From Pseudomonadota bacterium (GTDB lineage Bacteria > Pseudomonadota > Gammaproteobacteria > UBA1113), in assembly GCA_021781965.1 (NCBI GenBank), contig JAJXVU010000006.1, positions 24,948 to 88,947 on the forward strand: a DNA stretch of 64,000 bases, written 5' to 3'. This document shows positions 1-64,000 of the stretch, piece after piece. Every line of letters begins with the position of its first letter. Within the stretch, counting starts at the first letter, position 1. A model generated the notes under the pieces. That model did no database searches. It was not told the DNA's origin and was given only the letters and a program-made list of their open reading frames with translations. The position numbers were made by a program, and so were the translations under genes.

Positions 1-102
1 AGTATTGTCAAAAATACTTGTCTATTCGTACGATTTTGTGTCAACATGCGAGAATGTACCGTAGGGGCCAGCCGCTACGATAATATTAAAACGAGCTATA
101 AA

Positions 103-795
103 ATGACCAATGTTGATACAAAAGAAATCGCTAAATTTTCTAAATTAGCTAACGACTGGTGGGATGAAAACGGCCCACTGCGTACTTTGCACGATATGAA
201 TGCACTGCGCTTGAGCTATATTCTCAACCATACTCCCTTAACGGGTTTAAATGTTTTAGACGTAGGCTGCGGTGGTGGTTTATTAAGTGAAGGCATGAGT
301 TCACATGGCGCTCATGTTTTAGGTATAGATCTAGATGAAAAAAGTATAGCGGTTGCAAAAGAACACGCAGCGCAATCTGGCTTACAGGTAGATTACCAAT
401 GCATTGCCATAGAAACGTTGGCGCTAGAAAAAACACAGCAATTTGATGTCATCACTTGTTTGGAACTGTTAGAACACGTGCCCGATCCCGCACAAATCAT
501 TCAAAATTGCGCGCAATTGTTAAAACCCAATGGCTTTTTATATCTATCTACCATCAACCGCAATGTTAAATCCTATGGTTTAGCCATTGTGGCGGCGGAA
601 TATATTCTAGGTTTATTGCCACGCGGAACGCACGATTTTGAACGTTTTATCAAGCCTTCGGAATTAACCGCCTATTGCCGTGCGGCTGATTTAAGCTTGC
701 ATCATCTGCAAGGATTACAATATCAACCCTTCAAACGACAAACACGTTTTTGCGATGATTTGAGCGTAAATTATATAGCGATGTTTCGAAGATAA
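103..795 (+). CDS. ubiG: Ubiquinone biosynthesis O-methyltransferase UbiG
   Basis: ORF 46..795. SAM-binding motif LDVGCGGGLLSE. The N-terminus IAKFSKLANDWWD...LRTLHDMNALRLSYI is typical of UbiG. The ATG at 103 (MTNVD...) fits the family N-terminus better than the ATG at 46. Confidence 0.9.
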   Translation: MTNVDTKEIAKFSKLANDWWDENGPLRTLHDMNALRLSYILNHTPLTGLNVLDVGCGGGLLSEGMSSHGAHVLGIDLDEKSIAVAKEHAAQSGLQVDYQCIAIETLALEKTQQFDVITCLELLEHVPDPAQIIQNCAQLLKPNGFLYLSTINRNVKSYGLAIVAAEYILGLLPRGTHDFERFIKPSELTAYCRAADLSLHHLQGLQYQPFKRQTRFCDDLSVNYIAMFRR

Positions 796-816
796 GGGCG
801 ATTCATGAATCGCCCT
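795..816. terminator. Perfect 22-bp palindrome (AGGGCGATTCA/TGAATCGCCCT) between convergent genes; likely bidirectional terminator hairpin
   Basis: Read directly. It overlaps the ubiG stop codon and lies 23 bp from the stop of the convergent 839..1558 gene. There is no clear U-tract. Confidence 0.45.
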
Positions 817-838
817 CTACACAATCTGTAAAACACAG

Positions 839-1558
839 TTACTTTCTTTGCGGACTGGCTCTTTGTCCATTTTGTGGTTGCTCTAGCTCTGTAATTTTCG
901 CACCCACTGCCTCAACTTTCGTCCTCAATTCTCTGCTAAGAATTTTTTCTTTTAATATCGTGTCCACAAGCTTTCTAGCGTCATCTAATGATTGAGTGCG
1001 ATTCAATGAATCCACAAATTTTTGTCGCTCACCCATCACATCGCTTATTTTACCAAAAAATGTATAAGCAGATATGGGCTTGGATTCATCTGTTAAAGTA
1101 GAATTAAATGCATCTACTAATTGAGGCTTTTGTGTGTCGATATACGTTCGGTACACTAACTCTTCTGCCTTAATTGCTGCATCTTCTATAGCGTTGTTAT
1201 AGCGTACAATAGCGTTGTTATAGCGCTCGGTTGGTTTAGCACCATATATTTCAACTAAAACCTTAGCAATCTCAAGCTTACCTCGGGATATAGCTATATC
1301 GACCAATCGGTTGACAAATCCACCTCTTGCGAAGAAATGACCATTGCCGTCCACGGGAAGGCTGGTATTTACGCCTACCTCATCAGGGAAAAAGGAACAT
1401 TTACCCTCGCTCAAAATCTGCTCAAAGGACTCGGATGATGAAAGAAATACCTCGAAAGCATTTCCCGTTGATATCACAAGCTTGCCATCTCTTTTATCCA
1501 TGCCCTGAATGGGGGGCACATCGTTAACCGTAAACTGTTTATAATCTGCAGCCATCAT
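839..1558 (-). CDS. Hypothetical protein, no family recognised
   Basis: 239-aa ORF with no competing ORF. It contains an in-frame 21-bp tandem duplication (1188..1229, peptide RYNNAIV/RYNNAIE). One helix pair (ISRGKLEIAKVLVEIYGAKP) is only vaguely ankyrin-like. Confidence 0.55.
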   Translation of the reverse strand: MMAADYKQFTVNDVPPIQGMDKRDGKLVISTGNAFEVFLSSSESFEQILSEGKCSFFPDEVGVNTSLPVDGNGHFFARGGFVNRLVDIAISRGKLEIAKVLVEIYGAKPTERYNNAIVRYNNAIEDAAIKAEELVYRTYIDTQKPQLVDAFNSTLTDESKPISAYTFFGKISDVMGERQKFVDSLNRTQSLDDARKLVDTILKEKILSRELRTKVEAVGAKITELEQPQNGQRASPQRK

Positions 1559-1778
1559 TTACCTCTCTATACTATGTTGTTTATACTTAAAAAATTTAAG
1601 TTCACTTTCTTCCAATTCGGCCCATGGCCGTGCTAAGTAAATTAACATGGAAAGCTTAAGGAATTATTAAAGAACCCTATGAAATTGAGACTCAGCAAAT
1701 TTAATCTTAAAAAAATACTGCAAAAACACATAACCCCTTAAAATGTATACAAAAACACCCCCATAGTGCCCCCAATGG

Positions 1779-1786
1779 TCTATACT
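1779..1786 (+). promoter_or_regulatory. Candidate -10 element TCTATACT (sigmaS-type extended -10) upstream of prkA
   Basis: TCTATACT lies 30 nt upstream of the prkA ATG with no good -35. E. coli yeaG is known to be RpoS-dependent. This is a motif match only. Confidence 0.25.
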
Positions 1787-1815
1787 GATTAAAGAAAAGA
1801 CAAAAGGGGGCGTAT

Positions 1816-3741
1816 ATGTCAGACCTACTCAGCAATTACCAACAGCGCTTTGATGCGCGTCATCAAGAAGAAATGAGCTTGATGGAATATTTGGAGTTAT
1901 GCAAAAAAGACCCTACGGCCTATGCCAATGCCGCTGAGCGACTATACAAGGCCATAGGCGAACCCAAAGCCGTTGATACACGACGCGATCCGGTGTTAAG
2001 CCGTATTTTTTCAAACCGCATCATTCAAGTATATGACACCTTTAGTGATTTTTATGGCATGGAAGAAACGATCATGCAAATCGTTGCTTACGTAAAACAT
2101 GCTGCACAAGGCTTAGAAGAAAGAAAACAAATTTTGTATTTGCTAGGCCCGGTAGGCGGCGGTAAATCATCACTGGCGGAACGTTTAAAATTATTAATAG
2201 AAAAAGAACCCATTTACGCCATTAAAGATTCGCCCGTACAAGAAAGTCCTTTGGGTTTATTTTCTAAGCATGAAGATGGAGAATTATTAGAAGAAAAATA
2301 TGGCATTCCCAAACGTTACTTGAATACCATTATGTCGCCTTGGGCTGTAAAACGTTTAAATGAGTTCAACGGCGATATTACAAAATTTCGTGTCGTTAAA
2401 ATCTACCCTTCTATTTTAAATCAAGTCGCCATCAGCAAAACAGAACCTGGCGATGAAAACAATCAAGACATTTCTGCGTTAGTTGGTAAAGTAGATATAC
2501 GTAAATTAGAACATTTTTCACAAAACGATGCGGATGCGTACAGTTTCTCGGGTAGCTTGTGCCGTGCTAACCGCGGCTTGATGGAATTTGTAGAAATGTT
2601 TAAGGCACCGATTAAAGTATTGCATCCCTTATTAACTGCTACCCAAGAAGGCAATTACAACGCCACCGAAGGCATTTCATCCATTCCCTTCGACGGTATA
2701 ATACTCGCTCACTCCAACGAAGCCGAATGGTATACATTTAAAAACAATAAAAACAATGAGGCTTTCATCGATCGCGTGACTATTATTAAGGTTCCTTACT
2801 GCTTGCGAGTTTCTGAGGAAATTAAAATATACCAAAAGCTAATAGAGCACAGCTCTTTGAAAAAAGAACCTTGTGCACCGGATACATTCAGCATTATGGC
2901 TGAATTTGCAGTATTGTCGCGTTTGAAAGAACCCGAGAATTCCAGCATTTACTCCAAAATGCGCATTTACAATGGCGAAAACTTAAAAGACATCGATCCT
3001 AAAGCAAAGTCCTATCAAGAATACAAAGACTATGCAGGTGTCACCGAGGGCATGAATGGTTTATCCACTCGTTTCTCCTTTAAAATACTGTCTAAAGTGT
3101 TTAATTTCGACAGCAATGAAGTGTCTGCTAACCCAGTACATTTGTTTTACATCATAGAAAGACAAATAGAGGATGAACAATTTCCAACAGAGACTAGAGA
3201 TCGCTATTTGGGTTTTCTAAAAGAATATCTAGTACCACATTATATAGAATTTGTAGGCAAGGAAATACAAACGGCCTACTTGGAATCATATTCTGAATAT
3301 GGCCAAAACATCTTTGACCGTTATGTAAGTTTCGCCGATTTTTGGATCCAAGATCAAGATTACCGTGATCCAGACACAGGTGAAATCTACGACAGAAGTA
3401 CTTTAAATAATGAGTTGGAACAAATTGAAAAACCATCTGGCATTTCCAACCCTAAAGATTTTCGCCATGAAATTGTTAATTTTGTGCTACGCGCCAGAGC
3501 TAATAACAAGGGTAAAAATCCCGTTTGGCATAGCTATGAAAAATTGCGCAGCGTCATCGAAAAGAAAATGTTTTCAAACACAGAAGATTTACTTCCCATC
3601 ATCTCCTTTAATCCTAAATCTTCTGAGGAAGAAAAGAAAAAGCACGATGAATTCATTCAACGCATGGTGGACAAAGGTTATACTACTAGACAGGTCAAAT
3701 TATTGTGTGAGTGGTATTTACGAGTTAGAAAATCAAATTAA
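1816..3741 (+). CDS. prkA: PrkA/YeaG family serine protein kinase (AAA-like P-loop + kinase domain)
   Basis: 641 aa. P-loop LLGPVGGGKSS. The full-length architecture and the downstream yeaH and spoVR partners match the conserved yeaG-yeaH-ycgB module. GGGGG Shine-Dalgarno lies 7 nt upstream. Confidence 0.92.
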   Translation: MSDLLSNYQQRFDARHQEEMSLMEYLELCKKDPTAYANAAERLYKAIGEPKAVDTRRDPVLSRIFSNRIIQVYDTFSDFYGMEETIMQIVAYVKHAAQGLEERKQILYLLGPVGGGKSSLAERLKLLIEKEPIYAIKDSPVQESPLGLFSKHEDGELLEEKYGIPKRYLNTIMSPWAVKRLNEFNGDITKFRVVKIYPSILNQVAISKTEPGDENNQDISALVGKVDIRKLEHFSQNDADAYSFSGSLCRANRGLMEFVEMFKAPIKVLHPLLTATQEGNYNATEGISSIPFDGIILAHSNEAEWYTFKNNKNNEAFIDRVTIIKVPYCLRVSEEIKIYQKLIEHSSLKKEPCAPDTFSIMAEFAVLSRLKEPENSSIYSKMRIYNGENLKDIDPKAKSYQEYKDYAGVTEGMNGLSTRFSFKILSKVFNFDSNEVSANPVHLFYIIERQIEDEQFPTETRDRYLGFLKEYLVPHYIEFVGKEIQTAYLESYSEYGQNIFDRYVSFADFWIQDQDYRDPDTGEIYDRSTLNNELEQIEKPSGISNPKDFRHEIVNFVLRARANNKGKNPVWHSYEKLRSVIEKKMFSNTEDLLPIISFNPKSSEEEKKKHDEFIQRMVDKGYTTRQVKLLCEWYLRVRKSN

Positions 3742-3753
3742 GAGACCGCCACC

Positions 3754-5019
3754 ATGTCACAGTTCATCGATAGGCGCACAAATGGACGAAATAAAAGCAC
3801 GGTCAGCCGTCAACGCTTTCTAAATCGTTTTAAAAAACAGATCAAAGAATCTATCACCCGGGCTTTAAGCCAACGCAGCATTACCGACATCCATGTAGGT
3901 GAAAAAATAACCGTTTCTAAGAAAGACATCAATGAACCTTTTTTCCACCATGCTCCTGGTGGCAGTATAAGCCGTGTATTTCCTGGCAACAAGGAATATA
4001 GCGTAGGCGATACAATTGCGAGACCTCCTTCCTCACAGCAGCAAGGCCCGGGTGGAGAAGCAAGTGATCAAGGTGAAGGCATAGATGAGTTTACCTTCGA
4101 AATCAACAAAGATGAATTTTTAGATTTTTTCTTTGAAGACTTGGAATTACCCGATTTGGTCAAAACCGAATTAAAAGCCCTGCCACAATTTAAAAACGTT
4201 AAAAGTGGCTTATCGCTTTATGGCTCACCCAGCAATATTAATATTACCCGCTCTTTTAGAAAAGCCTTAGGGCGCAGAATTGCCTTTGGTACTGATAAAC
4301 GCAAAAAAATTAAAATAGCTGAGGACAGACTATCAAAATTAACTAAAAATAGTGGGGCAAACTCCCCCAGACGCTTACGCTTAAAAAAATACATTGCTTT
4401 CATGAAAGAAAAAATTATAGCTATTCCATTTATAGACACTTTTGATATTTTATACAACCGAACCACCAAACAAATCAATCCTTCTACGCAAGCGATTATG
4501 TTTTGCGTGATGGATGTTTCAGGCTCGATGGATGAAGCCAAAAAAGATATGGCAAAACGTTTTTTTATTTTGCTCTATTTATTTCTAACTAGAACTTATC
4601 AAAAGATAAAGATTATTTTTATACGCCATCATACCAGTGCCAAAGAAGTAGACGAACAAGAATTCTTTTATTCTAGAGAAACGGGTGGCACCGTGGTTTC
4701 CAGCGCCTTAGAGTTAATATACGATATTATCATCGACCGCTATGCTACCAATGACTGGAATATCTATGTAGCCCAAGCCTCCGATGGCGACAACTGGAAT
4801 ACCGACTCACCCTATTGTCAAAGCCTATTAAAAGAAAAAATAATGCCTTTAGTGCAATATTATGCTTATATTGAAATTATGCCTAGGCATCACCAAAGCC
4901 TATGGAATTCATACTTAACTGTAAAAGAAGAGCATAACAATTTTGCCATGCAAACAATTTCTAAACCTAGTGATATTTTTACAGTATTGCATGCATTATT
5001 TAAGAGAAAAGCGTCATGA
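3754..5019 (+). CDS. yeaH: YeaH/YhbH family protein (DUF444, vWA-like)
   Basis: 421 aa. MIDAS-like DVSGSM motif. It sits immediately downstream of prkA. Confidence 0.88.
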   Translation: MSQFIDRRTNGRNKSTVSRQRFLNRFKKQIKESITRALSQRSITDIHVGEKITVSKKDINEPFFHHAPGGSISRVFPGNKEYSVGDTIARPPSSQQQGPGGEASDQGEGIDEFTFEINKDEFLDFFFEDLELPDLVKTELKALPQFKNVKSGLSLYGSPSNINITRSFRKALGRRIAFGTDKRKKIKIAEDRLSKLTKNSGANSPRRLRLKKYIAFMKEKIIAIPFIDTFDILYNRTTKQINPSTQAIMFCVMDVSGSMDEAKKDMAKRFFILLYLFLTRTYQKIKIIFIRHHTSAKEVDEQEFFYSRETGGTVVSSALELIYDIIIDRYATNDWNIYVAQASDGDNWNTDSPYCQSLLKEKIMPLVQYYAYIEIMPRHHQSLWNSYLTVKEEHNNFAMQTISKPSDIFTVLHALFKRKAS

Positions 5020-6545
5020 AAATGAAAGGCACGCTATTGCCGCAAAGTTCAGAATGGACTTTTGAATCATTGCTATTGTATGAAAAAGCAATAGGCGACA
5101 TCGCCAAAGAATTTCATCTGGACACCTATTCCAATCAAATTGAAGTAATTTCCTCTGAGCAGATGATAGACTTATACGCCTCAACGGGGCTACCTATCAA
5201 TTACCCACACTGGTCTTTTGGCAAGCAATTCGTCAATACAGAGAAACTGTATCTCAAAGGTTATACCAATTTATCGTATGAAATGGTGATAAATTCAAAT
5301 CCTTGCATCAGCTATTTACTAGAAGAAAACTCCATGACTATGCAAGCGATTGTCATCGCCCACGCTTGCTACGGTCACAACTCTTTTTTCAAAAATAATT
5401 ATCTTTTTAAGACCTGGACCAATGCCGAGTCTATTATCGATTACATGGTTTTTGCTAAAAACTATATACACAAATGCGAACAAAAATATGGCGCGAATGC
5501 CGTAGAAGAATTATTAGATGCTTGTCACGCTTTAAAGAACTATGGTGTTGATCGTTATAAACGACCACAGAAAATATCTTTGCACGAAGAAGAGGCTAGA
5601 CAAACAGAGCGGGCGGCTTATAGGCAAAGCCAGGTGAATGATCTATGGCGAACCATACCGAATAATTTTCAAAAGAAACAAAACACAAGTAACAAAAAGC
5701 ATCGTTTCCCTAAAGAACCTGAAGAAAACTTGCTTTATTTTTTAGAAAAAAATGCTCCTTTATTAGAGCCATGGCAACGTGAAATTATACGTATTTCCAG
5801 GAAGATTGCTCAATATTTTTATCCACAGAAATTAACCAAGGTAATGAATGAAGGTTGGGCTACTTTCTGGCATTATACTATCATCAACGAACTATATAAT
5901 AGAAATATGGTTTCAGATGCTTTCATGATGGATTTTATTAAAAATCATACCAACCTAGTTTATCAATTGCCTTATGATAATCCAAACTATTTTGGCATTA
6001 ACCCCTACACTTTTGGTTATAACCTGTTCTCGGATATCAACCGCATGTGTACTGCGCCTACAGATGAAGATAGATTATTTTTCCCTGAATTGACGCAGCA
6101 AAAGCCCTTAGAGGCCCTTGATTTTGCCATGCGTAACTTTAAAGATGAAAGTTTTATCTTACAATATCTTTCGCCTAAATTGATGCGCGATTTAAAATTA
6201 TTTGCCATTTTAGATGATGAAAAAGCCCCTAATATTAAAGTAACTGCCATACACAATAGCGCCGGTTATGAATCATTACGGCAGTTATTGAGCCAACAAT
6301 ATAATTTGGCCTTTGTAGAGCCTAATATTCAAATCTATGATGTCAATGTCAAAGACGATCGCTCTATTATATTACGCCATGTGCAAACCGATCACAGACC
6401 CTTAGATGAAGAATCAACGGAGAAAGTATTACACTATTTTCATTCGTTATGGGGCTTTGATGTAGTACTAGAAAGCGTTTCTCCGGAAGGCACCGTATTA
6501 AAAATATTCCGCTGCCCTGCTATTGCACCGCCCAGCAACGCATGA
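5016..6545 (+). CDS. SpoVR/YcgB family protein
   Basis: 509 aa. The start overlaps the yeaH stop (ATGA). It has conserved SpoVR-like blocks (HACYGHNSFFKNN, EGWATFWH) and is the third member of the prkA module. Confidence 0.88.
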   Translation: MKMKGTLLPQSSEWTFESLLLYEKAIGDIAKEFHLDTYSNQIEVISSEQMIDLYASTGLPINYPHWSFGKQFVNTEKLYLKGYTNLSYEMVINSNPCISYLLEENSMTMQAIVIAHACYGHNSFFKNNYLFKTWTNAESIIDYMVFAKNYIHKCEQKYGANAVEELLDACHALKNYGVDRYKRPQKISLHEEEARQTERAAYRQSQVNDLWRTIPNNFQKKQNTSNKKHRFPKEPEENLLYFLEKNAPLLEPWQREIIRISRKIAQYFYPQKLTKVMNEGWATFWHYTIINELYNRNMVSDAFMMDFIKNHTNLVYQLPYDNPNYFGINPYTFGYNLFSDINRMCTAPTDEDRLFFPELTQQKPLEALDFAMRNFKDESFILQYLSPKLMRDLKLFAILDDEKAPNIKVTAIHNSAGYESLRQLLSQQYNLAFVEPNIQIYDVNVKDDRSIILRHVQTDHRPLDEESTEKVLHYFHSLWGFDVVLESVSPEGTVLKIFRCPAIAPPSNA

Positions 6546-6560
6546 GTCGCATTGAATAAT

Positions 6561-6657
6561 GGTTCCGAGCGAGAATTTCCGCTCTTTTATTCCCGCTCCC
6601 TGACGGTCGCGGCTCGGAAAATCGCGGCTCGGAACATCGCGAATAGTTACTCTGAGC
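6561..6657 (+). repeat. REP family 1 copy (CGCGGCTCGG modules; core CCGCTCCCTGACGGTCGCGGCTCGG at 6592..6617)
   Basis: Intergenic, between convergent spoVR and nhaA. The core recurs at 18020, 19890 (inverted), 41290 and 43154 (inverted). Confidence 0.8.
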
Positions 6658-6663
6658 CTATGC

Positions 6664-7878
6664 TCAATCCGGCAATTTAGGCCTTTTAATCCTCCGTGCG
6701 ACAATGCGCTGCGGAGCAGTGACATGTCTTAACACCCAATAACCCACTACGCCCGATAATACAGAAGCGCCAAAAACACCCACCTTAACCATGAGGTGAT
6801 AATTACCCACTGGAAAAGCCAAATTCCCCACAAAAAGACTCATCGTAAACCCTATGCCAGCTAAAATAGCCACTCCATAGATCATTGGAAAATCAACGCC
6901 GTTGGGCAAATTAGCGGCTTTTGATTTAATGGCTAGCCAACATGCCATAAAAATTCCCAAAGGCTTACCAAAAAATAAGCCCGCAAAAATACCCAGTGTG
7001 ATCGGATGGTATAGACTACTTTCGGTCACTCGCGATAGCTGCACTCCTGCATTCGCAAAGGCGAATAGTGGCAGAATGACATAAGCAACCCAGGGATGCA
7101 GATAACTTTCAATCTTACGCGAAGGTAAATGGAAATGATTGCGCTTATCATCCAGTGGATAAGCAAAGGCCAAGGCAATCCCCGCCAAGGTGGCATGAAC
7201 ACCTGATCCTAATACGCACAGCCATAATATAAAACCAACGATGGCATAAGGGGTAAACCGCACCAGTCCGATGCGGTTAAATATAATTAAAATGGTAATG
7301 CAGAAAAAAGAGGCGATCACCAACAGCCAAGATAAGCCCGTCGTATAAAAAACGGCAATCACAACGATAGCGCCCAAGTCATCGATAATAGCCAGTGCCG
7401 TTAGAAAAACCTTCAAGGAGGTAGGAATACGCGATTTCAGTAAGGACAATACGCCCAATGAAAAAGCTATGTCGGTTGCAGTAGGAATAGCCCAGCCTTG
7501 AAGATATTCACTATGCCCCTTATTGACCAATAGATAGATTGCCGCTGGCACGACAATGCCGCCCAATGCAGCCACTAAGGGCAATAAAGCATTAGACAAA
7601 CTGCTCAATTCACCCACCACCAATTCGCGCTTGATTTCCAAACCCACTAGCAGAAAAAAGATAGCCATCAAACCGTCGTTGATCCAATATTGTATCGGTT
7701 CGGCGATGCTCAATGCACCTACGCCAAAAGTAAGGTGTACATTGATAAAGAAATTATGATACAAAGCTTGCAATGGCGTATTGCTGATGATCAGAGCCGC
7801 GATGGCAGCAAAAAATAACAACCCGCCACTTAAGGATTCTACATGACTAAAACGCTTAAAAAATGATTGCTTCGCCAT
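6664..7878 (-). CDS. nhaA: Na+/H+ antiporter NhaA
   Basis: 404-aa polytopic membrane protein. It carries NhaA signature regions (WINDGLMAIFF, ALAIIDDLGAI). Confidence 0.9.
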   Translation of the reverse strand: MAKQSFFKRFSHVESLSGGLLFFAAIAALIISNTPLQALYHNFFINVHLTFGVGALSIAEPIQYWINDGLMAIFFLLVGLEIKRELVVGELSSLSNALLPLVAALGGIVVPAAIYLLVNKGHSEYLQGWAIPTATDIAFSLGVLSLLKSRIPTSLKVFLTALAIIDDLGAIVVIAVFYTTGLSWLLVIASFFCITILIIFNRIGLVRFTPYAIVGFILWLCVLGSGVHATLAGIALAFAYPLDDKRNHFHLPSRKIESYLHPWVAYVILPLFAFANAGVQLSRVTESSLYHPITLGIFAGLFFGKPLGIFMACWLAIKSKAANLPNGVDFPMIYGVAILAGIGFTMSLFVGNLAFPVGNYHLMVKVGVFGASVLSGVVGYWVLRHVTAPQRIVARRIKRPKLPD

Positions 7879-7891
7879 ACCCTATCCTTAG

Positions 7892-8602
7892 TTAGTCATC
7901 CGCCCAAATCACTTTAGCGGATTGTTGCTTCATTTTACGTAGATATTCTTCATGCTGCTGTTGTTCTGCATCATTAGCACTATAAACTGGTAACGACTGT
8001 ATTTCAACCGCTATATTATTGCTCTGTGTGACAGCTTCAGCAGTTAACGCTGTTAAAGGGCTATGATCTGCAAACAAGCTATATTGACCGCTGGTCATGG
8101 CCAAATAAACCTGTGCTAATAATTGCGCATCGATTAAAGCGCCGTGATAATGTCGTTGACTATTGTCTATAGAGAGGCGTTTACACACCGCATCTAAATT
8201 ATTTTTTTGTCTAGGATATTTTTGTCGCGCCATCACTAAGGTATCTATGATAGACCAGCCCTTTTCTAAGCGCTCGGGGCGTCTACATAGTTTTAACTCT
8301 CGTTGCAAAAAGCCTACATCAAAAGGCGCATTATGTATGATAAGTTCCGCATCTTCAATATAGGCCATTAAATCATTGACAATATGACTAAATAACGGTT
8401 TATCGGCTAAGAAAGTATCGCTTAAACCATGCACGGCCATAGCGCCCGCATCTACAGCGCGTTCAGGATTAATATAACAATGATACGTTGAACCGGTAAT
8501 GCGCCTATCGATAATTTCAACGCACGCAACTTCAATAATGCGATGCCCGTCTTTAACATCCAAACCCGTTGTTTCTGTATCGATGCTAATTTGCCTACTC
8601 AT
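7892..8602 (-). CDS. dnaQ: DNA polymerase III epsilon subunit (3'-5' exonuclease)
   Basis: Exo motifs DTETTG, HNAPFDVGFL and HGALIDAQLLAQVY. It is adjacent to rnhA. Confidence 0.92.
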   Translation of the reverse strand: MSRQISIDTETTGLDVKDGHRIIEVACVEIIDRRITGSTYHCYINPERAVDAGAMAVHGLSDTFLADKPLFSHIVNDLMAYIEDAELIIHNAPFDVGFLQRELKLCRRPERLEKGWSIIDTLVMARQKYPRQKNNLDAVCKRLSIDNSQRHYHGALIDAQLLAQVYLAMTSGQYSLFADHSPLTALTAEAVTQSNNIAVEIQSLPVYSANDAEQQQHEEYLRKMKQQSAKVIWADD

Positions 8603-8611
8603 CTAATTTCC

Positions 8612-9046
8612 TTATAATAATTCATCGATCGCCTGACGTGCTAAACTATCTGCGCGTTCATTATGTATATTGCCTACATGCGCCTTAACCCAATGCCAAT
8701 GCACTTGATGGCGAGCGGCTTCTGCTAACAAACTTTGCCATAAGTCCTGATTTTTAACCAGTTGCCCCGTAGACGTACGCCAATTGCGACGCTGCCAGCC
8801 TATAACCCATTCTTTAATACCCTTTTGCACATATTGCGAATCGGTGTATAAATTGATTATACAGCTGCGCTTTAATACTCGCAGACCCATAATGGCCGCA
8901 GTTAACTCCATACGATTGTTGGTAGTGTCTTTTTCTGCGCCCTGCAAGGTCTCTTCCTCACCATCACAGGAAAACCAAACACCCCAACCACCGGGCCCAG
9001 GATTGTGCCTACAAGCGCCATCCGTATACATAGTTACTGTCTTCAT
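8612..9046 (-). CDS. rnhA: Ribonuclease HI
   Basis: 144 aa. Motifs YTDGAC...GPGGWG, MELTAAI, TDSQYV and HNERADSLA. Confidence 0.93.
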   Translation of the reverse strand: MKTVTMYTDGACRHNPGPGGWGVWFSCDGEEETLQGAEKDTTNNRMELTAAIMGLRVLKRSCIINLYTDSQYVQKGIKEWVIGWQRRNWRTSTGQLVKNQDLWQSLLAEAARHQVHWHWVKAHVGNIHNERADSLARQAIDELL

Positions 9047-9891
9047 TATTTATACCCTTCGTCTTTCAAGCCGTGGCTTTGTTGTGTGTTTAACGGATTG
9101 TTTATATCTTGGTCTGGTAACGAAGTGACTTGTCTTCTAGGTATATTCTGCATCGGTAATACAGGCTCTTTATTGCTTAAAGTCTGTTTTTGCCATTTTA
9201 CCTCAAGCGGCGTTAAACGTACCATATGTTTACGCGCAAAAATTAAATAAACTCCACCCCAGGTCGGACATACTCCCTGCCCCAACGTTTCCACCAAATC
9301 GCGTCGCCGCACACTGCCTAAAATAGTAGAGGAAAATGAAAATAAAAAGGTTTTAATCGATTCGATCTCGCAATCCGCTTCTTCCAGCCATCGCCTAACC
9401 CGCCCGATGCGTTGCCATTTTAAGCCCCAAGGCAATTCGTTACGGCTCCATGCTAAAACTTGTTTAATGGGTGTAAAAACACCTACTGGATTAAAACCCA
9501 AAATTAACATCGTTCCTTCCGGCATCAAAGCGTCTGCCGCAGCATGAATCACCGCTTCCGGATCGGCAGACAAATCTAGGGTATGCGGTAAAACAAACGT
9601 ATCTATGGAATTCTGCGCCAAAGGCAGCTGATCAAAATCACAACATAATGTCGTTTCATGATTGTTATTATGGTGCTGCGGTATACACCAAATATGATTG
9701 CGTATGGGGCTAGGATGTAAAGCCTTCAGTGAATGACTGCCCCCTAATTGTAGCAAATAATAGCCAAAACATTGCTTTAAATAGTCCTCTAGCCATTCCG
9801 ATTCGGCAGCATAAACATAACGACCCAAGGGTGTTTCATACCATTGTTCCAGGTCAAGGTAAGTATATTTTTTACTCAAATTATCCCTCAT
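9046..9891 (-). CDS. YafS-like class I SAM-dependent methyltransferase
   Basis: 281 aa. It shares blocks with E. coli YafS (LPHTLD...DP, GFNP, ...ARK...LTP). The stop overlaps the rnhA start by 1 nt. In E. coli yafS also neighbours rnhA. Confidence 0.7.
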   Translation of the reverse strand: MRDNLSKKYTYLDLEQWYETPLGRYVYAAESEWLEDYLKQCFGYYLLQLGGSHSLKALHPSPIRNHIWCIPQHHNNNHETTLCCDFDQLPLAQNSIDTFVLPHTLDLSADPEAVIHAAADALMPEGTMLILGFNPVGVFTPIKQVLAWSRNELPWGLKWQRIGRVRRWLEEADCEIESIKTFLFSFSSTILGSVRRRDLVETLGQGVCPTWGGVYLIFARKHMVRLTPLEVKWQKQTLSNKEPVLPMQNIPRRQVTSLPDQDINNPLNTQQSHGLKDEGYK

Positions 9892-9935
9892 TCTCTATTG
9901 TTTTCCATCCCCATTATCACTATAATGGGCACCAC

Positions 9936-10008
<73 letters not shown>

Positions 10009-10360
10009 GTAGGGCGCAATGACTTACAACACATTCCCAGAAGCCAAAATTTCACGGTGCTACGGATTGCGGGGAAGTAAATGCCATGCAATCCCCCCTA
10101 CCTAAGAGAAATAGTCACTTTTACTCTATGCCATGGTGATTTTGTTCTTAAAAAGAACACTATAATCTACCGAACAAGCCATGCAATGAATTAATAGGAT
10201 GATGACACAAAATCGGTTGTTGTTCCAGTATAGGGAAGTAGGCCTCCAGCTTATATTTTGTGTACTGGCCGGCTCTATACCGCATAATCAGATGAGTAAA
10301 AATAAGTAGTAGTGAAAACAGAACTTTCATATAGTAAACTAAATTAGCGAGAATTTTTTA

Positions 10361-11311
10361 ATGTTCAGTATAATAAACACAACCTCGATTCTTTTTATTA
10401 CTATTTTGTTGGGGTTCGCCTGCGGCAGAATGGGATTATTTAGAAGTGGCCAAGATAGAACCTTAATTGACTATGTTTTCTATATTGCATTACCATTAAA
10501 TCTATTTTTATCTTGCTATCATTCATCGTGGCGTATCTTTAATCTCTCATATTTATTAAGCTATAGTATTGCGATGATTCTGATGATTGCGTTAAGCTAT
10601 ATACTCAGCCAAAAATTGCTTAAACCAGGTAAATCAGCGAGTATTATCAATAGCTTATCTGCAACCCAAGTAGATGGCGCTTATTTTACAATCCCTCTTT
10701 TTCTATTGGTTTTTAAATCTAACAGCTTAGCCATACCCTTGATGTTAATTCAAAACACCATTTTTTTCACTATAAGTTTACTCTTATTGCAAATGAGTTA
10801 TAAAAATAAAAGTCCGTCGCAAGAAAAAAATTATTTTTATTTCACTATCAACCAAATTATACATATAATTACACATAATCCTATTATCAGTTTATCTCTA
10901 TTAGGGCTAATTGCTAGCACGCTACCCATAAAAATCCCTACAACTATACTACATACAGCCGAATTTATTGGTAACTCCGCGTCGGCGGTGGCATTATTTA
11001 GTTTAGGATTAACTTGTTCTTTTTATCTCAATGGTTTTAAACGCAAAGATCAAATCTACCCCTTGTTTTGCTTAAATTTCTTAAAACTAGTGCTATTACC
11101 CTTCATTAGCTTGATTATTGGTAAAGCTTTTCATTTAGAACACAATTTACTACTGGCTCTAGTTTTGTTAACAGCGAGTCCAGCTGCATCACATACATAT
11201 ATTATCGCTAAAAAATATGATACGGACGTTGACATCGCTACCTTTAATGTCGTATTAACAACCATGCTCAGTTTCTTTAGTATTAATCTTTGGCTATATT
11301 GGCTAAGTTAA
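10361..11311 (+). CDS. AEC (auxin efflux carrier) family transporter
   Basis: 316 aa with about 10 hydrophobic segments. The length and N-terminal pattern are typical of AEC/MdcF-like permeases. This is a family-level call only. Confidence 0.65.
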   Translation: MFSIINTTSILFITILLGFACGRMGLFRSGQDRTLIDYVFYIALPLNLFLSCYHSSWRIFNLSYLLSYSIAMILMIALSYILSQKLLKPGKSASIINSLSATQVDGAYFTIPLFLLVFKSNSLAIPLMLIQNTIFFTISLLLLQMSYKNKSPSQEKNYFYFTINQIIHIITHNPIISLSLLGLIASTLPIKIPTTILHTAEFIGNSASAVALFSLGLTCSFYLNGFKRKDQIYPLFCLNFLKLVLLPFISLIIGKAFHLEHNLLLALVLLTASPAASHTYIIAKKYDTDVDIATFNVVLTTMLSFFSINLWLYWLS

Positions 11312-11585
11312 TGACCCGCTACTCGTTGCGAATAAGCACCCTTGGCGCGTGCTACAGCTCGAAAGACTAAAGCATTGTAAACGGAGTAAATTAGGGGCAT
11401 TTTCATACCCCCCTTTTTTTGTATAGTATAGAGAAACAAAGAAGCTATTTTAAAAATCTTATTGTTTCCTTAGTATTAACATAGTATCATATGCGCGAAA
11501 GATATTTTCAGAATAAAATTTGTCGAAGACTTGACTATTACAGCAATTCTCCAGGCATAAAACAACTATAACGAGGGTTTTTAAA

Positions 11586-14500
11586 ATGTATCTTAATAAT
11601 AATGAGTTAGACCTTAAGGTTAAGGTGTTAATCGAAACTGAAAATTATATGGAATTGATTAAACTAGCGTTAGCGTTAGAAATACATGAAGATCAATATT
11701 CATTTGAGATTAAAAAGAACATTATACACAAAATACTAACGGTTCACCCCTCTACCGTCAAGGAGTCTATTCCACAAGGAGACCATATATGGCAACAATT
11801 TTTATTGCTGCTTAACCCTACCGATAGCGACCATAGTCCTCTTCAGCTAGATTGGTTACGCGCTTTGACTCAAAAATACTATACAGAGGAATATGTATTG
11901 GACAAGAACAGTACATTGGCTCACATGCTATTTCTTACACAATGGATCCAACATACTAATGCCTGGACAAGAACAAATAATGAATTTCCTTTCTTTTTAT
12001 TTGATTATTTAAATACAGATTGGGAGCTTAATGACTCTAAGATGTTTAACTATTATGAAACTATAAATCAAATTTGTGCCTTAAATGATCCAGTCATATT
12101 TCAATCTATATTTCAACCCAAAAAAGAAAACTCTAATCTTTCAAACATTGTTAGGCACTTGCTCAAAACAGAGGAAAACATTCAACCGAATCATGTTAAA
12201 AATGCTATATGCTACCTGCTTGAGCATTACAAAGATGACCATGAAAAATCATTTCCATTAATATTTATCTATTTTTTTAAGAGAAAAAATAACACAACGC
12301 TAGAACAAAAAGAATTAAGCTTCTTTAAAGAGAATTTATTTACATTACTAAGATGTTATAACGAACAAAAAAATGGCCATAATCGTTATAGAAGTCCCGC
12401 TTTCAATAAATTTCTTATTGAGGCACTATCAAAAAAGTCTTTCTCAACTTCTGAGGAAATGACTCATATTTTATTATTTATACAATTACATAGGATTAAA
12501 GACCCCCAATTTATACACGAAGTCTCAAAGAAATCCATGCAACTTGAACCATCAGAAGGTATTATAAAGTTTCTTGTGGAACTTGCTATTATCAATAGTG
12601 ATTTAGCGGTATTGAGAGAATTGTTAAATAGGTATTCCAGAGAACTATTGCTGCCTTTAGCAAATAAGTTTTTAGAAAAAAAACGTACTATAGATCCACG
12701 GGTTATCGGCTTCCTCTATGCTTATAAAAACGAAATATTACCCGAATATTCCGTTCTTGATTTTCTGGTCACTGACTACTATGATTATTGTTATCACATT
12801 TGGAATATAACAGAGAATGCTGCACAAGATATATTATTAGAAGTAAATACCGGTGTAGAAAGCTCAATGAATCCTGAAGGAAGTAAAAAAATTCACGCTT
12901 CCGCTATAAAAAAATTCCCGGAAATTGATCCGGCTAAATCTTACCGTGAGTGCATAGAATATATTGCAAACCAATTGCAAAAATTAGAAGGAAATATGCA
13001 TGCTTTAGAAAACCCAGAAGCACGAAAAAGCTTTCTTCCAGAAGCACCCATAGTTGAAGCAATTCCTCCGGCAGACCAAGCACAAGCAATTCCTCCGGTA
13101 GACCAAGCACAAGCAATTCCTCCGGCAGACCAAGCACAAGCAATTCCTCCGGCAGACCAAGCACAAGCAATTCCTCCGGCAGACGAAGCACAAGCAATTC
13201 CTCCGGCAGACGAAGCACAAGCAATTCCTCCGGCAGACGAAGCACAAGCAATTCCTCCGGTAGACCAAGCAGTCGAAGCAATGGTTCCTGCAGAAAAAAT
13301 AATGACTGAAGAACAAAAACAGACTGCCCTCTACCATACAGCTCTAAGACTACTCATGCATGATGAAAATGCTGGCCTTGATCCTTATTTTGAGGGTTTT
13401 GAAACAGCAGTAGGTTATTGTTATGAATTGGCTAAAAGAGTCAATTGTCTAGATATCTTTATACAACAAGACTTAGTTTATATCCGTAGAGCGCATAATT
13501 TAGATACTTTAAAAAGGCGTCAAGAAGCAGCTGATTACTCATCCTGCCCGCCTGGGACTCAAGGACGATTATATCAATTTTATGCTTTTGCTTACAATAA
13601 CATTATTGCAACGGAAAACCAACTTAAAAAATTTAGTATAGTATCCATTAATAATGAAATAAAGAGTCTTGTTATCCAAAATTTATCTGAAATGACAAGA
13701 AATTTTCTAAGAGATGATTCTTATCAGCTTACCCAGATTATTTACTACTATCAAGCCAGTGCGTCTATGATATTAGATGAATCAGATCTTAAGGTAGCAA
13801 AAGTTAACGCGGAAAAGGCAATTAACTATATTCTTGAAAACAAGATAGATTATCTTAAACTATATCGTAAATTAGTTAGGCTTTATACGGAGAGACCTAT
13901 ATCTGAGTGCCCAAATGAGATAAAAGAGAGACTCAAAGACCTTATTGCATATCAATTTCGAGTGGTTTTATTACATGAGGAGCCTCAAAAAGATTATTAC
14001 GAAAATATAGCATTCTGGGAAACATTTCCTAACGAGGTTATACATAAAATATATCCTTTAATACTGTTACACTTTTTAGATGCCTCATTACCACAAGATG
14101 CATCAGCACTTCTCGCGAAAAATCCAGAAGAAAAGCAAGAAAATAAATCTAAAAATTCTGTTGCAGATTCACTAGATTTCAACAAATTAGCTGAAATGGT
14201 TATCTATATGCCCCTACCCGTATTAGAACCTTTCCGTACAGAGATTACTAATAATTTATCACATCTTGCTTATCTTTCCGTCAAGGAACATTCGGAGCAA
14301 AAAATTTATAGGTTTATGGAAAATATTCGCGCGTTAAAGAATAGCGGTATACTGCCCAATGAAAATATTATTAATTTTTTCAGACTGTTTGTTGGCATCG
14401 TCAAGGATGACGAATCTTTTGACATAAAAACCATTCTTTTACTTAAAGCGGCCATAGCAGATCCCAACGACATTTTGCAGAGACCATTGCCATTTAATAT

Positions 14501-16262
14501 ATTTGAACAACTGATAGTTTCAATAAATCACAGTCAATATTGTAAATTACACAATTTTATCTCCTATACTATAAACAATGGTTTGCTAACCAAAGATAGC
14601 TTGGTAAGTATTATGTCTCAACAGGCAGAGCAACTTATTGCAGATGGAAATTATACCGCCTATTTGCGATTAATCAGATTTGCCTTATCTTTTAACATTT
14701 TCATAAAGCATCAAGATAGCGCATTTGTAAAACGTAAACTTACCCTTCCAAACACCCCCAATTCACTTCTAGATAAAACTATTTTATACGATGCACAACA
14801 GAATGAAACGTTTATAGACAGCATTGAGAATAAAGCAACTAGTCAATACGCTTTTTCAGACTTGGAAAATACGTATAATATAAACGAATTAGAAGCGGAA
14901 TATGCTAATTTGAATCGATATGCATGCTATCAGGATGATATTGAATTCTATACAAAAATCCATAATTTCATAGTGCTAAAAAAAGCTTCAGCCAAAGGAA
15001 ATGCTTACGCATCCTTTGCTGTGGCAAGACTTTATAAGGATAAACTAGACAGTGTTCCAAAAAACTTTAGACCGACAAGAGGCAATAAGCAATTAATAGT
15101 CATTTATTCCACCATTGCACTCCAACAAGCCCTTGACATGGATGATGAAATTTCGGCCAAAAAAATACAAGCATTTTGCAAGAAAAATAATTTTATATTA
15201 CCTTGTTTTGAAGAAATGTATTACTCTCATATACTTGAATTAATGAATAGCAAGCCAGACACTGAAGATTTTAATACAAAATTGAGGAATTTTTTACTGC
15301 TTGCTGTATCCATTGATCTTAGCCCAGTTTTGCTTGAAAGTACATATGAATCGAAAAATAAGCAAAACGCCATGAGAATAGTTGAGGAATGTCTTTCTGG
15401 TAAAGATTTATCTAAAATAGATGCCGTACTGCGTATCTATGACAAGCTGTGGATGAAAGGGTGTTATATACAATCAAAAGATGGCGCGCTTGACTCAAGT
15501 GATCCCCGAATACTACTACCTAAATTGCTATTTCAGCAACAATACCAAGCAGTAAAACTCGCCTTAATTACTATAGAAGAAACCAGCAAACCGCAAAAAT
15601 CAGCTATTGACACTAAAGCACTTTGCAAACAACTTGCTAAACAGTTGAAAGTAAAGGAAATGACTATATCAAGGTATTTAAACCATATTTACAAACATAT
15701 TTCTATAGATCCACTGTATCAAAAAGATCTCGAAGGTCTAGGGACATCAGAAGAGGAAAAAATAGTAACGACCCTTACTGCGATCTGTAGACACTCTAAT
15801 ATTTCTTTAGAAATCTTTTCTATAGCAGACCCCTCCCCTGTGTCAAATAACCATCGTAAAGTTAATGCTAAGGATAAAGAAGCGACTAGACTAAAAATTA
15901 AATCTATTAAATCTGATGAAAAAATGTTTCAGGACGCCGTCTGCGCTGTATTCCAAAGATTACCTAATGGGCAAGATGTGGTTACCAGCATTGATATAAT
16001 AAAAGAATTAAGATTCAAGCACGGGATATCGATACCCGCCGCTATTCGCCTGATTGGAAACGTATATGCACATAAAGTACCAGCAAAATCGAGTACCGCT
16101 CAGCCAAACAATAATATATATAGACTATATCCATCGCAACAAGTATCTTTAGAACAACAATTAGAGATCCTTCTTAAGCCCTTAAAAATCCAATTGATAG
16201 CAGGGGCATCCTTACCGGAAAGCGAAGAAATCCAAAATAATGATATTCGTCCAGACTTTTAA
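11586..16262 (+). CDS. Large (1558 aa) hypothetical protein with internal AIPP(A/V)D(Q/E)AQ tandem repeats; candidate secreted effector
   Basis: Single uninterrupted ORF, AT-rich, with no recognisable catalytic motif. The 8 x 27-bp repeat is in frame. The acidic C-terminal tail (ESEEIQNNDIRPDF) is loosely like type IVB substrates. Confidence 0.7.
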   Translation: MYLNNNELDLKVKVLIETENYMELIKLALALEIHEDQYSFEIKKNIIHKILTVHPSTVKESIPQGDHIWQQFLLLLNPTDSDHSPLQLDWLRALTQKYYTEEYVLDKNSTLAHMLFLTQWIQHTNAWTRTNNEFPFFLFDYLNTDWELNDSKMFNYYETINQICALNDPVIFQSIFQPKKENSNLSNIVRHLLKTEENIQPNHVKNAICYLLEHYKDDHEKSFPLIFIYFFKRKNNTTLEQKELSFFKENLFTLLRCYNEQKNGHNRYRSPAFNKFLIEALSKKSFSTSEEMTHILLFIQLHRIKDPQFIHEVSKKSMQLEPSEGIIKFLVELAIINSDLAVLRELLNRYSRELLLPLANKFLEKKRTIDPRVIGFLYAYKNEILPEYSVLDFLVTDYYDYCYHIWNITENAAQDILLEVNTGVESSMNPEGSKKIHASAIKKFPEIDPAKSYRECIEYIANQLQKLEGNMHALENPEARKSFLPEAPIVEAIPPADQAQAIPPVDQAQAIPPADQAQAIPPADQAQAIPPADEAQAIPPADEAQAIPPADEAQAIPPVDQAVEAMVPAEKIMTEEQKQTALYHTALRLLMHDENAGLDPYFEGFETAVGYCYELAKRVNCLDIFIQQDLVYIRRAHNLDTLKRRQEAADYSSCPPGTQGRLYQFYAFAYNNIIATENQLKKFSIVSINNEIKSLVIQNLSEMTRNFLRDDSYQLTQIIYYYQASASMILDESDLKVAKVNAEKAINYILENKIDYLKLYRKLVRLYTERPISECPNEIKERLKDLIAYQFRVVLLHEEPQKDYYENIAFWETFPNEVIHKIYPLILLHFLDASLPQDASALLAKNPEEKQENKSKNSVADSLDFNKLAEMVIYMPLPVLEPFRTEITNNLSHLAYLSVKEHSEQKIYRFMENIRALKNSGILPNENIINFFRLFVGIVKDDESFDIKTILLLKAAIADPNDILQRPLPFNIFEQLIVSINHSQYCKLHNFISYTINNGLLTKDSLVSIMSQQAEQLIADGNYTAYLRLIRFALSFNIFIKHQDSAFVKRKLTLPNTPNSLLDKTILYDAQQNETFIDSIENKATSQYAFSDLENTYNINELEAEYANLNRYACYQDDIEFYTKIHNFIVLKKASAKGNAYASFAVARLYKDKLDSVPKNFRPTRGNKQLIVIYSTIALQQALDMDDEISAKKIQAFCKKNNFILPCFEEMYYSHILELMNSKPDTEDFNTKLRNFLLLAVSIDLSPVLLESTYESKNKQNAMRIVEECLSGKDLSKIDAVLRIYDKLWMKGCYIQSKDGALDSSDPRILLPKLLFQQQYQAVKLALITIEETSKPQKSAIDTKALCKQLAKQLKVKEMTISRYLNHIYKHISIDPLYQKDLEGLGTSEEEKIVTTLTAICRHSNISLEIFSIADPSPVSNNHRKVNAKDKEATRLKIKSIKSDEKMFQDAVCAVFQRLPNGQDVVTSIDIIKELRFKHGISIPAAIRLIGNVYAHKVPAKSSTAQPNNNIYRLYPSQQVSLEQQLEILLKPLKIQLIAGASLPESEEIQNNDIRPDF
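13059..13274 (+). repeat. Eight head-to-tail 27-bp repeats (GCAATTCCTCCGGCAGACCAAGCACAA and variants) inside the 1558-aa CDS
   Basis: Counted unit by unit. Units 1, 3 and 4 are identical. Units 5-7 are identical to each other and differ by C>G (Q>E). Units 2 and 8 carry C>T (A>V). Unit 8 diverges at its end. Confidence 0.97.
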
Positions 16263-16274
16263 ATAAATCAAACT

Positions 16275-16307
16275 ATGGCAATATCCCCACGACGGGGGTA
16301 TTGCCAT
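16275..16307 (+). terminator. 14-bp stem hairpin (ATGGCAATATCCCC-ACGAC-GGGGGTATTGCCAT) 13 nt after the stop of the 1558-aa gene
   Basis: Read directly. The stem has one G-U pair. There is no U-tract, so this is a hairpin-only terminator candidate. Confidence 0.45.
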
Positions 16308-16524
16308 AAAGGAAAATATTGTAATTGAGAAAAGCAATTATACATAATAATTAAATATAAATTTATACTGATAATTTGTTTTACCTAAACCAACCGCTCA
16401 CAAAATTTAAAAACCATTCAGAAAAATCGTATAAAATTTTGGCGATAAAATGCTTATGCAGGTTAGCAACTCAATCTTGATTGTGCTATTATTAATCGTG
16501 TAGTTAAAAATAAAGGAGGCTATC

Positions 16525-16956
16525 ATGAAAAAATTATTACCTCTAACCTTGAGTTTGATTTTGGGAATGGGAACATCAATAGCTATTGCCGCAGAAACAT
16601 CTCCGTCAGTACCTATTATTGATGTTTTACAACGTTTAGATCAAGCGGGTTACAGTCAAATTCACAACATTCAGTATAAAGATGGAATATATAAAGTCGA
16701 AGCTTACGGATCACAAGGGCAAAAAATAAAATTCAATGTTAATCCGAAAAACATGGCGATCCCGGCGATTGAAAACAAGGGGAAACCCTACTTAACGATG
16801 TTACAGGTAGCACGTAACTTACGCGGAGCTGGATATTCCCGTATCGAAAAAATAGAGTTTGACGACAAGTACTATGAAATAAAAGCTTATGATGCAAATA
16901 ACAAGCAAGTTGCGTTAGAAGTAAATTCAACGACAGGAGTAATAACTAAAGAATAG
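16525..16956 (+). CDS. Secreted PepSY-domain protein (two PepSY-like halves)
   Basis: Signal peptide MKKLLPLTLSLILGMGTSIAIA. Two repeats of the pattern ...GY..I..I...D..Y.V.A......K....V...TG. GGAGG Shine-Dalgarno lies upstream. Confidence 0.65.
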   Translation: MKKLLPLTLSLILGMGTSIAIAAETSPSVPIIDVLQRLDQAGYSQIHNIQYKDGIYKVEAYGSQGQKIKFNVNPKNMAIPAIENKGKPYLTMLQVARNLRGAGYSRIEKIEFDDKYYEIKAYDANNKQVALEVNSTTGVITKE

Positions 16957-16968
16957 TTTATTCTTTTC

Positions 16969-16999
16969 AAAAGCTGGCTTTTCTCAAAAGCCAGCTTTT
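16969..16999. terminator. Bidirectional intrinsic terminator: perfect 14-bp stem AAAAGCTGGCTTTT-CTC-AAAAGCCAGCTTTT
   Basis: Lies between convergent genes 16525..16956 (+) and 17048..17929 (-). The A/T runs give a U-tract on both strands. Confidence 0.8.
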
Positions 17000-17047
17000 T
17001 AGGGAAGATATTAGAATTTAATTTGAATAGAAAAGCTGTTCACTGTA

Positions 17048-17929
17048 CTAAAGAACTATTTTTGATCCTTTTTCCGCTGTAACTAAACGTACAGGAAAAA
17101 ATGTGTTGGGATCTATCAATTGGCATTCTGAGACATCATTGACCATCTGCGCTTCAATCGCTTCAAGGGTCCAATCAGAAACGACGGGAAAGTATTTTTG
17201 CAAGTTGGCCAGAGTATTTTCATCCCAAAAACTTTTGAGCTCTTCTTTAATCATGCCTTTATTTAAATCTTTAAATACGCGGGAAAAAAGGGTGCTTCTT
17301 TCCAGCATATTTTCTGGCCAATAATACAAGGTAACGGCAGAACAAGTATAAGAACCAATCTGTTGTAATAACCAATCTACACAGCCCGAACTTAGAAAAT
17401 AGGACACGCCATCTAGAATAAAGATAGGGCGTTTACAGTTAGGAAATATTTTTTCTAATGAGCGATTTTCTCTATATGCTGCTTCTATATCAAAAGCCAT
17501 AGATTGCAGTTTTTTAAGGATCTTGGAATCCAATGCTCTGTCTGCAATAGTGGCAATGCGCTCATTGCGCTGCTCTACCATATACGGCAAGTCTGTATCA
17601 AAAAATATGCCTGAAAATTGTGGGTTTTTCTCGACAATAAGATAAGTTAATAATGAAAGTCCAGAAGCAAAAGAAATTACCGAATCATATAGCCCAGTTT
17701 GAATGAGCCTAGTCGTCTCTTTTAAAAAATATCCAGCACACACACTGATTTTTCGTCTGACCAGCGGATAGTTATACTTAGTAATGAAAGTTTCAGCGAG
17801 CAATCTACCCTCATCGCTAGACAATAATAAGCTTAGTTTATCGTTGCTTAGTTCAGGAAACGCACAACGGTAATTTGCTGTCAGTTCAGCAGAGCTTACA
17901 TTGGTTAATTTATTATTCTCATTAGCCAT
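17048..17929 (-). CDS. Class I SAM-dependent methyltransferase, LCM/TcmP-like (tentative)
   Basis: 293 aa. The N-terminal SAELTANYRCAFPE... resembles the TcmP/LCM-type N-terminus. SFASGLS and FDTDLPYMV resemble motif I / post-I. No search was run. Confidence 0.45.
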   Translation of the reverse strand: MANENNKLTNVSSAELTANYRCAFPELSNDKLSLLLSSDEGRLLAETFITKYNYPLVRRKISVCAGYFLKETTRLIQTGLYDSVISFASGLSLLTYLIVEKNPQFSGIFFDTDLPYMVEQRNERIATIADRALDSKILKKLQSMAFDIEAAYRENRSLEKIFPNCKRPIFILDGVSYFLSSGCVDWLLQQIGSYTCSAVTLYYWPENMLERSTLFSRVFKDLNKGMIKEELKSFWDENTLANLQKYFPVVSDWTLEAIEAQMVNDVSECQLIDPNTFFPVRLVTAEKGSKIVL

Positions 17930-18019
17930 TGTTTGGGAACCTCTTAATGTTTAATTCTTGTTTATAATACAATATTAACGTCTAATGCAACTACTCTCTT
18001 CATCCGTTCCGTAATATAA

Positions 18020-18034
18020 CGGTCGCGGCTCGGC
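18020..18034 (+). repeat. REP family 1 partial copy (ACGGTCGCGGCTCGG)
   Basis: 15-nt match to the family core, directly 3' of the poxB-like remnant stop. Confidence 0.6.
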
Positions 18035-18037
18035 TCA

Positions 18038-18452
18038 CTATCTCCACAAATTGGTCTTTGCCAAATCGATCACATCTGTACCACGACCATCTATAATCGC
18101 TTTCAATAAGTAGAGGTTAAAACCTTTCACTTCTTGCATTTTTAGCTTTGGCGGCATCACTAATTCCATGCGGTTGGTAACCACATCGACCAATACTGGG
18201 CCTTTATGGGAAAAAGCTTTTTTTAACGCGCCCTCAATTTCATTGGGATCTTCGACCCGAATACCCAACACGCCCATCGCTTCAGCCATTTTGGCAAAAT
18301 TAGGATTGATTAAATCGGTACCCGTGTTTAAAAAACCACTGGCTTTCATTTCCATTTCGACGAAACCCAAAGTACCATTGTTAAAAACCACCACTTGACG
18401 ATCTGGATGAGAGGCCTGAGCACCAATGCCTTGCGCTAAAGCATATGCTTTG
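18038..18452 (-). pseudogene. poxB: Remnant of a PoxB-type thiamine-diphosphate enzyme (pyruvate dehydrogenase [quinone]-like), C-terminal ~135 codons only
   Basis: The translation ...AYALAQGIGAQASHPDRQVV|VFNNGTLGFVEMEMKASGF...VLVDVV...AKTNLWR tracks my recollection of the E. coli PoxB C-terminus. The N-terminal ~430 codons are absent. The segment carrying the GDG of the ThDP motif between RQVV and VFNN is deleted in frame. Confidence 0.8.
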
Positions 18453-18454
18453 TT

Positions 18455-18490
18455 TATATACTCATAGCAGTCAAATGCGAAGAGTATATC
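18455..18490 (-). mobile_element. Collapsed (ends-only) copy of the MITE-like element seen at 47133 and 51285
   Basis: TATATACTCATAGCAG|TCAAATGCGAAGAGTATAT equals the two termini of the 47133..47263 copy joined head to head, in opposite orientation. It lies exactly between the poxB remnant and the stop codon of the MFS gene. Confidence 0.7.
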
Positions 18491-19787
18491 ATGCTGCTTC
18501 TTTGCAATGAGTCTCTTTAATAAAGTACAGTAATACTCCGGCAGCCAACATTTCTAATGGCAGAATCAGTAAGGCATGTTGATAGTCACTTAATAGATAG
18601 ACACGGCCACCATCTTGCATAGTACCAGTCCACAGCAAATCTAAAATCAAACCCACTACAGGCGGTAATATTGCCCCACCCAAACTTTGTGCCATATTCA
18701 TAAAGCCCAATGCCGCGCCCGTTGCCTTAGCCGGTTGCAATTCGCGGGCTATAGAAAAAGAAGATAAAAATGCGCCTGAAAAAATACCAAAGAATAGCAT
18801 TAAAGTTCCGAGCATAAAGGTTGAAGGCATATGTATATAGATTATGATAAACAGACAAATAGTGCCGCCGATACTAGAAATATAAAGCGGCGGCTTACGC
18901 AGACGTATTCTATCCGATATAAAACCAAAGACAGGACAACCAATAGCCCAACCTATAAAGATTAAGGAAATCATAGCACCCGCCTTCGTTAGTGGCAAAT
19001 GATAAGCCGCCATTAAAAACCCTGCACCCCAGGATGCCCCTAAGGTGAGTGTAGGCGTAAACATCAGCAGGCCATAAATTGCAAGCAACCAAGGCTGTGG
19101 TTGCCGTATAATTTTGACAACGTTAAGCAATAATTCTTTAAACGACTGTGATGCGTTAATCTTATGTCGGTTCATAGGATTTTTATGGTCTTGAATCACA
19201 AACCAAGTTAGGGCGGCATAGACTAGCCCTATCACCGTCAAAACGTCCAAACTTTCACGCCAGCCTATACTTTCCACCATCACCGCCAGAGGATGCTGGC
19301 CGCTCACAGCACCCAACATACCAAGTGTTAGCACAAAACCACTCAACATTCCAAAGCGGTTGGTCGGGAACCAATTTGCAGCCAATACCAATGAACCTAA
19401 TGCCGCAAAAGCCGAACCTATGCCGGTGGCAAAGCGCGCTAATTCCACCAATGCCCACGTGTTGGCATGTGCCGTTAAAAAAGAGCCTAGCGCACATATT
19501 AAAGTGGCAATGACGATAAGCCTGCGGGCACCAAAACGATCCAGCAAAGTACCCGCTGGGATTTGCATCATCGCATACCCTACATAATACGCGGTAGCTA
19601 AAAAACCGAATTGAGCTGCGGTAATACCAAAATGCCGCGTTAAATCCGGCATCATGACATTCGGTGCTACTTGAATAAAGAATTCATAAAAGTAAAATAG
19701 GGTCCCTGTCAGCCAAACCACCAAAGAATAGACACTTGGCTTGCCTTGGGTGCCACTGGTAGATTCAACATTTTGACTAACTTGCAT
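18489..19787 (-). CDS. MFS transporter
   Basis: 432 aa with about 12 TM segments. MFS loop motif GTLLDRFGARR between TM2 and TM3. Confidence 0.85.
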   Translation of the reverse strand: MQVSQNVESTSGTQGKPSVYSLVVWLTGTLFYFYEFFIQVAPNVMMPDLTRHFGITAAQFGFLATAYYVGYAMMQIPAGTLLDRFGARRLIVIATLICALGSFLTAHANTWALVELARFATGIGSAFAALGSLVLAANWFPTNRFGMLSGFVLTLGMLGAVSGQHPLAVMVESIGWRESLDVLTVIGLVYAALTWFVIQDHKNPMNRHKINASQSFKELLLNVVKIIRQPQPWLLAIYGLLMFTPTLTLGASWGAGFLMAAYHLPLTKAGAMISLIFIGWAIGCPVFGFISDRIRLRKPPLYISSIGGTICLFIIIYIHMPSTFMLGTLMLFFGIFSGAFLSSFSIARELQPAKATGAALGFMNMAQSLGGAILPPVVGLILDLLWTGTMQDGGRVYLLSDYQHALLILPLEMLAAGVLLYFIKETHCKEAA

Positions 19788-19889
19788 GATATTACTTTCC
19801 TTTTGATAATAGTAAGATATTTTGTCTAGTTTTGTAACGGTCTTCCCATCACCCTCCGCCCTTGACGGCCTCAGTTAATCTGTTTATAA

Positions 19890-19914
19890 CCGAGCCGCGA
19901 CCGTCAGGAAGCGG
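19890..19914 (-). repeat. REP family 1 copy, inverted orientation (CCGAGCCGCGACCGTCAGGAAGCGG)
   Basis: Reverse complement of the family core with one mismatch. It lies in the spacer between divergent MFS genes. Confidence 0.75.
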
Positions 19915-20049
19915 ATGACTGGGATATACTCTAATACACTCAATATGCATTTTTTCCAACAAAGCACGAGTAGTTACATCTAGTCTAACACTTTTTTTAT
20001 CCTCTGCAAAATGGTATTATGCTTATAGTATTAAAATTGGCATTCCCTT

Positions 20050-21279
20050 ATGAACGCTACACAACTCCCTCCAGACTCAGAAAATCCAATAGTCATGACG
20101 CGCGGCTTAACCTTTTTGCTGGCCCTGGCATGCGGTGCGATTGTGGCCAATCTCTACTATGCTCAAACCTTGATCACCTCAATTGGCAGCGATTTGCACT
20201 TAAATTTAAAACTAAGTGGCTTTATAGTCACCTTGACTCAATTGGGCTATGGTGCTGGACTGCTGTTTATTGCCCCCTTGTCCGATTTGGTTGAAAATAG
20301 ACGCCTTATTATTGTGTTGCTGGCCTTAACTTTTTTATCGCTCTTGGGCATTATATTTTCACAGACTAGCTTTATCCTATTAATATTTTGTTTTCTGCTA
20401 GGCGTAACCTCTGCTTCGGCTCAAGTCATCATTCCCTTTGTGGCACACATAACTCCCCTAGAAAAGCGTGGCCAAGTTGTAGGCACTGTCATGAGTGGGC
20501 TTTTACTGGGAATCATGCTATCACGCCCCATGGCCAGTCTGTTCACCCATTTTTTCTCATGGCAAGCGATTTTTATATTTTCAGCTGTATTTATGTTGTT
20601 GCTGATTTTTTTATTGCATCATTTTTTCCCTACCCGAAAGCCACAACACAATCTATCTTATGCTAAATTGCTCGCTTCTTTTCCGTTAATTTTTAAGTCA
20701 TATCCGATGTTACGCAGACGTGCCATTTATCAAGCTTCATTATTTTGTGTTTTCAATTTATTTTGGACTTCGATTGCGGTACTGTTGATGGGACCCTTTT
20801 TCAATTACTCTCAAGAAACCGTAGCCTTATTCGCCTTCGCAGGTGCAACCGGTGCCTTGATGGCGCCTATTGCCGGTCGCCTTGCCGACAAAGGTTATAC
20901 CCAAATCGCTACTGGTGTAGCCATTATTTTGGTTGGACTGGCGTGTATCATCGCAAGATGGCATGACGGACATTCTATGACCGCATTGGTAATCTCAGCT
21001 TTGGTCTTAGACATAGGCGTCGCTTCTAATTTGATTTTGGGGCAAAGAAGCATCTATGCCCTAGCCCCAGAAATCCGCGGCCGTTTAAATGGCTTGTATG
21101 TGGCCATATTCTTTGTAGGCAGCGGTATAGGCTCTGCCTTATCGGCTTATCTCTATACATTGGGAGGCTGGAAGTTTATTACTTATGCAGGTTTCGTCGT
21201 GTCGTTGTTGGTGTTTTGCTATTTTTTGATGGAATGTAGGCAAACGAAAAAAAAGAGCGACTCTGCAACAAACGCATAA
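20050..21279 (+). CDS. MFS transporter
   Basis: 409 aa with about 12 TM segments. MFS-like loop LSDLVENRR. The start may be a downstream Met. Confidence 0.8.
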   Translation: MNATQLPPDSENPIVMTRGLTFLLALACGAIVANLYYAQTLITSIGSDLHLNLKLSGFIVTLTQLGYGAGLLFIAPLSDLVENRRLIIVLLALTFLSLLGIIFSQTSFILLIFCFLLGVTSASAQVIIPFVAHITPLEKRGQVVGTVMSGLLLGIMLSRPMASLFTHFFSWQAIFIFSAVFMLLLIFLLHHFFPTRKPQHNLSYAKLLASFPLIFKSYPMLRRRAIYQASLFCVFNLFWTSIAVLLMGPFFNYSQETVALFAFAGATGALMAPIAGRLADKGYTQIATGVAIILVGLACIIARWHDGHSMTALVISALVLDIGVASNLILGQRSIYALAPEIRGRLNGLYVAIFFVGSGIGSALSAYLYTLGGWKFITYAGFVVSLLVFCYFLMECRQTKKKSDSATNA

Positions 21280-21281
21280 CA

Positions 21282-21308
21282 GCCATTCCCTTGGTGGCCG
21301 GGAATGGC
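21282..21308. terminator. Hairpin GCCATTCCC-(9 nt)-GGGAATGGC between convergent genes
   Basis: 9-bp perfect stem 3 nt after the MFS stop and 29 nt from the kinase gene stop. Confidence 0.45.
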
Positions 21309-21336
21309 CTATTGCGAAAGTTTATAACAATACTAT

Positions 21337-23769
21337 TTATTGAAAATTAGGACTCACATTACATCCTATTACCTTCGGCTGCAGCTGTGCTGTCTCATAT
21401 TTAACTTTTTTGGATGTGGGCAAACATGGTTCTGACCAAAACTGAACTCGTCCAACTTCACGTTTGCGCTTTTTATCTTGTACCGGACTCAAAGCTCTGT
21501 TTACTGAATCTGGAGATTTATTTTCCAACTCCATAGCTTGGCTTTCTAGCTCCACAGCTTGACTTGTTAACCCCCTAGCTTGACTCTCAAACTTCCTGGC
21601 TCTATTCTTCTGCTCGCTAGCTTGAGATTCCAACTCCCTAGCTTCAATTTGCTTATCCCGAACCTCGTTCATCCAACCATTAACTTCTTTTTTGTACTCC
21701 GAGACTTTTTCTTGGAGTAAATTCAAAGATTCTTGTCGGGAATCTAAGTTCCTCTTGACAAGATCTAGTTCGTTCTTTCTATCTTCAATTATTTTCTTTT
21801 CAGTGTCCGCTGATTTACTGATAGAATATAGGATTTTTTTTGCTACATCCACGGCTGCTTTTGCTGAATTTACCTCTTTTCTTGCTGAATTTAAATTAAC
21901 ACCTACATTATTCAAAGAAATAATTAACGAGCCCAATAATTCTTTTACAGAAGATAGGTAGGTGTTTTCCATGAGAAATTCTCTGGTTACCTCATTCAAA
22001 TCTGCGCTTACATCATCCAAACTTTCCTCTACATCATCAAGATTTTCTTCTCCATCGTCCAAAACTCCTATTACCCACTTTAAAGATCCTGTTACCCACT
22101 TTAAAGATTCTCCTACAAGATATAAATCCTTTTTTACATCGTAAAAATCACGGTCTAATTTTTCAGCATCTACTTCTGCGATCTTCAAGCACAAATCCAC
22201 ACACCTCAAGGTATCTTTTTCAAATTTCAGAACTTTATCTGCAAAAGCCACGGAAATTTCGTAACGTAATTGTTCTATCTGTACATCGTCCAAATCGTAG
22301 CCTACTTTTTTAGCCTCTACTTCCGAGCGCGTCAAAAACAAATCCACGTACTTCAAGGTATCTTTTTCAAATTTCAGAACTCTATTTGCAAAAGACAAGG
22401 TGATTTCATAGCGCAACCACTCTAAGTGGTGGTGTAATGATTCAAAAATGTTTTTTGCAAAAGATACAGATTTTTCCAGCAGATCTTTGCTTGCCATCCC
22501 TTTCAATTCGCTTTTTTCTAAATCTCTAAAATAACTGTCAATCTTTTTCGACACCTCGTCAAATCCCGCATAAAACCCAAAGATTGTTAGTGGGTAGTGA
22601 GCTATAAAGTATTCCTCAACTTGTGTATTAAATCCTTCTGGCAAGCTTAAGCTCATATCTCGATTATTATAATTTCCATGTATCAAATACGAACATGTTT
22701 TAACTAAATTCGATACCGCACACAGAATCTGATAGGGTCCTTTTTTCAAAAGATGGAACTTCTGATAGGCTGGTTGCTCCGGATCCCAAATAAATAGGGG
22801 CAAATCTTCCCTTGTCATTGAAAGGGCTCTGTCGAGTTTTTCATACGGAGATATAATACCATCAAAATCAATTAAAAAAGCTTCTGATTGGTTAACGCAT
22901 ACGTTGTCTAGCTTTAAATCGCAATGAACTAGCTTATCCTTCAAAAGCAAAATTTTAACTTTATCAATTAGTGACTCGGCAATCTCAATTCGTTTATCCA
23001 CAGAATATTTATTATCATTAACAACGTCAATAAGGCTATCGCCTAAATTAGGCATTAAAAACCCATACTGATTTTGAGATTCGCTTTCTCTAATACGAAA
23101 TAATTTCTTTGTTCCTGTATGAAAAAAATGCGCGTTAAAAACCTCTACTGTAAAGTCTTCTTCTGTAAAACCTGCTTCGTTTTGCCCTTTTTCTTTTTCA
23201 TGTTGCCTAAATAGCATTAACACATACTTATTATGTTTATCTTTATAAGCAGCGGGTCCGCCTTTTTTAATTGACATCCACCAATCTACTTTATATACTT
23301 CTTTCAATCCGCCAAGGATTTTTTCAGGCCCAACACAAACAATCCAAGTATTACCTTTATTACTTTCTATCTTAAAAAGAGACCCTCCACTAAAAGATAT
23401 AGAATAATTCCCCATGGGGCAATTTTCTTTTTCATTTATCTTGGCGCCTGTGAAAACTGTTCTATGCGGATCGATCGTATTGTCATTATCATCACTACTA
23501 GACCTTACCTGTTCATCGCTACTAAGTGCTAATGATTCACCACTAGAACTCATCTTTTCCTGCTCTGGGCTAAGAGGAAGCGTGTCTAATTCGCTACTAG
23601 AAATTGATTCCTCTAATTTGTCCTTGCTCAAGCCTTCAGCAGCATTCCCCTCTATATCAATGCCGAACCTGCCTAAAAAAAGCTGTCTCAACGCATCGTA
23701 ATGTTCCGCGGGTTCTTTAGTTTCAATAATGCGCCCCACTTCCTCGACCGAAATGTCTATCGTCTTCAT
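21337..23769 (-). CDS. Eukaryotic-type protein kinase domain protein with long repeat-rich coiled-coil C-terminus; candidate effector
   Basis: Catalytic loop HCDLKLDN (aa 282-289, nt ~22903..22926) followed by LIDFDG (DFG equivalent). The N-terminal region is acidic and Ser-rich. The C-terminal half has internal repeats and a KKRKRE basic cluster. Confidence 0.75.
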   Translation of the reverse strand: MKTIDISVEEVGRIIETKEPAEHYDALRQLFLGRFGIDIEGNAAEGLSKDKLEESISSSELDTLPLSPEQEKMSSSGESLALSSDEQVRSSSDDNDNTIDPHRTVFTGAKINEKENCPMGNYSISFSGGSLFKIESNKGNTWIVCVGPEKILGGLKEVYKVDWWMSIKKGGPAAYKDKHNKYVLMLFRQHEKEKGQNEAGFTEEDFTVEVFNAHFFHTGTKKLFRIRESESQNQYGFLMPNLGDSLIDVVNDNKYSVDKRIEIAESLIDKVKILLLKDKLVHCDLKLDNVCVNQSEAFLIDFDGIISPYEKLDRALSMTREDLPLFIWDPEQPAYQKFHLLKKGPYQILCAVSNLVKTCSYLIHGNYNNRDMSLSLPEGFNTQVEEYFIAHYPLTIFGFYAGFDEVSKKIDSYFRDLEKSELKGMASKDLLEKSVSFAKNIFESLHHHLEWLRYEITLSFANRVLKFEKDTLKYVDLFLTRSEVEAKKVGYDLDDVQIEQLRYEISVAFADKVLKFEKDTLRCVDLCLKIAEVDAEKLDRDFYDVKKDLYLVGESLKWVTGSLKWVIGVLDDGEENLDDVEESLDDVSADLNEVTREFLMENTYLSSVKELLGSLIISLNNVGVNLNSARKEVNSAKAAVDVAKKILYSISKSADTEKKIIEDRKNELDLVKRNLDSRQESLNLLQEKVSEYKKEVNGWMNEVRDKQIEARELESQASEQKNRARKFESQARGLTSQAVELESQAMELENKSPDSVNRALSPVQDKKRKREVGRVQFWSEPCLPTSKKVKYETAQLQPKVIGCNVSPNFQ
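22150..22443 (-). repeat. Two tandem 147-bp (49-aa) repeats inside the kinase gene
   Basis: GGTATCTTTTTCAAATTTCAGAAC recurs at 22210 and 22357. Peptides: LRYEITLSFANRVLKFEKDTLKYVDL... and LRYEISVAFADKVLKFEKDTLRCVDL... Confidence 0.9.
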
Positions 23770-24013
23770 ATTGTTTTACCTTCTGTATTCTTGCCCTAAA
23801 TGAGCATTTTTATTAAATAATTGTATGCTACTTTATCTAGCTTTTAAGCCATATGGGCAGCGGGTAAATTGTATCCAATTATAAGAGCTTAATCAACTGC
23901 CCGGTCGGAATAATATTTGTCATAATTTGTTGTAAAAATATACCTTTTGTGGGTGATGTTTCCGTATAATAAAAAATCAATGCCTGATTTTCGGCTATGG
24001 ACATTTAAGCTTT

Positions 24014-24022
24014 TGTTATAAT
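24014..24022 (+). promoter_or_regulatory. Extended -10 element TGTTATAAT upstream of ada
   Basis: TGnTATAAT lies 43 nt upstream of the ada ATG, and an AGGAG Shine-Dalgarno is at 24055. There is no good -35. Motif match only. Confidence 0.3.
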
Positions 24023-24064
24023 TGCTAACAAATTAATACTTAAAGCGTATTTTTAGGAGCAAAC

Positions 24065-25108
24065 ATGATACCGCTAGAGTTAAAAAATAAGTATTATCAG
24101 GCACTTTTGAATAAAGATACTGAATATGAGGGTCTCTTTTATGTGGGTGTGAAAACAACCGGTGTATTTTGTAGACCCACTTGTACTGCAAGGAAGCCTA
24201 AGATTGAGAATTGTGAATTTTTTGAAACCGCAGAGCAAGCACTCTTAGCTTCATTTCGACCCTGTAAGCGATGTCGACCACTATCCCATCCGGCTGAAAT
24301 TTCCGAGTTAGTGAGTACACTCGTGGATGCCATTGAAGCAAATCCTGAAAAAAGATGGAAGGATGCAGATTTTAGAGCTTTATCGATTGATGCTTCAACG
24401 GTGCGTCGTCAATTTAAAAAGCGCTTTGGCATGACGTTTGTTGCCTATGCACGTGCAAGACGCATGGGTTTAGCAATGGGTCAAATTAGAGCCGGCAATG
24501 CGGTCATTGACGCTCAGCTTGCAGTGGGATATGACTCCAGCAGCGGCTTTAGAGATGCCTTTTCAAAGATCATGGGGACAGCACCTACTCGTGCCACAGA
24601 GGATACTATTTTAAAAGCGGCTTGGTTAGACACTAGGCTTGGTCCAATGATCGCGATTGCAAATGAATCTGGTCTTCTACTATTAGAGTTTGTGGATCGC
24701 AGAGGACTGGAACGCGAAGTAGAACGCCTTAGAAATAAAACTAAATCGGGAATTATTCCTGGCAGAACAAAACCAATTGATTTAATAGAAAAAGAACTTG
24801 AACAATATTTTCAATGTGGTCAAAAAAAATTTAATACGCCTATTGTTATGCTAGGCTCGGACTTTCAAAAAAGTGTTTGGCATGAATTAATAAAGATTCC
24901 ACCTGGTGAAACCAGATCGTATGCTGATATTGCAAAAGCTATCAAACAGCCCTCGGCATGTAGAGCTGTGGCACGCGCCAATGGTGCTAATCAACTCGCT
25001 GTTATTATTCCATGTCATCGAGTTATTAATTCTGATGGGGAACTAGGTGGCTATGGCGGTGGACTTACTCGCAAAGCATGGTTAATTAATCACGGAAAAA
25101 TAGGATGA
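24065..25108 (+). CDS. ada: Ada: methylphosphotriester-DNA methyltransferase / AraC-type regulator / O6-methylguanine-DNA methyltransferase
   Basis: N-terminal Zn-Cys cluster (CRPTCTARKP...PCKRC), a central AraC-type HTH, and a C-terminal MGMT active site IIPCHRV. Confidence 0.9.
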   Translation: MIPLELKNKYYQALLNKDTEYEGLFYVGVKTTGVFCRPTCTARKPKIENCEFFETAEQALLASFRPCKRCRPLSHPAEISELVSTLVDAIEANPEKRWKDADFRALSIDASTVRRQFKKRFGMTFVAYARARRMGLAMGQIRAGNAVIDAQLAVGYDSSSGFRDAFSKIMGTAPTRATEDTILKAAWLDTRLGPMIAIANESGLLLLEFVDRRGLEREVERLRNKTKSGIIPGRTKPIDLIEKELEQYFQCGQKKFNTPIVMLGSDFQKSVWHELIKIPPGETRSYADIAKAIKQPSACRAVARANGANQLAVIIPCHRVINSDGELGGYGGGLTRKAWLINHGKIG

Positions 25109-25124
25109 AAGATGAAAAAATAAA

Positions 25125-25664
25125 TTGAGTACAATCATTTATTTAGAAACCTACATGTCAAGGGAGACCCTCTCATTCTTTTCAACATTTGGGATGTTGC
25201 CAGTGCTAATTGACATAGGTATTGTGGGCATTAACTTTGAAGATCAAATCATTGGAAAAAATAGTCTCTATTCAATAGAGAAGCAATGTACTCGAATTGC
25301 TGCAATTCGAAAAGCCGCAACAGAAAAATCAATGCCCTTATTCATAAATGCACGTACAGATATTTTTTTGCAAACCGATCCATCGAATCATACCAAAATC
25401 CATTTGGAAGAAGCATTAGCAAGAGCAATAGCTTATGCTGACGCTGGAGCAGATGGTTTTTTTGTTCCGGGGTTACGTAATATGGACTATATTACTACAT
25501 TATGTACTCTATCCCCTATTCCGATTAATATCCTGATGAATTCAGAAGATTTATCCGTAAAAAGGCTTAAAGATGCGGGTGTTGCTCGCATAAGTTATGG
25601 AGAAAGTCCATTCTTGCACGTTATGAAGACATTAAAAGAAAACACTTTTTCAGCTTTGCTTTAA
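25125..25664 (+). pseudogene. Truncated isocitrate lyase/PEP mutase family gene (C-terminal ~150 codons)
   Basis: It retains ...LPVLIDIG-IVGINFEDQ...NARTD...YADAGADGFFVPG. It lacks the ~75-aa N-terminal barrel strands and part of the segment between the DxE/G and EDQ motifs. The ORF opens on TTG with no ribosome-binding site. Confidence 0.6.
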
Positions 25665-25710
25665 GATACGGCCAACTCACGAGCGGCAAAACTTAGCTTA
25701 GCTCTCTTTT

Positions 25711-26388
25711 TCAAGAAAGTGGTTTTAAACTTTCGAGCTGTGTTAACCATTGGTTAAAATGAGAACATTTTTTGCGCATTGCGGCTAAACCGATCTGTTT
25801 TGCGATATTGATTCCGTGAATTCTTTTGCTATAGCCACTAAATTTATTAGTTATTCGTTTAGAAGGCGCCGTTTCCCCGCCATCATTAATTGCTTCTGGA
25901 TCAGGATACTGCTTTACTATGTCTTGGATATGGTCAACAGCAGAAGTAGAGAATGCTCTCCAAGCACAAGGTTCACTGAATAAAAGAGTTTCAAACTCAT
26001 GCATTTGTATATGAGGAATAAAACGCTCTTGTGCTATCTTTTGGGCGGTTGCATCTTCCAAAATTTTAGCTTTCGCTTCTGGCTGTAACTGTGTTTTGCT
26101 TTGTTTTAGCGCGTTAATTTTGTCCATTCCAGGCCATTGGCTATCAATGCGGAAAAAATCAAACATAGTTGAAATATAGCAGCTTTTTTGCACTAGTGCC
26201 AAATCCCTTTTTAATTTTTCAAACTTAACATTGCCGCCTATTTTCCCTAATGTGCTGGCTGTAAGATAAATTTCTTTGTGTGCAAATTCCGGTTGTAAAA
26301 TTTTTCGAACAAAATCTTGTTCAGTTTGTCCTTCTACAATTAAATGGATATAAACAGCCGCCTCACTCATTACTAGGCATTCCTTCAA
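25711..26388 (-). CDS. DUF4276-like protein (possible Toprim-like nuclease partner of the upstream ATPase)
   Basis: The N-terminal hLIVEGQTEQDFV motif and ~220-aa length match my recollection of the DUF4276 family. The likely start is MSEAAV at 26370, which overlaps the ATPase stop by 8 nt. Confidence 0.6.
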   Translation of the reverse strand: MKECLVMSEAAVYIHLIVEGQTEQDFVRKILQPEFAHKEIYLTASTLGKIGGNVKFEKLKRDLALVQKSCYISTMFDFFRIDSQWPGMDKINALKQSKTQLQPEAKAKILEDATAQKIAQERFIPHIQMHEFETLLFSEPCAWRAFSTSAVDHIQDIVKQYPDPEAINDGGETAPSKRITNKFSGYSKRIHGINIAKQIGLAAMRKKCSHFNQWLTQLESLKPLS

Positions 26389-27472
26389 TCAAATTTTTAC
26401 ACCAAATCTCTCCTAAAGAATACTCTTCCAACCACGCAGATAAGTCTATCTTATCTAATCGCGTAAAAGTAGATGCTCCATCCTTACGATCCACGATTAT
26501 AACATCTTTTGGCTCAAAATGGCTCAACAATGTGGGTGATTGCGTGGAAATAATAATTCTGGAAAGATTAGTTCTACGTGAGGCTAATTTAATTAGCTCA
26601 GACAACACCTCAATAGCATAAGGATGTAAACCCAGCTCAGGTTCATCTATGACTAAACAACTTGGCAGTTCAGGTTGTAACAATGCTGCAGCCAGGCAAA
26701 TAAAACGCAAGGTTCCATCAGACAATTGGTATGGTGCAAATGGATAATCTGAACCCTTTTGACTCCAATTTAATTTAACTACTGTCGCTGGACCTCTTTG
26801 TTCCGGTATTAAATCAAAATCGTTAAAAAAAGGTGCTACTAGTTGAATTACTTCAACTATCTTTTTATAATAGTCTGGTTTGTTATTCTTTAAATTTAGT
26901 AAAAATGGGGCGATATTTCTGGCATCATTTCTCAAATATTTGTAATCATCCACACTTTCTGAAAGACGCATTCCAGAAAACATACTAGTATCATGAAAAT
27001 GGTATGCTATCCATTTAGAAATAGCATCATAAATATAATGGCCTATCCCATGCTTACCAATAATTCCTAATTCTTCTTTGTTTTTTTTAAGGCTGCTTTC
27101 ATATTGATCACCCCCTTTTTTTTGCCAATTCGATGATTTTATATAGCGCTGCTCTTCACTTTTAATTAATAGCTTTTCATCAGCCGTCATAGCCAGCGTG
27201 AAACGATATTGATTATCACCAAACATAAAATGCATTTTTATTTCGGGAGTTATTTTAGGTCCGTTAAAGAAAAAAGAGCTGGGGCCACCCGATTTCATAA
27301 TATAGTCTTGTAAGTTCTCATCCATCATCTTGCGCAACAAATGAAATAGGCTCACAAAATTACTTTTCCCTGCGCCATTAGCACCAATCAGCACATTCAA
27401 GCTTTTAATTTCAAAGTCTATTAATTGTGAAATGGACTTAAAGCCTTCTATGCTCAATTTTTCTAATGTCAT
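26363..27472 (-). CDS. ABC/SMC-type AAA ATPase (AAA_21-like)
   Basis: Walker A GANGAGKSN, signature-like LSDGTLRF, Walker B LVIDEPELGLHP, and STQSP in place of the H-loop. There are no TM or DNA-binding domains. Confidence 0.8.
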   Translation of the reverse strand: MTLEKLSIEGFKSISQLIDFEIKSLNVLIGANGAGKSNFVSLFHLLRKMMDENLQDYIMKSGGPSSFFFNGPKITPEIKMHFMFGDNQYRFTLAMTADEKLLIKSEEQRYIKSSNWQKKGGDQYESSLKKNKEELGIIGKHGIGHYIYDAISKWIAYHFHDTSMFSGMRLSESVDDYKYLRNDARNIAPFLLNLKNNKPDYYKKIVEVIQLVAPFFNDFDLIPEQRGPATVVKLNWSQKGSDYPFAPYQLSDGTLRFICLAAALLQPELPSCLVIDEPELGLHPYAIEVLSELIKLASRRTNLSRIIISTQSPTLLSHFEPKDVIIVDRKDGASTFTRLDKIDLSAWLEEYSLGEIWCKNLIEGMPSNE

Positions 27473-27527
27473 TTTTACCTACTTCGTTTTGTGACTAAGT
27501 TTCGTTACATGTATAAAAATTTTCCTG

Positions 27528-27585
27528 GATTGCCACGCTTGCTCGCTGCACTCGCGGCTCGCAATGACGAGCTAGAGCCATAAGA
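27528..27585 (+). repeat. REP family 2 copy (…TTGCCACGC-TTGCTCGCTGCACTCGCGGCTCGCAATGACGAGC…)
   Basis: ~55-bp match to 39516..39585, in the intergenic region between the ATPase gene and ftsK. Confidence 0.7.
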
Positions 27586-27646
27586 ATAATATCCCGCATT
27601 GTATATCCATTCTAGTCCGTCAAAGACAAAATATCAAGATAAGAAT

Positions 27647-30007
27647 TCATTCCACCGAACTGCGCACCAACACCTCACGGCCACCGTTAGAGCCGGGTCT
27701 GCTGACCACACCGGCAGCTTCCATGTCCTCAACTAGACGGGCGGCGCGATTAAAGCCTATCTTGAAACGTCGTTGTATGGATGAAATTGAAACTCTGCCG
27801 CTATCGATTACTAAGTTGACGATTTCATCATATAAGGGATCGGCTTCTCCCGTAGATTGAGAACTCGCACCACCACCTTCGCCAGCATCGTCATCCGATT
27901 CTAAGACTTCAACCAAGTATTGCGGTTCGCCATAAGCGCGGCGCAACTCGCTCACTACATTGTGCACTTCTTCGTCGGCCACATAAGCACCATGTACCCG
28001 TATAGGCACGCCTGTTCCAGGCGGCAAATACAACATGTCACCATGGCCTAATAATTGCTCCGCGCCTTGTTGATCTAAGACCGTGCGCGAATCAATGCGC
28101 GAAGATACTTGGAAACTCAAACGCGTCGGAATATTGGCCTTAATCAAGCCGGTGATCACATCTACCGACGGTCTTTGCGTCGCTAAAATTAAATGTATCC
28201 CCGCGGCACGCGCTTTTTGCGCTATACGTGCGATAAGCTGCTCTACTTTCTTGCCGACCACCAACATCATGTCGGCAAATTCGTCGACGATCACCACCAC
28301 TGAGGGCAAAGGCGCTAAAGGATCGCGCGAACCATCTGGAAATTCCGGTTGCACCATATTGACTAGAGGTTTACCCTCTTTAATGGCTTCCTTAATCTTT
28401 TGATTGTAACCCGCCAAATTACGCACACCTAAAGATGCCATCAACGCATAGCGCTTATCCATCTCCGTCACACACCATTTCAAGGCATTGGCCGCTTCGC
28501 GCATGTCCGTCACCACCGGCGTTAATAAATGTGGAATGCCCTCATATACCGACAATTCTAACATTTTAGGATCAACCATGATAATGCGCACTTCGTCAGG
28601 TTTGGCTTTATACAATAAACTTAAAATCATCGCGTTTAAGCCCACGGATTTACCAGCACCTGTCGTACCTGCTACCAATAAATGTGGCATCTTGGCTAAA
28701 TCGACAATGATCGGCAAGCCCGCAATATCCTTACCCAAAGCCATACTTAAGGGTGATTTCGATTGTTGATATTGTTTGGATTCTAAAACTTCTCGCAAAC
28801 GCACCGTTTCGCGTATATCATTTGGTAATTCTAAGCCTATAAAGGATTTACCCGGGATCACTTCTACCACCCGTACACTGACGACCGATAAAGCCCGTGC
28901 CAAATCTTTAGAAAGCCCTGTAATTTTACTAACTTTAACCCCGGGGGCTAAACTCATTTCATAACGAGTCACTACCGGTCCTGGATGCACCCCTTCTACC
29001 CGTACTGCGACACCAAAATCCGCTAAATGGCGTTCCACTTCCCGTGATTTTTCTTCCAAAGCCTGGCGGGAAAAGGGCATCACTTGTTTGGATTCGGGCT
29101 GTTCTAATAACTCTAAAGAGGGTAAACCATCCACCAAACCCTTAGCACCCGTTATTTTAGGTGCTTTAGGTGACGGCGTTGCCGCAGGCGCTTTAGGTGC
29201 TTCAATGCGTATAGGCGACGCTTCGACTTTAGCTTCTGCAATTGAGGGTCTTTCAATTTTGATGGGCTTGTTTTTTTGAATAATGGGTTCAGGTTCCTCT
29301 TCCCTTTCCCTGGGCACTCTCATGGCTTGCCAATATTGTGCTAAGCCTAGTCTAAATGCCTTGAACCAAGCGAGCAATTTAATACTGCTGCGATGCAAAA
29401 ATTGCCGCCAAATTAAGCCCGTGAAAAAAGTAACGCCTATAAAGAACAAAGCCAATAAAATGACGCTGGCGCCAAAAGCATTAAAATAAGAAGTTAATAA
29501 ACCCGAAAAAGCACTGCCTAAAATACCGCCTGGAGGGGCAGGAAAATTGGCCGCATGGTGGGTATCCCATAAATTTAATAAGGCACTGCCCGCGGCAACA
29601 ATCAAACAAAAACCCATCCATTTGCTGCTGAGTAGATGCCAATTGGCTTCGCCTGAAATAACTGCTTTATCTTTAATATTGAACCAAGCGGCAGCGGCTA
29701 TCATGGCAGGCAAACAATAAGCCCAATAGCCGACGAAGGAGAATAAGATATCGGACAAATAAGCGCCTACACGCCCACCTGCATTGGCAATATCCGGCCT
29801 GCTGGCTGTGCGCAACCAACCTGGATCGCTGTGATGATAAGTAATGAGTGCTAATAAAACATATAAGGCAAAAGCAACCGTTAATATAAGGACGCCTTCA
29901 CGCAGACGGTGTAGCAATTCTTGAGGTAAAGGAGCTTTAATAGGTTCTTCTTTTTTACGCCCTTCCTTTTTACGTTCTTCTTTTTTACGTCCTTTTTTTG
30001 CAGCCAC
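27647..30007 (-). CDS. ftsK: DNA translocase FtsK
   Basis: 786 aa. N-terminal TM segments, a Pro/Ala-rich linker, the motor Walker A GTTGAGKS, and a gamma domain ...[24 protein letters not shown]. The Lys-rich N-terminal extension is encoded by short tandem repeats at ~29940..30000. Confidence 0.93.
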
Positions 30008-30676
30008 TTACGCTGTAGCCCCTGCACTTTCAGGTTGGTACACTGGCAAAGCCTGACGTTTGTCATGCTCAAATGTGGCTGTCCATGGCTGACGATTTTG
30101 ATCTAATATTTGGCCATCGAGTTCATCAGCAAGTTGTGCCGCACAATCGACCATTTCATTAAAAGCATGGCGTGGGCGTACTGCTTTTCTAGGGTAAATA
30201 AATAAGCATAGGCCTGGGGTAATAAAATCACCCATATTGGTTAAATCAATGGTACCGGCACCGGCGGCGGAAGCAACGCTAAAAATGATGCGCCCTTCTT
30301 CGTCATAACGATGAACTATGTCCATCGGACCAGCTTGTAAGCCTTGAGCCATTAAGCTTTGCATCAATTCATAGCCCATGAATTGACCTTTTTCGCCTGC
30401 GGCTACATACATCACTAAAAGTTCGCTATCGTCTATATCGGCTTTTTCTGCGGCCGCTACTTCGGCTTCTATCGTGTGCGTTTCGGGTGCATGCGGCTCA
30501 TATTCTTCTACAGACACAACACGCACTGGACCCACAACGCCATCGTCTAAAGCCGCAGGATGTTCTCTATAACTTTGCCCATGCGTCACGCTATCTTTGT
30601 CATGATTGCGGCGCATCAAGGCATATAGGCCTAAAACTGCTACTACGCAGATTGCGATAATTAAGTAAACTTCCAT
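30008..30676 (-). CDS. zipA: Cell division protein ZipA
   Basis: N-terminal TM anchor plus a C-terminal FtsZ-binding-type domain (...GYELMQSLMAQGLQAGPMDIVHRY...FSVASA..GTIDL...F.TPGL.LF...). It lies downstream of smc, as in other gammaproteobacteria. Confidence 0.8.
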   Translation of the reverse strand: MEVYLIIAICVVAVLGLYALMRRNHDKDSVTHGQSYREHPAALDDGVVGPVRVVSVEEYEPHAPETHTIEAEVAAAEKADIDDSELLVMYVAAGEKGQFMGYELMQSLMAQGLQAGPMDIVHRYDEEGRIIFSVASAAGAGTIDLTNMGDFITPGLCLFIYPRKAVRPRHAFNEMVDCAAQLADELDGQILDQNRQPWTATFEHDKRQALPVYQPESAGATA

Positions 30677-30729
30677 TCTTTTCTCCTCAACTCAAAAAGC
30701 CCATATTTGGGGGGTAATTACTAACTGAA

Positions 30730-33700
30730 TCAATCTTCTGCCATTGCCAAGGCTTCTTCCATATCGACCGACACCAGTCTCGATACGCCAGGCTCTTTCA
30801 TCGTCACGCCAATCAAGTTTTCAGCCATTTCCATCGCCACTTTATTGTGACTAATATAAATAAACTGTAATTCTTTGGACATTTCCTTAACCAGATTACA
30901 ATAGCGAAATACGTTGTTGTCGTCTAGAGGGGCATCTACCTCATCCAACATACAAAACGGGGCTGGATTTAGACGGAATATAGAGAACACCAAGGCTATG
31001 GCCGTCAATGCTTTTTCCCCGCCCGACAATAGATGAATAGTAGCATTACGTTTACCTGGCGGTCTAGCCATAATGGAGACCCCCATATCTAATAATTCTT
31101 CGCCAGTGGCTTCCAGGTAGCACTCGCCACCGCCAAATATCTTAGGGAATAATTGCTGTAAATGGCTGTTGACTTTATCAAAGGTATTTTTAAACAAGGC
31201 CTTGGTTTCGTGGTCAATCTTCTGAATAGCGTCTTCCAAAATAGTTAAAGCCTCAACCAAATCGTCGTTTTGCTTGTCTAGATAAATCTTGCGTTCGGAC
31301 TCGCTTTGGTATTCTTCTATGGCGGCCAGATTGATGGCGCCTAACCGTTGGATGCGATCCAGCACTTTTTGCAGGGCTTCTTCTAACAGTAATTCCGTCA
31401 TTTCAGGGTCTAATATCGCCTGCGTTGCCTCTACCGAAATGGCATGAGCTTCTATCTGTTCTTGCAAGCTTTGCTGACGCACCACTACCGTTTGTTTGTC
31501 TAAGCGAGATTTTTCCAATCGATTACGTATGCCTTCCAGCTTATCTTCAATGTCGTGGCGACTTTGTGTCAATTCACGCATCTTAAATTCAACGGCTTCT
31601 AATTGCGCACGGGTAATTTGTAAGGCTTTGTCGGCTTCGATTCGTGCCGCCAAGGCATCTTGTAATTCTTGTTGTAAATCTTCTAACGGCGCTTCACTAT
31701 TGTTTAAAGACTGTTGCAACTCGCTATGTTTTTCTTCTATTACTTTTAATTGCTGTGTGGTACGTTGCAGATGTTCTGTTTTGGCAGTCAACTCGCTTTT
31801 TAGGCTTTGCTCTTTAATGCGCAAGCTTTGCATGGTGTCATGCGTAGTCTTGGCCTCTACTCTTGCACTCTGCACTTGTTGTTGCAATGTTTCTTTATGC
31901 GTTAGTAATGTTTGTCTAGTGCTGGATTGACTTTCCATTGCAGTCATCGCTTGTTGCCATTGATGACGCGCAGTGGATAAATCGCCGGCGAAAGATTCTA
32001 AGCGCGCTTTCTCGTCTGCCTTATCTTTCTCATTTTGTGCCAGGCGTTGTTTTAATTGTTCAATACGATTTTGTTCAATTCTAAGATTAGCGCGTGCTTC
32101 AGCAATTTGCTGACCCAATTGTTGCAAGGTACGTTGCGACTCTTCTTGCGTTGTTTGCAATTGTTGTCGCTGAGTTTGTATCTCGTTTATTTCTTTATCT
32201 AAGGCGGCTACGCGAGCTTCATTTTCTTGCAAGCGAAGTTGCAAGGCACTGATTTGTCCTTCGCGTTTTAAAACACCTTCTTCATTGCTACTCGCTTTAG
32301 GAACGCTGATGCCATACTGTGAAATCCAAATGCCTTCTTTGGTAATAAAAGAAGCTTCTTTGGCGTTATTTTTGATTAACGCCAAGCCTTCGCACACATC
32401 TGCAACCACATAAATATTTTGCAATAAATGAGCCCATTCCTGACCACTTTGCAATAAACTCGCTAAAGAGGGTTGGTTGCTAATCGATGCATTAGCAGCA
32501 GATACGGTTTGTGGTGGATACAATAATTGTAAGTTGTTAGGTAAAGCATTCTGCTCTACAGCTGCACTCAATGCCGCCACATTTTCTAAACAAACTGCTT
32601 GTAATTGCTCGCCCAATACGGCTTCTAACGCGGTTTCGTAACCCGCAGCTATACGCAATACTTGTGCTAAACGCGCCTTGTCGGCAAAACCTTGTGCTTT
32701 TAGCCAATCTACTGTTTTGCTATTGTCCTGACCCAATGCCGCTTGTTGCAAAGTTTGCAGAGATTGTAATTGACCTTGGCCTTTGCGCAATTCTGTTTTT
32801 AAGGCATCTAATTCGCTGGCCATTGTTTGACGTTGTTCACGCAAACGCGAAATTTCGTTTTGTTGCTCGGTTTTGGCCGTTTCTAATGTTTGTTTTTGTT
32901 GTTCTAAAGCTTGTATTTGCGCGTCGGCTATAGTATTGGTCTCGCCGTCACTATTTTGTTCGCGTAAACGACTATTGTCTGCCTCTAAACGCTCGATACG
33001 ATTACGGCTGCTTTGTTGTTGTGCTTCTAAATGGCGAATGCGCGTCTGCTCAACTTCGGCTTCCTTCATGCTAAGGGCTGCTAATTGATTGAAGCTATCC
33101 CATTGTTGTTGCCAATCGTCGTAAGCTTGTTCGGCTTGACCTAAATGCTGGGCAGCGATTTCCGCTTGGCCACTGTGTTCGGCTAAAGGCGTTGCCACTT
33201 CGGCCAATTCGGCTGTTAACCATTGAATGCGCGCCGTATCTTGTTCTTGATGTTGCAACATTTCTTGCAAGGAGCTTTGAGTTGATTCTAGATCGTCTTG
33301 CCATTGTTCACGTCGTTCTTTTTGATAGGCGATTGCTTGTTCGATGCGTGTCACCTCAGAGCCCGCAGTATAATAAGTAGCTTGGGTTTCATTTAAAGCA
33401 TCGCTGCGCGTACTATGATGTTCTTGCTCTACTTCTAAAAATTTTTCTACTTCGCGCAAAGCCGCCATTTGGCTTTCTAAGCTAACTTCCAGTTCGCGTA
33501 TGGCTGTGCTCAATTCCGCATCTTCGGCTGTTAAACGCATTAAGCGGCGTGTTAATAATTGCGCGCGCAAGGCATCTTCTTCGGTTTTGAATTCTTTATA
33601 GCGTTGTGCATTGGCCGATTGACGTTCTAGTCGTTGTAATTGCTTGTCTAATTCTTCGCGCAAATCGTTTAGGCGATCTAAGTTTTCACGCGTATGGCGT

Positions 33701-34266
33701 ATGCGGGTTTCAGTTTCACGCCTACGCTCTTTATATTTAGATATGCCCGCGGCTTCTTCTAGATAAACGCGTAACTCTTCGGGTTTGGCTTCAATCAGAC
33801 GAGAAATCATGCCTTGTTCGATAATGGCATAGCTGCGCGGCCCCATACCGGTGCCTAAAAATATATCTACTATGTCGCGACGTCTGCAGCGCACATTGTT
33901 CAAAAAATAGGTAGATTGCCCTTCACGGGTCACTAAGCGTTTGATAGCGATTTCAGGATATTGGGCATATTCGCCGCCCAAAGCCCCATTGGGATTGTCG
34001 AATAATAACTCTACCGAGGCCTGCCCTATAGGTTTACGGGCAGTAGAACCGTTAAAAATAACATCCGTCATACCCTCGCCACGCAGCTGCTTGGCGGAGC
34101 TTTCACCCATCACCCAGCGCACGGCATCGATAATATTGGACTTTCCACAGCCATTAGGCCCTACAACGGCCGTTAAATGCCCAGGGAATGAGACTACCGT
34201 CGGGTCAACAAATGACTTAAATCCGACTAACTTGATGTTTTTTAAGCGTAATTTGGCTTCTTGCAT
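30730..34266 (-). CDS. smc: Chromosome partition protein SMC
   Basis: 1178 aa. Walker A GPNGCGKSN, a long coiled coil with a central hinge, the signature LSGGEKALTAIALVF, and Walker B CMLDEVDAPLD. Confidence 0.95.
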   Translation of the reverse strand: MQEAKLRLKNIKLVGFKSFVDPTVVSFPGHLTAVVGPNGCGKSNIIDAVRWVMGESSAKQLRGEGMTDVIFNGSTARKPIGQASVELLFDNPNGALGGEYAQYPEIAIKRLVTREGQSTYFLNNVRCRRRDIVDIFLGTGMGPRSYAIIEQGMISRLIEAKPEELRVYLEEAAGISKYKERRRETETRIRHTRENLDRLNDLREELDKQLQRLERQSANAQRYKEFKTEEDALRAQLLTRRLMRLTAEDAELSTAIRELEVSLESQMAALREVEKFLEVEQEHHSTRSDALNETQATYYTAGSEVTRIEQAIAYQKERREQWQDDLESTQSSLQEMLQHQEQDTARIQWLTAELAEVATPLAEHSGQAEIAAQHLGQAEQAYDDWQQQWDSFNQLAALSMKEAEVEQTRIRHLEAQQQSSRNRIERLEADNSRLREQNSDGETNTIADAQIQALEQQKQTLETAKTEQQNEISRLREQRQTMASELDALKTELRKGQGQLQSLQTLQQAALGQDNSKTVDWLKAQGFADKARLAQVLRIAAGYETALEAVLGEQLQAVCLENVAALSAAVEQNALPNNLQLLYPPQTVSAANASISNQPSLASLLQSGQEWAHLLQNIYVVADVCEGLALIKNNAKEASFITKEGIWISQYGISVPKASSNEEGVLKREGQISALQLRLQENEARVAALDKEINEIQTQRQQLQTTQEESQRTLQQLGQQIAEARANLRIEQNRIEQLKQRLAQNEKDKADEKARLESFAGDLSTARHQWQQAMTAMESQSSTRQTLLTHKETLQQQVQSARVEAKTTHDTMQSLRIKEQSLKSELTAKTEHLQRTTQQLKVIEEKHSELQQSLNNSEAPLEDLQQELQDALAARIEADKALQITRAQLEAVEFKMRELTQSRHDIEDKLEGIRNRLEKSRLDKQTVVVRQQSLQEQIEAHAISVEATQAILDPEMTELLLEEALQKVLDRIQRLGAINLAAIEEYQSESERKIYLDKQNDDLVEALTILEDAIQKIDHETKALFKNTFDKVNSHLQQLFPKIFGGGECYLEATGEELLDMGVSIMARPPGKRNATIHLLSGGEKALTAIALVFSIFRLNPAPFCMLDEVDAPLDDNNVFRYCNLVKEMSKELQFIYISHNKVAMEMAENLIGVTMKEPGVSRLVSVDMEEALAMAED

Positions 34267-34469
34267 AAATACTGCTGATCCTCACCCTGGCAAAATGACA
34301 GGCCATAGTATACCTGATGATAGGGGGGTTGTTAAGTATCATTAAGACTTAAATGTCTGATTTGAGCCATATTGAACTTTTTGTTTTTGTGTTAAAATAA
34401 GACAAATCTGTCTATAGAGCTATACTCTCGCTAGCAGCAACTAAAATGATAATGCTCACAAGGTAAAAC

Positions 34470-36248
34470 ATGTATCCTTCACACGATGAACTCATTCTAT
34501 TGGCCCGAATATTAGCGAAAGATTTAGGCTATGAAGGCGATGTCAATGCTATCAATGGACTGTGTTATGGCTCTTGCAGTCCAGTTATGGATGCGGTCTT
34601 AACGGATATACATAAGATCGTAGAATTCAATGCGCAATTGCAGTGGGTCAAAGAACTCATAGAGTATAAACATATTCTACAAAATATGCACTTACTTTCA
34701 GAAAAAGAAAAAATAAAAATTCTAGCATTTTTTCGTAAAATTATGCTCAATCACAATCCCCGTGCATTTGTAAGATCGCAAAAACTAGGTCATGTGCCTT
34801 ATACACAAGAATTAGCAGAAACAATGCCACTGGTTCAATCTGATGCATTAAAAGAATTAGGTGGGTTATATAAGGTAACGGCCTTCTCTGGGTTTTATAA
34901 TCTTGATACAGATATTGATTTATTTCACTATTTGACTTCATTGAAAAAAGCTGTTAAAGAATTACAGCCTGCTACTGATATTCCATTCTCATTACTGATC
35001 CAAAATGGCGGCCATGCTATTCTACTGAGTTATAACTCGTCCAGCAAGACACTTCCATGGTTTTTTTTTGATATAGAACAAGGTCCAGTATATGGACTTA
35101 ATTTCCAAGACATGGATACATTATTAGTGTCTCTCTTAAAAAGCGGACTTTTAACAAGCTCAGACAATGATAGTAAAAATTACGCAGTAGTCACCTGTTT
35201 CTATTGTTCAGAGCATAACAAGAAAAAAGCATTGAAATTGAGCAAGGTTTTTCAGTTCAATTTAGAATTTTATGAATTAACAAAGATTACTCTAGAGAAA
35301 ATAAACCAAAAAGCAGCTTTAGGCTATACCTATCTTCATCTCAGTGCACAACTTGGAGATATAAATACCGTACAATCTATTATAAAGCTAAGCACTGTTC
35401 ATATTGATTGTCTAAGCCACAGCGGATTGTCTCCTCTTATTCTCGCCATTCAAAATGGGCACACTAAAATTGTAGAATTACTGCTGCAAAATGGGGCTAA
35501 AGTAAACCTGCAACAAAATGGATGGTCAGCCCTGATGTATGCCTCTCAAGATGGACACGCTAAAATTGTAGAATTACTCCTTCAATATGGAGCCAACATA
35601 AATTTATGCGCTCACTCTGGATTATCCGCTATTGCAATCGCTGCTAAAAATAAACAGGCAAGAATAGTAGAGTTACTCATAGAAAACGGCGCTCATAGTT
35701 TTGCTTTATGGAATATTTTTATCTGCCCGATAGATGGAGCGGATATTGTTTTTACCTTAATCAAAGAGAATAGTACTACATTAGATCGATACCTATCACC
35801 CATTCTAAAAAGCCACGACCCCGAAAATAAGCTATTGGCCAATATGTTAAATGCACTGTTTCAGATCAATAGTGAAAATGAAGTATATCGCCAAATTAAC
35901 GATTTTGAAACTATCTTTAAACGAAAGTTTTTAATACTCATGAAAAAAGATTCGCTAAAGCCCGAAGATAAGATATGTCTAATCAAGCTGTACATTCTAC
36001 TTCGTACGCACGATGAAATATGCAGGAGAAACATTATCAAGTCAGGTTTGACTTACTTTTTCAAACCTGAATGTGCTTATGAAAAGAAAATAGCAGAAGC
36101 CCAAGATTTGCTAACGGCTGTTGGAAATAACTCACCTATTCCAGCGGGCCTTTTAGCATTACAAGACGGTAACTTAAAGATTATCACATCGCGTTGTTTC
36201 CCCGAAGGAAAAGAATGCACAGCAATGACTTCGTCACTCTGTGTATAA
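34470..36248 (+). CDS. Ankyrin-repeat protein with uncharacterised N- and C-terminal domains; candidate effector
   Basis: About 4 ANK repeats at aa ~285-408 (nt ~35322..35693): GYTYLHLSAQLGD..., GLSPLILAIQNGHTKIVELLLQNGAKVN, GWSALMYASQDGHAKIVELLLQYGANIN, GLSAIAIAAKNKQARIVELLIENGA. Confidence 0.85.
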   Translation: MYPSHDELILLARILAKDLGYEGDVNAINGLCYGSCSPVMDAVLTDIHKIVEFNAQLQWVKELIEYKHILQNMHLLSEKEKIKILAFFRKIMLNHNPRAFVRSQKLGHVPYTQELAETMPLVQSDALKELGGLYKVTAFSGFYNLDTDIDLFHYLTSLKKAVKELQPATDIPFSLLIQNGGHAILLSYNSSSKTLPWFFFDIEQGPVYGLNFQDMDTLLVSLLKSGLLTSSDNDSKNYAVVTCFYCSEHNKKKALKLSKVFQFNLEFYELTKITLEKINQKAALGYTYLHLSAQLGDINTVQSIIKLSTVHIDCLSHSGLSPLILAIQNGHTKIVELLLQNGAKVNLQQNGWSALMYASQDGHAKIVELLLQYGANINLCAHSGLSAIAIAAKNKQARIVELLIENGAHSFALWNIFICPIDGADIVFTLIKENSTTLDRYLSPILKSHDPENKLLANMLNALFQINSENEVYRQINDFETIFKRKFLILMKKDSLKPEDKICLIKLYILLRTHDEICRRNIIKSGLTYFFKPECAYEKKIAEAQDLLTAVGNNSPIPAGLLALQDGNLKIITSRCFPEGKECTAMTSSLCV

Positions 36249-36432
36249 TATTATCGCAACGACTCTCCTTACTCCTCCCTAATGGCGCAGATCAGCGATA
36301 GTACGAAAGGATTTACTTTTATTTTGGCTGGATTGAAAGCATGACTTGAACACGGCATTCAACTCAATCTCTCGCTAGATGTTTTTCCTGGTGGGAAATA
36401 GTTGAAGGGAAGATCTCGTTTTCAAGGTTCGG

Positions 36433-36454
36433 GCACAAAAATAAATTTTTGTGC
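36433..36454. terminator. Perfect 10-bp hairpin GCACAAAAAT-AA-ATTTTTGTGC immediately 3' of the rpn-like gene stop
   Basis: Read directly. It lies between convergent genes. The stem is AT-rich, so it is weak. Confidence 0.35.
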
Positions 36455-36456
36455 AA

Positions 36457-37443
36457 TCAATGCGTTATTTTTCTGCGCAATTTCTCGATAGCAGTCAGTG
36501 AAAGTCCCGTTTGCTCGCTAATGGCTTGGTTGCTCCAACCATTTTCTATAAGATTGATTGCCTCTAGAGTTTCTTCAAAGCCTTCTAGCTTGCCTTCCAC
36601 TTTACCTTCCACTTTACCTTCCAGCTTACCTTCTTCAAAAACTCGTTCAGCAAAAGTTGCCATGGTATCCCCCATTTCTGATGGTAATGTATTGTACACA
36701 GCTTCTATTAAAGCACCTCTGTCAGCTGAAGTACTCAGCGACCTTAACATATATTCTAGCATGACTTGTGCCCGATCTCCATCGGCTTCTGTCCAAGCAG
36801 AAATCATCCTGAGATCGTCAATATATTGCCCCAATTCGGCTAGATGCGATGAAAATTCTCTTAGCATACTGTGGCGCATGCACCAACTTAATAACGATGC
36901 TCGCTTTTGCCCTCGCAGATCCTTACCCGCTTCTGCAGAAATATCCACTAAATTTAAGGAGCCATTAAACAATTGCATAACACGCTCCTTGTGTTCGCCA
37001 AATAAGTTAAATAAACAACGCTCTCCTTTATAGGCCTTTTCGCCATTATAATACACTATAGGAAATACATAAGGTAAAGGCAATGGATTTCTATCCGCAT
37101 TTTTAGATTCTTTCACATGTCTATCCAAAACCCGCATCACGTAATTGAGCGTCCTAAACGCCATCGTTGGATCGGCTGTGGAATAATGTTCTACCAATAA
37201 GAAAAGATATCCTTCACTGCCATCTTTCATTTCTACCTTATAAAGGATGTCGGTATACAACGCTCGCAGTTGTTTATCAACAAAAGTACCAGGAACCAAT
37301 TGCATCTTATCTAACTTCACTAAATTTAACATGCCGCTAGGTAAATTCGATTCAAAGAAATCTCTGGCCATAGGCTCTTCTTGTAACATACTTTTTACAA
37401 ATTCATCGTGCGGTCTACGTTCTATAGAAACATCGGCCATCAA
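36457..37443 (-). CDS. Rpn (YhgA-like) family recombination-promoting nuclease / putative transposase, PD-(D/E)XK
   Basis: N-terminal PHDEFVKSML..., then YTDILYKV...GYLFLLVEHYS (nuclease core pattern), then a C-terminal helical region. It contains a 4 x 12-bp repeat (36589..36636, EGKLEGKVEGKVEGKLEG) and an HTH-like tail (WSNQAISEQTGLSLTAIEKLRRK). Confidence 0.75.
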   Translation of the reverse strand: MMADVSIERRPHDEFVKSMLQEEPMARDFFESNLPSGMLNLVKLDKMQLVPGTFVDKQLRALYTDILYKVEMKDGSEGYLFLLVEHYSTADPTMAFRTLNYVMRVLDRHVKESKNADRNPLPLPYVFPIVYYNGEKAYKGERCLFNLFGEHKERVMQLFNGSLNLVDISAEAGKDLRGQKRASLLSWCMRHSMLREFSSHLAELGQYIDDLRMISAWTEADGDRAQVMLEYMLRSLSTSADRGALIEAVYNTLPSEMGDTMATFAERVFEEGKLEGKVEGKVEGKLEGFEETLEAINLIENGWSNQAISEQTGLSLTAIEKLRRKITH

Positions 37444-38385
37444 GACCCCTTAGAAAAGCTCTTATTGATATTATTATAATGCATTAAAGTTTATATGTAA
37501 ATATGTTTTAACTATTTTTCGGCTGAAGGTGTTTTTTTATGGCATAGAGGGGTGGCTGACCCGAGTAAAAACTCGAGCCGGCCTGCGATAGATCCATACT
37601 GCTACTAGGTCTTAGTCTGTACGCTTAAGACCACTACTACTCACCTGCAAATAAGCTATTTTCTCGCTGAAACACACGACAACTAGATGTATGTTTCTAA
37701 ATGGCTTAAAGAGATACACGCCCTAAAAGTAAGGATGGCGTAGCTTTCTACACACTAACTTTAATTTTACTATTTACGCTTCCTACACCTAAGCCCTTAC
37801 TTAACGGCCTTAAATAGATAACTTTGCCGCAAAAAACTGCCATGACACAGTTTTTCAATTGACGAGTACAATCCTAAGCAGCACGTTCCACCTATAGAAG
37901 CCGTTTTAAGCCTAAGCTAACGTAATGGTAAAAACTAAAGCCACTAAGCGTTGCTTCTCACAAACGTAAAACACCCTTTCATGTCTCTATGTAACCACGA
38001 TAAAGCGTAATACAATCTTGAAAAACTGGCATATTTGAGTAATATGCGTACAAAGTGTTTGGGAATTACGCTGGGTGGGCTGAGATTCCCTTGTGTAGAC
38101 GCGTTGATGTGAGCTAGAATATTCATAGCCATTACAATTCTCCTAAAGTTGTGATTGTGATGGTTAGCGATGGGTTACCAGCCCATCGCGCTTACTCACC
38201 CGAGTAAGCTCCACCGCAGAACGATCCCCAACCGTAATGAAACGATTTTTCATCATTCACAGATACATATTAGACCTTGGTTTCAAAGCTTGTCAATAGT
38301 TTTTTGTGATTTTTTTAAAATATTTTTTGGTGATAAGAAATTTAAAAAAAGAAAAATATAAATTATATTTATTCACCATCTTCGC

Positions 38386-38474
38386 TCCTCGCTGGCGGGG
38401 TCCTGGCAACGGCGACCACCCCGTCGTGCTCGTGCCTGCGCGCGTCGGGGGCCCCGTCACCGTGCCACCCCGCC
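38386..38474 (+). repeat. Left arm of a GC-rich long inverted repeat
   Basis: Reverse-complementary to 39275..39361. 24-bp perfect core at 38421..38444. Outer 20 bp match 18/20 and inner 10 bp match 10/10. It is strongly GC-rich against AT-rich flanks. Confidence 0.9.
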
Positions 38475-38516
38475 TTCACTATTGTGCTTTGTCTTAGAAT
38501 GAATTCATATCATTGC

Positions 38517-38545
38517 TTGACACATCCCCTAAATTCGAGTATTTT
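38517..38545 (+). promoter_or_regulatory. Sigma70-type promoter candidate TTGACA-17 bp-TATTTT inside the IR-bounded segment
   Basis: Consensus -35 hexamer, 17-bp spacer, and a 4/6 match at -10. It lies 44 nt upstream of the ATG at 38589. Confidence 0.45.
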
Positions 38546-38588
38546 AAATGCGCCTTTAGAGACTATTAAAAATGGAAGTAATTTTAAA

Positions 38589-39260
38589 ATGTGGCAATCT
38601 TTATCTCCTTGGCTTCACTACGTTACCTTCGCAAGTATTGCACTTGTATTTACGTGGATAGGAAAGATTTGGGGTGCATGGGAGCATCTTTCTAAAAAAA
38701 AGATAAGTAAAAAAGTCAAGTCTTCAGCTGTTTTTAGATTAAAACATACAGAAAACAAAATTCATGTTTTTAATAAAAATCTAAACAATCTTATTGGTCA
38801 ACCATATGGTCCGGAAAATCAGAAAAAAGACTATCCTGATTGGCGGCAACCAAAGTGGAGGGAGATATTTTCGCTCAATAAATCTCAAATAGATCTTGAT
38901 CAGGCAAAAAAAGATTTAGATCTTTTAACTAATAGTGGCTATCCAGAAAGTAAGCTAAGTAAATGGAGATCTATATTTTTAAAACAACATGAGTTAATGC
39001 AGCTCTTAATAAAAACAGAAGAACAAATTTCTTCTGCACATAAAGAGTTAGAGGTTTATAACTCTCGGGGCATGGGCCGGGGTCCTGGGTTTAGTTCTCG
39101 AGCAAATCAAATAGAGATTGCAGGACAAACGAGAATTACAGAATTGGAAGCGTCGACAAGAAAATTAATAGAATGCAATGCTTCTGTATTAATAGAGACC
39201 GAAGATGAAAATGTTAATTCGTTATCAAAAAATAAAGATTCATGTGAATTTTCTGGGTAA
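38589..39260 (+). CDS. Hypothetical membrane-anchored coiled-coil protein (223 aa), no family recognised
   Basis: Within ORF 38484..39260, the ATG at 38589 follows the promoter candidate. It has an N-terminal hydrophobic helix LHYVTFASIALVFTWIGKIWGAW, then a Lys-rich stretch, a heptad-like remainder and a GMGRGPGF motif. The gene is bracketed by the GC-rich inverted repeats. Confidence 0.55.
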   Translation: MWQSLSPWLHYVTFASIALVFTWIGKIWGAWEHLSKKKISKKVKSSAVFRLKHTENKIHVFNKNLNNLIGQPYGPENQKKDYPDWRQPKWREIFSLNKSQIDLDQAKKDLDLLTNSGYPESKLSKWRSIFLKQHELMQLLIKTEEQISSAHKELEVYNSRGMGRGPGFSSRANQIEIAGQTRITELEASTRKLIECNASVLIETEDENVNSLSKNKDSCEFSG

Positions 39261-39274
39261 TGACTCGATACTAC

Positions 39275-39361
39275 GGCGGGGTGGCGCGCGACAGAGGTCT
39301 CCGGCGCGCGCAGGCACGAGCACGACGGAGAGGTCGCGTGACAGGACCCGGCCAGCTAGGA
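39275..39361 (-). repeat. Right arm of the GC-rich long inverted repeat
   Basis: Reverse complement of 38386..38474, with the core at 39305..39328. It starts 15 nt after the ORF stop codon. Confidence 0.9.
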
Positions 39362-39399
39362 ACTATAATATTTAACACTGGATCATGAGTTCGTTTAGT

Positions 39400-39585
39400 T
39401 CTGTGCAACTCAGTCGATGGATGGACTCAGCCCTCACTTCGTTCGCACTTCGCCCTTCGGGCGCACTGCGTGCGTCAAAAATGCTCGCCGTGCTTCGCAC
39501 TTTTCGCTCGCATTTTTTGCCACGCCTTGTTCGCTGCGCTCACTGGCTCGCAATGACGGTCGTGTAGCTTCCTACTATAAGAATC
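39400..39585 (+). repeat. REP family 2 region (TCGCACTT-type sub-repeats plus the GCTCGCAATGACG core at ~39516..39585)
   Basis: The 3' part matches 27528..27585. The 5' part holds several short TTCGCACT/GCGCACT sub-repeats. It accounts for the spurious ORFs 39385..39567 and 39417..39698. Confidence 0.65.
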
Positions 39586-39619
39586 TATTTCACAGCACGG
39601 TTAGATTCGTGCAGATCAC

Positions 39620-41134
39620 TCAAAGATTAAACTCAATCCCCTGCGCCAACGGCAAATCATTACCCCAATTGATGGTATTGGTTTGGCGTCGCATGTAGGT
39701 TTGCCATGCATCGGAACCGGATTCGCGGCCACCGCCCGTTTCTTTTTCACCACCAAAAGCGCCACCAATTTCCGCACCGGAAGTGCCTATGTTAACATTC
39801 GCTATACCGCAATCACTGCCGCAGGCTGATAAAAACTGCTCTGCTTCGCGCACATCTTGCGTGAATATCGCCGAGGATAAGCCTTGTTTGACATTGTTAT
39901 GTAAAGCAATGGCCTCATCCAACGTATCGTAAGTCATCACATATAAAATAGGCGCAAAAGTTTCGCGTTGTACCACGGGCCAATCGCCCTCTGCTTGAAT
40001 AATAGTAGGCTCTACAAAATAACCCTTGCCGTTGATTCGATGCCCTCCTACCAAAACTTCGCCGCCTAACTCTCGTGCATCGGCAATGGCATTTTCATAG
40101 TCTTTGACGGCGTCGGCACTGATCAATGGTCCCATATGATTGTGTTTGTCTAATGGGTCGCCCACTTTCACTTGTTGATACGCCTTCACCAAGCGCGGCA
40201 CTAAAGTCGCTGCCAATGATTTATGAATAATTAAACGGCGCGTGGTAGTGCAACGTTGCCCGGCAGTGCCCACGGCGCCAAACACGATTGCGGGCACGGC
40301 TAAATTAAAATCAGCCGAGGGTGTGACGATAATGGCATTATTGCCGCCTAGTTCTAATAAGCTCTTACCAAAGCGCTTACTCACCACTTCGGCTACGTGA
40401 CGGCCAGCCGCCGTTGAACCTGTGAAAGAAACCAAAGCCACGCGTTCGTCGTGTATGAATTGTTCAGCAATATCGCGCTCGGAAATAAATACAGAAAAAA
40501 TAGGCGGATAATTATGGGCTTTTAACACCGCATTACAAATATGCTGCACCGCAATCGCGCATAAAGGCGTTTGTCTGGAGGGTTTCCACACCACACTATT
40601 GCCACAAATTGCCGCTATAAAAGCGTTCCACGCCCATACAGCGACTGGAAAATTAAAAGCAGAAATGACGCCGACAACTCCTAGTGGATGCCACTGATCA
40701 TACATGCGATGTTTAGGACGCTCCGAATGCATGGTCTTACCATATAACATACGCGACTGCCCTACTGCAAAATCCGCGATGTCAATCATCTCTTGTACTT
40801 CACCATCGCCTTCTACTTTAGATTTACCCATTTCTAAAGCCACTAAAGATCCCAAAGCATCTTTTTGCGCGCGCAAGGCATCACCCATTAAACGCACCAA
40901 TTCACCGCGTTTAGGTGCAGGCACTTTACGCCATGCTACACTGGCTTTTTGCGCCGCTATTATAATTTTTTCATAATCTTCGGCATCGATTAATTTAACA
41001 GCCGCTAAACGTTCACCGCTGGAAGGATTCAAAGAATCTAAAAATTTAGCACTCCCTGCTAACCATTTTTCACCGCCTATACAACCACCTTCGTTCAAGT
41101 CGGTTAAATTGAGTTGTTGTAAAATGGTTTTCAT
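39620..41134 (-). CDS. Aldehyde dehydrogenase, ALDH7/AmaB-like (alpha-aminoadipic semialdehyde / piperideine-6-carboxylate dehydrogenase type)
   Basis: 504 aa from the ATG at 41134, with an AGGAG Shine-Dalgarno 6 nt upstream. It has ELGGNNA and the catalytic GTAGQRCTT. The N-terminal ...GGEKW....[10 protein letters not shown]... is ALDH7-like. The upstream part of ORF 39620..41359 is translated repeat sequence. Confidence 0.8.
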
Positions 41135-41206
41135 AAAAACTCCTGTGAAATAATTGCTCATACCGTATAGTAAGAAAAATCTATACTGGATAGATTGGTG
41201 TATATT

Positions 41207-41334
41207 TTTTCTTTCCGCTCGCGGTTCGGAAAATAATGGGGCTCGAAACACAATCGTTACTCGGAAATACCCACGCTCTGAATATCTTTCCGCTCCCTGA
41301 CGGTCGCGGCTCGGATGCAAGCGGCTCGGTTTAT
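41207..41334 (+). repeat. REP family 1, longest copy (several CGCGG(C/T)TCGGAA modules; core at 41290..41314)
   Basis: It shares CCGCTCCCTGACGGTCGCGGCTCGGA with 6592..6617. It lies upstream of the ALDH gene. Confidence 0.8.
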
Positions 41335-41529
41335 CCATTTGCAGCCGGGCCGTAGTCATTAGGATGAGTAGTTACCCCGTGACTATGTTGATCCCGGATA
41401 TAGCTATTTCTATGCTAGCATAGTTACTTCATAGGAGCGAGTAGTTGTCCCCCTTATCTTCTGACTAAAAATTGTGCTGCTTTATCGCGGAATGTCAGCT
41501 TTCTCATGCTAAACCTTTAATTTTGTGTT

Positions 41530-41931
41530 ATGCTTTTAAAAAATCAGAAGAAGATTACCATGAGCCAATACATCCGCAAGCATTTAAACAGCGATGAACA
41601 CATCATTTTTGAGACCACATATCATTGGATTATTTTTACAAGCTTATTTGCAATCTTTACTTTATTTTTATCGCCGATCATTCAATTCAACACATCGGAA
41701 TTTTGTATTACCAATCGGCGTATTGTCGTTAAATTGGGGTGGATACGATTGAAGATTACAGAAATGAGCTTAAGTAAAGTTGAAAGTACCGAAGTGGATC
41801 AAAACTTATTGGGGCGATTATTGGGTTATGGCACCCTCAGTCTTCATGGTACAGGCGGTACAGTGGAAAAATTCTTCTATGTAAAGCAGCCATTAAATTT
41901 TAAAAACCAATTTGATAGATTGTCTCAATGA
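41530..41931 (+). CDS. Bacterial PH-domain (bPH_2/YdbS-like) membrane protein
   Basis: Two N-terminal TM helices, then ...ITNRRIVVKLGWIRLKITEMSLSKVESTEVDQNLLGRLLGYGTL. The start may be the Met at 41560. Confidence 0.6.
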   Translation: MLLKNQKKITMSQYIRKHLNSDEHIIFETTYHWIIFTSLFAIFTLFLSPIIQFNTSEFCITNRRIVVKLGWIRLKITEMSLSKVESTEVDQNLLGRLLGYGTLSLHGTGGTVEKFFYVKQPLNFKNQFDRLSQ

Positions 41932-42028
41932 TAGTTAAAAATAACTACTCATATCGTATGAATGATTTCAATAGCGAGGAGGTTAAACATACGCCCTACG
42001 CATTTTATTTTTAGGTTTAACGCATTGC

Positions 42029-43126
42029 TCAGCTTATGCTATTCGCATAATACTGCCCAAAACGATTCGCTAGAAAGTCTTCTAACTTAGTATTTTCTTG
42101 GTAAATAAACCCTTTCTTTTGGCCGTTACCATTTAACGTTAAATCAACCATCGCACAAATAGCTGCCGCTGTAGTGACTTGTATGGCTGACCAACGTTGG
42201 CCTGCTATATCCTTAGGATACACTTTGTAAACTAGATTATCTTCCATAAATACGCCATCTACATATCCAGAAACTGAAACATACACTAAGACTACATCCT
42301 GATATGTCTTAGGAACAGCACGCTCTAGAATAGTTTTTAAAGCACTTCTATCTTCATTTAAACGCAGATCATTCATCAAAAAATGAATTTTCTCGCAATG
42401 CCCTGGATAGCGCAAAGTACGATAGTTCATTGTACGCACTTTGCCTTGATATAATTCTGCTAAGCTACCCAAACCACCCGAAGTATTAAAGGCTTCATAT
42501 TGCACGCCATCTAATTCTACGGCTTCTAATCCTTCTAGAGGCCTCACCCACATTAAATCGCCGTCTACAATCGCTACACACAAATTACCGTATTCATTGA
42601 TTAAACCATCCGTAGACCAAGTCAGCGCATATCGCAGTGCATTATTAGAGTTCACCGGCAAAGCACCTACACGCATTTTTACCGTATCTAAAGCAGAGAA
42701 TTTTTTCATAAGATGATGTGCAGCTATGCCTATAAATCCAGGGGCTAAACCACATTGCGGCACAAAGGCCGTGCTTGCGCCTTCGGCGATTTTTTTTACC
42801 GCAGCCGTGACTTCGGTGTCTTCCGTTAAGTCAAAATAATGCAGATTAAATTTTTTGGCGCATCGTGCAACGGCAGGATTACAATAAAAGGGTAAACTAG
42901 AAACGATGACATCGTGTGGATTATCACGTAAGAATGCATCTAGGCTTTTTTCATCGCTTACATCCACTATAACTTTATGTAACACAGCGCTTTCTTGTAA
43001 ACGGCGCACATCGTGTCCAGAAAAATCAGTATCTAATAATGTGACCTGGTAATCACCGCTGTCTAAAAGTAATGTACTTATTAACGAGCCAATTTTACCG
43101 GCTCCGGCTACAATAATTTTATGCAT
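42029..43126 (-). CDS. Saccharopine dehydrogenase family NAD(P)-binding protein
   Basis: 365 aa. N-terminal Rossmann IIVAGAGKIGS. The length and C-terminal domain pattern fit the saccharopine dehydrogenase family. Confidence 0.7.
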   Translation of the reverse strand: MHKIIVAGAGKIGSLISTLLLDSGDYQVTLLDTDFSGHDVRRLQESAVLHKVIVDVSDEKSLDAFLRDNPHDVIVSSLPFYCNPAVARCAKKFNLHYFDLTEDTEVTAAVKKIAEGASTAFVPQCGLAPGFIGIAAHHLMKKFSALDTVKMRVGALPVNSNNALRYALTWSTDGLINEYGNLCVAIVDGDLMWVRPLEGLEAVELDGVQYEAFNTSGGLGSLAELYQGKVRTMNYRTLRYPGHCEKIHFLMNDLRLNEDRSALKTILERAVPKTYQDVVLVYVSVSGYVDGVFMEDNLVYKVYPKDIAGQRWSAIQVTTAAAICAMVDLTLNGNGQKKGFIYQENTKLEDFLANRFGQYYANSIS

Positions 43127-43153
43127 TTGATATGTTCCTTATATTCAATCAGT

Positions 43154-43177
43154 ATCCGCGACCGTTAGGGAGCGGAT
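43154..43177 (-). repeat. REP family 1 short copy (ATCCGCGACCGTTAGGGAGCGGAT), hairpin-forming
   Basis: Inverted-orientation match to the core. Self-complementary ends ATCCGC/GCGGAT. It lies between the nuclease stop and the saccharopine dehydrogenase start. Confidence 0.7.
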
Positions 43178-43178
43178 A

Positions 43179-44021
43179 TTACGACATAGCGTACCATGCA
43201 TTTAAGTTTTGCGCCAACCTATAGCCCGCCAAAACAATTTGCCTTTCACAAACAATTTGTGCATTTTTCTGCGCTTTTAGGGTGATCGAATGCTGCGAAA
43301 CCGCTTCATAAGCATATTCTACCGCCAAAGAATGACTATCCTTTGCCCAGTTTAGAGGCTCCTTATCGGTTAAAGCTGCAGCAAATTCTTTAGGTGGATA
43401 CAATGCTTGCCATTCTTTAGCTAAAGCCCGTATTTTCTTTTTATTTAAATTCGTATTTTGCGGCCATAAGCCACATCCACCATCCCAAAACGCATGCAGA
43501 TTAGGATAATCGCTATCTTGCAACAAATAACGATTGCCGCCGGCATCGCCCTGTGGATAGTTAGCACTATAGTAGCTAATCGTGTGCATCGGTTGATGAA
43601 TATCTCCTAGCCAATGCAAATAAAAACGCAGTGCTGCACCTTTTTCCCCAGCACTCGCTTCTTTATTCTGTAATATCGCAGCGTCTACCTGTATGGCTGT
43701 CACAATATTGGGACTAATTGTCGTTTGATTTAAACAACCATCGCCGTCACAATAGGGTAAATTGATATAATGCCACGTATCGTATTGTGAGGTATTTGGC
43801 CGAATCCAATCTGCCCAAGCAGCGCTATTGCTAAAGGATAAAGGATGCGGATACCACGGTCCTGGTGTTTGCAATAGTTGCAGTACAGCTTTTTTTGCAG
43901 TGGGTGTTAAATTTTCGTAGGCAATTTCTGCGACCAGTTTATGGCCATTGCTGTCCCAGGCGTATAAAGATGGGGATAAAATAATAATAAAAACGGATAA
44001 AACAACCTTCAACAATCGCAC
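43179..44021 (-). CDS. Secreted S1/P1-type (zinc-dependent, single-strand-specific) nuclease
   Basis: Signal peptide, then a mature N-terminus W-DSNGH (Zn ligands), WHYINLP, and HWLGDIHQPMH. Confidence 0.85.
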   Translation of the reverse strand: MRLLKVVLSVFIIILSPSLYAWDSNGHKLVAEIAYENLTPTAKKAVLQLLQTPGPWYPHPLSFSNSAAWADWIRPNTSQYDTWHYINLPYCDGDGCLNQTTISPNIVTAIQVDAAILQNKEASAGEKGAALRFYLHWLGDIHQPMHTISYYSANYPQGDAGGNRYLLQDSDYPNLHAFWDGGCGLWPQNTNLNKKKIRALAKEWQALYPPKEFAAALTDKEPLNWAKDSHSLAVEYAYEAVSQHSITLKAQKNAQIVCERQIVLAGYRLAQNLNAWYAMS

Positions 44022-44422
44022 AACGGCGCACCCAAATGCTGCAAAATACGTCTGTTGGGAGGTGGAAAAATGTGTTGTGTCAATTGCGATTTATCGACCC
44101 AGCGTAATTCATCGACAGCTAAGGGTTTAGGTTCGCCTTGATACTGTTTGACTTGCCAAACACTAAAGAAAATCTTTTTTTCTATTTCATAGACATAATC
44201 AAATAACAGTTCAGCTGATATCACTTCTATAGCCAATTCTTCTTTTAGTTCGCGAGACAAGGCTTCATAGGTTGTTTCCGTTGCTTCAACTTTACCACCA
44301 GGAAACTCCCAAAATCCGGCTAAAGGTTTTCCCTGTGGTCGCAGCCCTAATAGATATAATCCTTGTTCATTTTGAATAATACCGATTACTACATTGAGCA
44401 CTATCGCACCGCACCATGGCAT
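44009..44422 (-). CDS. mutT: NUDIX hydrolase MutT (8-oxo-dGTP diphosphatase)
   Basis: Nudix box [26 protein letters not shown]. It lies downstream of secA, as in E. coli. Confidence 0.85.
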
Positions 44423-47100
44423 TGCTTAAATTTTCGGCCTGAACCACAAGGACAAACATCGTTGCGGCCTGTTTTTTTATCGCTGCGTGAAAAAGGCAAT
44501 GTTTTACTGTCATCTGGCATCGGTTCTTCAACAGTGAGATCTTCATGCAAATAACGCACCTTACCACTATCTAATATACTCGGTGGTGGTGCTTCAACGG
44601 CATTGAGTTCTACTTCATTGGGAATTTCCAATTGCATTAAATTACTGATGATATCGTAACGCAAAGTTTTTAGCATAGCACCAAACAATTCAAATGCTTC
44701 ACGCTTATATTCTTGTTTAGGATTTTTCTGTGCATAACCGCGCAAATGAATACCTTGACGTAAATAATCCATAGTTGCTAGATGTTCTTTCCAATGTTGA
44801 TCTAATTGTTGCAACAATACTGCTTTTTCAATATGTCTCATTATGTCTGGGTTGACCGAGAGCCATTTATTTTCATAGCTATTTTCCATAACTTCTTTTA
44901 TTTTTTGCCTTAAGCCTTCTTCATTCAGTTGATCGTCTGCCGCCAACCAAGTACTCACTGGCAACGCAACATGAAATGCACTTTGAAATTCAGCTTCTAA
45001 AGATTCAACAGCCCATTCTTCCGCAAAACTACCTGGGGCAATAAATTGTTCTATGGTTTCTTCCGTCACATCGCTTAACATCAAACGTATCGTTTCAGAA
45101 ACATTATCGGCAGCCAACAACGAATTGCGTTGCTCGTAAATCACCTTACGTTGTTCATTGGCAACATCGTCGTATTCTAACAATTGCTTCCGTATATCGA
45201 AGTTAAAACCTTCCACCTTGCGCTGTGCACCAGCAATGATGCGATTCAACATAGGGTGTTCCATCGCTTCATCGGGTTGCCCTAAACGAGCAATAAAACC
45301 CGCTACTTTTTCGGAGGCAAAAATACGCAATAAATTGTCATCCATACCCAGATAAAATCGACTAGAACCTGGATCGCCTTGACGCCCAGATCGGCCGCGC
45401 AATTGGTTGTCTATGCGCCTAGATTCATGGCGCTCGGTGCCCAACACATGTAAACCACCGGCAGCAACTACAATTTCATGACGCTTTTGCCAATCAGCAG
45501 TATGGGCTGTGATATCTTCTGCGGTAGCATTCGTTAAATTCGCTAATTCACTACTCAGTTGTCCACCCAAGACTATGTCAGTACCGCGACCCGCCATATT
45601 CGTAGCAATGGTCACCGCTCCTGGCCTACCCGCTTCGGCAATGATAGAAGCCTCGCGTTCATGCTGCTTAGCATTGAGCACTTCGTGCTTTATTTTTTCA
45701 GCCGTCAATAACTTAGATAGATGTTCAGAAATTTCAATAGATATGGTGCCTACTAAAACAGGTTGCTTTTTCGCCACACATTCTTTAATTTCAGCAACTA
45801 CCGCTTTAAACTTTTCCTCGCGATTCACGTACACTTTATCGGGATAATCCACACGCACCACACCTCTATTCGGCGGAATCGCTACCACTTCTAAACCATA
45901 GATTTGGTGAAATTCGTAGGCTTCGGTATCCGCGGTTCCGGTCATGCCGGCTAATTTGTCATATAACCTGAAATAATTTTGAAAGGTAATAGAAGCTAGC
46001 GTTTGATTTTCGCTCTGCACCGCCACGCCTTCTTTGGCTTCCACCGCTTGATGTAAGCCATCGGACCAACGGCGTCCTACCATCAATCGCCCCGTGTGTT
46101 CATCAACGATGAAGATTTCATCGTTTTTAACCACATAATCTACATCACGCTGATAGATAAAATGAGCGCGCAAAGCAGCATTGATATGATGCATTAATAT
46201 TATATTTTGGGTGTCGTATAAGCTTTTATGCGTTTTAATAAGGTTTGCTTTTATTAACAATTTTTCTATATGCGCATGACCTGCTTCAGATAAAAACACT
46301 TGTTTTGCTTTTTCATCCACATAAAAATCGCCTTCGCTTTCTTCACTGGTTTGGCGTGTTAATTGTGGCGCAATCTCATTGATGTGACTATACAATTCAG
46401 CGCCCCCTTCCGAAGGGCCAGAAATGATCAAGGGCGTGCGTGCTTCGTCGATTAAAATGGAGTCCACTTCGTCGACGATGGCAAAATAATTGTCACGTTG
46501 CACTTTGTTTTGCAGACTAAAGGCCATATTATCGCGCAAATAGTCAAATCCAAATTCATTGTTAGTACCGTAGGTGATGTCAGCCAAATAAGCGGCACGT
46601 TTTTCTTCGGGGGATATTTGCGATAGATTAATGCCTACCGTTAAGCCTAAAAATTGATAGATAGGCTCCATCCATTGCGCGTCACGTTTGGCCAAATAAT
46701 CATTAACGGTCACGATATGTACGCCGCGTCCCGTCAAAGCATTTAAATAAGCCGCTAAGGTAGCCATCAAGGTTTTGCCTTCACCGGTTAACATTTCGGC
46801 AATATTGCCTTCGTGCAACACCATACCGCCTATTAATTGGACATCGAAATGGCGTAGACCTAAAGTACGAGCAGATGCTTCGCGCGCTGCGGCAAAAGCT
46901 TCTGGCAATAAACTGTCCAAAGATTCGCCGTTGGCAAAACGTTCTTTAAATTGTGCAGTTTTTGCCTTGATATCCTCGTCGCTTAAGGCCTTAAAATCCG
47001 CTTCCAAAGCATTGATGCGTGCAACTTGCTGATACAAACGACGCAAAATGCGCTCATTGCGACTCCCAAAAATACGTTTGACGATATTGGTCAATGCCAT
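44401..47100 (-). CDS. secA: Preprotein translocase ATPase SecA
   Basis: 899 aa from the ATG at 47100 ([16 protein letters not shown]...). DEAD-like motor motifs and a C-terminal Zn finger [14 protein letters not shown]. The ORF-track start at 47130 adds 10 unlikely residues. Confidence 0.95.
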
Positions 47101-47132
47101 AGCCAGTTTTTTCCTCTTAATTCTGTACAATC

Positions 47133-47263
47133 TATACTCTTCGCATTTGATTCTTAGGCTTTGTTGCCTTCGCCCATCTCGCCCCCAGTATATGACAGAA
47201 GTACGTCACTCCTGGTGCTCGCGAGCTAGTCTTCTCGCTTAATAATCAACTGCTATGAGTATA
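47133..47263 (+). mobile_element. MITE-like element, full copy A (~131 bp, ~20-bp imperfect terminal inverted repeats)
   Basis: 5' end TATACTCTTCGCATTTGATT versus the reverse complement of the 3' end TATACTCATAGCAGTTGATT (17/20). About 80% identical by hand alignment to 51285..51411. It lies 33 nt upstream of the secA start. Confidence 0.75.
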
Positions 47264-47600
47264 TTACATAATGTGACCGCTTATTGTACCCTACTTCGGG
47301 AAGAAATGCGAAGCAGCACCTGAAAGCGCCGCATTTATAGTTACACTTTTTCTCACCCCAGTATTCACTTCAGCCACGTACAGGATGACGCTCGGTCCTC
47401 TGTATACGGCACTACAGCCCCCTTTTTTCGCTCAAAATGTAGACATATCTGGTGGATAATGCTATTCTCTGCGGCACCCTATTGTACTTGAAAGCACGAA
47501 TACCCCATCTTGGGGAAGCGCTCTCTATACCATGGCGGGATTGAGTGTATTTCTTGCATAGGCTGTATTTAAATACCATATTATAATTGAAGGAGGTAAA

Positions 47601-49370
47601 ATGAACACCGTAGATGAACAAATCGCATCTCTTATACAGTTAATCCATAATACGGCTAAAGAAAATCTTAATCAGCGGATGACAGAAATGGTATATAATA
47701 TTTTATTAGGCTTAGAAAACCCTTCTTACTCTCGTCTTGAAAATTTAGAACTTCTATCCAGACGCAAAGAAATTGCGTCCAGAGAAAAAGAATTTATAGA
47801 AAAAATTAACGTTGCCCCCTTAAGCGAATGTCAAAAGAATTTTTTAATGCAGCAAGCAAAAAAAGCCTCGTTTGCAATACTAGGTTTGACCATTATCTAT
47901 AACAAAGAAGCACAGATATCACTTTTCAGCTTTAATTGCTTATCTCCCAAAGAAAAAGTTGAATTCCAAATTCTTTTGGGAATGTGGCATAATAACGAAT
48001 TCACAGAAGAAAAAATACTAGAAACCCCAGAGAAAAAAGTGCAGCTTGACAAATTGAATGAATTAGTCAGACTAGCCGCAGAAAAGGAGGATACTTATTA
48101 TAAAGCAGGCCAAAAATCACTGGAGAAAGGGCATAATTTTACATCAGAAAAATGTAATCTGTTATCTCTAGAAAAACAAAACTTTATAACTATCTGTTTA
48201 GGCAAGCTGGCAAAGGATATTTCTTTAAGTGCGGGAGAAAACAGTGCTATGATTTCATTCATCGAAGAAGCACATCACCTATTAGAAGCACGAATACGCC
48301 ACGACACAGAACTAAATTTATATTCTCAATTTGGTCGGAACCTCATAGAATCTAATCAATCTATAGTCACACCTGGTTTATTTGCCTGTTTACCAGAAGC
48401 AGATCAAGCCATACTTGCTAGGTATATAGGTAAGAGTTTCTTAACAGTACTCCCGGAAGACGAAAATAGTATAATGGCAAATTTAATCGCAGCAGCAAGA
48501 ACAATAGAAAACATCAAAAAGAAACTTCTAGCGAAAATAAGAGATACACCTTTTGCCTCTCCAGCAGAGGCAGAGTGGTTTCTTACCTATCCTGGAAAAG
48601 AAAAAGAGCATTTCGAGCTGATTATTAGGCCGATGTCCAATACTGCAATTAACACTATAAAAAGTCACCACATAGAAAATTATCTTCATTCCACGCTATC
48701 CGATGAAGAATTTGCAAAAAGATTTGAAATAATCTTAGCCACTAGTAGCCATGCATTAGCCAAAGTTGTGGACAACCCTTCGTATTTAAACAGATACCTT
48801 ACAGAATCAAATCCCTATTACTTAACCAGGATAAAAAAATTTTTATTTGCTAGTTCCACTGACTCTATTATTAGGGCATTGAAAGAAACCCATTGGAAAA
48901 AATTACAACTAGAAGATTACAGCATAACCCCCATGAAAATAATAATCAAGATACCTCCAGAAACTATAGAATTCCTATCGGCGGAAATAATAGAATATTT
49001 ATATTCAGTTCTATCCTCTCATATTATGGGAAATAAAGTTGCAAAAACGGGTAATTTAAGCCTGCTTATTCAAGCAGTGGAAAGAAAACGATGTATTCAA
49101 GCTGAAAAAAGCATTTCTATGCCTACTCCTCTTCCTCTTCCTCTTCTCTCTACCATGAGTCCTTCTTCCCCTTTACCTGCATCTTCATTGCCGTTCAGTC
49201 CTTTCATCTTTTTATCTACGCCTTCACCCTCATTTTCCCCTTCACAGCCATTTTCTCCTTTACCGTACGCTCCCACTTCGTTTAGCACGCCGGCCTCACC
49301 GGTCTTTTCTGACAGTCCTCTACCTACCCAGGAATATGGCTCTCCCTCTGCTAAAAGACGGAAGATCTAA
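47601..49370 (+). CDS. Hypothetical 589-aa protein with an 83-aa Pro/Ser-rich C-terminal tail ending KRRKI; candidate effector
   Basis: GGAGG Shine-Dalgarno 7 nt upstream. No family was recognised. The tail (nt 49119..49370) is low complexity (PLPLPL, SPSPSFSPS). Confidence 0.65.
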   Translation: MNTVDEQIASLIQLIHNTAKENLNQRMTEMVYNILLGLENPSYSRLENLELLSRRKEIASREKEFIEKINVAPLSECQKNFLMQQAKKASFAILGLTIIYNKEAQISLFSFNCLSPKEKVEFQILLGMWHNNEFTEEKILETPEKKVQLDKLNELVRLAAEKEDTYYKAGQKSLEKGHNFTSEKCNLLSLEKQNFITICLGKLAKDISLSAGENSAMISFIEEAHHLLEARIRHDTELNLYSQFGRNLIESNQSIVTPGLFACLPEADQAILARYIGKSFLTVLPEDENSIMANLIAAARTIENIKKKLLAKIRDTPFASPAEAEWFLTYPGKEKEHFELIIRPMSNTAINTIKSHHIENYLHSTLSDEEFAKRFEIILATSSHALAKVVDNPSYLNRYLTESNPYYLTRIKKFLFASSTDSIIRALKETHWKKLQLEDYSITPMKIIIKIPPETIEFLSAEIIEYLYSVLSSHIMGNKVAKTGNLSLLIQAVERKRCIQAEKSISMPTPLPLPLLSTMSPSSPLPASSLPFSPFIFLSTPSPSFSPSQPFSPLPYAPTSFSTPASPVFSDSPLPTQEYGSPSAKRRKI

Positions 49371-49372
49371 AA

Positions 49373-49675
49373 ATGAGCTATAAAAGCATACAAGAAATTA
49401 TGGCTAAATCCAAAGAGCTGCAAAAAATACAGGCGCATAGCCTCAGCTTGCAAAAAATCAGCGATTTGGTGATACCACTCTTACCTGCAGAATTACAAGA
49501 TCAGGTTAGAATCGCCGATTATCAAAATACTACTTTGTTTTTAGAGTTGAAAAGCGCCGCTCCTGCGCTAACGTTGCGCTTTCAACTGCCCGCATTGTTG
49601 CAAAAATTGTGCTTAAAACCAGGGCTCTATAGATTGCGCGACATTAAATATTATGTGCAGCCACGGCAGGATTAG
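49373..49675 (+). CDS. DUF721/DciA-like protein (tentative)
   Basis: 100 aa. The pattern ...LLPAELQDQVRIADYQNTTLFLELKSAAPALTLRFQLPALLQKL resembles the DUF721 core. DUF721 genes commonly neighbour secA in gammaproteobacteria. It starts 2 nt after the preceding stop. Confidence 0.45.
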   Translation: MSYKSIQEIMAKSKELQKIQAHSLSLQKISDLVIPLLPAELQDQVRIADYQNTTLFLELKSAAPALTLRFQLPALLQKLCLKPGLYRLRDIKYYVQPRQD

Positions 49676-49821
49676 AGCTAAAGCTCGATTGGCACCCTGC
49701 CTCCATTTTCTGAGGCGAGGATAATACATTCGTATGTACGGTTACTTCCTAGATATACATATTCCTATAGTTTACTCATTAGAGAATCCCTCAGAATTAT
49801 AATTAAAACCCTTCAACCCAC

Positions 49822-50520
49822 TTAAGCTTCATAATACGTAGGAGCAAAAACCAAATCGCGCACACAAATAGTCTGCGGTTGTTGATACATCCATAATGCT
49901 GCTTTAGCCAAATCTTCGGCTTGAATAATTTGTTGTTCATTTAAATTAGTTGTAATCATCAATGGCGTCATGACTTTTGCTGGCGCAAGGTTACAAACAC
50001 GGATACCATATTGAGCATTGGCGGCGCGCAAAGATTCACTGAGACTTTTAACCGCCGCTTTAACCGCCGCGTAGCTGGCAATATTAGGCCGGGAATGTCG
50101 ATCTGCCACTGAACTAATGTTAATGATCGTACCGGCTTTTCTTTGGCGCATTCCCGGCAAAACCAGTTCAATGCCATTGATGACACCTTGTAAATTAACT
50201 TGCACTGTATTGACATGATCGGCATGCTTAACTTCTGTAAAGTCGCCGCCTTTCACAAATCCCGCATTGTTGATCAAACAATCTACTTTCCCAAATTTTT
50301 CTTCGGCAATCTGCACTGCTTTTTCAAATTCATTTATATTTGTAACATCCACAGGAATACACACAGAATTAGGAAGTTGTAAATCTTCCATCATTTCTAC
50401 ACGGCGTGCAAATAAGCCTAAAGGATATCCGGCTTGTGAAAAAATTTTAGCCATCGCAGCCCCTATTCCGGAGCTAGCACCTGTAATGATCACCAATGGT
50501 TTATTCATTATTTTCTCCAA
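49822..50520 (-). CDS. Short-chain dehydrogenase/reductase (SDR)
   Basis: TGASSGIG cofactor motif, NNAG, and catalytic YAAVKAA (YxxxK). Confidence 0.88.
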   Translation of the reverse strand: MEKIMNKPLVIITGASSGIGAAMAKIFSQAGYPLGLFARRVEMMEDLQLPNSVCIPVDVTNINEFEKAVQIAEEKFGKVDCLINNAGFVKGGDFTEVKHADHVNTVQVNLQGVINGIELVLPGMRQRKAGTIINISSVADRHSRPNIASYAAVKAAVKSLSESLRAANAQYGIRVCNLAPAKVMTPLMITTNLNEQQIIQAEDLAKAALWMYQQPQTICVRDLVFAPTYYEA

Positions 50521-50602
50521 TTACACTAAGAAGATTGCGTTTCAGGGTGTTATTCTAAAAGGGCGGCTCGCGAGCCCCCCCTACAAGACAAGCACGGCTC
50601 TA

Positions 50603-51271
50603 TTAACAAGACAAGAAAGATGATTTCTTTAACCAACTGGAGTCAGGATAATACGCAAACACCAATGAACCGCCTTGAATGGTGTTAATAGTATCTTTGG
50701 CTTCAGCGCGTGGCAATGCTGGGCAACCCCAACTGCGGCCTATGCGCCCTTGAGATTCAGCTGCTGCCTCACTCACATAATCGGCACCGTGAAATACTAC
50801 ATCACGTTGCATAGCATGATCATTTACACCCGGCTCTAAACCTTGCATACGCAAAGACAAACCGTTATGACCAATATAGGTATTTTTAGTTACAAAAACA
50901 CCTAAACTGGATTCATGTGAATTCGTGGTATCTGAAAATCGAGTGGGCACATTATCGCCACTGCCACTGCCATGCGCCACCAATTCATTGAATTTGAGTT
51001 TAGCCTTGGCCATGTCGATCACCCACAACCGTTTCTTTGTTGATGGTTGTGAATAGTCAATAATTGTTAAAAATTGTTTATTTACCACACCGCGTTTGCT
51101 GGCACAATAAAAGGCTTTTTCGGCCAATTGCAATACTTTGGGGTTAAGTGTACTGGCTTCTTTTAAAATTTGGCCTTCTACATTAGTGCTTGCCTTAGCG
51201 GAACCCACCATTATCATGCTGAGCATCGCCGCGCTCGCTAATATTGTTACTTTCTTTACAAACATCCTCAT
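50603..51271 (-). CDS. Secreted L,D-transpeptidase catalytic-domain family protein (YkuD_2-like)
   Basis: Signal peptide MRMFVKKVTILASAAMLSMIMVGSAKA. Motifs HGSGSGDN and catalytic GRSWGCPAL. The ORF-track start at 51397 runs through the MITE-like repeat and is rejected. Confidence 0.8.
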   Translation of the reverse strand: MRMFVKKVTILASAAMLSMIMVGSAKASTNVEGQILKEASTLNPKVLQLAEKAFYCASKRGVVNKQFLTIIDYSQPSTKKRLWVIDMAKAKLKFNELVAHGSGSGDNVPTRFSDTTNSHESSLGVFVTKNTYIGHNGLSLRMQGLEPGVNDHAMQRDVVFHGADYVSEAAAESQGRIGRSWGCPALPRAEAKDTINTIQGGSLVFAYYPDSSWLKKSSFLSC

Positions 51272-51284
51272 ACCTCTCTCATAA

Positions 51285-51411
51285 AATATTCTTCGCATTT
51301 GATTCTTAGGCTTTGTTGCTTTCACCCATCTCGCACCAGTCATGTAGAGTACTACACTCCTGGTACTCGAGGCCTCGGCGCCTCGCCTAACAATCAACTG
51401 CTGTGAATATA
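51285..51411 (+). mobile_element. MITE-like element, full copy B (~127 bp)
   Basis: Matches copy A end to end. Its 3' terminal repeat (51394..51411) encodes, on the minus strand, the last five codons and stop of greA (YIHSS*). Confidence 0.75.
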
Positions 51412-51882
51412 CAAAACTTCATCCACTTCATAACTCAGTATGCCTCCAGGCGTAGTCACTTCCACTGTGTCGCCCTGCTCTTTGCCGATTAAGGCGCGCG
51501 CTAAAGGCGAATTTACTGAAATCTTACCAATTTTAATATTGGCTTCGTCTTCTCCTACTATATGATAACGGATCGTTTCATCCGTATCTAAATTAATTAA
51601 CTGCACCGTGACACCAAAAATAATACGTCCTGTGTGCGGCATTTTTGCAATATCAATGATTTGGGCATTACCCAATTTGCCTTCTATCTCTTGAATACGC
51701 GTTTCCACAAAACTTTGTTGCTCTTTAGCAGCGTGGTATTCTGCATTTTCCTTTAGATCACCGTGAGCGCGCGCTTCAGCAATTGCATCTACAATTTTAC
51801 GGCGCGTTACTCGCGTTAATTCCTCTAATTCTTTTTGTAACGCAGTCGCTCCTGCGACTGTCATGGGTGTTTTGCTACTCAT
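51394..51882 (-). CDS. greA: Transcription elongation factor GreA
   Basis: 162 aa, aligning along its length with E. coli GreA (…[17 protein letters not shown]…[12 protein letters not shown]…). The C-terminus is 3 aa longer than in E. coli. Confidence 0.93.
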
Positions 51883-54800
51883 ACTATCACCTCTTCTGTG
51901 GCATGCAATGTTTGCAATGCACTCACTTTAATATCATGCTGATAGCTCATCGCTAAAATCAGCGCTCTGGCACCTGCTAAAGTCGTGGTATAACACACAC
52001 GATGTTGCAGGGCGCTACTGCGTATTGTATAAGAGTCGTTAATCGACTTTTGTCCATCCGTAGTATTGATAATAAAATCGATCTCATCATTTTTGATGCT
52101 ATCGATGATATGGGGCCTACCTTCCCTATATTTATTGATCGGCTTACAATCTATGCCTGCTTCTTTTAAGGCATTGGCTGTGCCGCGTGTGGCGCATAAT
52201 CTAAAACCTACTTCCACTAAGCATTCTGCAATAGCAACCACAACGGCCTTATCTTCATCACGCACACTGATAAAGGCTTGGCCTTTAGTCGGTATTTTGC
52301 CCTTATTTTGACTGCCTAAGAAACCATAAGCAAAAGCCTCACCAAAATGCTCGCCTATGCCCATGGCCTCGCCAGTCGATTTCATTTCTGGTCCTAGGAT
52401 GGGATCAACCCCACCAAAACGCGAAAATGGAAATACCGGGTATTTCACCGAGTAATAAGGCGGCACAGCTAAGCTCTCGCCATATCCCAGATCTGTTAAA
52501 GATTGTCCCGCCATGCAACAAGCCGCTATTTTTGTCACCGCCACACCCGTTGCCTTAGAGATAAAAGGCACCGTACGCGAAGCACGAGGATTTACCTCTA
52601 ACACATAAATAGTGTCTCCTTGAATGGCAAATTGGGCATTTAACAACCCTATTACCTGCATTTCACGCGCAATCAAGGTCACTTGACGGCGTAATTCTTG
52701 TTGTATTTCGTGAGACAAGCTAAAGGGCGGATAGCAGCAAGAAGAGTCTCCAGAGTGAACGCCCGCTTGTTCAATATGTTCCATGATACCACAGACAAGT
52801 ATATTTTGTCCATCCGCCACTGCATCAACATCCACTTCTTGAGCATTATCCAAAAATTCTTCTAATAAAAGTGGGCAATCCTTTGATATTACAGCATTTT
52901 TTTTAAGATACCCTCTTAGCTCATCTTCATGGGTAATAATTTGCATACCGCGACCACCCAATACATAGGAAGGCCGTATCATGAGGGGATATTGCAGCGT
53001 GCGCGACTTGGTAATGGCTTCATTGATTTCAGTTGCAGTCACATTAGCAGGTTGTTTTAAGCCTAGGCTATGTAATAAAGCTTGAAAGCGTTGCCTGTCT
53101 TCGGCCCAATCGATAGTATCGGCCGAACTACCCCAAATAGGCACACCTAAGATGGACAAAGGATCCACTAATTTTAACGGCGTTTGTCCGCCTAATTGCA
53201 CGATCACGCCATCAGGTTGTTCTTTGTGGCAAATTTCTAGCACATCTTCTAAAGTTAAAGGCTCAAAATAAAGGCGATCTGCCCTATCAAAATCGGTAGA
53301 CACGGTTTCCGGATTACAATTCACCATAATGGTTTGATAACCCAATTCGCTAAAAGCCATTGCGCCGTGCACGCAACAATAATCAAATTCTATGCCCTGA
53401 CCTATGCGATTAGGGCCGCTACCCAAGACCATGACCTTAGGTCTGCTTTCTACACGCGCTTCGCAATATTGTTCGTAAGTAGAATAAAAATAAGCGGTTT
53501 CACTGGCAAATTCTGCAGCACAGCTGTCTATACGTTTATACACAGGACGAATGTCCCAATCGTGGCGCAATTGTCGCAACTTGGTTTCCGTAACACCTAA
53601 TAGCTTTGCCAAATAACTGTCGGCAAAACCCCGACGTTTTAAATTGTAAAGTAAATCGCGATCTAAGCCTGCTAAACCTTGCACACGCACCTTTTCTTCC
53701 CAGCGTATGAGATCTTCAATCTGACCTAAGAACCACGGATCGATTTGCGTATACAGCGCTATTTCTTCTAAGCTTAAGCCTTGGCGAAAAGCATCGGCCA
53801 CATACCACAAGCGATCTGCCGTTGGCGTTTTTAATTCATACCGTAAATGTTCAGACCATTGCTCGTCTTCATCGCTGACCAAAGAATTTAAGCCATCATA
53901 ACCGTTTTCTAAACTGCGTATCGCTTTTTGTAAACTCTCTTGAAAGTTATGACCTATGGCCATCACTTCGCCTACCGATTTCATTTGCGTGGTTAAACGT
54001 GGATCGGCATTGGGAAACTTTTCAAAATTAAAGCGCGGGATTTTGGTAACTACATAATCTATAGTCGGTTCAAACGAAGCGGGCATTGCTCCTTGAGTGA
54101 TTTCATTCGCGAGTTCATCTAAGGTATACCCTACCGCTAACTTAGCAGCAATTTTGGCAATCGGAAAACCAGTGGCCTTAGAAGCCAAAGCAGAAGAACG
54201 CGACACGCGCGGATTCATTTCGATTACGATCATGCGGCCATCTGCAGGATTCACCGCAAACTGTACATTGGAACCGCCGGTTTCAACACCTATTTCACGC
54301 AAAATAGCCATGGCGGCGTTGCGCATCACTTGATATTCTTTATCCGTTAGGGTTTGTGCGGGCGCCACGGTAATGGAATCGCCGGTATGCACACCCATAG
54401 GATCTAAGTTTTCTATAGTACAAACGATGATGCAATTATCGTTTTTATCGCGCACCACTTCTAATTCAAATTCTTTCCAGCCTAATAAAGATTCTTCAAT
54501 CAACAATTCTGCAGTAGGCGATAATTCAAAACCGCGCTCGCAAATTTCAATAAATTCTTCGCGATTATATGCTATGCCACCACCCGTGCCGCCCAAAGTA
54601 AAGGAAGGTCGAATCACCGTGGGAAAACCCAACTGCACCTGTACTTGTAACGCTTCTTCTAAACTATGCGCAATGACGGAGCGTGCTACATCTAAACCTA
54701 TTCGTTGCATAGCGCGCCTAAATAAATCGCGATCTTCGGCTTTATCTATCGCTTCACGAGTCGCACCTATCATTTCAACATTGTATTTTTCCAATATGCC

Positions 54801-55115
54801 TTCACGCGCTAAATCTAAGGCACAATTTAAAGCCGTTTGTCCGCCCATGGTGGGCAATAAAGCATCGGGGCTTTCTTCAGCGATGATTTTTGCAATCACT
54901 TCGGGGCGTATAGGCACGATATACGTTTTATCGGCTATACTGGGATCAGTCATGATGGTGGCTGGATTGGAATTCACTAACACCACTCTGTAACCTTCTT
55001 CACGCAAGGCTTGGCATGCTTGCACACCGGAATAATCAAACTCACAGGCTTGGCCTATGACAATGGGCCCTGCGCCTAATAATAAAATCGTTTTTATATC
55101 ATCGCGTTTAGGCAT
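51879..55115 (-). CDS. carB: Carbamoyl-phosphate synthase large subunit
   Basis: 1078 aa from [30 protein letters not shown]. Duplicated ATP-grasp halves. The start overlaps the carA stop by 8 nt. Confidence 0.95.
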
Positions 55116-56214
55116 GCTGCACACTCCCAGCATTGATCAATTTGATAAATTGTTTGAATAGAATGTCGCTATCGTGCGGCCCGGGGCTCGCTTCGGGATG
55201 ACCTTGAAAAGCCAGTAGTGGCAAAGTCTCATGGCTAAAGCCTTGTAGCGTATTGTCGAATAAAGAACGATGCGTCACTCGCACGTCCGCAGGCAGTGTT
55301 GCTTCATCTACTGCAAAACCATGGTTTTGACTGGTAATAAAGACGCGCTTCGTTACAACATCTTGCACCGGATGATTGACGCCATGATGGCCTTGTTTCA
55401 TCTTCATGGTTTTAGCGCCTAGAGCCAAAGCCAATAATTGATGGCCTAAACAAATGCCAAAGAGCGGAATTTTTTTAGTTAACAAGGTTTGGACGGTTTT
55501 GATGGCATCAAGGCAAGCCGCGGGATCCCCCGGGCCATTGGATAAAACAATGCCCTGAGGCTGTAATTTTAAAATATCCTCTGCAGTGGATTGTGGCGAC
55601 ACCACCATCACATTACAGTTTTGCGCCGCTAAACAGCGTAGTATGCCTTGTTTCACACCAAAATCGACCACCACTAGTGTGGGATTGCTTGCTTTATGTA
55701 GCGATTCTTGCCAGGCATAGGTTTTGTGTGTAGCAACAGCATCGATGAGCGATCGTCCCTGCATATCACCCCAAGCGCGCGCCTTAGCCACTGCCGTGAC
55801 TACATCGCCCTCTGCCAAAATACAACCCGCTTGAGCGCCATGTAGCCGCAAATGATGCACCAAAGCGCGGGTATCAATTTCAGCAATGCCTAATAAATTG
55901 TAATCTTCTATAAATTGGACAAAGGATTGTTGTGCGCGCCAACTGCTGGGTGCTGTAGGTAGCTCCCGGAGGATAAACCCTTTGGCATAAACTTTATCGG
56001 CTTCAAAATCAGCGGCATTGGTGCCTACATTACCTATATGGGGATAGGTAAAAGTAATTAATTGTTCGGCGTACGAGGGATCGCTTAACACTTCTTGATA
56101 GCCCGTCATGGCGGTATTGAATACAACCTCGCCCACCGTGTAATCACCATGGCCTACAGCAATACCCTCAAAATGGGTGCCATCGGCTAAGGCTAGTATG
56201 GCTTTTTTCTGCAC
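55108..56214 (-). CDS. carA: Carbamoyl-phosphate synthase small (glutaminase) subunit
   Basis: 368 aa. Class I amidotransferase nucleophile elbow GICLGHQLL and the HPE triad region. Confidence 0.95.
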
Positions 56215-56507
56215 AGAATGCCTCCACTGGTTTCGCCGTTAATACTTTCACTGCGCGAGATTATACCTTATTGACAGTTAATCTGTCCATGGTAGTGAAC
56301 AGATAGATTCTGGCATCCAAGCATAGTTACTGATATCAGCCTAAGGATATACCAAAGCCCGCTAACCGAGGATAGCCAAAATAATTATTCTTTATATAAT
56401 TTTACTGGATACCAACATTCCTTATTTGTTCATAATATATCCATGCAATTGCTTTTCTTGCCTTTTTACGATAGGATGCGGCCTAACGTACTGAAACAGG
56501 AGCTATT

Positions 56508-58133
56508 ATGAGCAATAACACTGCACTACATAAGCGAATTTCCACCTTTTCGCTCACGATGACAGGGGTAACCACCATCATAGGGTCTGGTTGGTTATTA
56601 AGCACACAGAAAATAGCGGCTATGGCTGGACCAGCAAGCTTATTATCCTGGGGCCTAGGTGCTTTTATTGCCATGTTAGTGGGTTTCTTCTACATAGAGA
56701 TAGGCTCAGCCCATCCTTCTGCGGGTGGAATTGGCTATTACTCGCACATTACGCATGGTCGATTTTGCGGTTTTTTAACCTCTTGGATCAACTGGCTCAG
56801 CATCGTCGCCGTTCCTCCTATAGAGGCACAGGCCGTCATTCAATATATGAGTCAACTATCCCCCTCCTTCACCCGTTTCTATGATGTAACCAGCCACAAC
56901 TTAACCGGCATTGGCATCATCTTTGCTTTTGGCTTAATGATTTTATTTATGCTCTTAAATTACTGGAGTATTAAGTTCTTTTTACGTTTTAACAATTTTT
57001 TTACGCTGTTGAAAGTGGCTATTCCTATTTTGACCATAATTGCCTTGTTTTCTACCGGATTACATAAAGAAAACTTTGGTACCACGATACAAACATTTAT
57101 GCCTTTTGGTTGGGGTTCCGTCTTTGCTAGCGTAGTCTCTTGTGGTGTAGTGATGTCTTTTAATGGCTTTCAATCACCGCTCACATTCTCCGAGGAAATA
57201 GCCTCACCTAAGCGGCAATTACCTATTGCTGTATTGGGCAGCATTGCTATTAGTCTAGTCGTTTATCTCTTATTACAGATCGTATTTGTGGGCAGTATTT
57301 CTCCTTCCGCCTTAGCCCATGGTTGGGGGGAAATCAATTTCAGATCGCCCTACGTGCAATTACTGCTGTTAGCCAATTTCCAACTCTTAGTATCTGCAGT
57401 TTACATAGGCTCAGTCGTATCTCCCGGGGTATGTGCCGTTACCTTCGTAGCCTCTAGTGGCCGTATCATGTTGTCCTTGTCCCGAGAAGGTCACATGCCT
57501 AAATTTTTATCGTCCTTACATTTTAAGTACAATACGCCTTGGAATGCTATTATCATGAATACCGTCGTTGGCTCCATATTTTTGCTGTGTTTCAAAGGCT
57601 GGTATAGTTTAGTGGCGGTGATTTCTGTCTTACATCTATTCTCTTATGTTCCGGCTCCCATCGTAACGATTGCCAATCGCTTGAAACATGGCCGCTCCGC
57701 TCGTAATTCAGGACATTTTACACTGCCGTTTGCACATGTGTTAGCACCCGCGTTGCTGTTTTTACTGTCGGTTTTGATCTTCAGCGCTGGCTGGCCTTTA
57801 GCCGATGAAATGGCATTGTTGATCATCCCGGGATTAGCCTTCTACTTTTACTATGAATATAAAGAAGACCGTGTAGGCTCTTTCTGGGAAGCTTTCAAAG
57901 GCGCATCCTGGTTGGTTTTCTACATTTTGGGTATTAGTCTTATCACGTATCTAGCCAATCACACAGGTGCAAGTACCCAGCTCATCAGTCATTCAGCCGG
58001 GATCTGGTTGTTACTGGTGCTGTCTGTAATAATCTATATATATGGCGCTTATTTTGCTTATAGCAGAGAAACGTATGTCAGGGGCAGTAAACGCCAAGAG
58101 GATGATCTCCCCTTGGCTGTTCATGTTGAGTAA
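56508..58133 (+). CDS. APC-superfamily amino acid permease
   Basis: 541 aa with about 12-14 TM segments. The N-terminal TM1 pattern ...MTGVTTIIGSGWL is typical of APC transporters. AGGAG Shine-Dalgarno upstream. Confidence 0.8.
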   Translation: MSNNTALHKRISTFSLTMTGVTTIIGSGWLLSTQKIAAMAGPASLLSWGLGAFIAMLVGFFYIEIGSAHPSAGGIGYYSHITHGRFCGFLTSWINWLSIVAVPPIEAQAVIQYMSQLSPSFTRFYDVTSHNLTGIGIIFAFGLMILFMLLNYWSIKFFLRFNNFFTLLKVAIPILTIIALFSTGLHKENFGTTIQTFMPFGWGSVFASVVSCGVVMSFNGFQSPLTFSEEIASPKRQLPIAVLGSIAISLVVYLLLQIVFVGSISPSALAHGWGEINFRSPYVQLLLLANFQLLVSAVYIGSVVSPGVCAVTFVASSGRIMLSLSREGHMPKFLSSLHFKYNTPWNAIIMNTVVGSIFLLCFKGWYSLVAVISVLHLFSYVPAPIVTIANRLKHGRSARNSGHFTLPFAHVLAPALLFLLSVLIFSAGWPLADEMALLIIPGLAFYFYYEYKEDRVGSFWEAFKGASWLVFYILGISLITYLANHTGASTQLISHSAGIWLLLVLSVIIYIYGAYFAYSRETYVRGSKRQEDDLPLAVHVE

Positions 58134-58140
58134 AGCATTT

Positions 58141-58172
58141 AGAGTAGAGCGGCTCACGGGCCGCTCTACTCT
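58141..58172. terminator. 13-bp perfect hairpin AGAGTAGAGCGGC-(6 nt)-GCCGCTCTACTCT between convergent genes
   Basis: It starts 8 nt after the permease stop and ends 8 nt before the chorismate mutase stop. Confidence 0.6.
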
Positions 58173-58179
58173 ACCGTCG

Positions 58180-58440
58180 CTACTTTTGCACCTTTCTACA
58201 ATAGTCGATAATTAGCTTAAATAACATTTTCACAAACCCTGGTTCTAATTTATATTCACAAGATAGCTTTTCATATAAAGCATACAGCTCTTTTTCACGG
58301 GGCGGATCAATAATCTCCATACCCTGCTCCAGTTTGATTTCGCCAATTTCTCTAGACAGCTGCTGTCGTAAAGCCAGCTTTTCAATGATATCGCTATCTA
58401 TCTGATCGATCTGTGCTCTGAGTGTAACCAATGTTTGCAT
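58180..58440 (-). CDS. Chorismate mutase (AroQ class, monofunctional)
   Basis: 86 aa. LRAQIDQIDSDIIEKLALRQQLSREIG is the AroQ helix-1 pattern. Confidence 0.8.
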   Translation of the reverse strand: MQTLVTLRAQIDQIDSDIIEKLALRQQLSREIGEIKLEQGMEIIDPPREKELYALYEKLSCEYKLEPGFVKMLFKLIIDYCRKVQK

Positions 58441-58453
58441 ACTGTATTTCCTC

Positions 58454-64000: not shown

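Follow-up and report, generated by a model that had tools for sequence, protein, structure and literature searches.

HEC-01 (Hma-embedded candidate 01) entered the literature as a candidate system in which an ABC ATPase is combined with a TOPRIM protein (bioRxiv 10.1101/2024.01.29.577857). Published tests of this family disagree, one being negative and one positive. In the only systematic test, a representative failed to protect against classic coliphages or a subset of the BASEL collection, and other Hma-embedded systems were active by themselves (bioRxiv 10.1101/2024.01.29.577857). A cold-seep representative conferred protection on Escherichia coli B from one or more of the phages T7, T5, and T4 in a report that gives no effect size for HEC-01 and that counts HEC-01 among the more abundant candidate systems in metagenomes (PMC12881386).

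PARIS has a split two-gene design, with an ABC ATPase (AriA) and a separate DUF4435 Toprim nuclease (AriB), and has been described as frequently virus-encoded. HEC-01A-type ATPases and AriA belong to one radiation of AAA_15/21 defense ATPases. In the OLD proteins (P2 Old and BpOLD) and in GajA of Gabija, the ABC ATPase shares one polypeptide with the Toprim nuclease. Mad3/Mad4 of MADS are an AAA_21 plus DUF4276 pair inside a defense operon; both are needed for full MADS activity, the deletion of mad3 or mad4 weakens the system, and cells survive loss of the MADS methylase only when mad2 or mad3 has been deleted too. The MANTIS preprint was considered as related work and dropped because no pair of a Toprim protein and an ABC ATPase appears in it.

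Here, we describe a gene pair in a 64,000-nucleotide stretch of DNA (the window) from an uncultured gammaproteobacterial genome. Judged by its profile matches, the pair is an intact copy of HEC-01, a widespread and catalogued candidate anti-phage module. It is thus not a new kind of system, the family having been known beforehand. An earlier note on this DNA had considered the function of the module to be experimentally undefined; this has to be corrected, since HEC-01 is a PADLOC entry, tests of it have been printed, and DUF4276 has already been placed in Toprim in print. In our assessment, the pair is probably a stand-alone, intact HEC-01 operon encoding a putative PARIS-like ATPase plus Toprim nuclease module directed against phages or invading DNA.

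Organization of the gene pair

The two genes are co-oriented and overlap by 8 nt, as the earlier note had stated (Table 1). Rereading of the sequence placed the ATPase gene between an ATG at 27472 and a TGA at 26365-26363, and the overlap ATGAGTGA combines this TGA with an ATG at 26370-26368. The DUF4276 open reading frame (ORF) first opens at a TTG at 26388 and stops at 25713-25711. Its protein likely starts at the ATG at 26370, giving 219 amino acids that begin with MSEAAVYIHLIVEGQTEQDFV; a Shine-Dalgarno-like AAGGA (26385-26381) lies 10 nt upstream of this ATG, and gene callers picked the same start in three independent assemblies. The overlap is a probable site of translational coupling. 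The matches to the AAA_21, DUF4276, HEC-01A, and HEC-01B profiles indicate that the two ORFs did not arise by chance.

Table 1. Features of the gene pair and its surroundings (positions in the window)
Feature	Positions	Strand	Basis
Ada gene	24065-25108		Pfam match
PEP-mutase-family remnant, N-terminally truncated, convergent with the pair	25125-25664	+	Pfam PEP_mutase, 6.7e-41
HEC-01B, 219-aa DUF4276 Toprim-like predicted nuclease	25711-26370	-	Pfam, PADLOC, AF2, Foldseek
8-nt overlap ATGAGTGA, partner start/ATPase stop	26363-26370	-	Read from sequence
HEC-01A, 369-aa ABC-type (SMC/Rad50-head-like) ATPase	26363-27472	-	Pfam, PADLOC, AF2, Foldseek
ftsK-ATPase intergenic region, 174 nt	27473-27646	-	Consensus scan, fold
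FtsK gene	27647-30007		Pfam match

The ATPase

The ATPase matched AAA_21 in Pfam (E value of 3.4e-35), with further matches to AAA_15 and SMC_N, and the PADLOC HEC-01A model PDLC04175 over residues 2 to 366 of 369 (3.1e-138). Direct reading recovered all of the motifs quoted previously, namely, Walker A GANGAGKSN (residues 30 to 38; nt 27359-27385), the ABC signature LSDGTLRF (residues 250 to 257; nt 26702-26725), and the Walker B/D-loop segment LVIDEPELGLHP (residues 273 to 284; nt 26621-26656). A YHFHDTS motif is also present. All of these motifs, with GANGAGKSN, LSDGTLRF, and IDEPELGLHP among them, are invariant among 70 members of the ATPase family. The switch His of the H-loop is replaced within TQS (nt 26537-26545); as Gln occupies the position in 70/70 members, its presence is a trait of the family and not a lesion of the present copy.

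The AF2 model of the protein (pLDDT of 93.4) has an ABC head fold, which together with Walker A, the signature, Walker B, and the D-loop identifies an ABC ATPase. Its best Foldseek match was the SMC head 4i99 (TM of 0.61/0.69), followed by the heads of Rad50, PtuA, and GajA (E values of ~1e-13). Sequence searches of the PDB with the ATPase returned only weak generic matches to ABC, OLD, AriA, and PtuA proteins.

The DUF4276 partner and its likeness to Toprim

The partner covered the whole DUF4276 profile of Pfam (E value of 3.6e-52) and matched the PADLOC HEC-01B model PDLC04188 over residues 7 to 216 of 219 (4.3e-70). The assignment of the two proteins to AAA_21/AAA_15 and DUF4276, made earlier from the sequence alone, is therefore confirmed by profile, and the suggested PADLOC search gave HEC-01A and HEC-01B. 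No NCBIfam model matched the partner, and the DUF4276 profile had no match among PDB sequences, even at E values up to 10.

The AF2 model of the partner (pLDDT of 95.1) has a Toprim alpha/beta fold, with moderate similarity to known structures. Its top Foldseek match, and the sole credible one in the PDB, was the Toprim region of BpOLD, the OLD protein of B. pseudomallei (6nk8_A; probability of 0.99, TM of 0.46/0.49, E value of 4e-3), as the proposed structural comparison with Toprim folds had anticipated; AriB was a weak structural match (TM of 0.35). Pfam OLD-like_TOPRIM was also touched by 9 of 61 DUF4276 family members.

Residues 8 to 21 of the partner read IHLIVEGQTEQDFV. Within this segment, E13, G14, and E17 (VEGQTE, nt 26320-26337) are invariant in 61/61 sequences, and E13 directly follows the strand of residues 6 to 12, where the strand 1 Glu of Toprim is expected; the earlier note had found this Glu-containing motif reminiscent of the Toprim acidic motif. 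D71 (STMFD, nt 26158-26172), E125 and E127 (HEFE, nt 25990-26001), E159, and K182 are likewise invariant among the 61 sequences. D71 ends the strand of residues 65 to 71; two residues on, at position 73, 61/61 sequences have Tyr or Phe. Because the canonical DxD is not kept, catalysis would need E125 and E127; from their invariance and their position after strand 4, these two residues may stand in for the second Asp.

Comparison with described systems

The likeness to PADLOC HEC-01 extends to both models at full length, to the adjacency and common strand of the genes, and to the combination of an ABC ATPase with a DUF4276/TOPRIM protein. The present copy differs in its surroundings, being free of Hma, BREX, and restriction-modification (RM) genes and standing alone beside smc-zipA-ftsK.

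The split two-gene design is shared with PARIS, and the ATPase also matched the generic AriA/AAA_21 model of PADLOC (1.3e-32). However, the partner matched only HEC-01B models in PADLOC at E values up to 1 and gave no match to DUF4435 in Pfam at E values up to 5, and the ATPase has 369 amino acids, compared with 464 in the AriA chain in the PDB. Furthermore, PARIS is described as often carried by viral genomes, whereas phage and viral collections contain almost no members of the HEC-01-type family: a phage genome collection gave no match, and IMG/VR gave two loci among 2.9 million contigs.

OLD and GajA follow the same logic of an ABC ATPase plus a Toprim nuclease, but in one polypeptide, whereas the present pair consists of two genes, which are fused into a single ORF at only one related locus (L017); in the partner, moreover, the Toprim DxD lacks its second Asp. 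Unlike in Gabija, no GajB-type helicase adjoins the pair, the neighbors being FtsK and the PEP-mutase remnant. The Mad3/Mad4 pair has the same Pfam-level composition, and the ATPase matched the PADLOC mad3 model (1.9e-24). Membership in MADS was nevertheless rejected, since the ATPase scored 109 bits against the NCBIfam MAD3 equivalog, far below the cutoff of 420. No other mad genes (mad6 to mad8 being mandatory) were found in the window, where the sole mad8 match was FtsK.

Relatives, pairing, and association with defense genes

Searches recovered about 3,000 DUF4276 clusters at 50% identity and at least 8,000 relatives of the ATPase, and GTDB holds some 590 loci or more; the spread of the family across phyla is sporadic. 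The pairing is obligate: the same ATPase lies directly upstream of a DUF4276 gene in 77 of 80 related loci, and a contig end cuts the neighborhood in the remaining 3. The junction between the two genes is -8 nt in 31 of 76 loci and -4 nt in 25 (56 together), counts for which the in-frame ATG, GTG, or TTG nearest the ATPase stop was taken as the start, a choice that favors short overlaps.

As the earlier note had foreseen, homologous pairs occur near defense genes. Relatives show a strong association with BREX and type III RM loci. Of 44 well-flanked loci, at least 17 are embedded in or adjacent to BREX, type III RM, or SNF2 defense genes; the majority of the BREX loci have the pair between PglX and PglZ, and 3 type III RM loci have it between Mod and Res. 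These positions could mean that the pair is an accessory effector or regulator of methylation-based defense (BREX, type III RM, or MADS-like), which at the present locus would be an orphan or partnered elsewhere. The contribution of the related Mad3/Mad4 to MADS, including the rescue from methylase loss by deletion of mad2 or mad3, is consistent with such a role, as is the lack of defense by stand-alone HEC-01 in one study (bioRxiv 10.1101/2024.01.29.577857). We nonetheless consider this role unlikely. In 27 of the 44 well-flanked loci, no relative of eight BREX, type III RM, and SNF2 reference proteins was found within 10 kb, in a screen that is blind to other defense genes. In addition, the pair travels by itself on small plasmids, one of 11 kb; the other Hma-embedded systems function independently (bioRxiv 10.1101/2024.01.29.577857); the MAD3 score is low; and the present copy is intact and under purifying selection (see below), with no partner within 64 kb.

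The plasmid copies bear on a second explanation, a selfish addiction module resembling toxin-antitoxin systems, in which the ATPase would restrain a Toprim toxin and thereby stabilize the carrier DNA. The small-plasmid pair adjoins vapBC, coupling of the two genes is tight and puts the putative restrainer first in translation, and the distribution is sporadic, all of which would suit a module of this kind. Pfam also tags AAA_21 as a putative AbiEii/type IV toxin-antitoxin family, but this label is a historical annotation and not a test. Plasmid copies are rare (13 of 72,556 records), and the present copy is inherited vertically on a chromosome, which makes addiction quite unlikely in our view. 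One lineage kept the ATPase and lost the nuclease; because loss of the nuclease first would be harmless, this lineage does not discriminate between the explanations.

Taken with the profiles and the folds, the BREX and type III RM loci uphold the earlier concept of a two-gene module of an AAA_21 ATPase and a Toprim-like DUF4276 protein, analogous to OLD, Gabija, and PARIS and a candidate for defense.

Genomic setting of the present copy

Ada and ftsK flank the region as described before, and the neighboring gene labeled as decayed was correctly named, since it covers only profile positions 94 to 235 of 240 of PEP_mutase, a C-terminal fragment. The remnant is absent from the same position in two relatives (L086 and L089). 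The neighbor formerly called kinase effector-like is an 810-amino-acid protein with only a weak RIO-kinase match, and the repeat element reported near the pair could not be confirmed: flanking repeats are absent, and the one feature of this sort is an imperfect, GC-rich palindrome (27527-27568), to which a single copy near 39.5 kb is loosely related. Direct and inverted repeats around the pair are short and at chance level, and no terminator-like sites were detected there in the search for mobile-element signatures. The ftsK-ATPase spacer contains a sigma-70-like site, TTGATA-17-TAGAAT (27637-27609), which was identified by consensus scan only; promoter-like sites in the spacer are no more numerous than in shuffled sequence, and its fold is no more stable than those of shuffles (z-score of ~0).

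The PADLOC screen found no other defense system in the 64-kb window. Its remaining matches were look-alikes: FtsK (as SspH/mad8), SMC (as mad3/LmuB), and an RNase T-like exonuclease (as DEDDh/PDC-S48) are housekeeping genes, and an ankyrin protein resembled PDC-M72A. Ankyrin-repeat proteins occur in the genome, and the host looks host-associated. SecA places it no more precisely than among uncultured gammaproteobacteria, with about 63% identity to MAGs of Legionellales, among others. Rfam models identified a single tRNA in the window (9936-10008).

The pair adjoins smc-zipA-ftsK, occupies the syntenic position in two diverged relatives, and has co-diverged with these genes. Values of dN/dS are 0.15 to 0.20 (ATPase) and 0.27 (partner) at a dS of about 0.7 to 0.9; the present copy is therefore under purifying selection. 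Its dS resembles the values of the flanking core genes, its dN/dS is two to four times theirs, and its GC content is below that of the adjoining core genes. The accessory context proposed earlier was hence only partly substantiated: the lower GC speaks for it, whereas the synteny with smc-zipA-ftsK, the co-divergence, and the lack of a defense island do not.

Such a long stay beside smc-zipA-ftsK is unusual for a defense gene of fast turnover. The pair could have undergone domestication toward maintaining or repairing the chromosome, formally like RecF-RecR, and work with smc-zipA-ftsK: its position right after these genes is fixed in three diverged genomes with a core-like dS, the ATPase of L089 begins 1 nt past ftsK, and the ATPase is structurally closest to an SMC head. 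Methyloprofundus relatives also follow smc-zipA, and in one Chloroflexi locus smc lies 5 kb away. The linkage to smc was noticed post hoc, however, and concerns 2 to 3 independent lineages of about 45, while the family overall follows defense loci and plasmids. The elevated dN/dS and the low GC of the pair set it apart from the core genes, and the frameshift of the DUF4276 gene in one relative, which kept the ATPase, implies that the nuclease is dispensable. Domestication is accordingly very unlikely. With equally slight probability, the target of some HEC-01 pairs might be the host chromosome itself, where they would form a surveillance or resolution module of the RecF/RecR type, tied to segregation genes, or would guard the segregation machinery, and not work through classical anti-phage abortive infection.

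That same frameshift, the decayed neighborhood (e.g., the truncated PEP-mutase gene), and the negative heterologous test (bioRxiv 10.1101/2024.01.29.577857) would also be expected if the pair had lost its function and were decaying in a host-associated genome undergoing reduction. This explanation is very improbable given that both ORFs are intact and full length relative to the profiles, that every family-invariant residue is present in both proteins, that dN/dS is low at the observed dS, and that the protein sequence of the pair is identical in several independent assemblies.

Proposed function and significance

For the anti-phage HEC-01 operon that we favor, the most likely mechanism, by analogy, is control of a Toprim nuclease by the ATPase in the manner of PARIS and OLD, with PARIS as the closest analogue. 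The two proteins would be coproduced through their overlapping reading frames, and an oligomer of the ATPase would bind the nuclease and keep it restrained. The ATPase would detect a sign of infection, for example, aberrant DNA or a phage protein, and ATP binding or hydrolysis would release or activate the nuclease, which would then cleave nucleic acid (DNA or tRNA) and abort the infection. The analysis shows the family membership, both folds, the conserved catalytic-type residues, the pairing and coupling of the genes, the association of relatives with BREX and type III RM, and the purifying selection; complex formation, the trigger, the substrate, and the protection of the host by the present copy are inferred. 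Several observations speak against a defense role, namely, the negative systematic test, the incomplete DxD, the Gln in place of the H-loop His, the moderate likeness to OLD Toprim, the lack of a defense island in a genome that looks host-associated, the long stay beside smc-zipA-ftsK, and the frameshifted nuclease gene of one relative.

HEC-01 is among the more abundant candidate systems in metagenomes, and its activity is disputed. The present copy adds a clean stand-alone example with all family-invariant residues intact, together with evidence for long-term vertical retention under purifying selection, and its sister lineage offers a natural knockout of the nuclease gene. Its value lies in providing a further representative with which to address whether stand-alone HEC-01 defends its host and what the substrate is of a Toprim variant with a single Asp and an ExE motif.

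Assignment of the pair to HEC-01

The ATPase gene and its DUF4276 partner form a bona fide, intact member of HEC-01 (Hma-embedded candidate 01), a PADLOC candidate system with an ATPase (HEC-01A) and a DUF4276/TOPRIM protein (HEC-01B). Residues 2 to 366 of the ATPase matched HEC-01A (PDLC04175; E value, 3.1e-138), and the partner matched HEC-01B (PDLC04188; 4.3e-70), in the PADLOC check proposed in the earlier note. The PADLOC models of AriA, AbiLi, Old, GajA, and mad3 gave far weaker matches, to the ATPase only, and no PADLOC models other than those of HEC-01B matched the partner. In NCBIfam, the ATPase scored 109 bits against MAD3 (cutoff, 420), and there was no model for the partner. The Pfam families anticipated for the two proteins were recovered: AAA_21 (3.4e-35) and AAA_15, together with SMC_N, for the ATPase, and DUF4276 (3.6e-52, full profile covered) for the partner. 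At 50% identity, the DUF4276 family comprises 3,051 clusters with E values up to 1e-3 (2,005 at the stricter limit of 1e-10); relatives of the ATPase number at least 8,000 at E values up to 1e-20.

All motifs previously quoted from the two proteins were found (GANGAGKSN, LSDGTLRF, LVIDEPELGLHP, and LIVEGQTEQDFV). The ATPase stop and the partner start overlap by 8 nt (ATGAGTGA), and AAGGA precedes the partner ATG by 10 nt. This ATG was also picked by gene callers in three independent assemblies, and the resulting N terminus aligns with those of relatives.

Coordinates of the pair and of other features in the window
Feature	Coordinates	Strand	Remarks
ATPase gene	26363-27472 (ATG 27472; TGA 26365-26363)	minus	369 aa, read from sequence
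H-loop position TQS	26537-26545		ATPase residues 310-312
DUF4276 partner gene	25711-26370 (ORF opens TTG 26388; ATG 26370)	minus	219 aa from ATG; protein starts MSEAAVYIHLIVEGQTEQDFV
FtsK	27647-30007		
SMC	30730-34266		
Ankyrin-repeat protein	34470-36248		next to smc
PEP-mutase/isocitrate-lyase-family remnant	25125-25664		N-terminally truncated; profile positions 94-235 of 240
Ada	24065-25108		
810-aa ORF	21337-23769		weak RIO kinase match; long, apparently coiled-coil-like C-terminal half
1558-aa ORF	11586-16262		Pfam: none or marginal only
589-aa ORF	47601-49370		Pfam: none or marginal only
Palindrome	27527-27568		GC rich, imperfect; GGATTGCCACGC...CTCGCAATGAC
Second palindrome copy	about 39520-39560		loosely related; shares CTCGCAATGACG

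Predicted structures and conserved residues

The ATPase model (pLDDT, 93.4) matched the heads of SMC, Rad50, PtuA, and GajA with E values of about 1e-13 (SMC head 4i99; TM, 0.61/0.69). The protein is therefore an ABC-type ATPase, as had been read from its motifs, and an AAA+ identity is ruled out. Walker A, YHFHDTS, LSDGTLRF, IDEPELGLHP, and STQS were invariant in 70 family members, and at the H-loop position the switch His was replaced by Gln in all 70 HEC-01A-type ATPases aligned. The YHFHDTS motif (residues 156 to 162) is also family specific.

For the partner, modeled from a 61-sequence alignment (pLDDT, 95.1; pTM, 0.90), the sole high-probability match among PDB structures was the C-terminal Toprim region of Burkholderia pseudomallei OLD (6nk8_A; probability, 0.99; E value, 4e-3; TM, 0.46/0.49), a moderate similarity that supports the suspected Toprim fold. 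AriB of PARIS stood well down the list (TM, 0.35), and a profile search of PDB sequences with the partner gave no match. Pfam OLD-like_TOPRIM, the only recurrent secondary family among the 61 members, was touched by 9 of them (best E value, 4e-5). OLD is the nearest structural relative of the predicted HEC-01B nuclease.

Twelve residues were invariant in the 61 sequences (E13, G14, E17, F20, D71, E125, E127, E159, P169, K182, F205, and W208). E13, located where strand 1 ends, supplies the canonical Toprim Glu; position 73 is Tyr or Phe throughout, which cuts the DxD motif to a single Asp, D71, at the end of strand 3. The putative metal site would be completed by E125 and E127, which come after strand 4.

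Pairing and neighborhoods among relatives

With each GTDB species represented by one genome, a scan gave at least 587 DUF4276 relatives, of which 80 were kept. A homologous ATPase (36 to 60% identity) lay directly upstream on the same strand in 77 of the 80 loci, and a contig end interrupts the other three. With the partner start set at the start codon closest to the ATPase stop, a rule that favors short overlaps, the two genes overlapped by 8 nt in 31 of 76 loci and by 4 nt in another 25. In Candidatus Electrothrix aarhusensis (L017:8888-10684), a single 598-aa ORF joins ATPase residues 5 to 366 to DUF4276 residues 372 to 596 (junction, ...VTGGLIMNSVEIYIVVEGQTEQ); this ORF could be a natural fusion that resembles OLD or could stem from a 1-nt assembly error where the genes overlap.

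Neighborhoods were surveyed, as the earlier note had suggested, in 44 loci flanked on each side by at least 4 kb of sequence. Defense-linked genes (BREX, type III restriction-modification, or SNF2) were found in 17, a lower bound because only relatives of eight reference proteins were counted. Seven loci held two or more BREX type 1 genes, with the pair mostly between PglX and PglZ, and an eighth held a BrxL relative. The pair lay between type III Mod and Res in three loci, a type III gene was within 10 kb in four others, and a DpdE/ZorD-like SNF2 helicase adjoined it in two. Other immediate neighbors included GmrSD, type I methylases, and restriction endonuclease domains; some loci adjoin plain housekeeping genes. 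A role as an accessory to methylation-based systems is a less likely reading of the data as a whole.

Of 72,556 plasmid records, 13 carried the pair, alone; they include Piscirickettsia plasmids and an 11-kb mobilizable Acinetobacter plasmid that carries it beside vapBC and tet(39). It was absent from the 50,697 phage genomes searched and nearly absent from IMG/VR (2 loci). That the pair is an addiction module also fits the data as a whole less well.

In Methyloprofundus, the pair lies downstream of smc-zipA, from which a 1389-aa SNF2/DpdE-like protein separates it, and in a Chloroflexi locus smc is about 5 kb away (L011:60-10690, L014:263-10699, and L047:15158-18700 cover these two groups). 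This linkage to smc, observed post hoc in two to three independent lineages including the window clade, may be due to an insertion hotspot or to chance; domestication of the pair for chromosome maintenance is a poorer fit to the data.

Surroundings and history of the pair in its genome

The neighbors listed in the earlier note were confirmed (FtsK, the decayed PEP-mutase-family gene, Ada, and the 810-aa gene with its weak RIO kinase match). Its "repeat element" was not: no repeats flank the pair, and the only candidate is the palindrome in AT-rich intergenic DNA. It may be a small dispersed repeat of the source genome, but its two copies across 64 kb are too few for a firm assignment. The PEP-mutase remnant begins 17 nt past the Ada stop codon. 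Because this remnant, Ada, and the 810-aa gene are missing at the equivalent position in two relatives (L086 and L089), the downstream flank is a variable region. The 810-, 1558-, and 589-aa ORFs and the ankyrin protein may be effectors through which an intracellular or host-associated bacterium interacts with its host. PrkA, SecA, CarAB, dehydrogenases, and transporters are encoded in the remainder of the window.

PADLOC detected no other defense systems across the 64-kb window. FtsK matched SspH (1.5e-59) and mad8 (8e-47), and SMC matched mad3 (8e-57) and LmuB; both were rejected as defense genes, being housekeeping proteins, and such strong scores mean that single-gene PADLOC matches are not evidence of defense. 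The remaining matches were an RNase T-like exonuclease and the ankyrin protein.

The source is an uncultured gammaproteobacterial metagenome-assembled genome (MAG), whose SecA is 75 to 95% identical to those of MAGs, and about 63% to those of Legionellales MAGs among others. A pair identical to this one was present in two other assemblies and in two sequencing runs. The GC content of the pair (about 36 to 37%, against 43 to 49% for ftsK and smc) fits a foreign origin. The acquisition is old: the order smc-zipA-ftsK-pair is the same in two diverged relatives (GCA_009885935.1 and GCA_009885895.1), in each of which the downstream flank differs. The dN/dS values (SMC, 0.06; FtsK, 0.07; ZipA, 0.11 to 0.14; ATPase, 0.15 to 0.20; DUF4276, 0.27) and dS values (pair, 0.67 to 0.87; core genes, 0.87 to 1.3) indicate vertical inheritance under selection that is purifying but more relaxed, and the view of the pair as a relic fits less well. 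In GCA_009885895.1 (L089:9757-10417), the DUF4276 gene is frameshifted after about residue 74, leaving ORFs of 76 and 138 aa, and the intact ATPase starts 1 nt past ftsK; this split gene is a natural nuclease knockout.

Proposed function of the pair

HEC-01 was defined as an ABC ATPase and TOPRIM pair embedded in Hma systems, with a metal-binding site common to HEC-01 and BpOLD, and one representative gave no protection against the phage panel tested (bioRxiv 10.1101/2024.01.29.577857). A randomly chosen HEC-01 cluster from a cold-seep metagenome reportedly protected E. coli B from one or more of T7, T5, and T4; the text gives no effect size (PMC12881386). Later surveys regard HEC-01 as unvalidated. 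The Menshen study placed DUF4276 in the Toprim superfamily and named Mad4 as a homologue (PMC12065111); the PARIS paper likewise includes DUF4276 in its AAA15/21 tree. In MADS, deletion of mad3 or mad4 weakens defense, and cells survive loss of the methylase only if mad2 or mad3 is deleted too.

The interpretation of the pair as a candidate defense module is supported. Its implied novelty is not, because the architecture already has a name and a catalogue entry and has given conflicting results in two tests. In mechanism, the nearest analogue is PARIS, since both have a split two-gene design. For the copy in the window, we infer complex formation, trigger, substrate, and activity. In the best-supported function, the ABC ATPase would control a Toprim nuclease directed against invading genetic elements.
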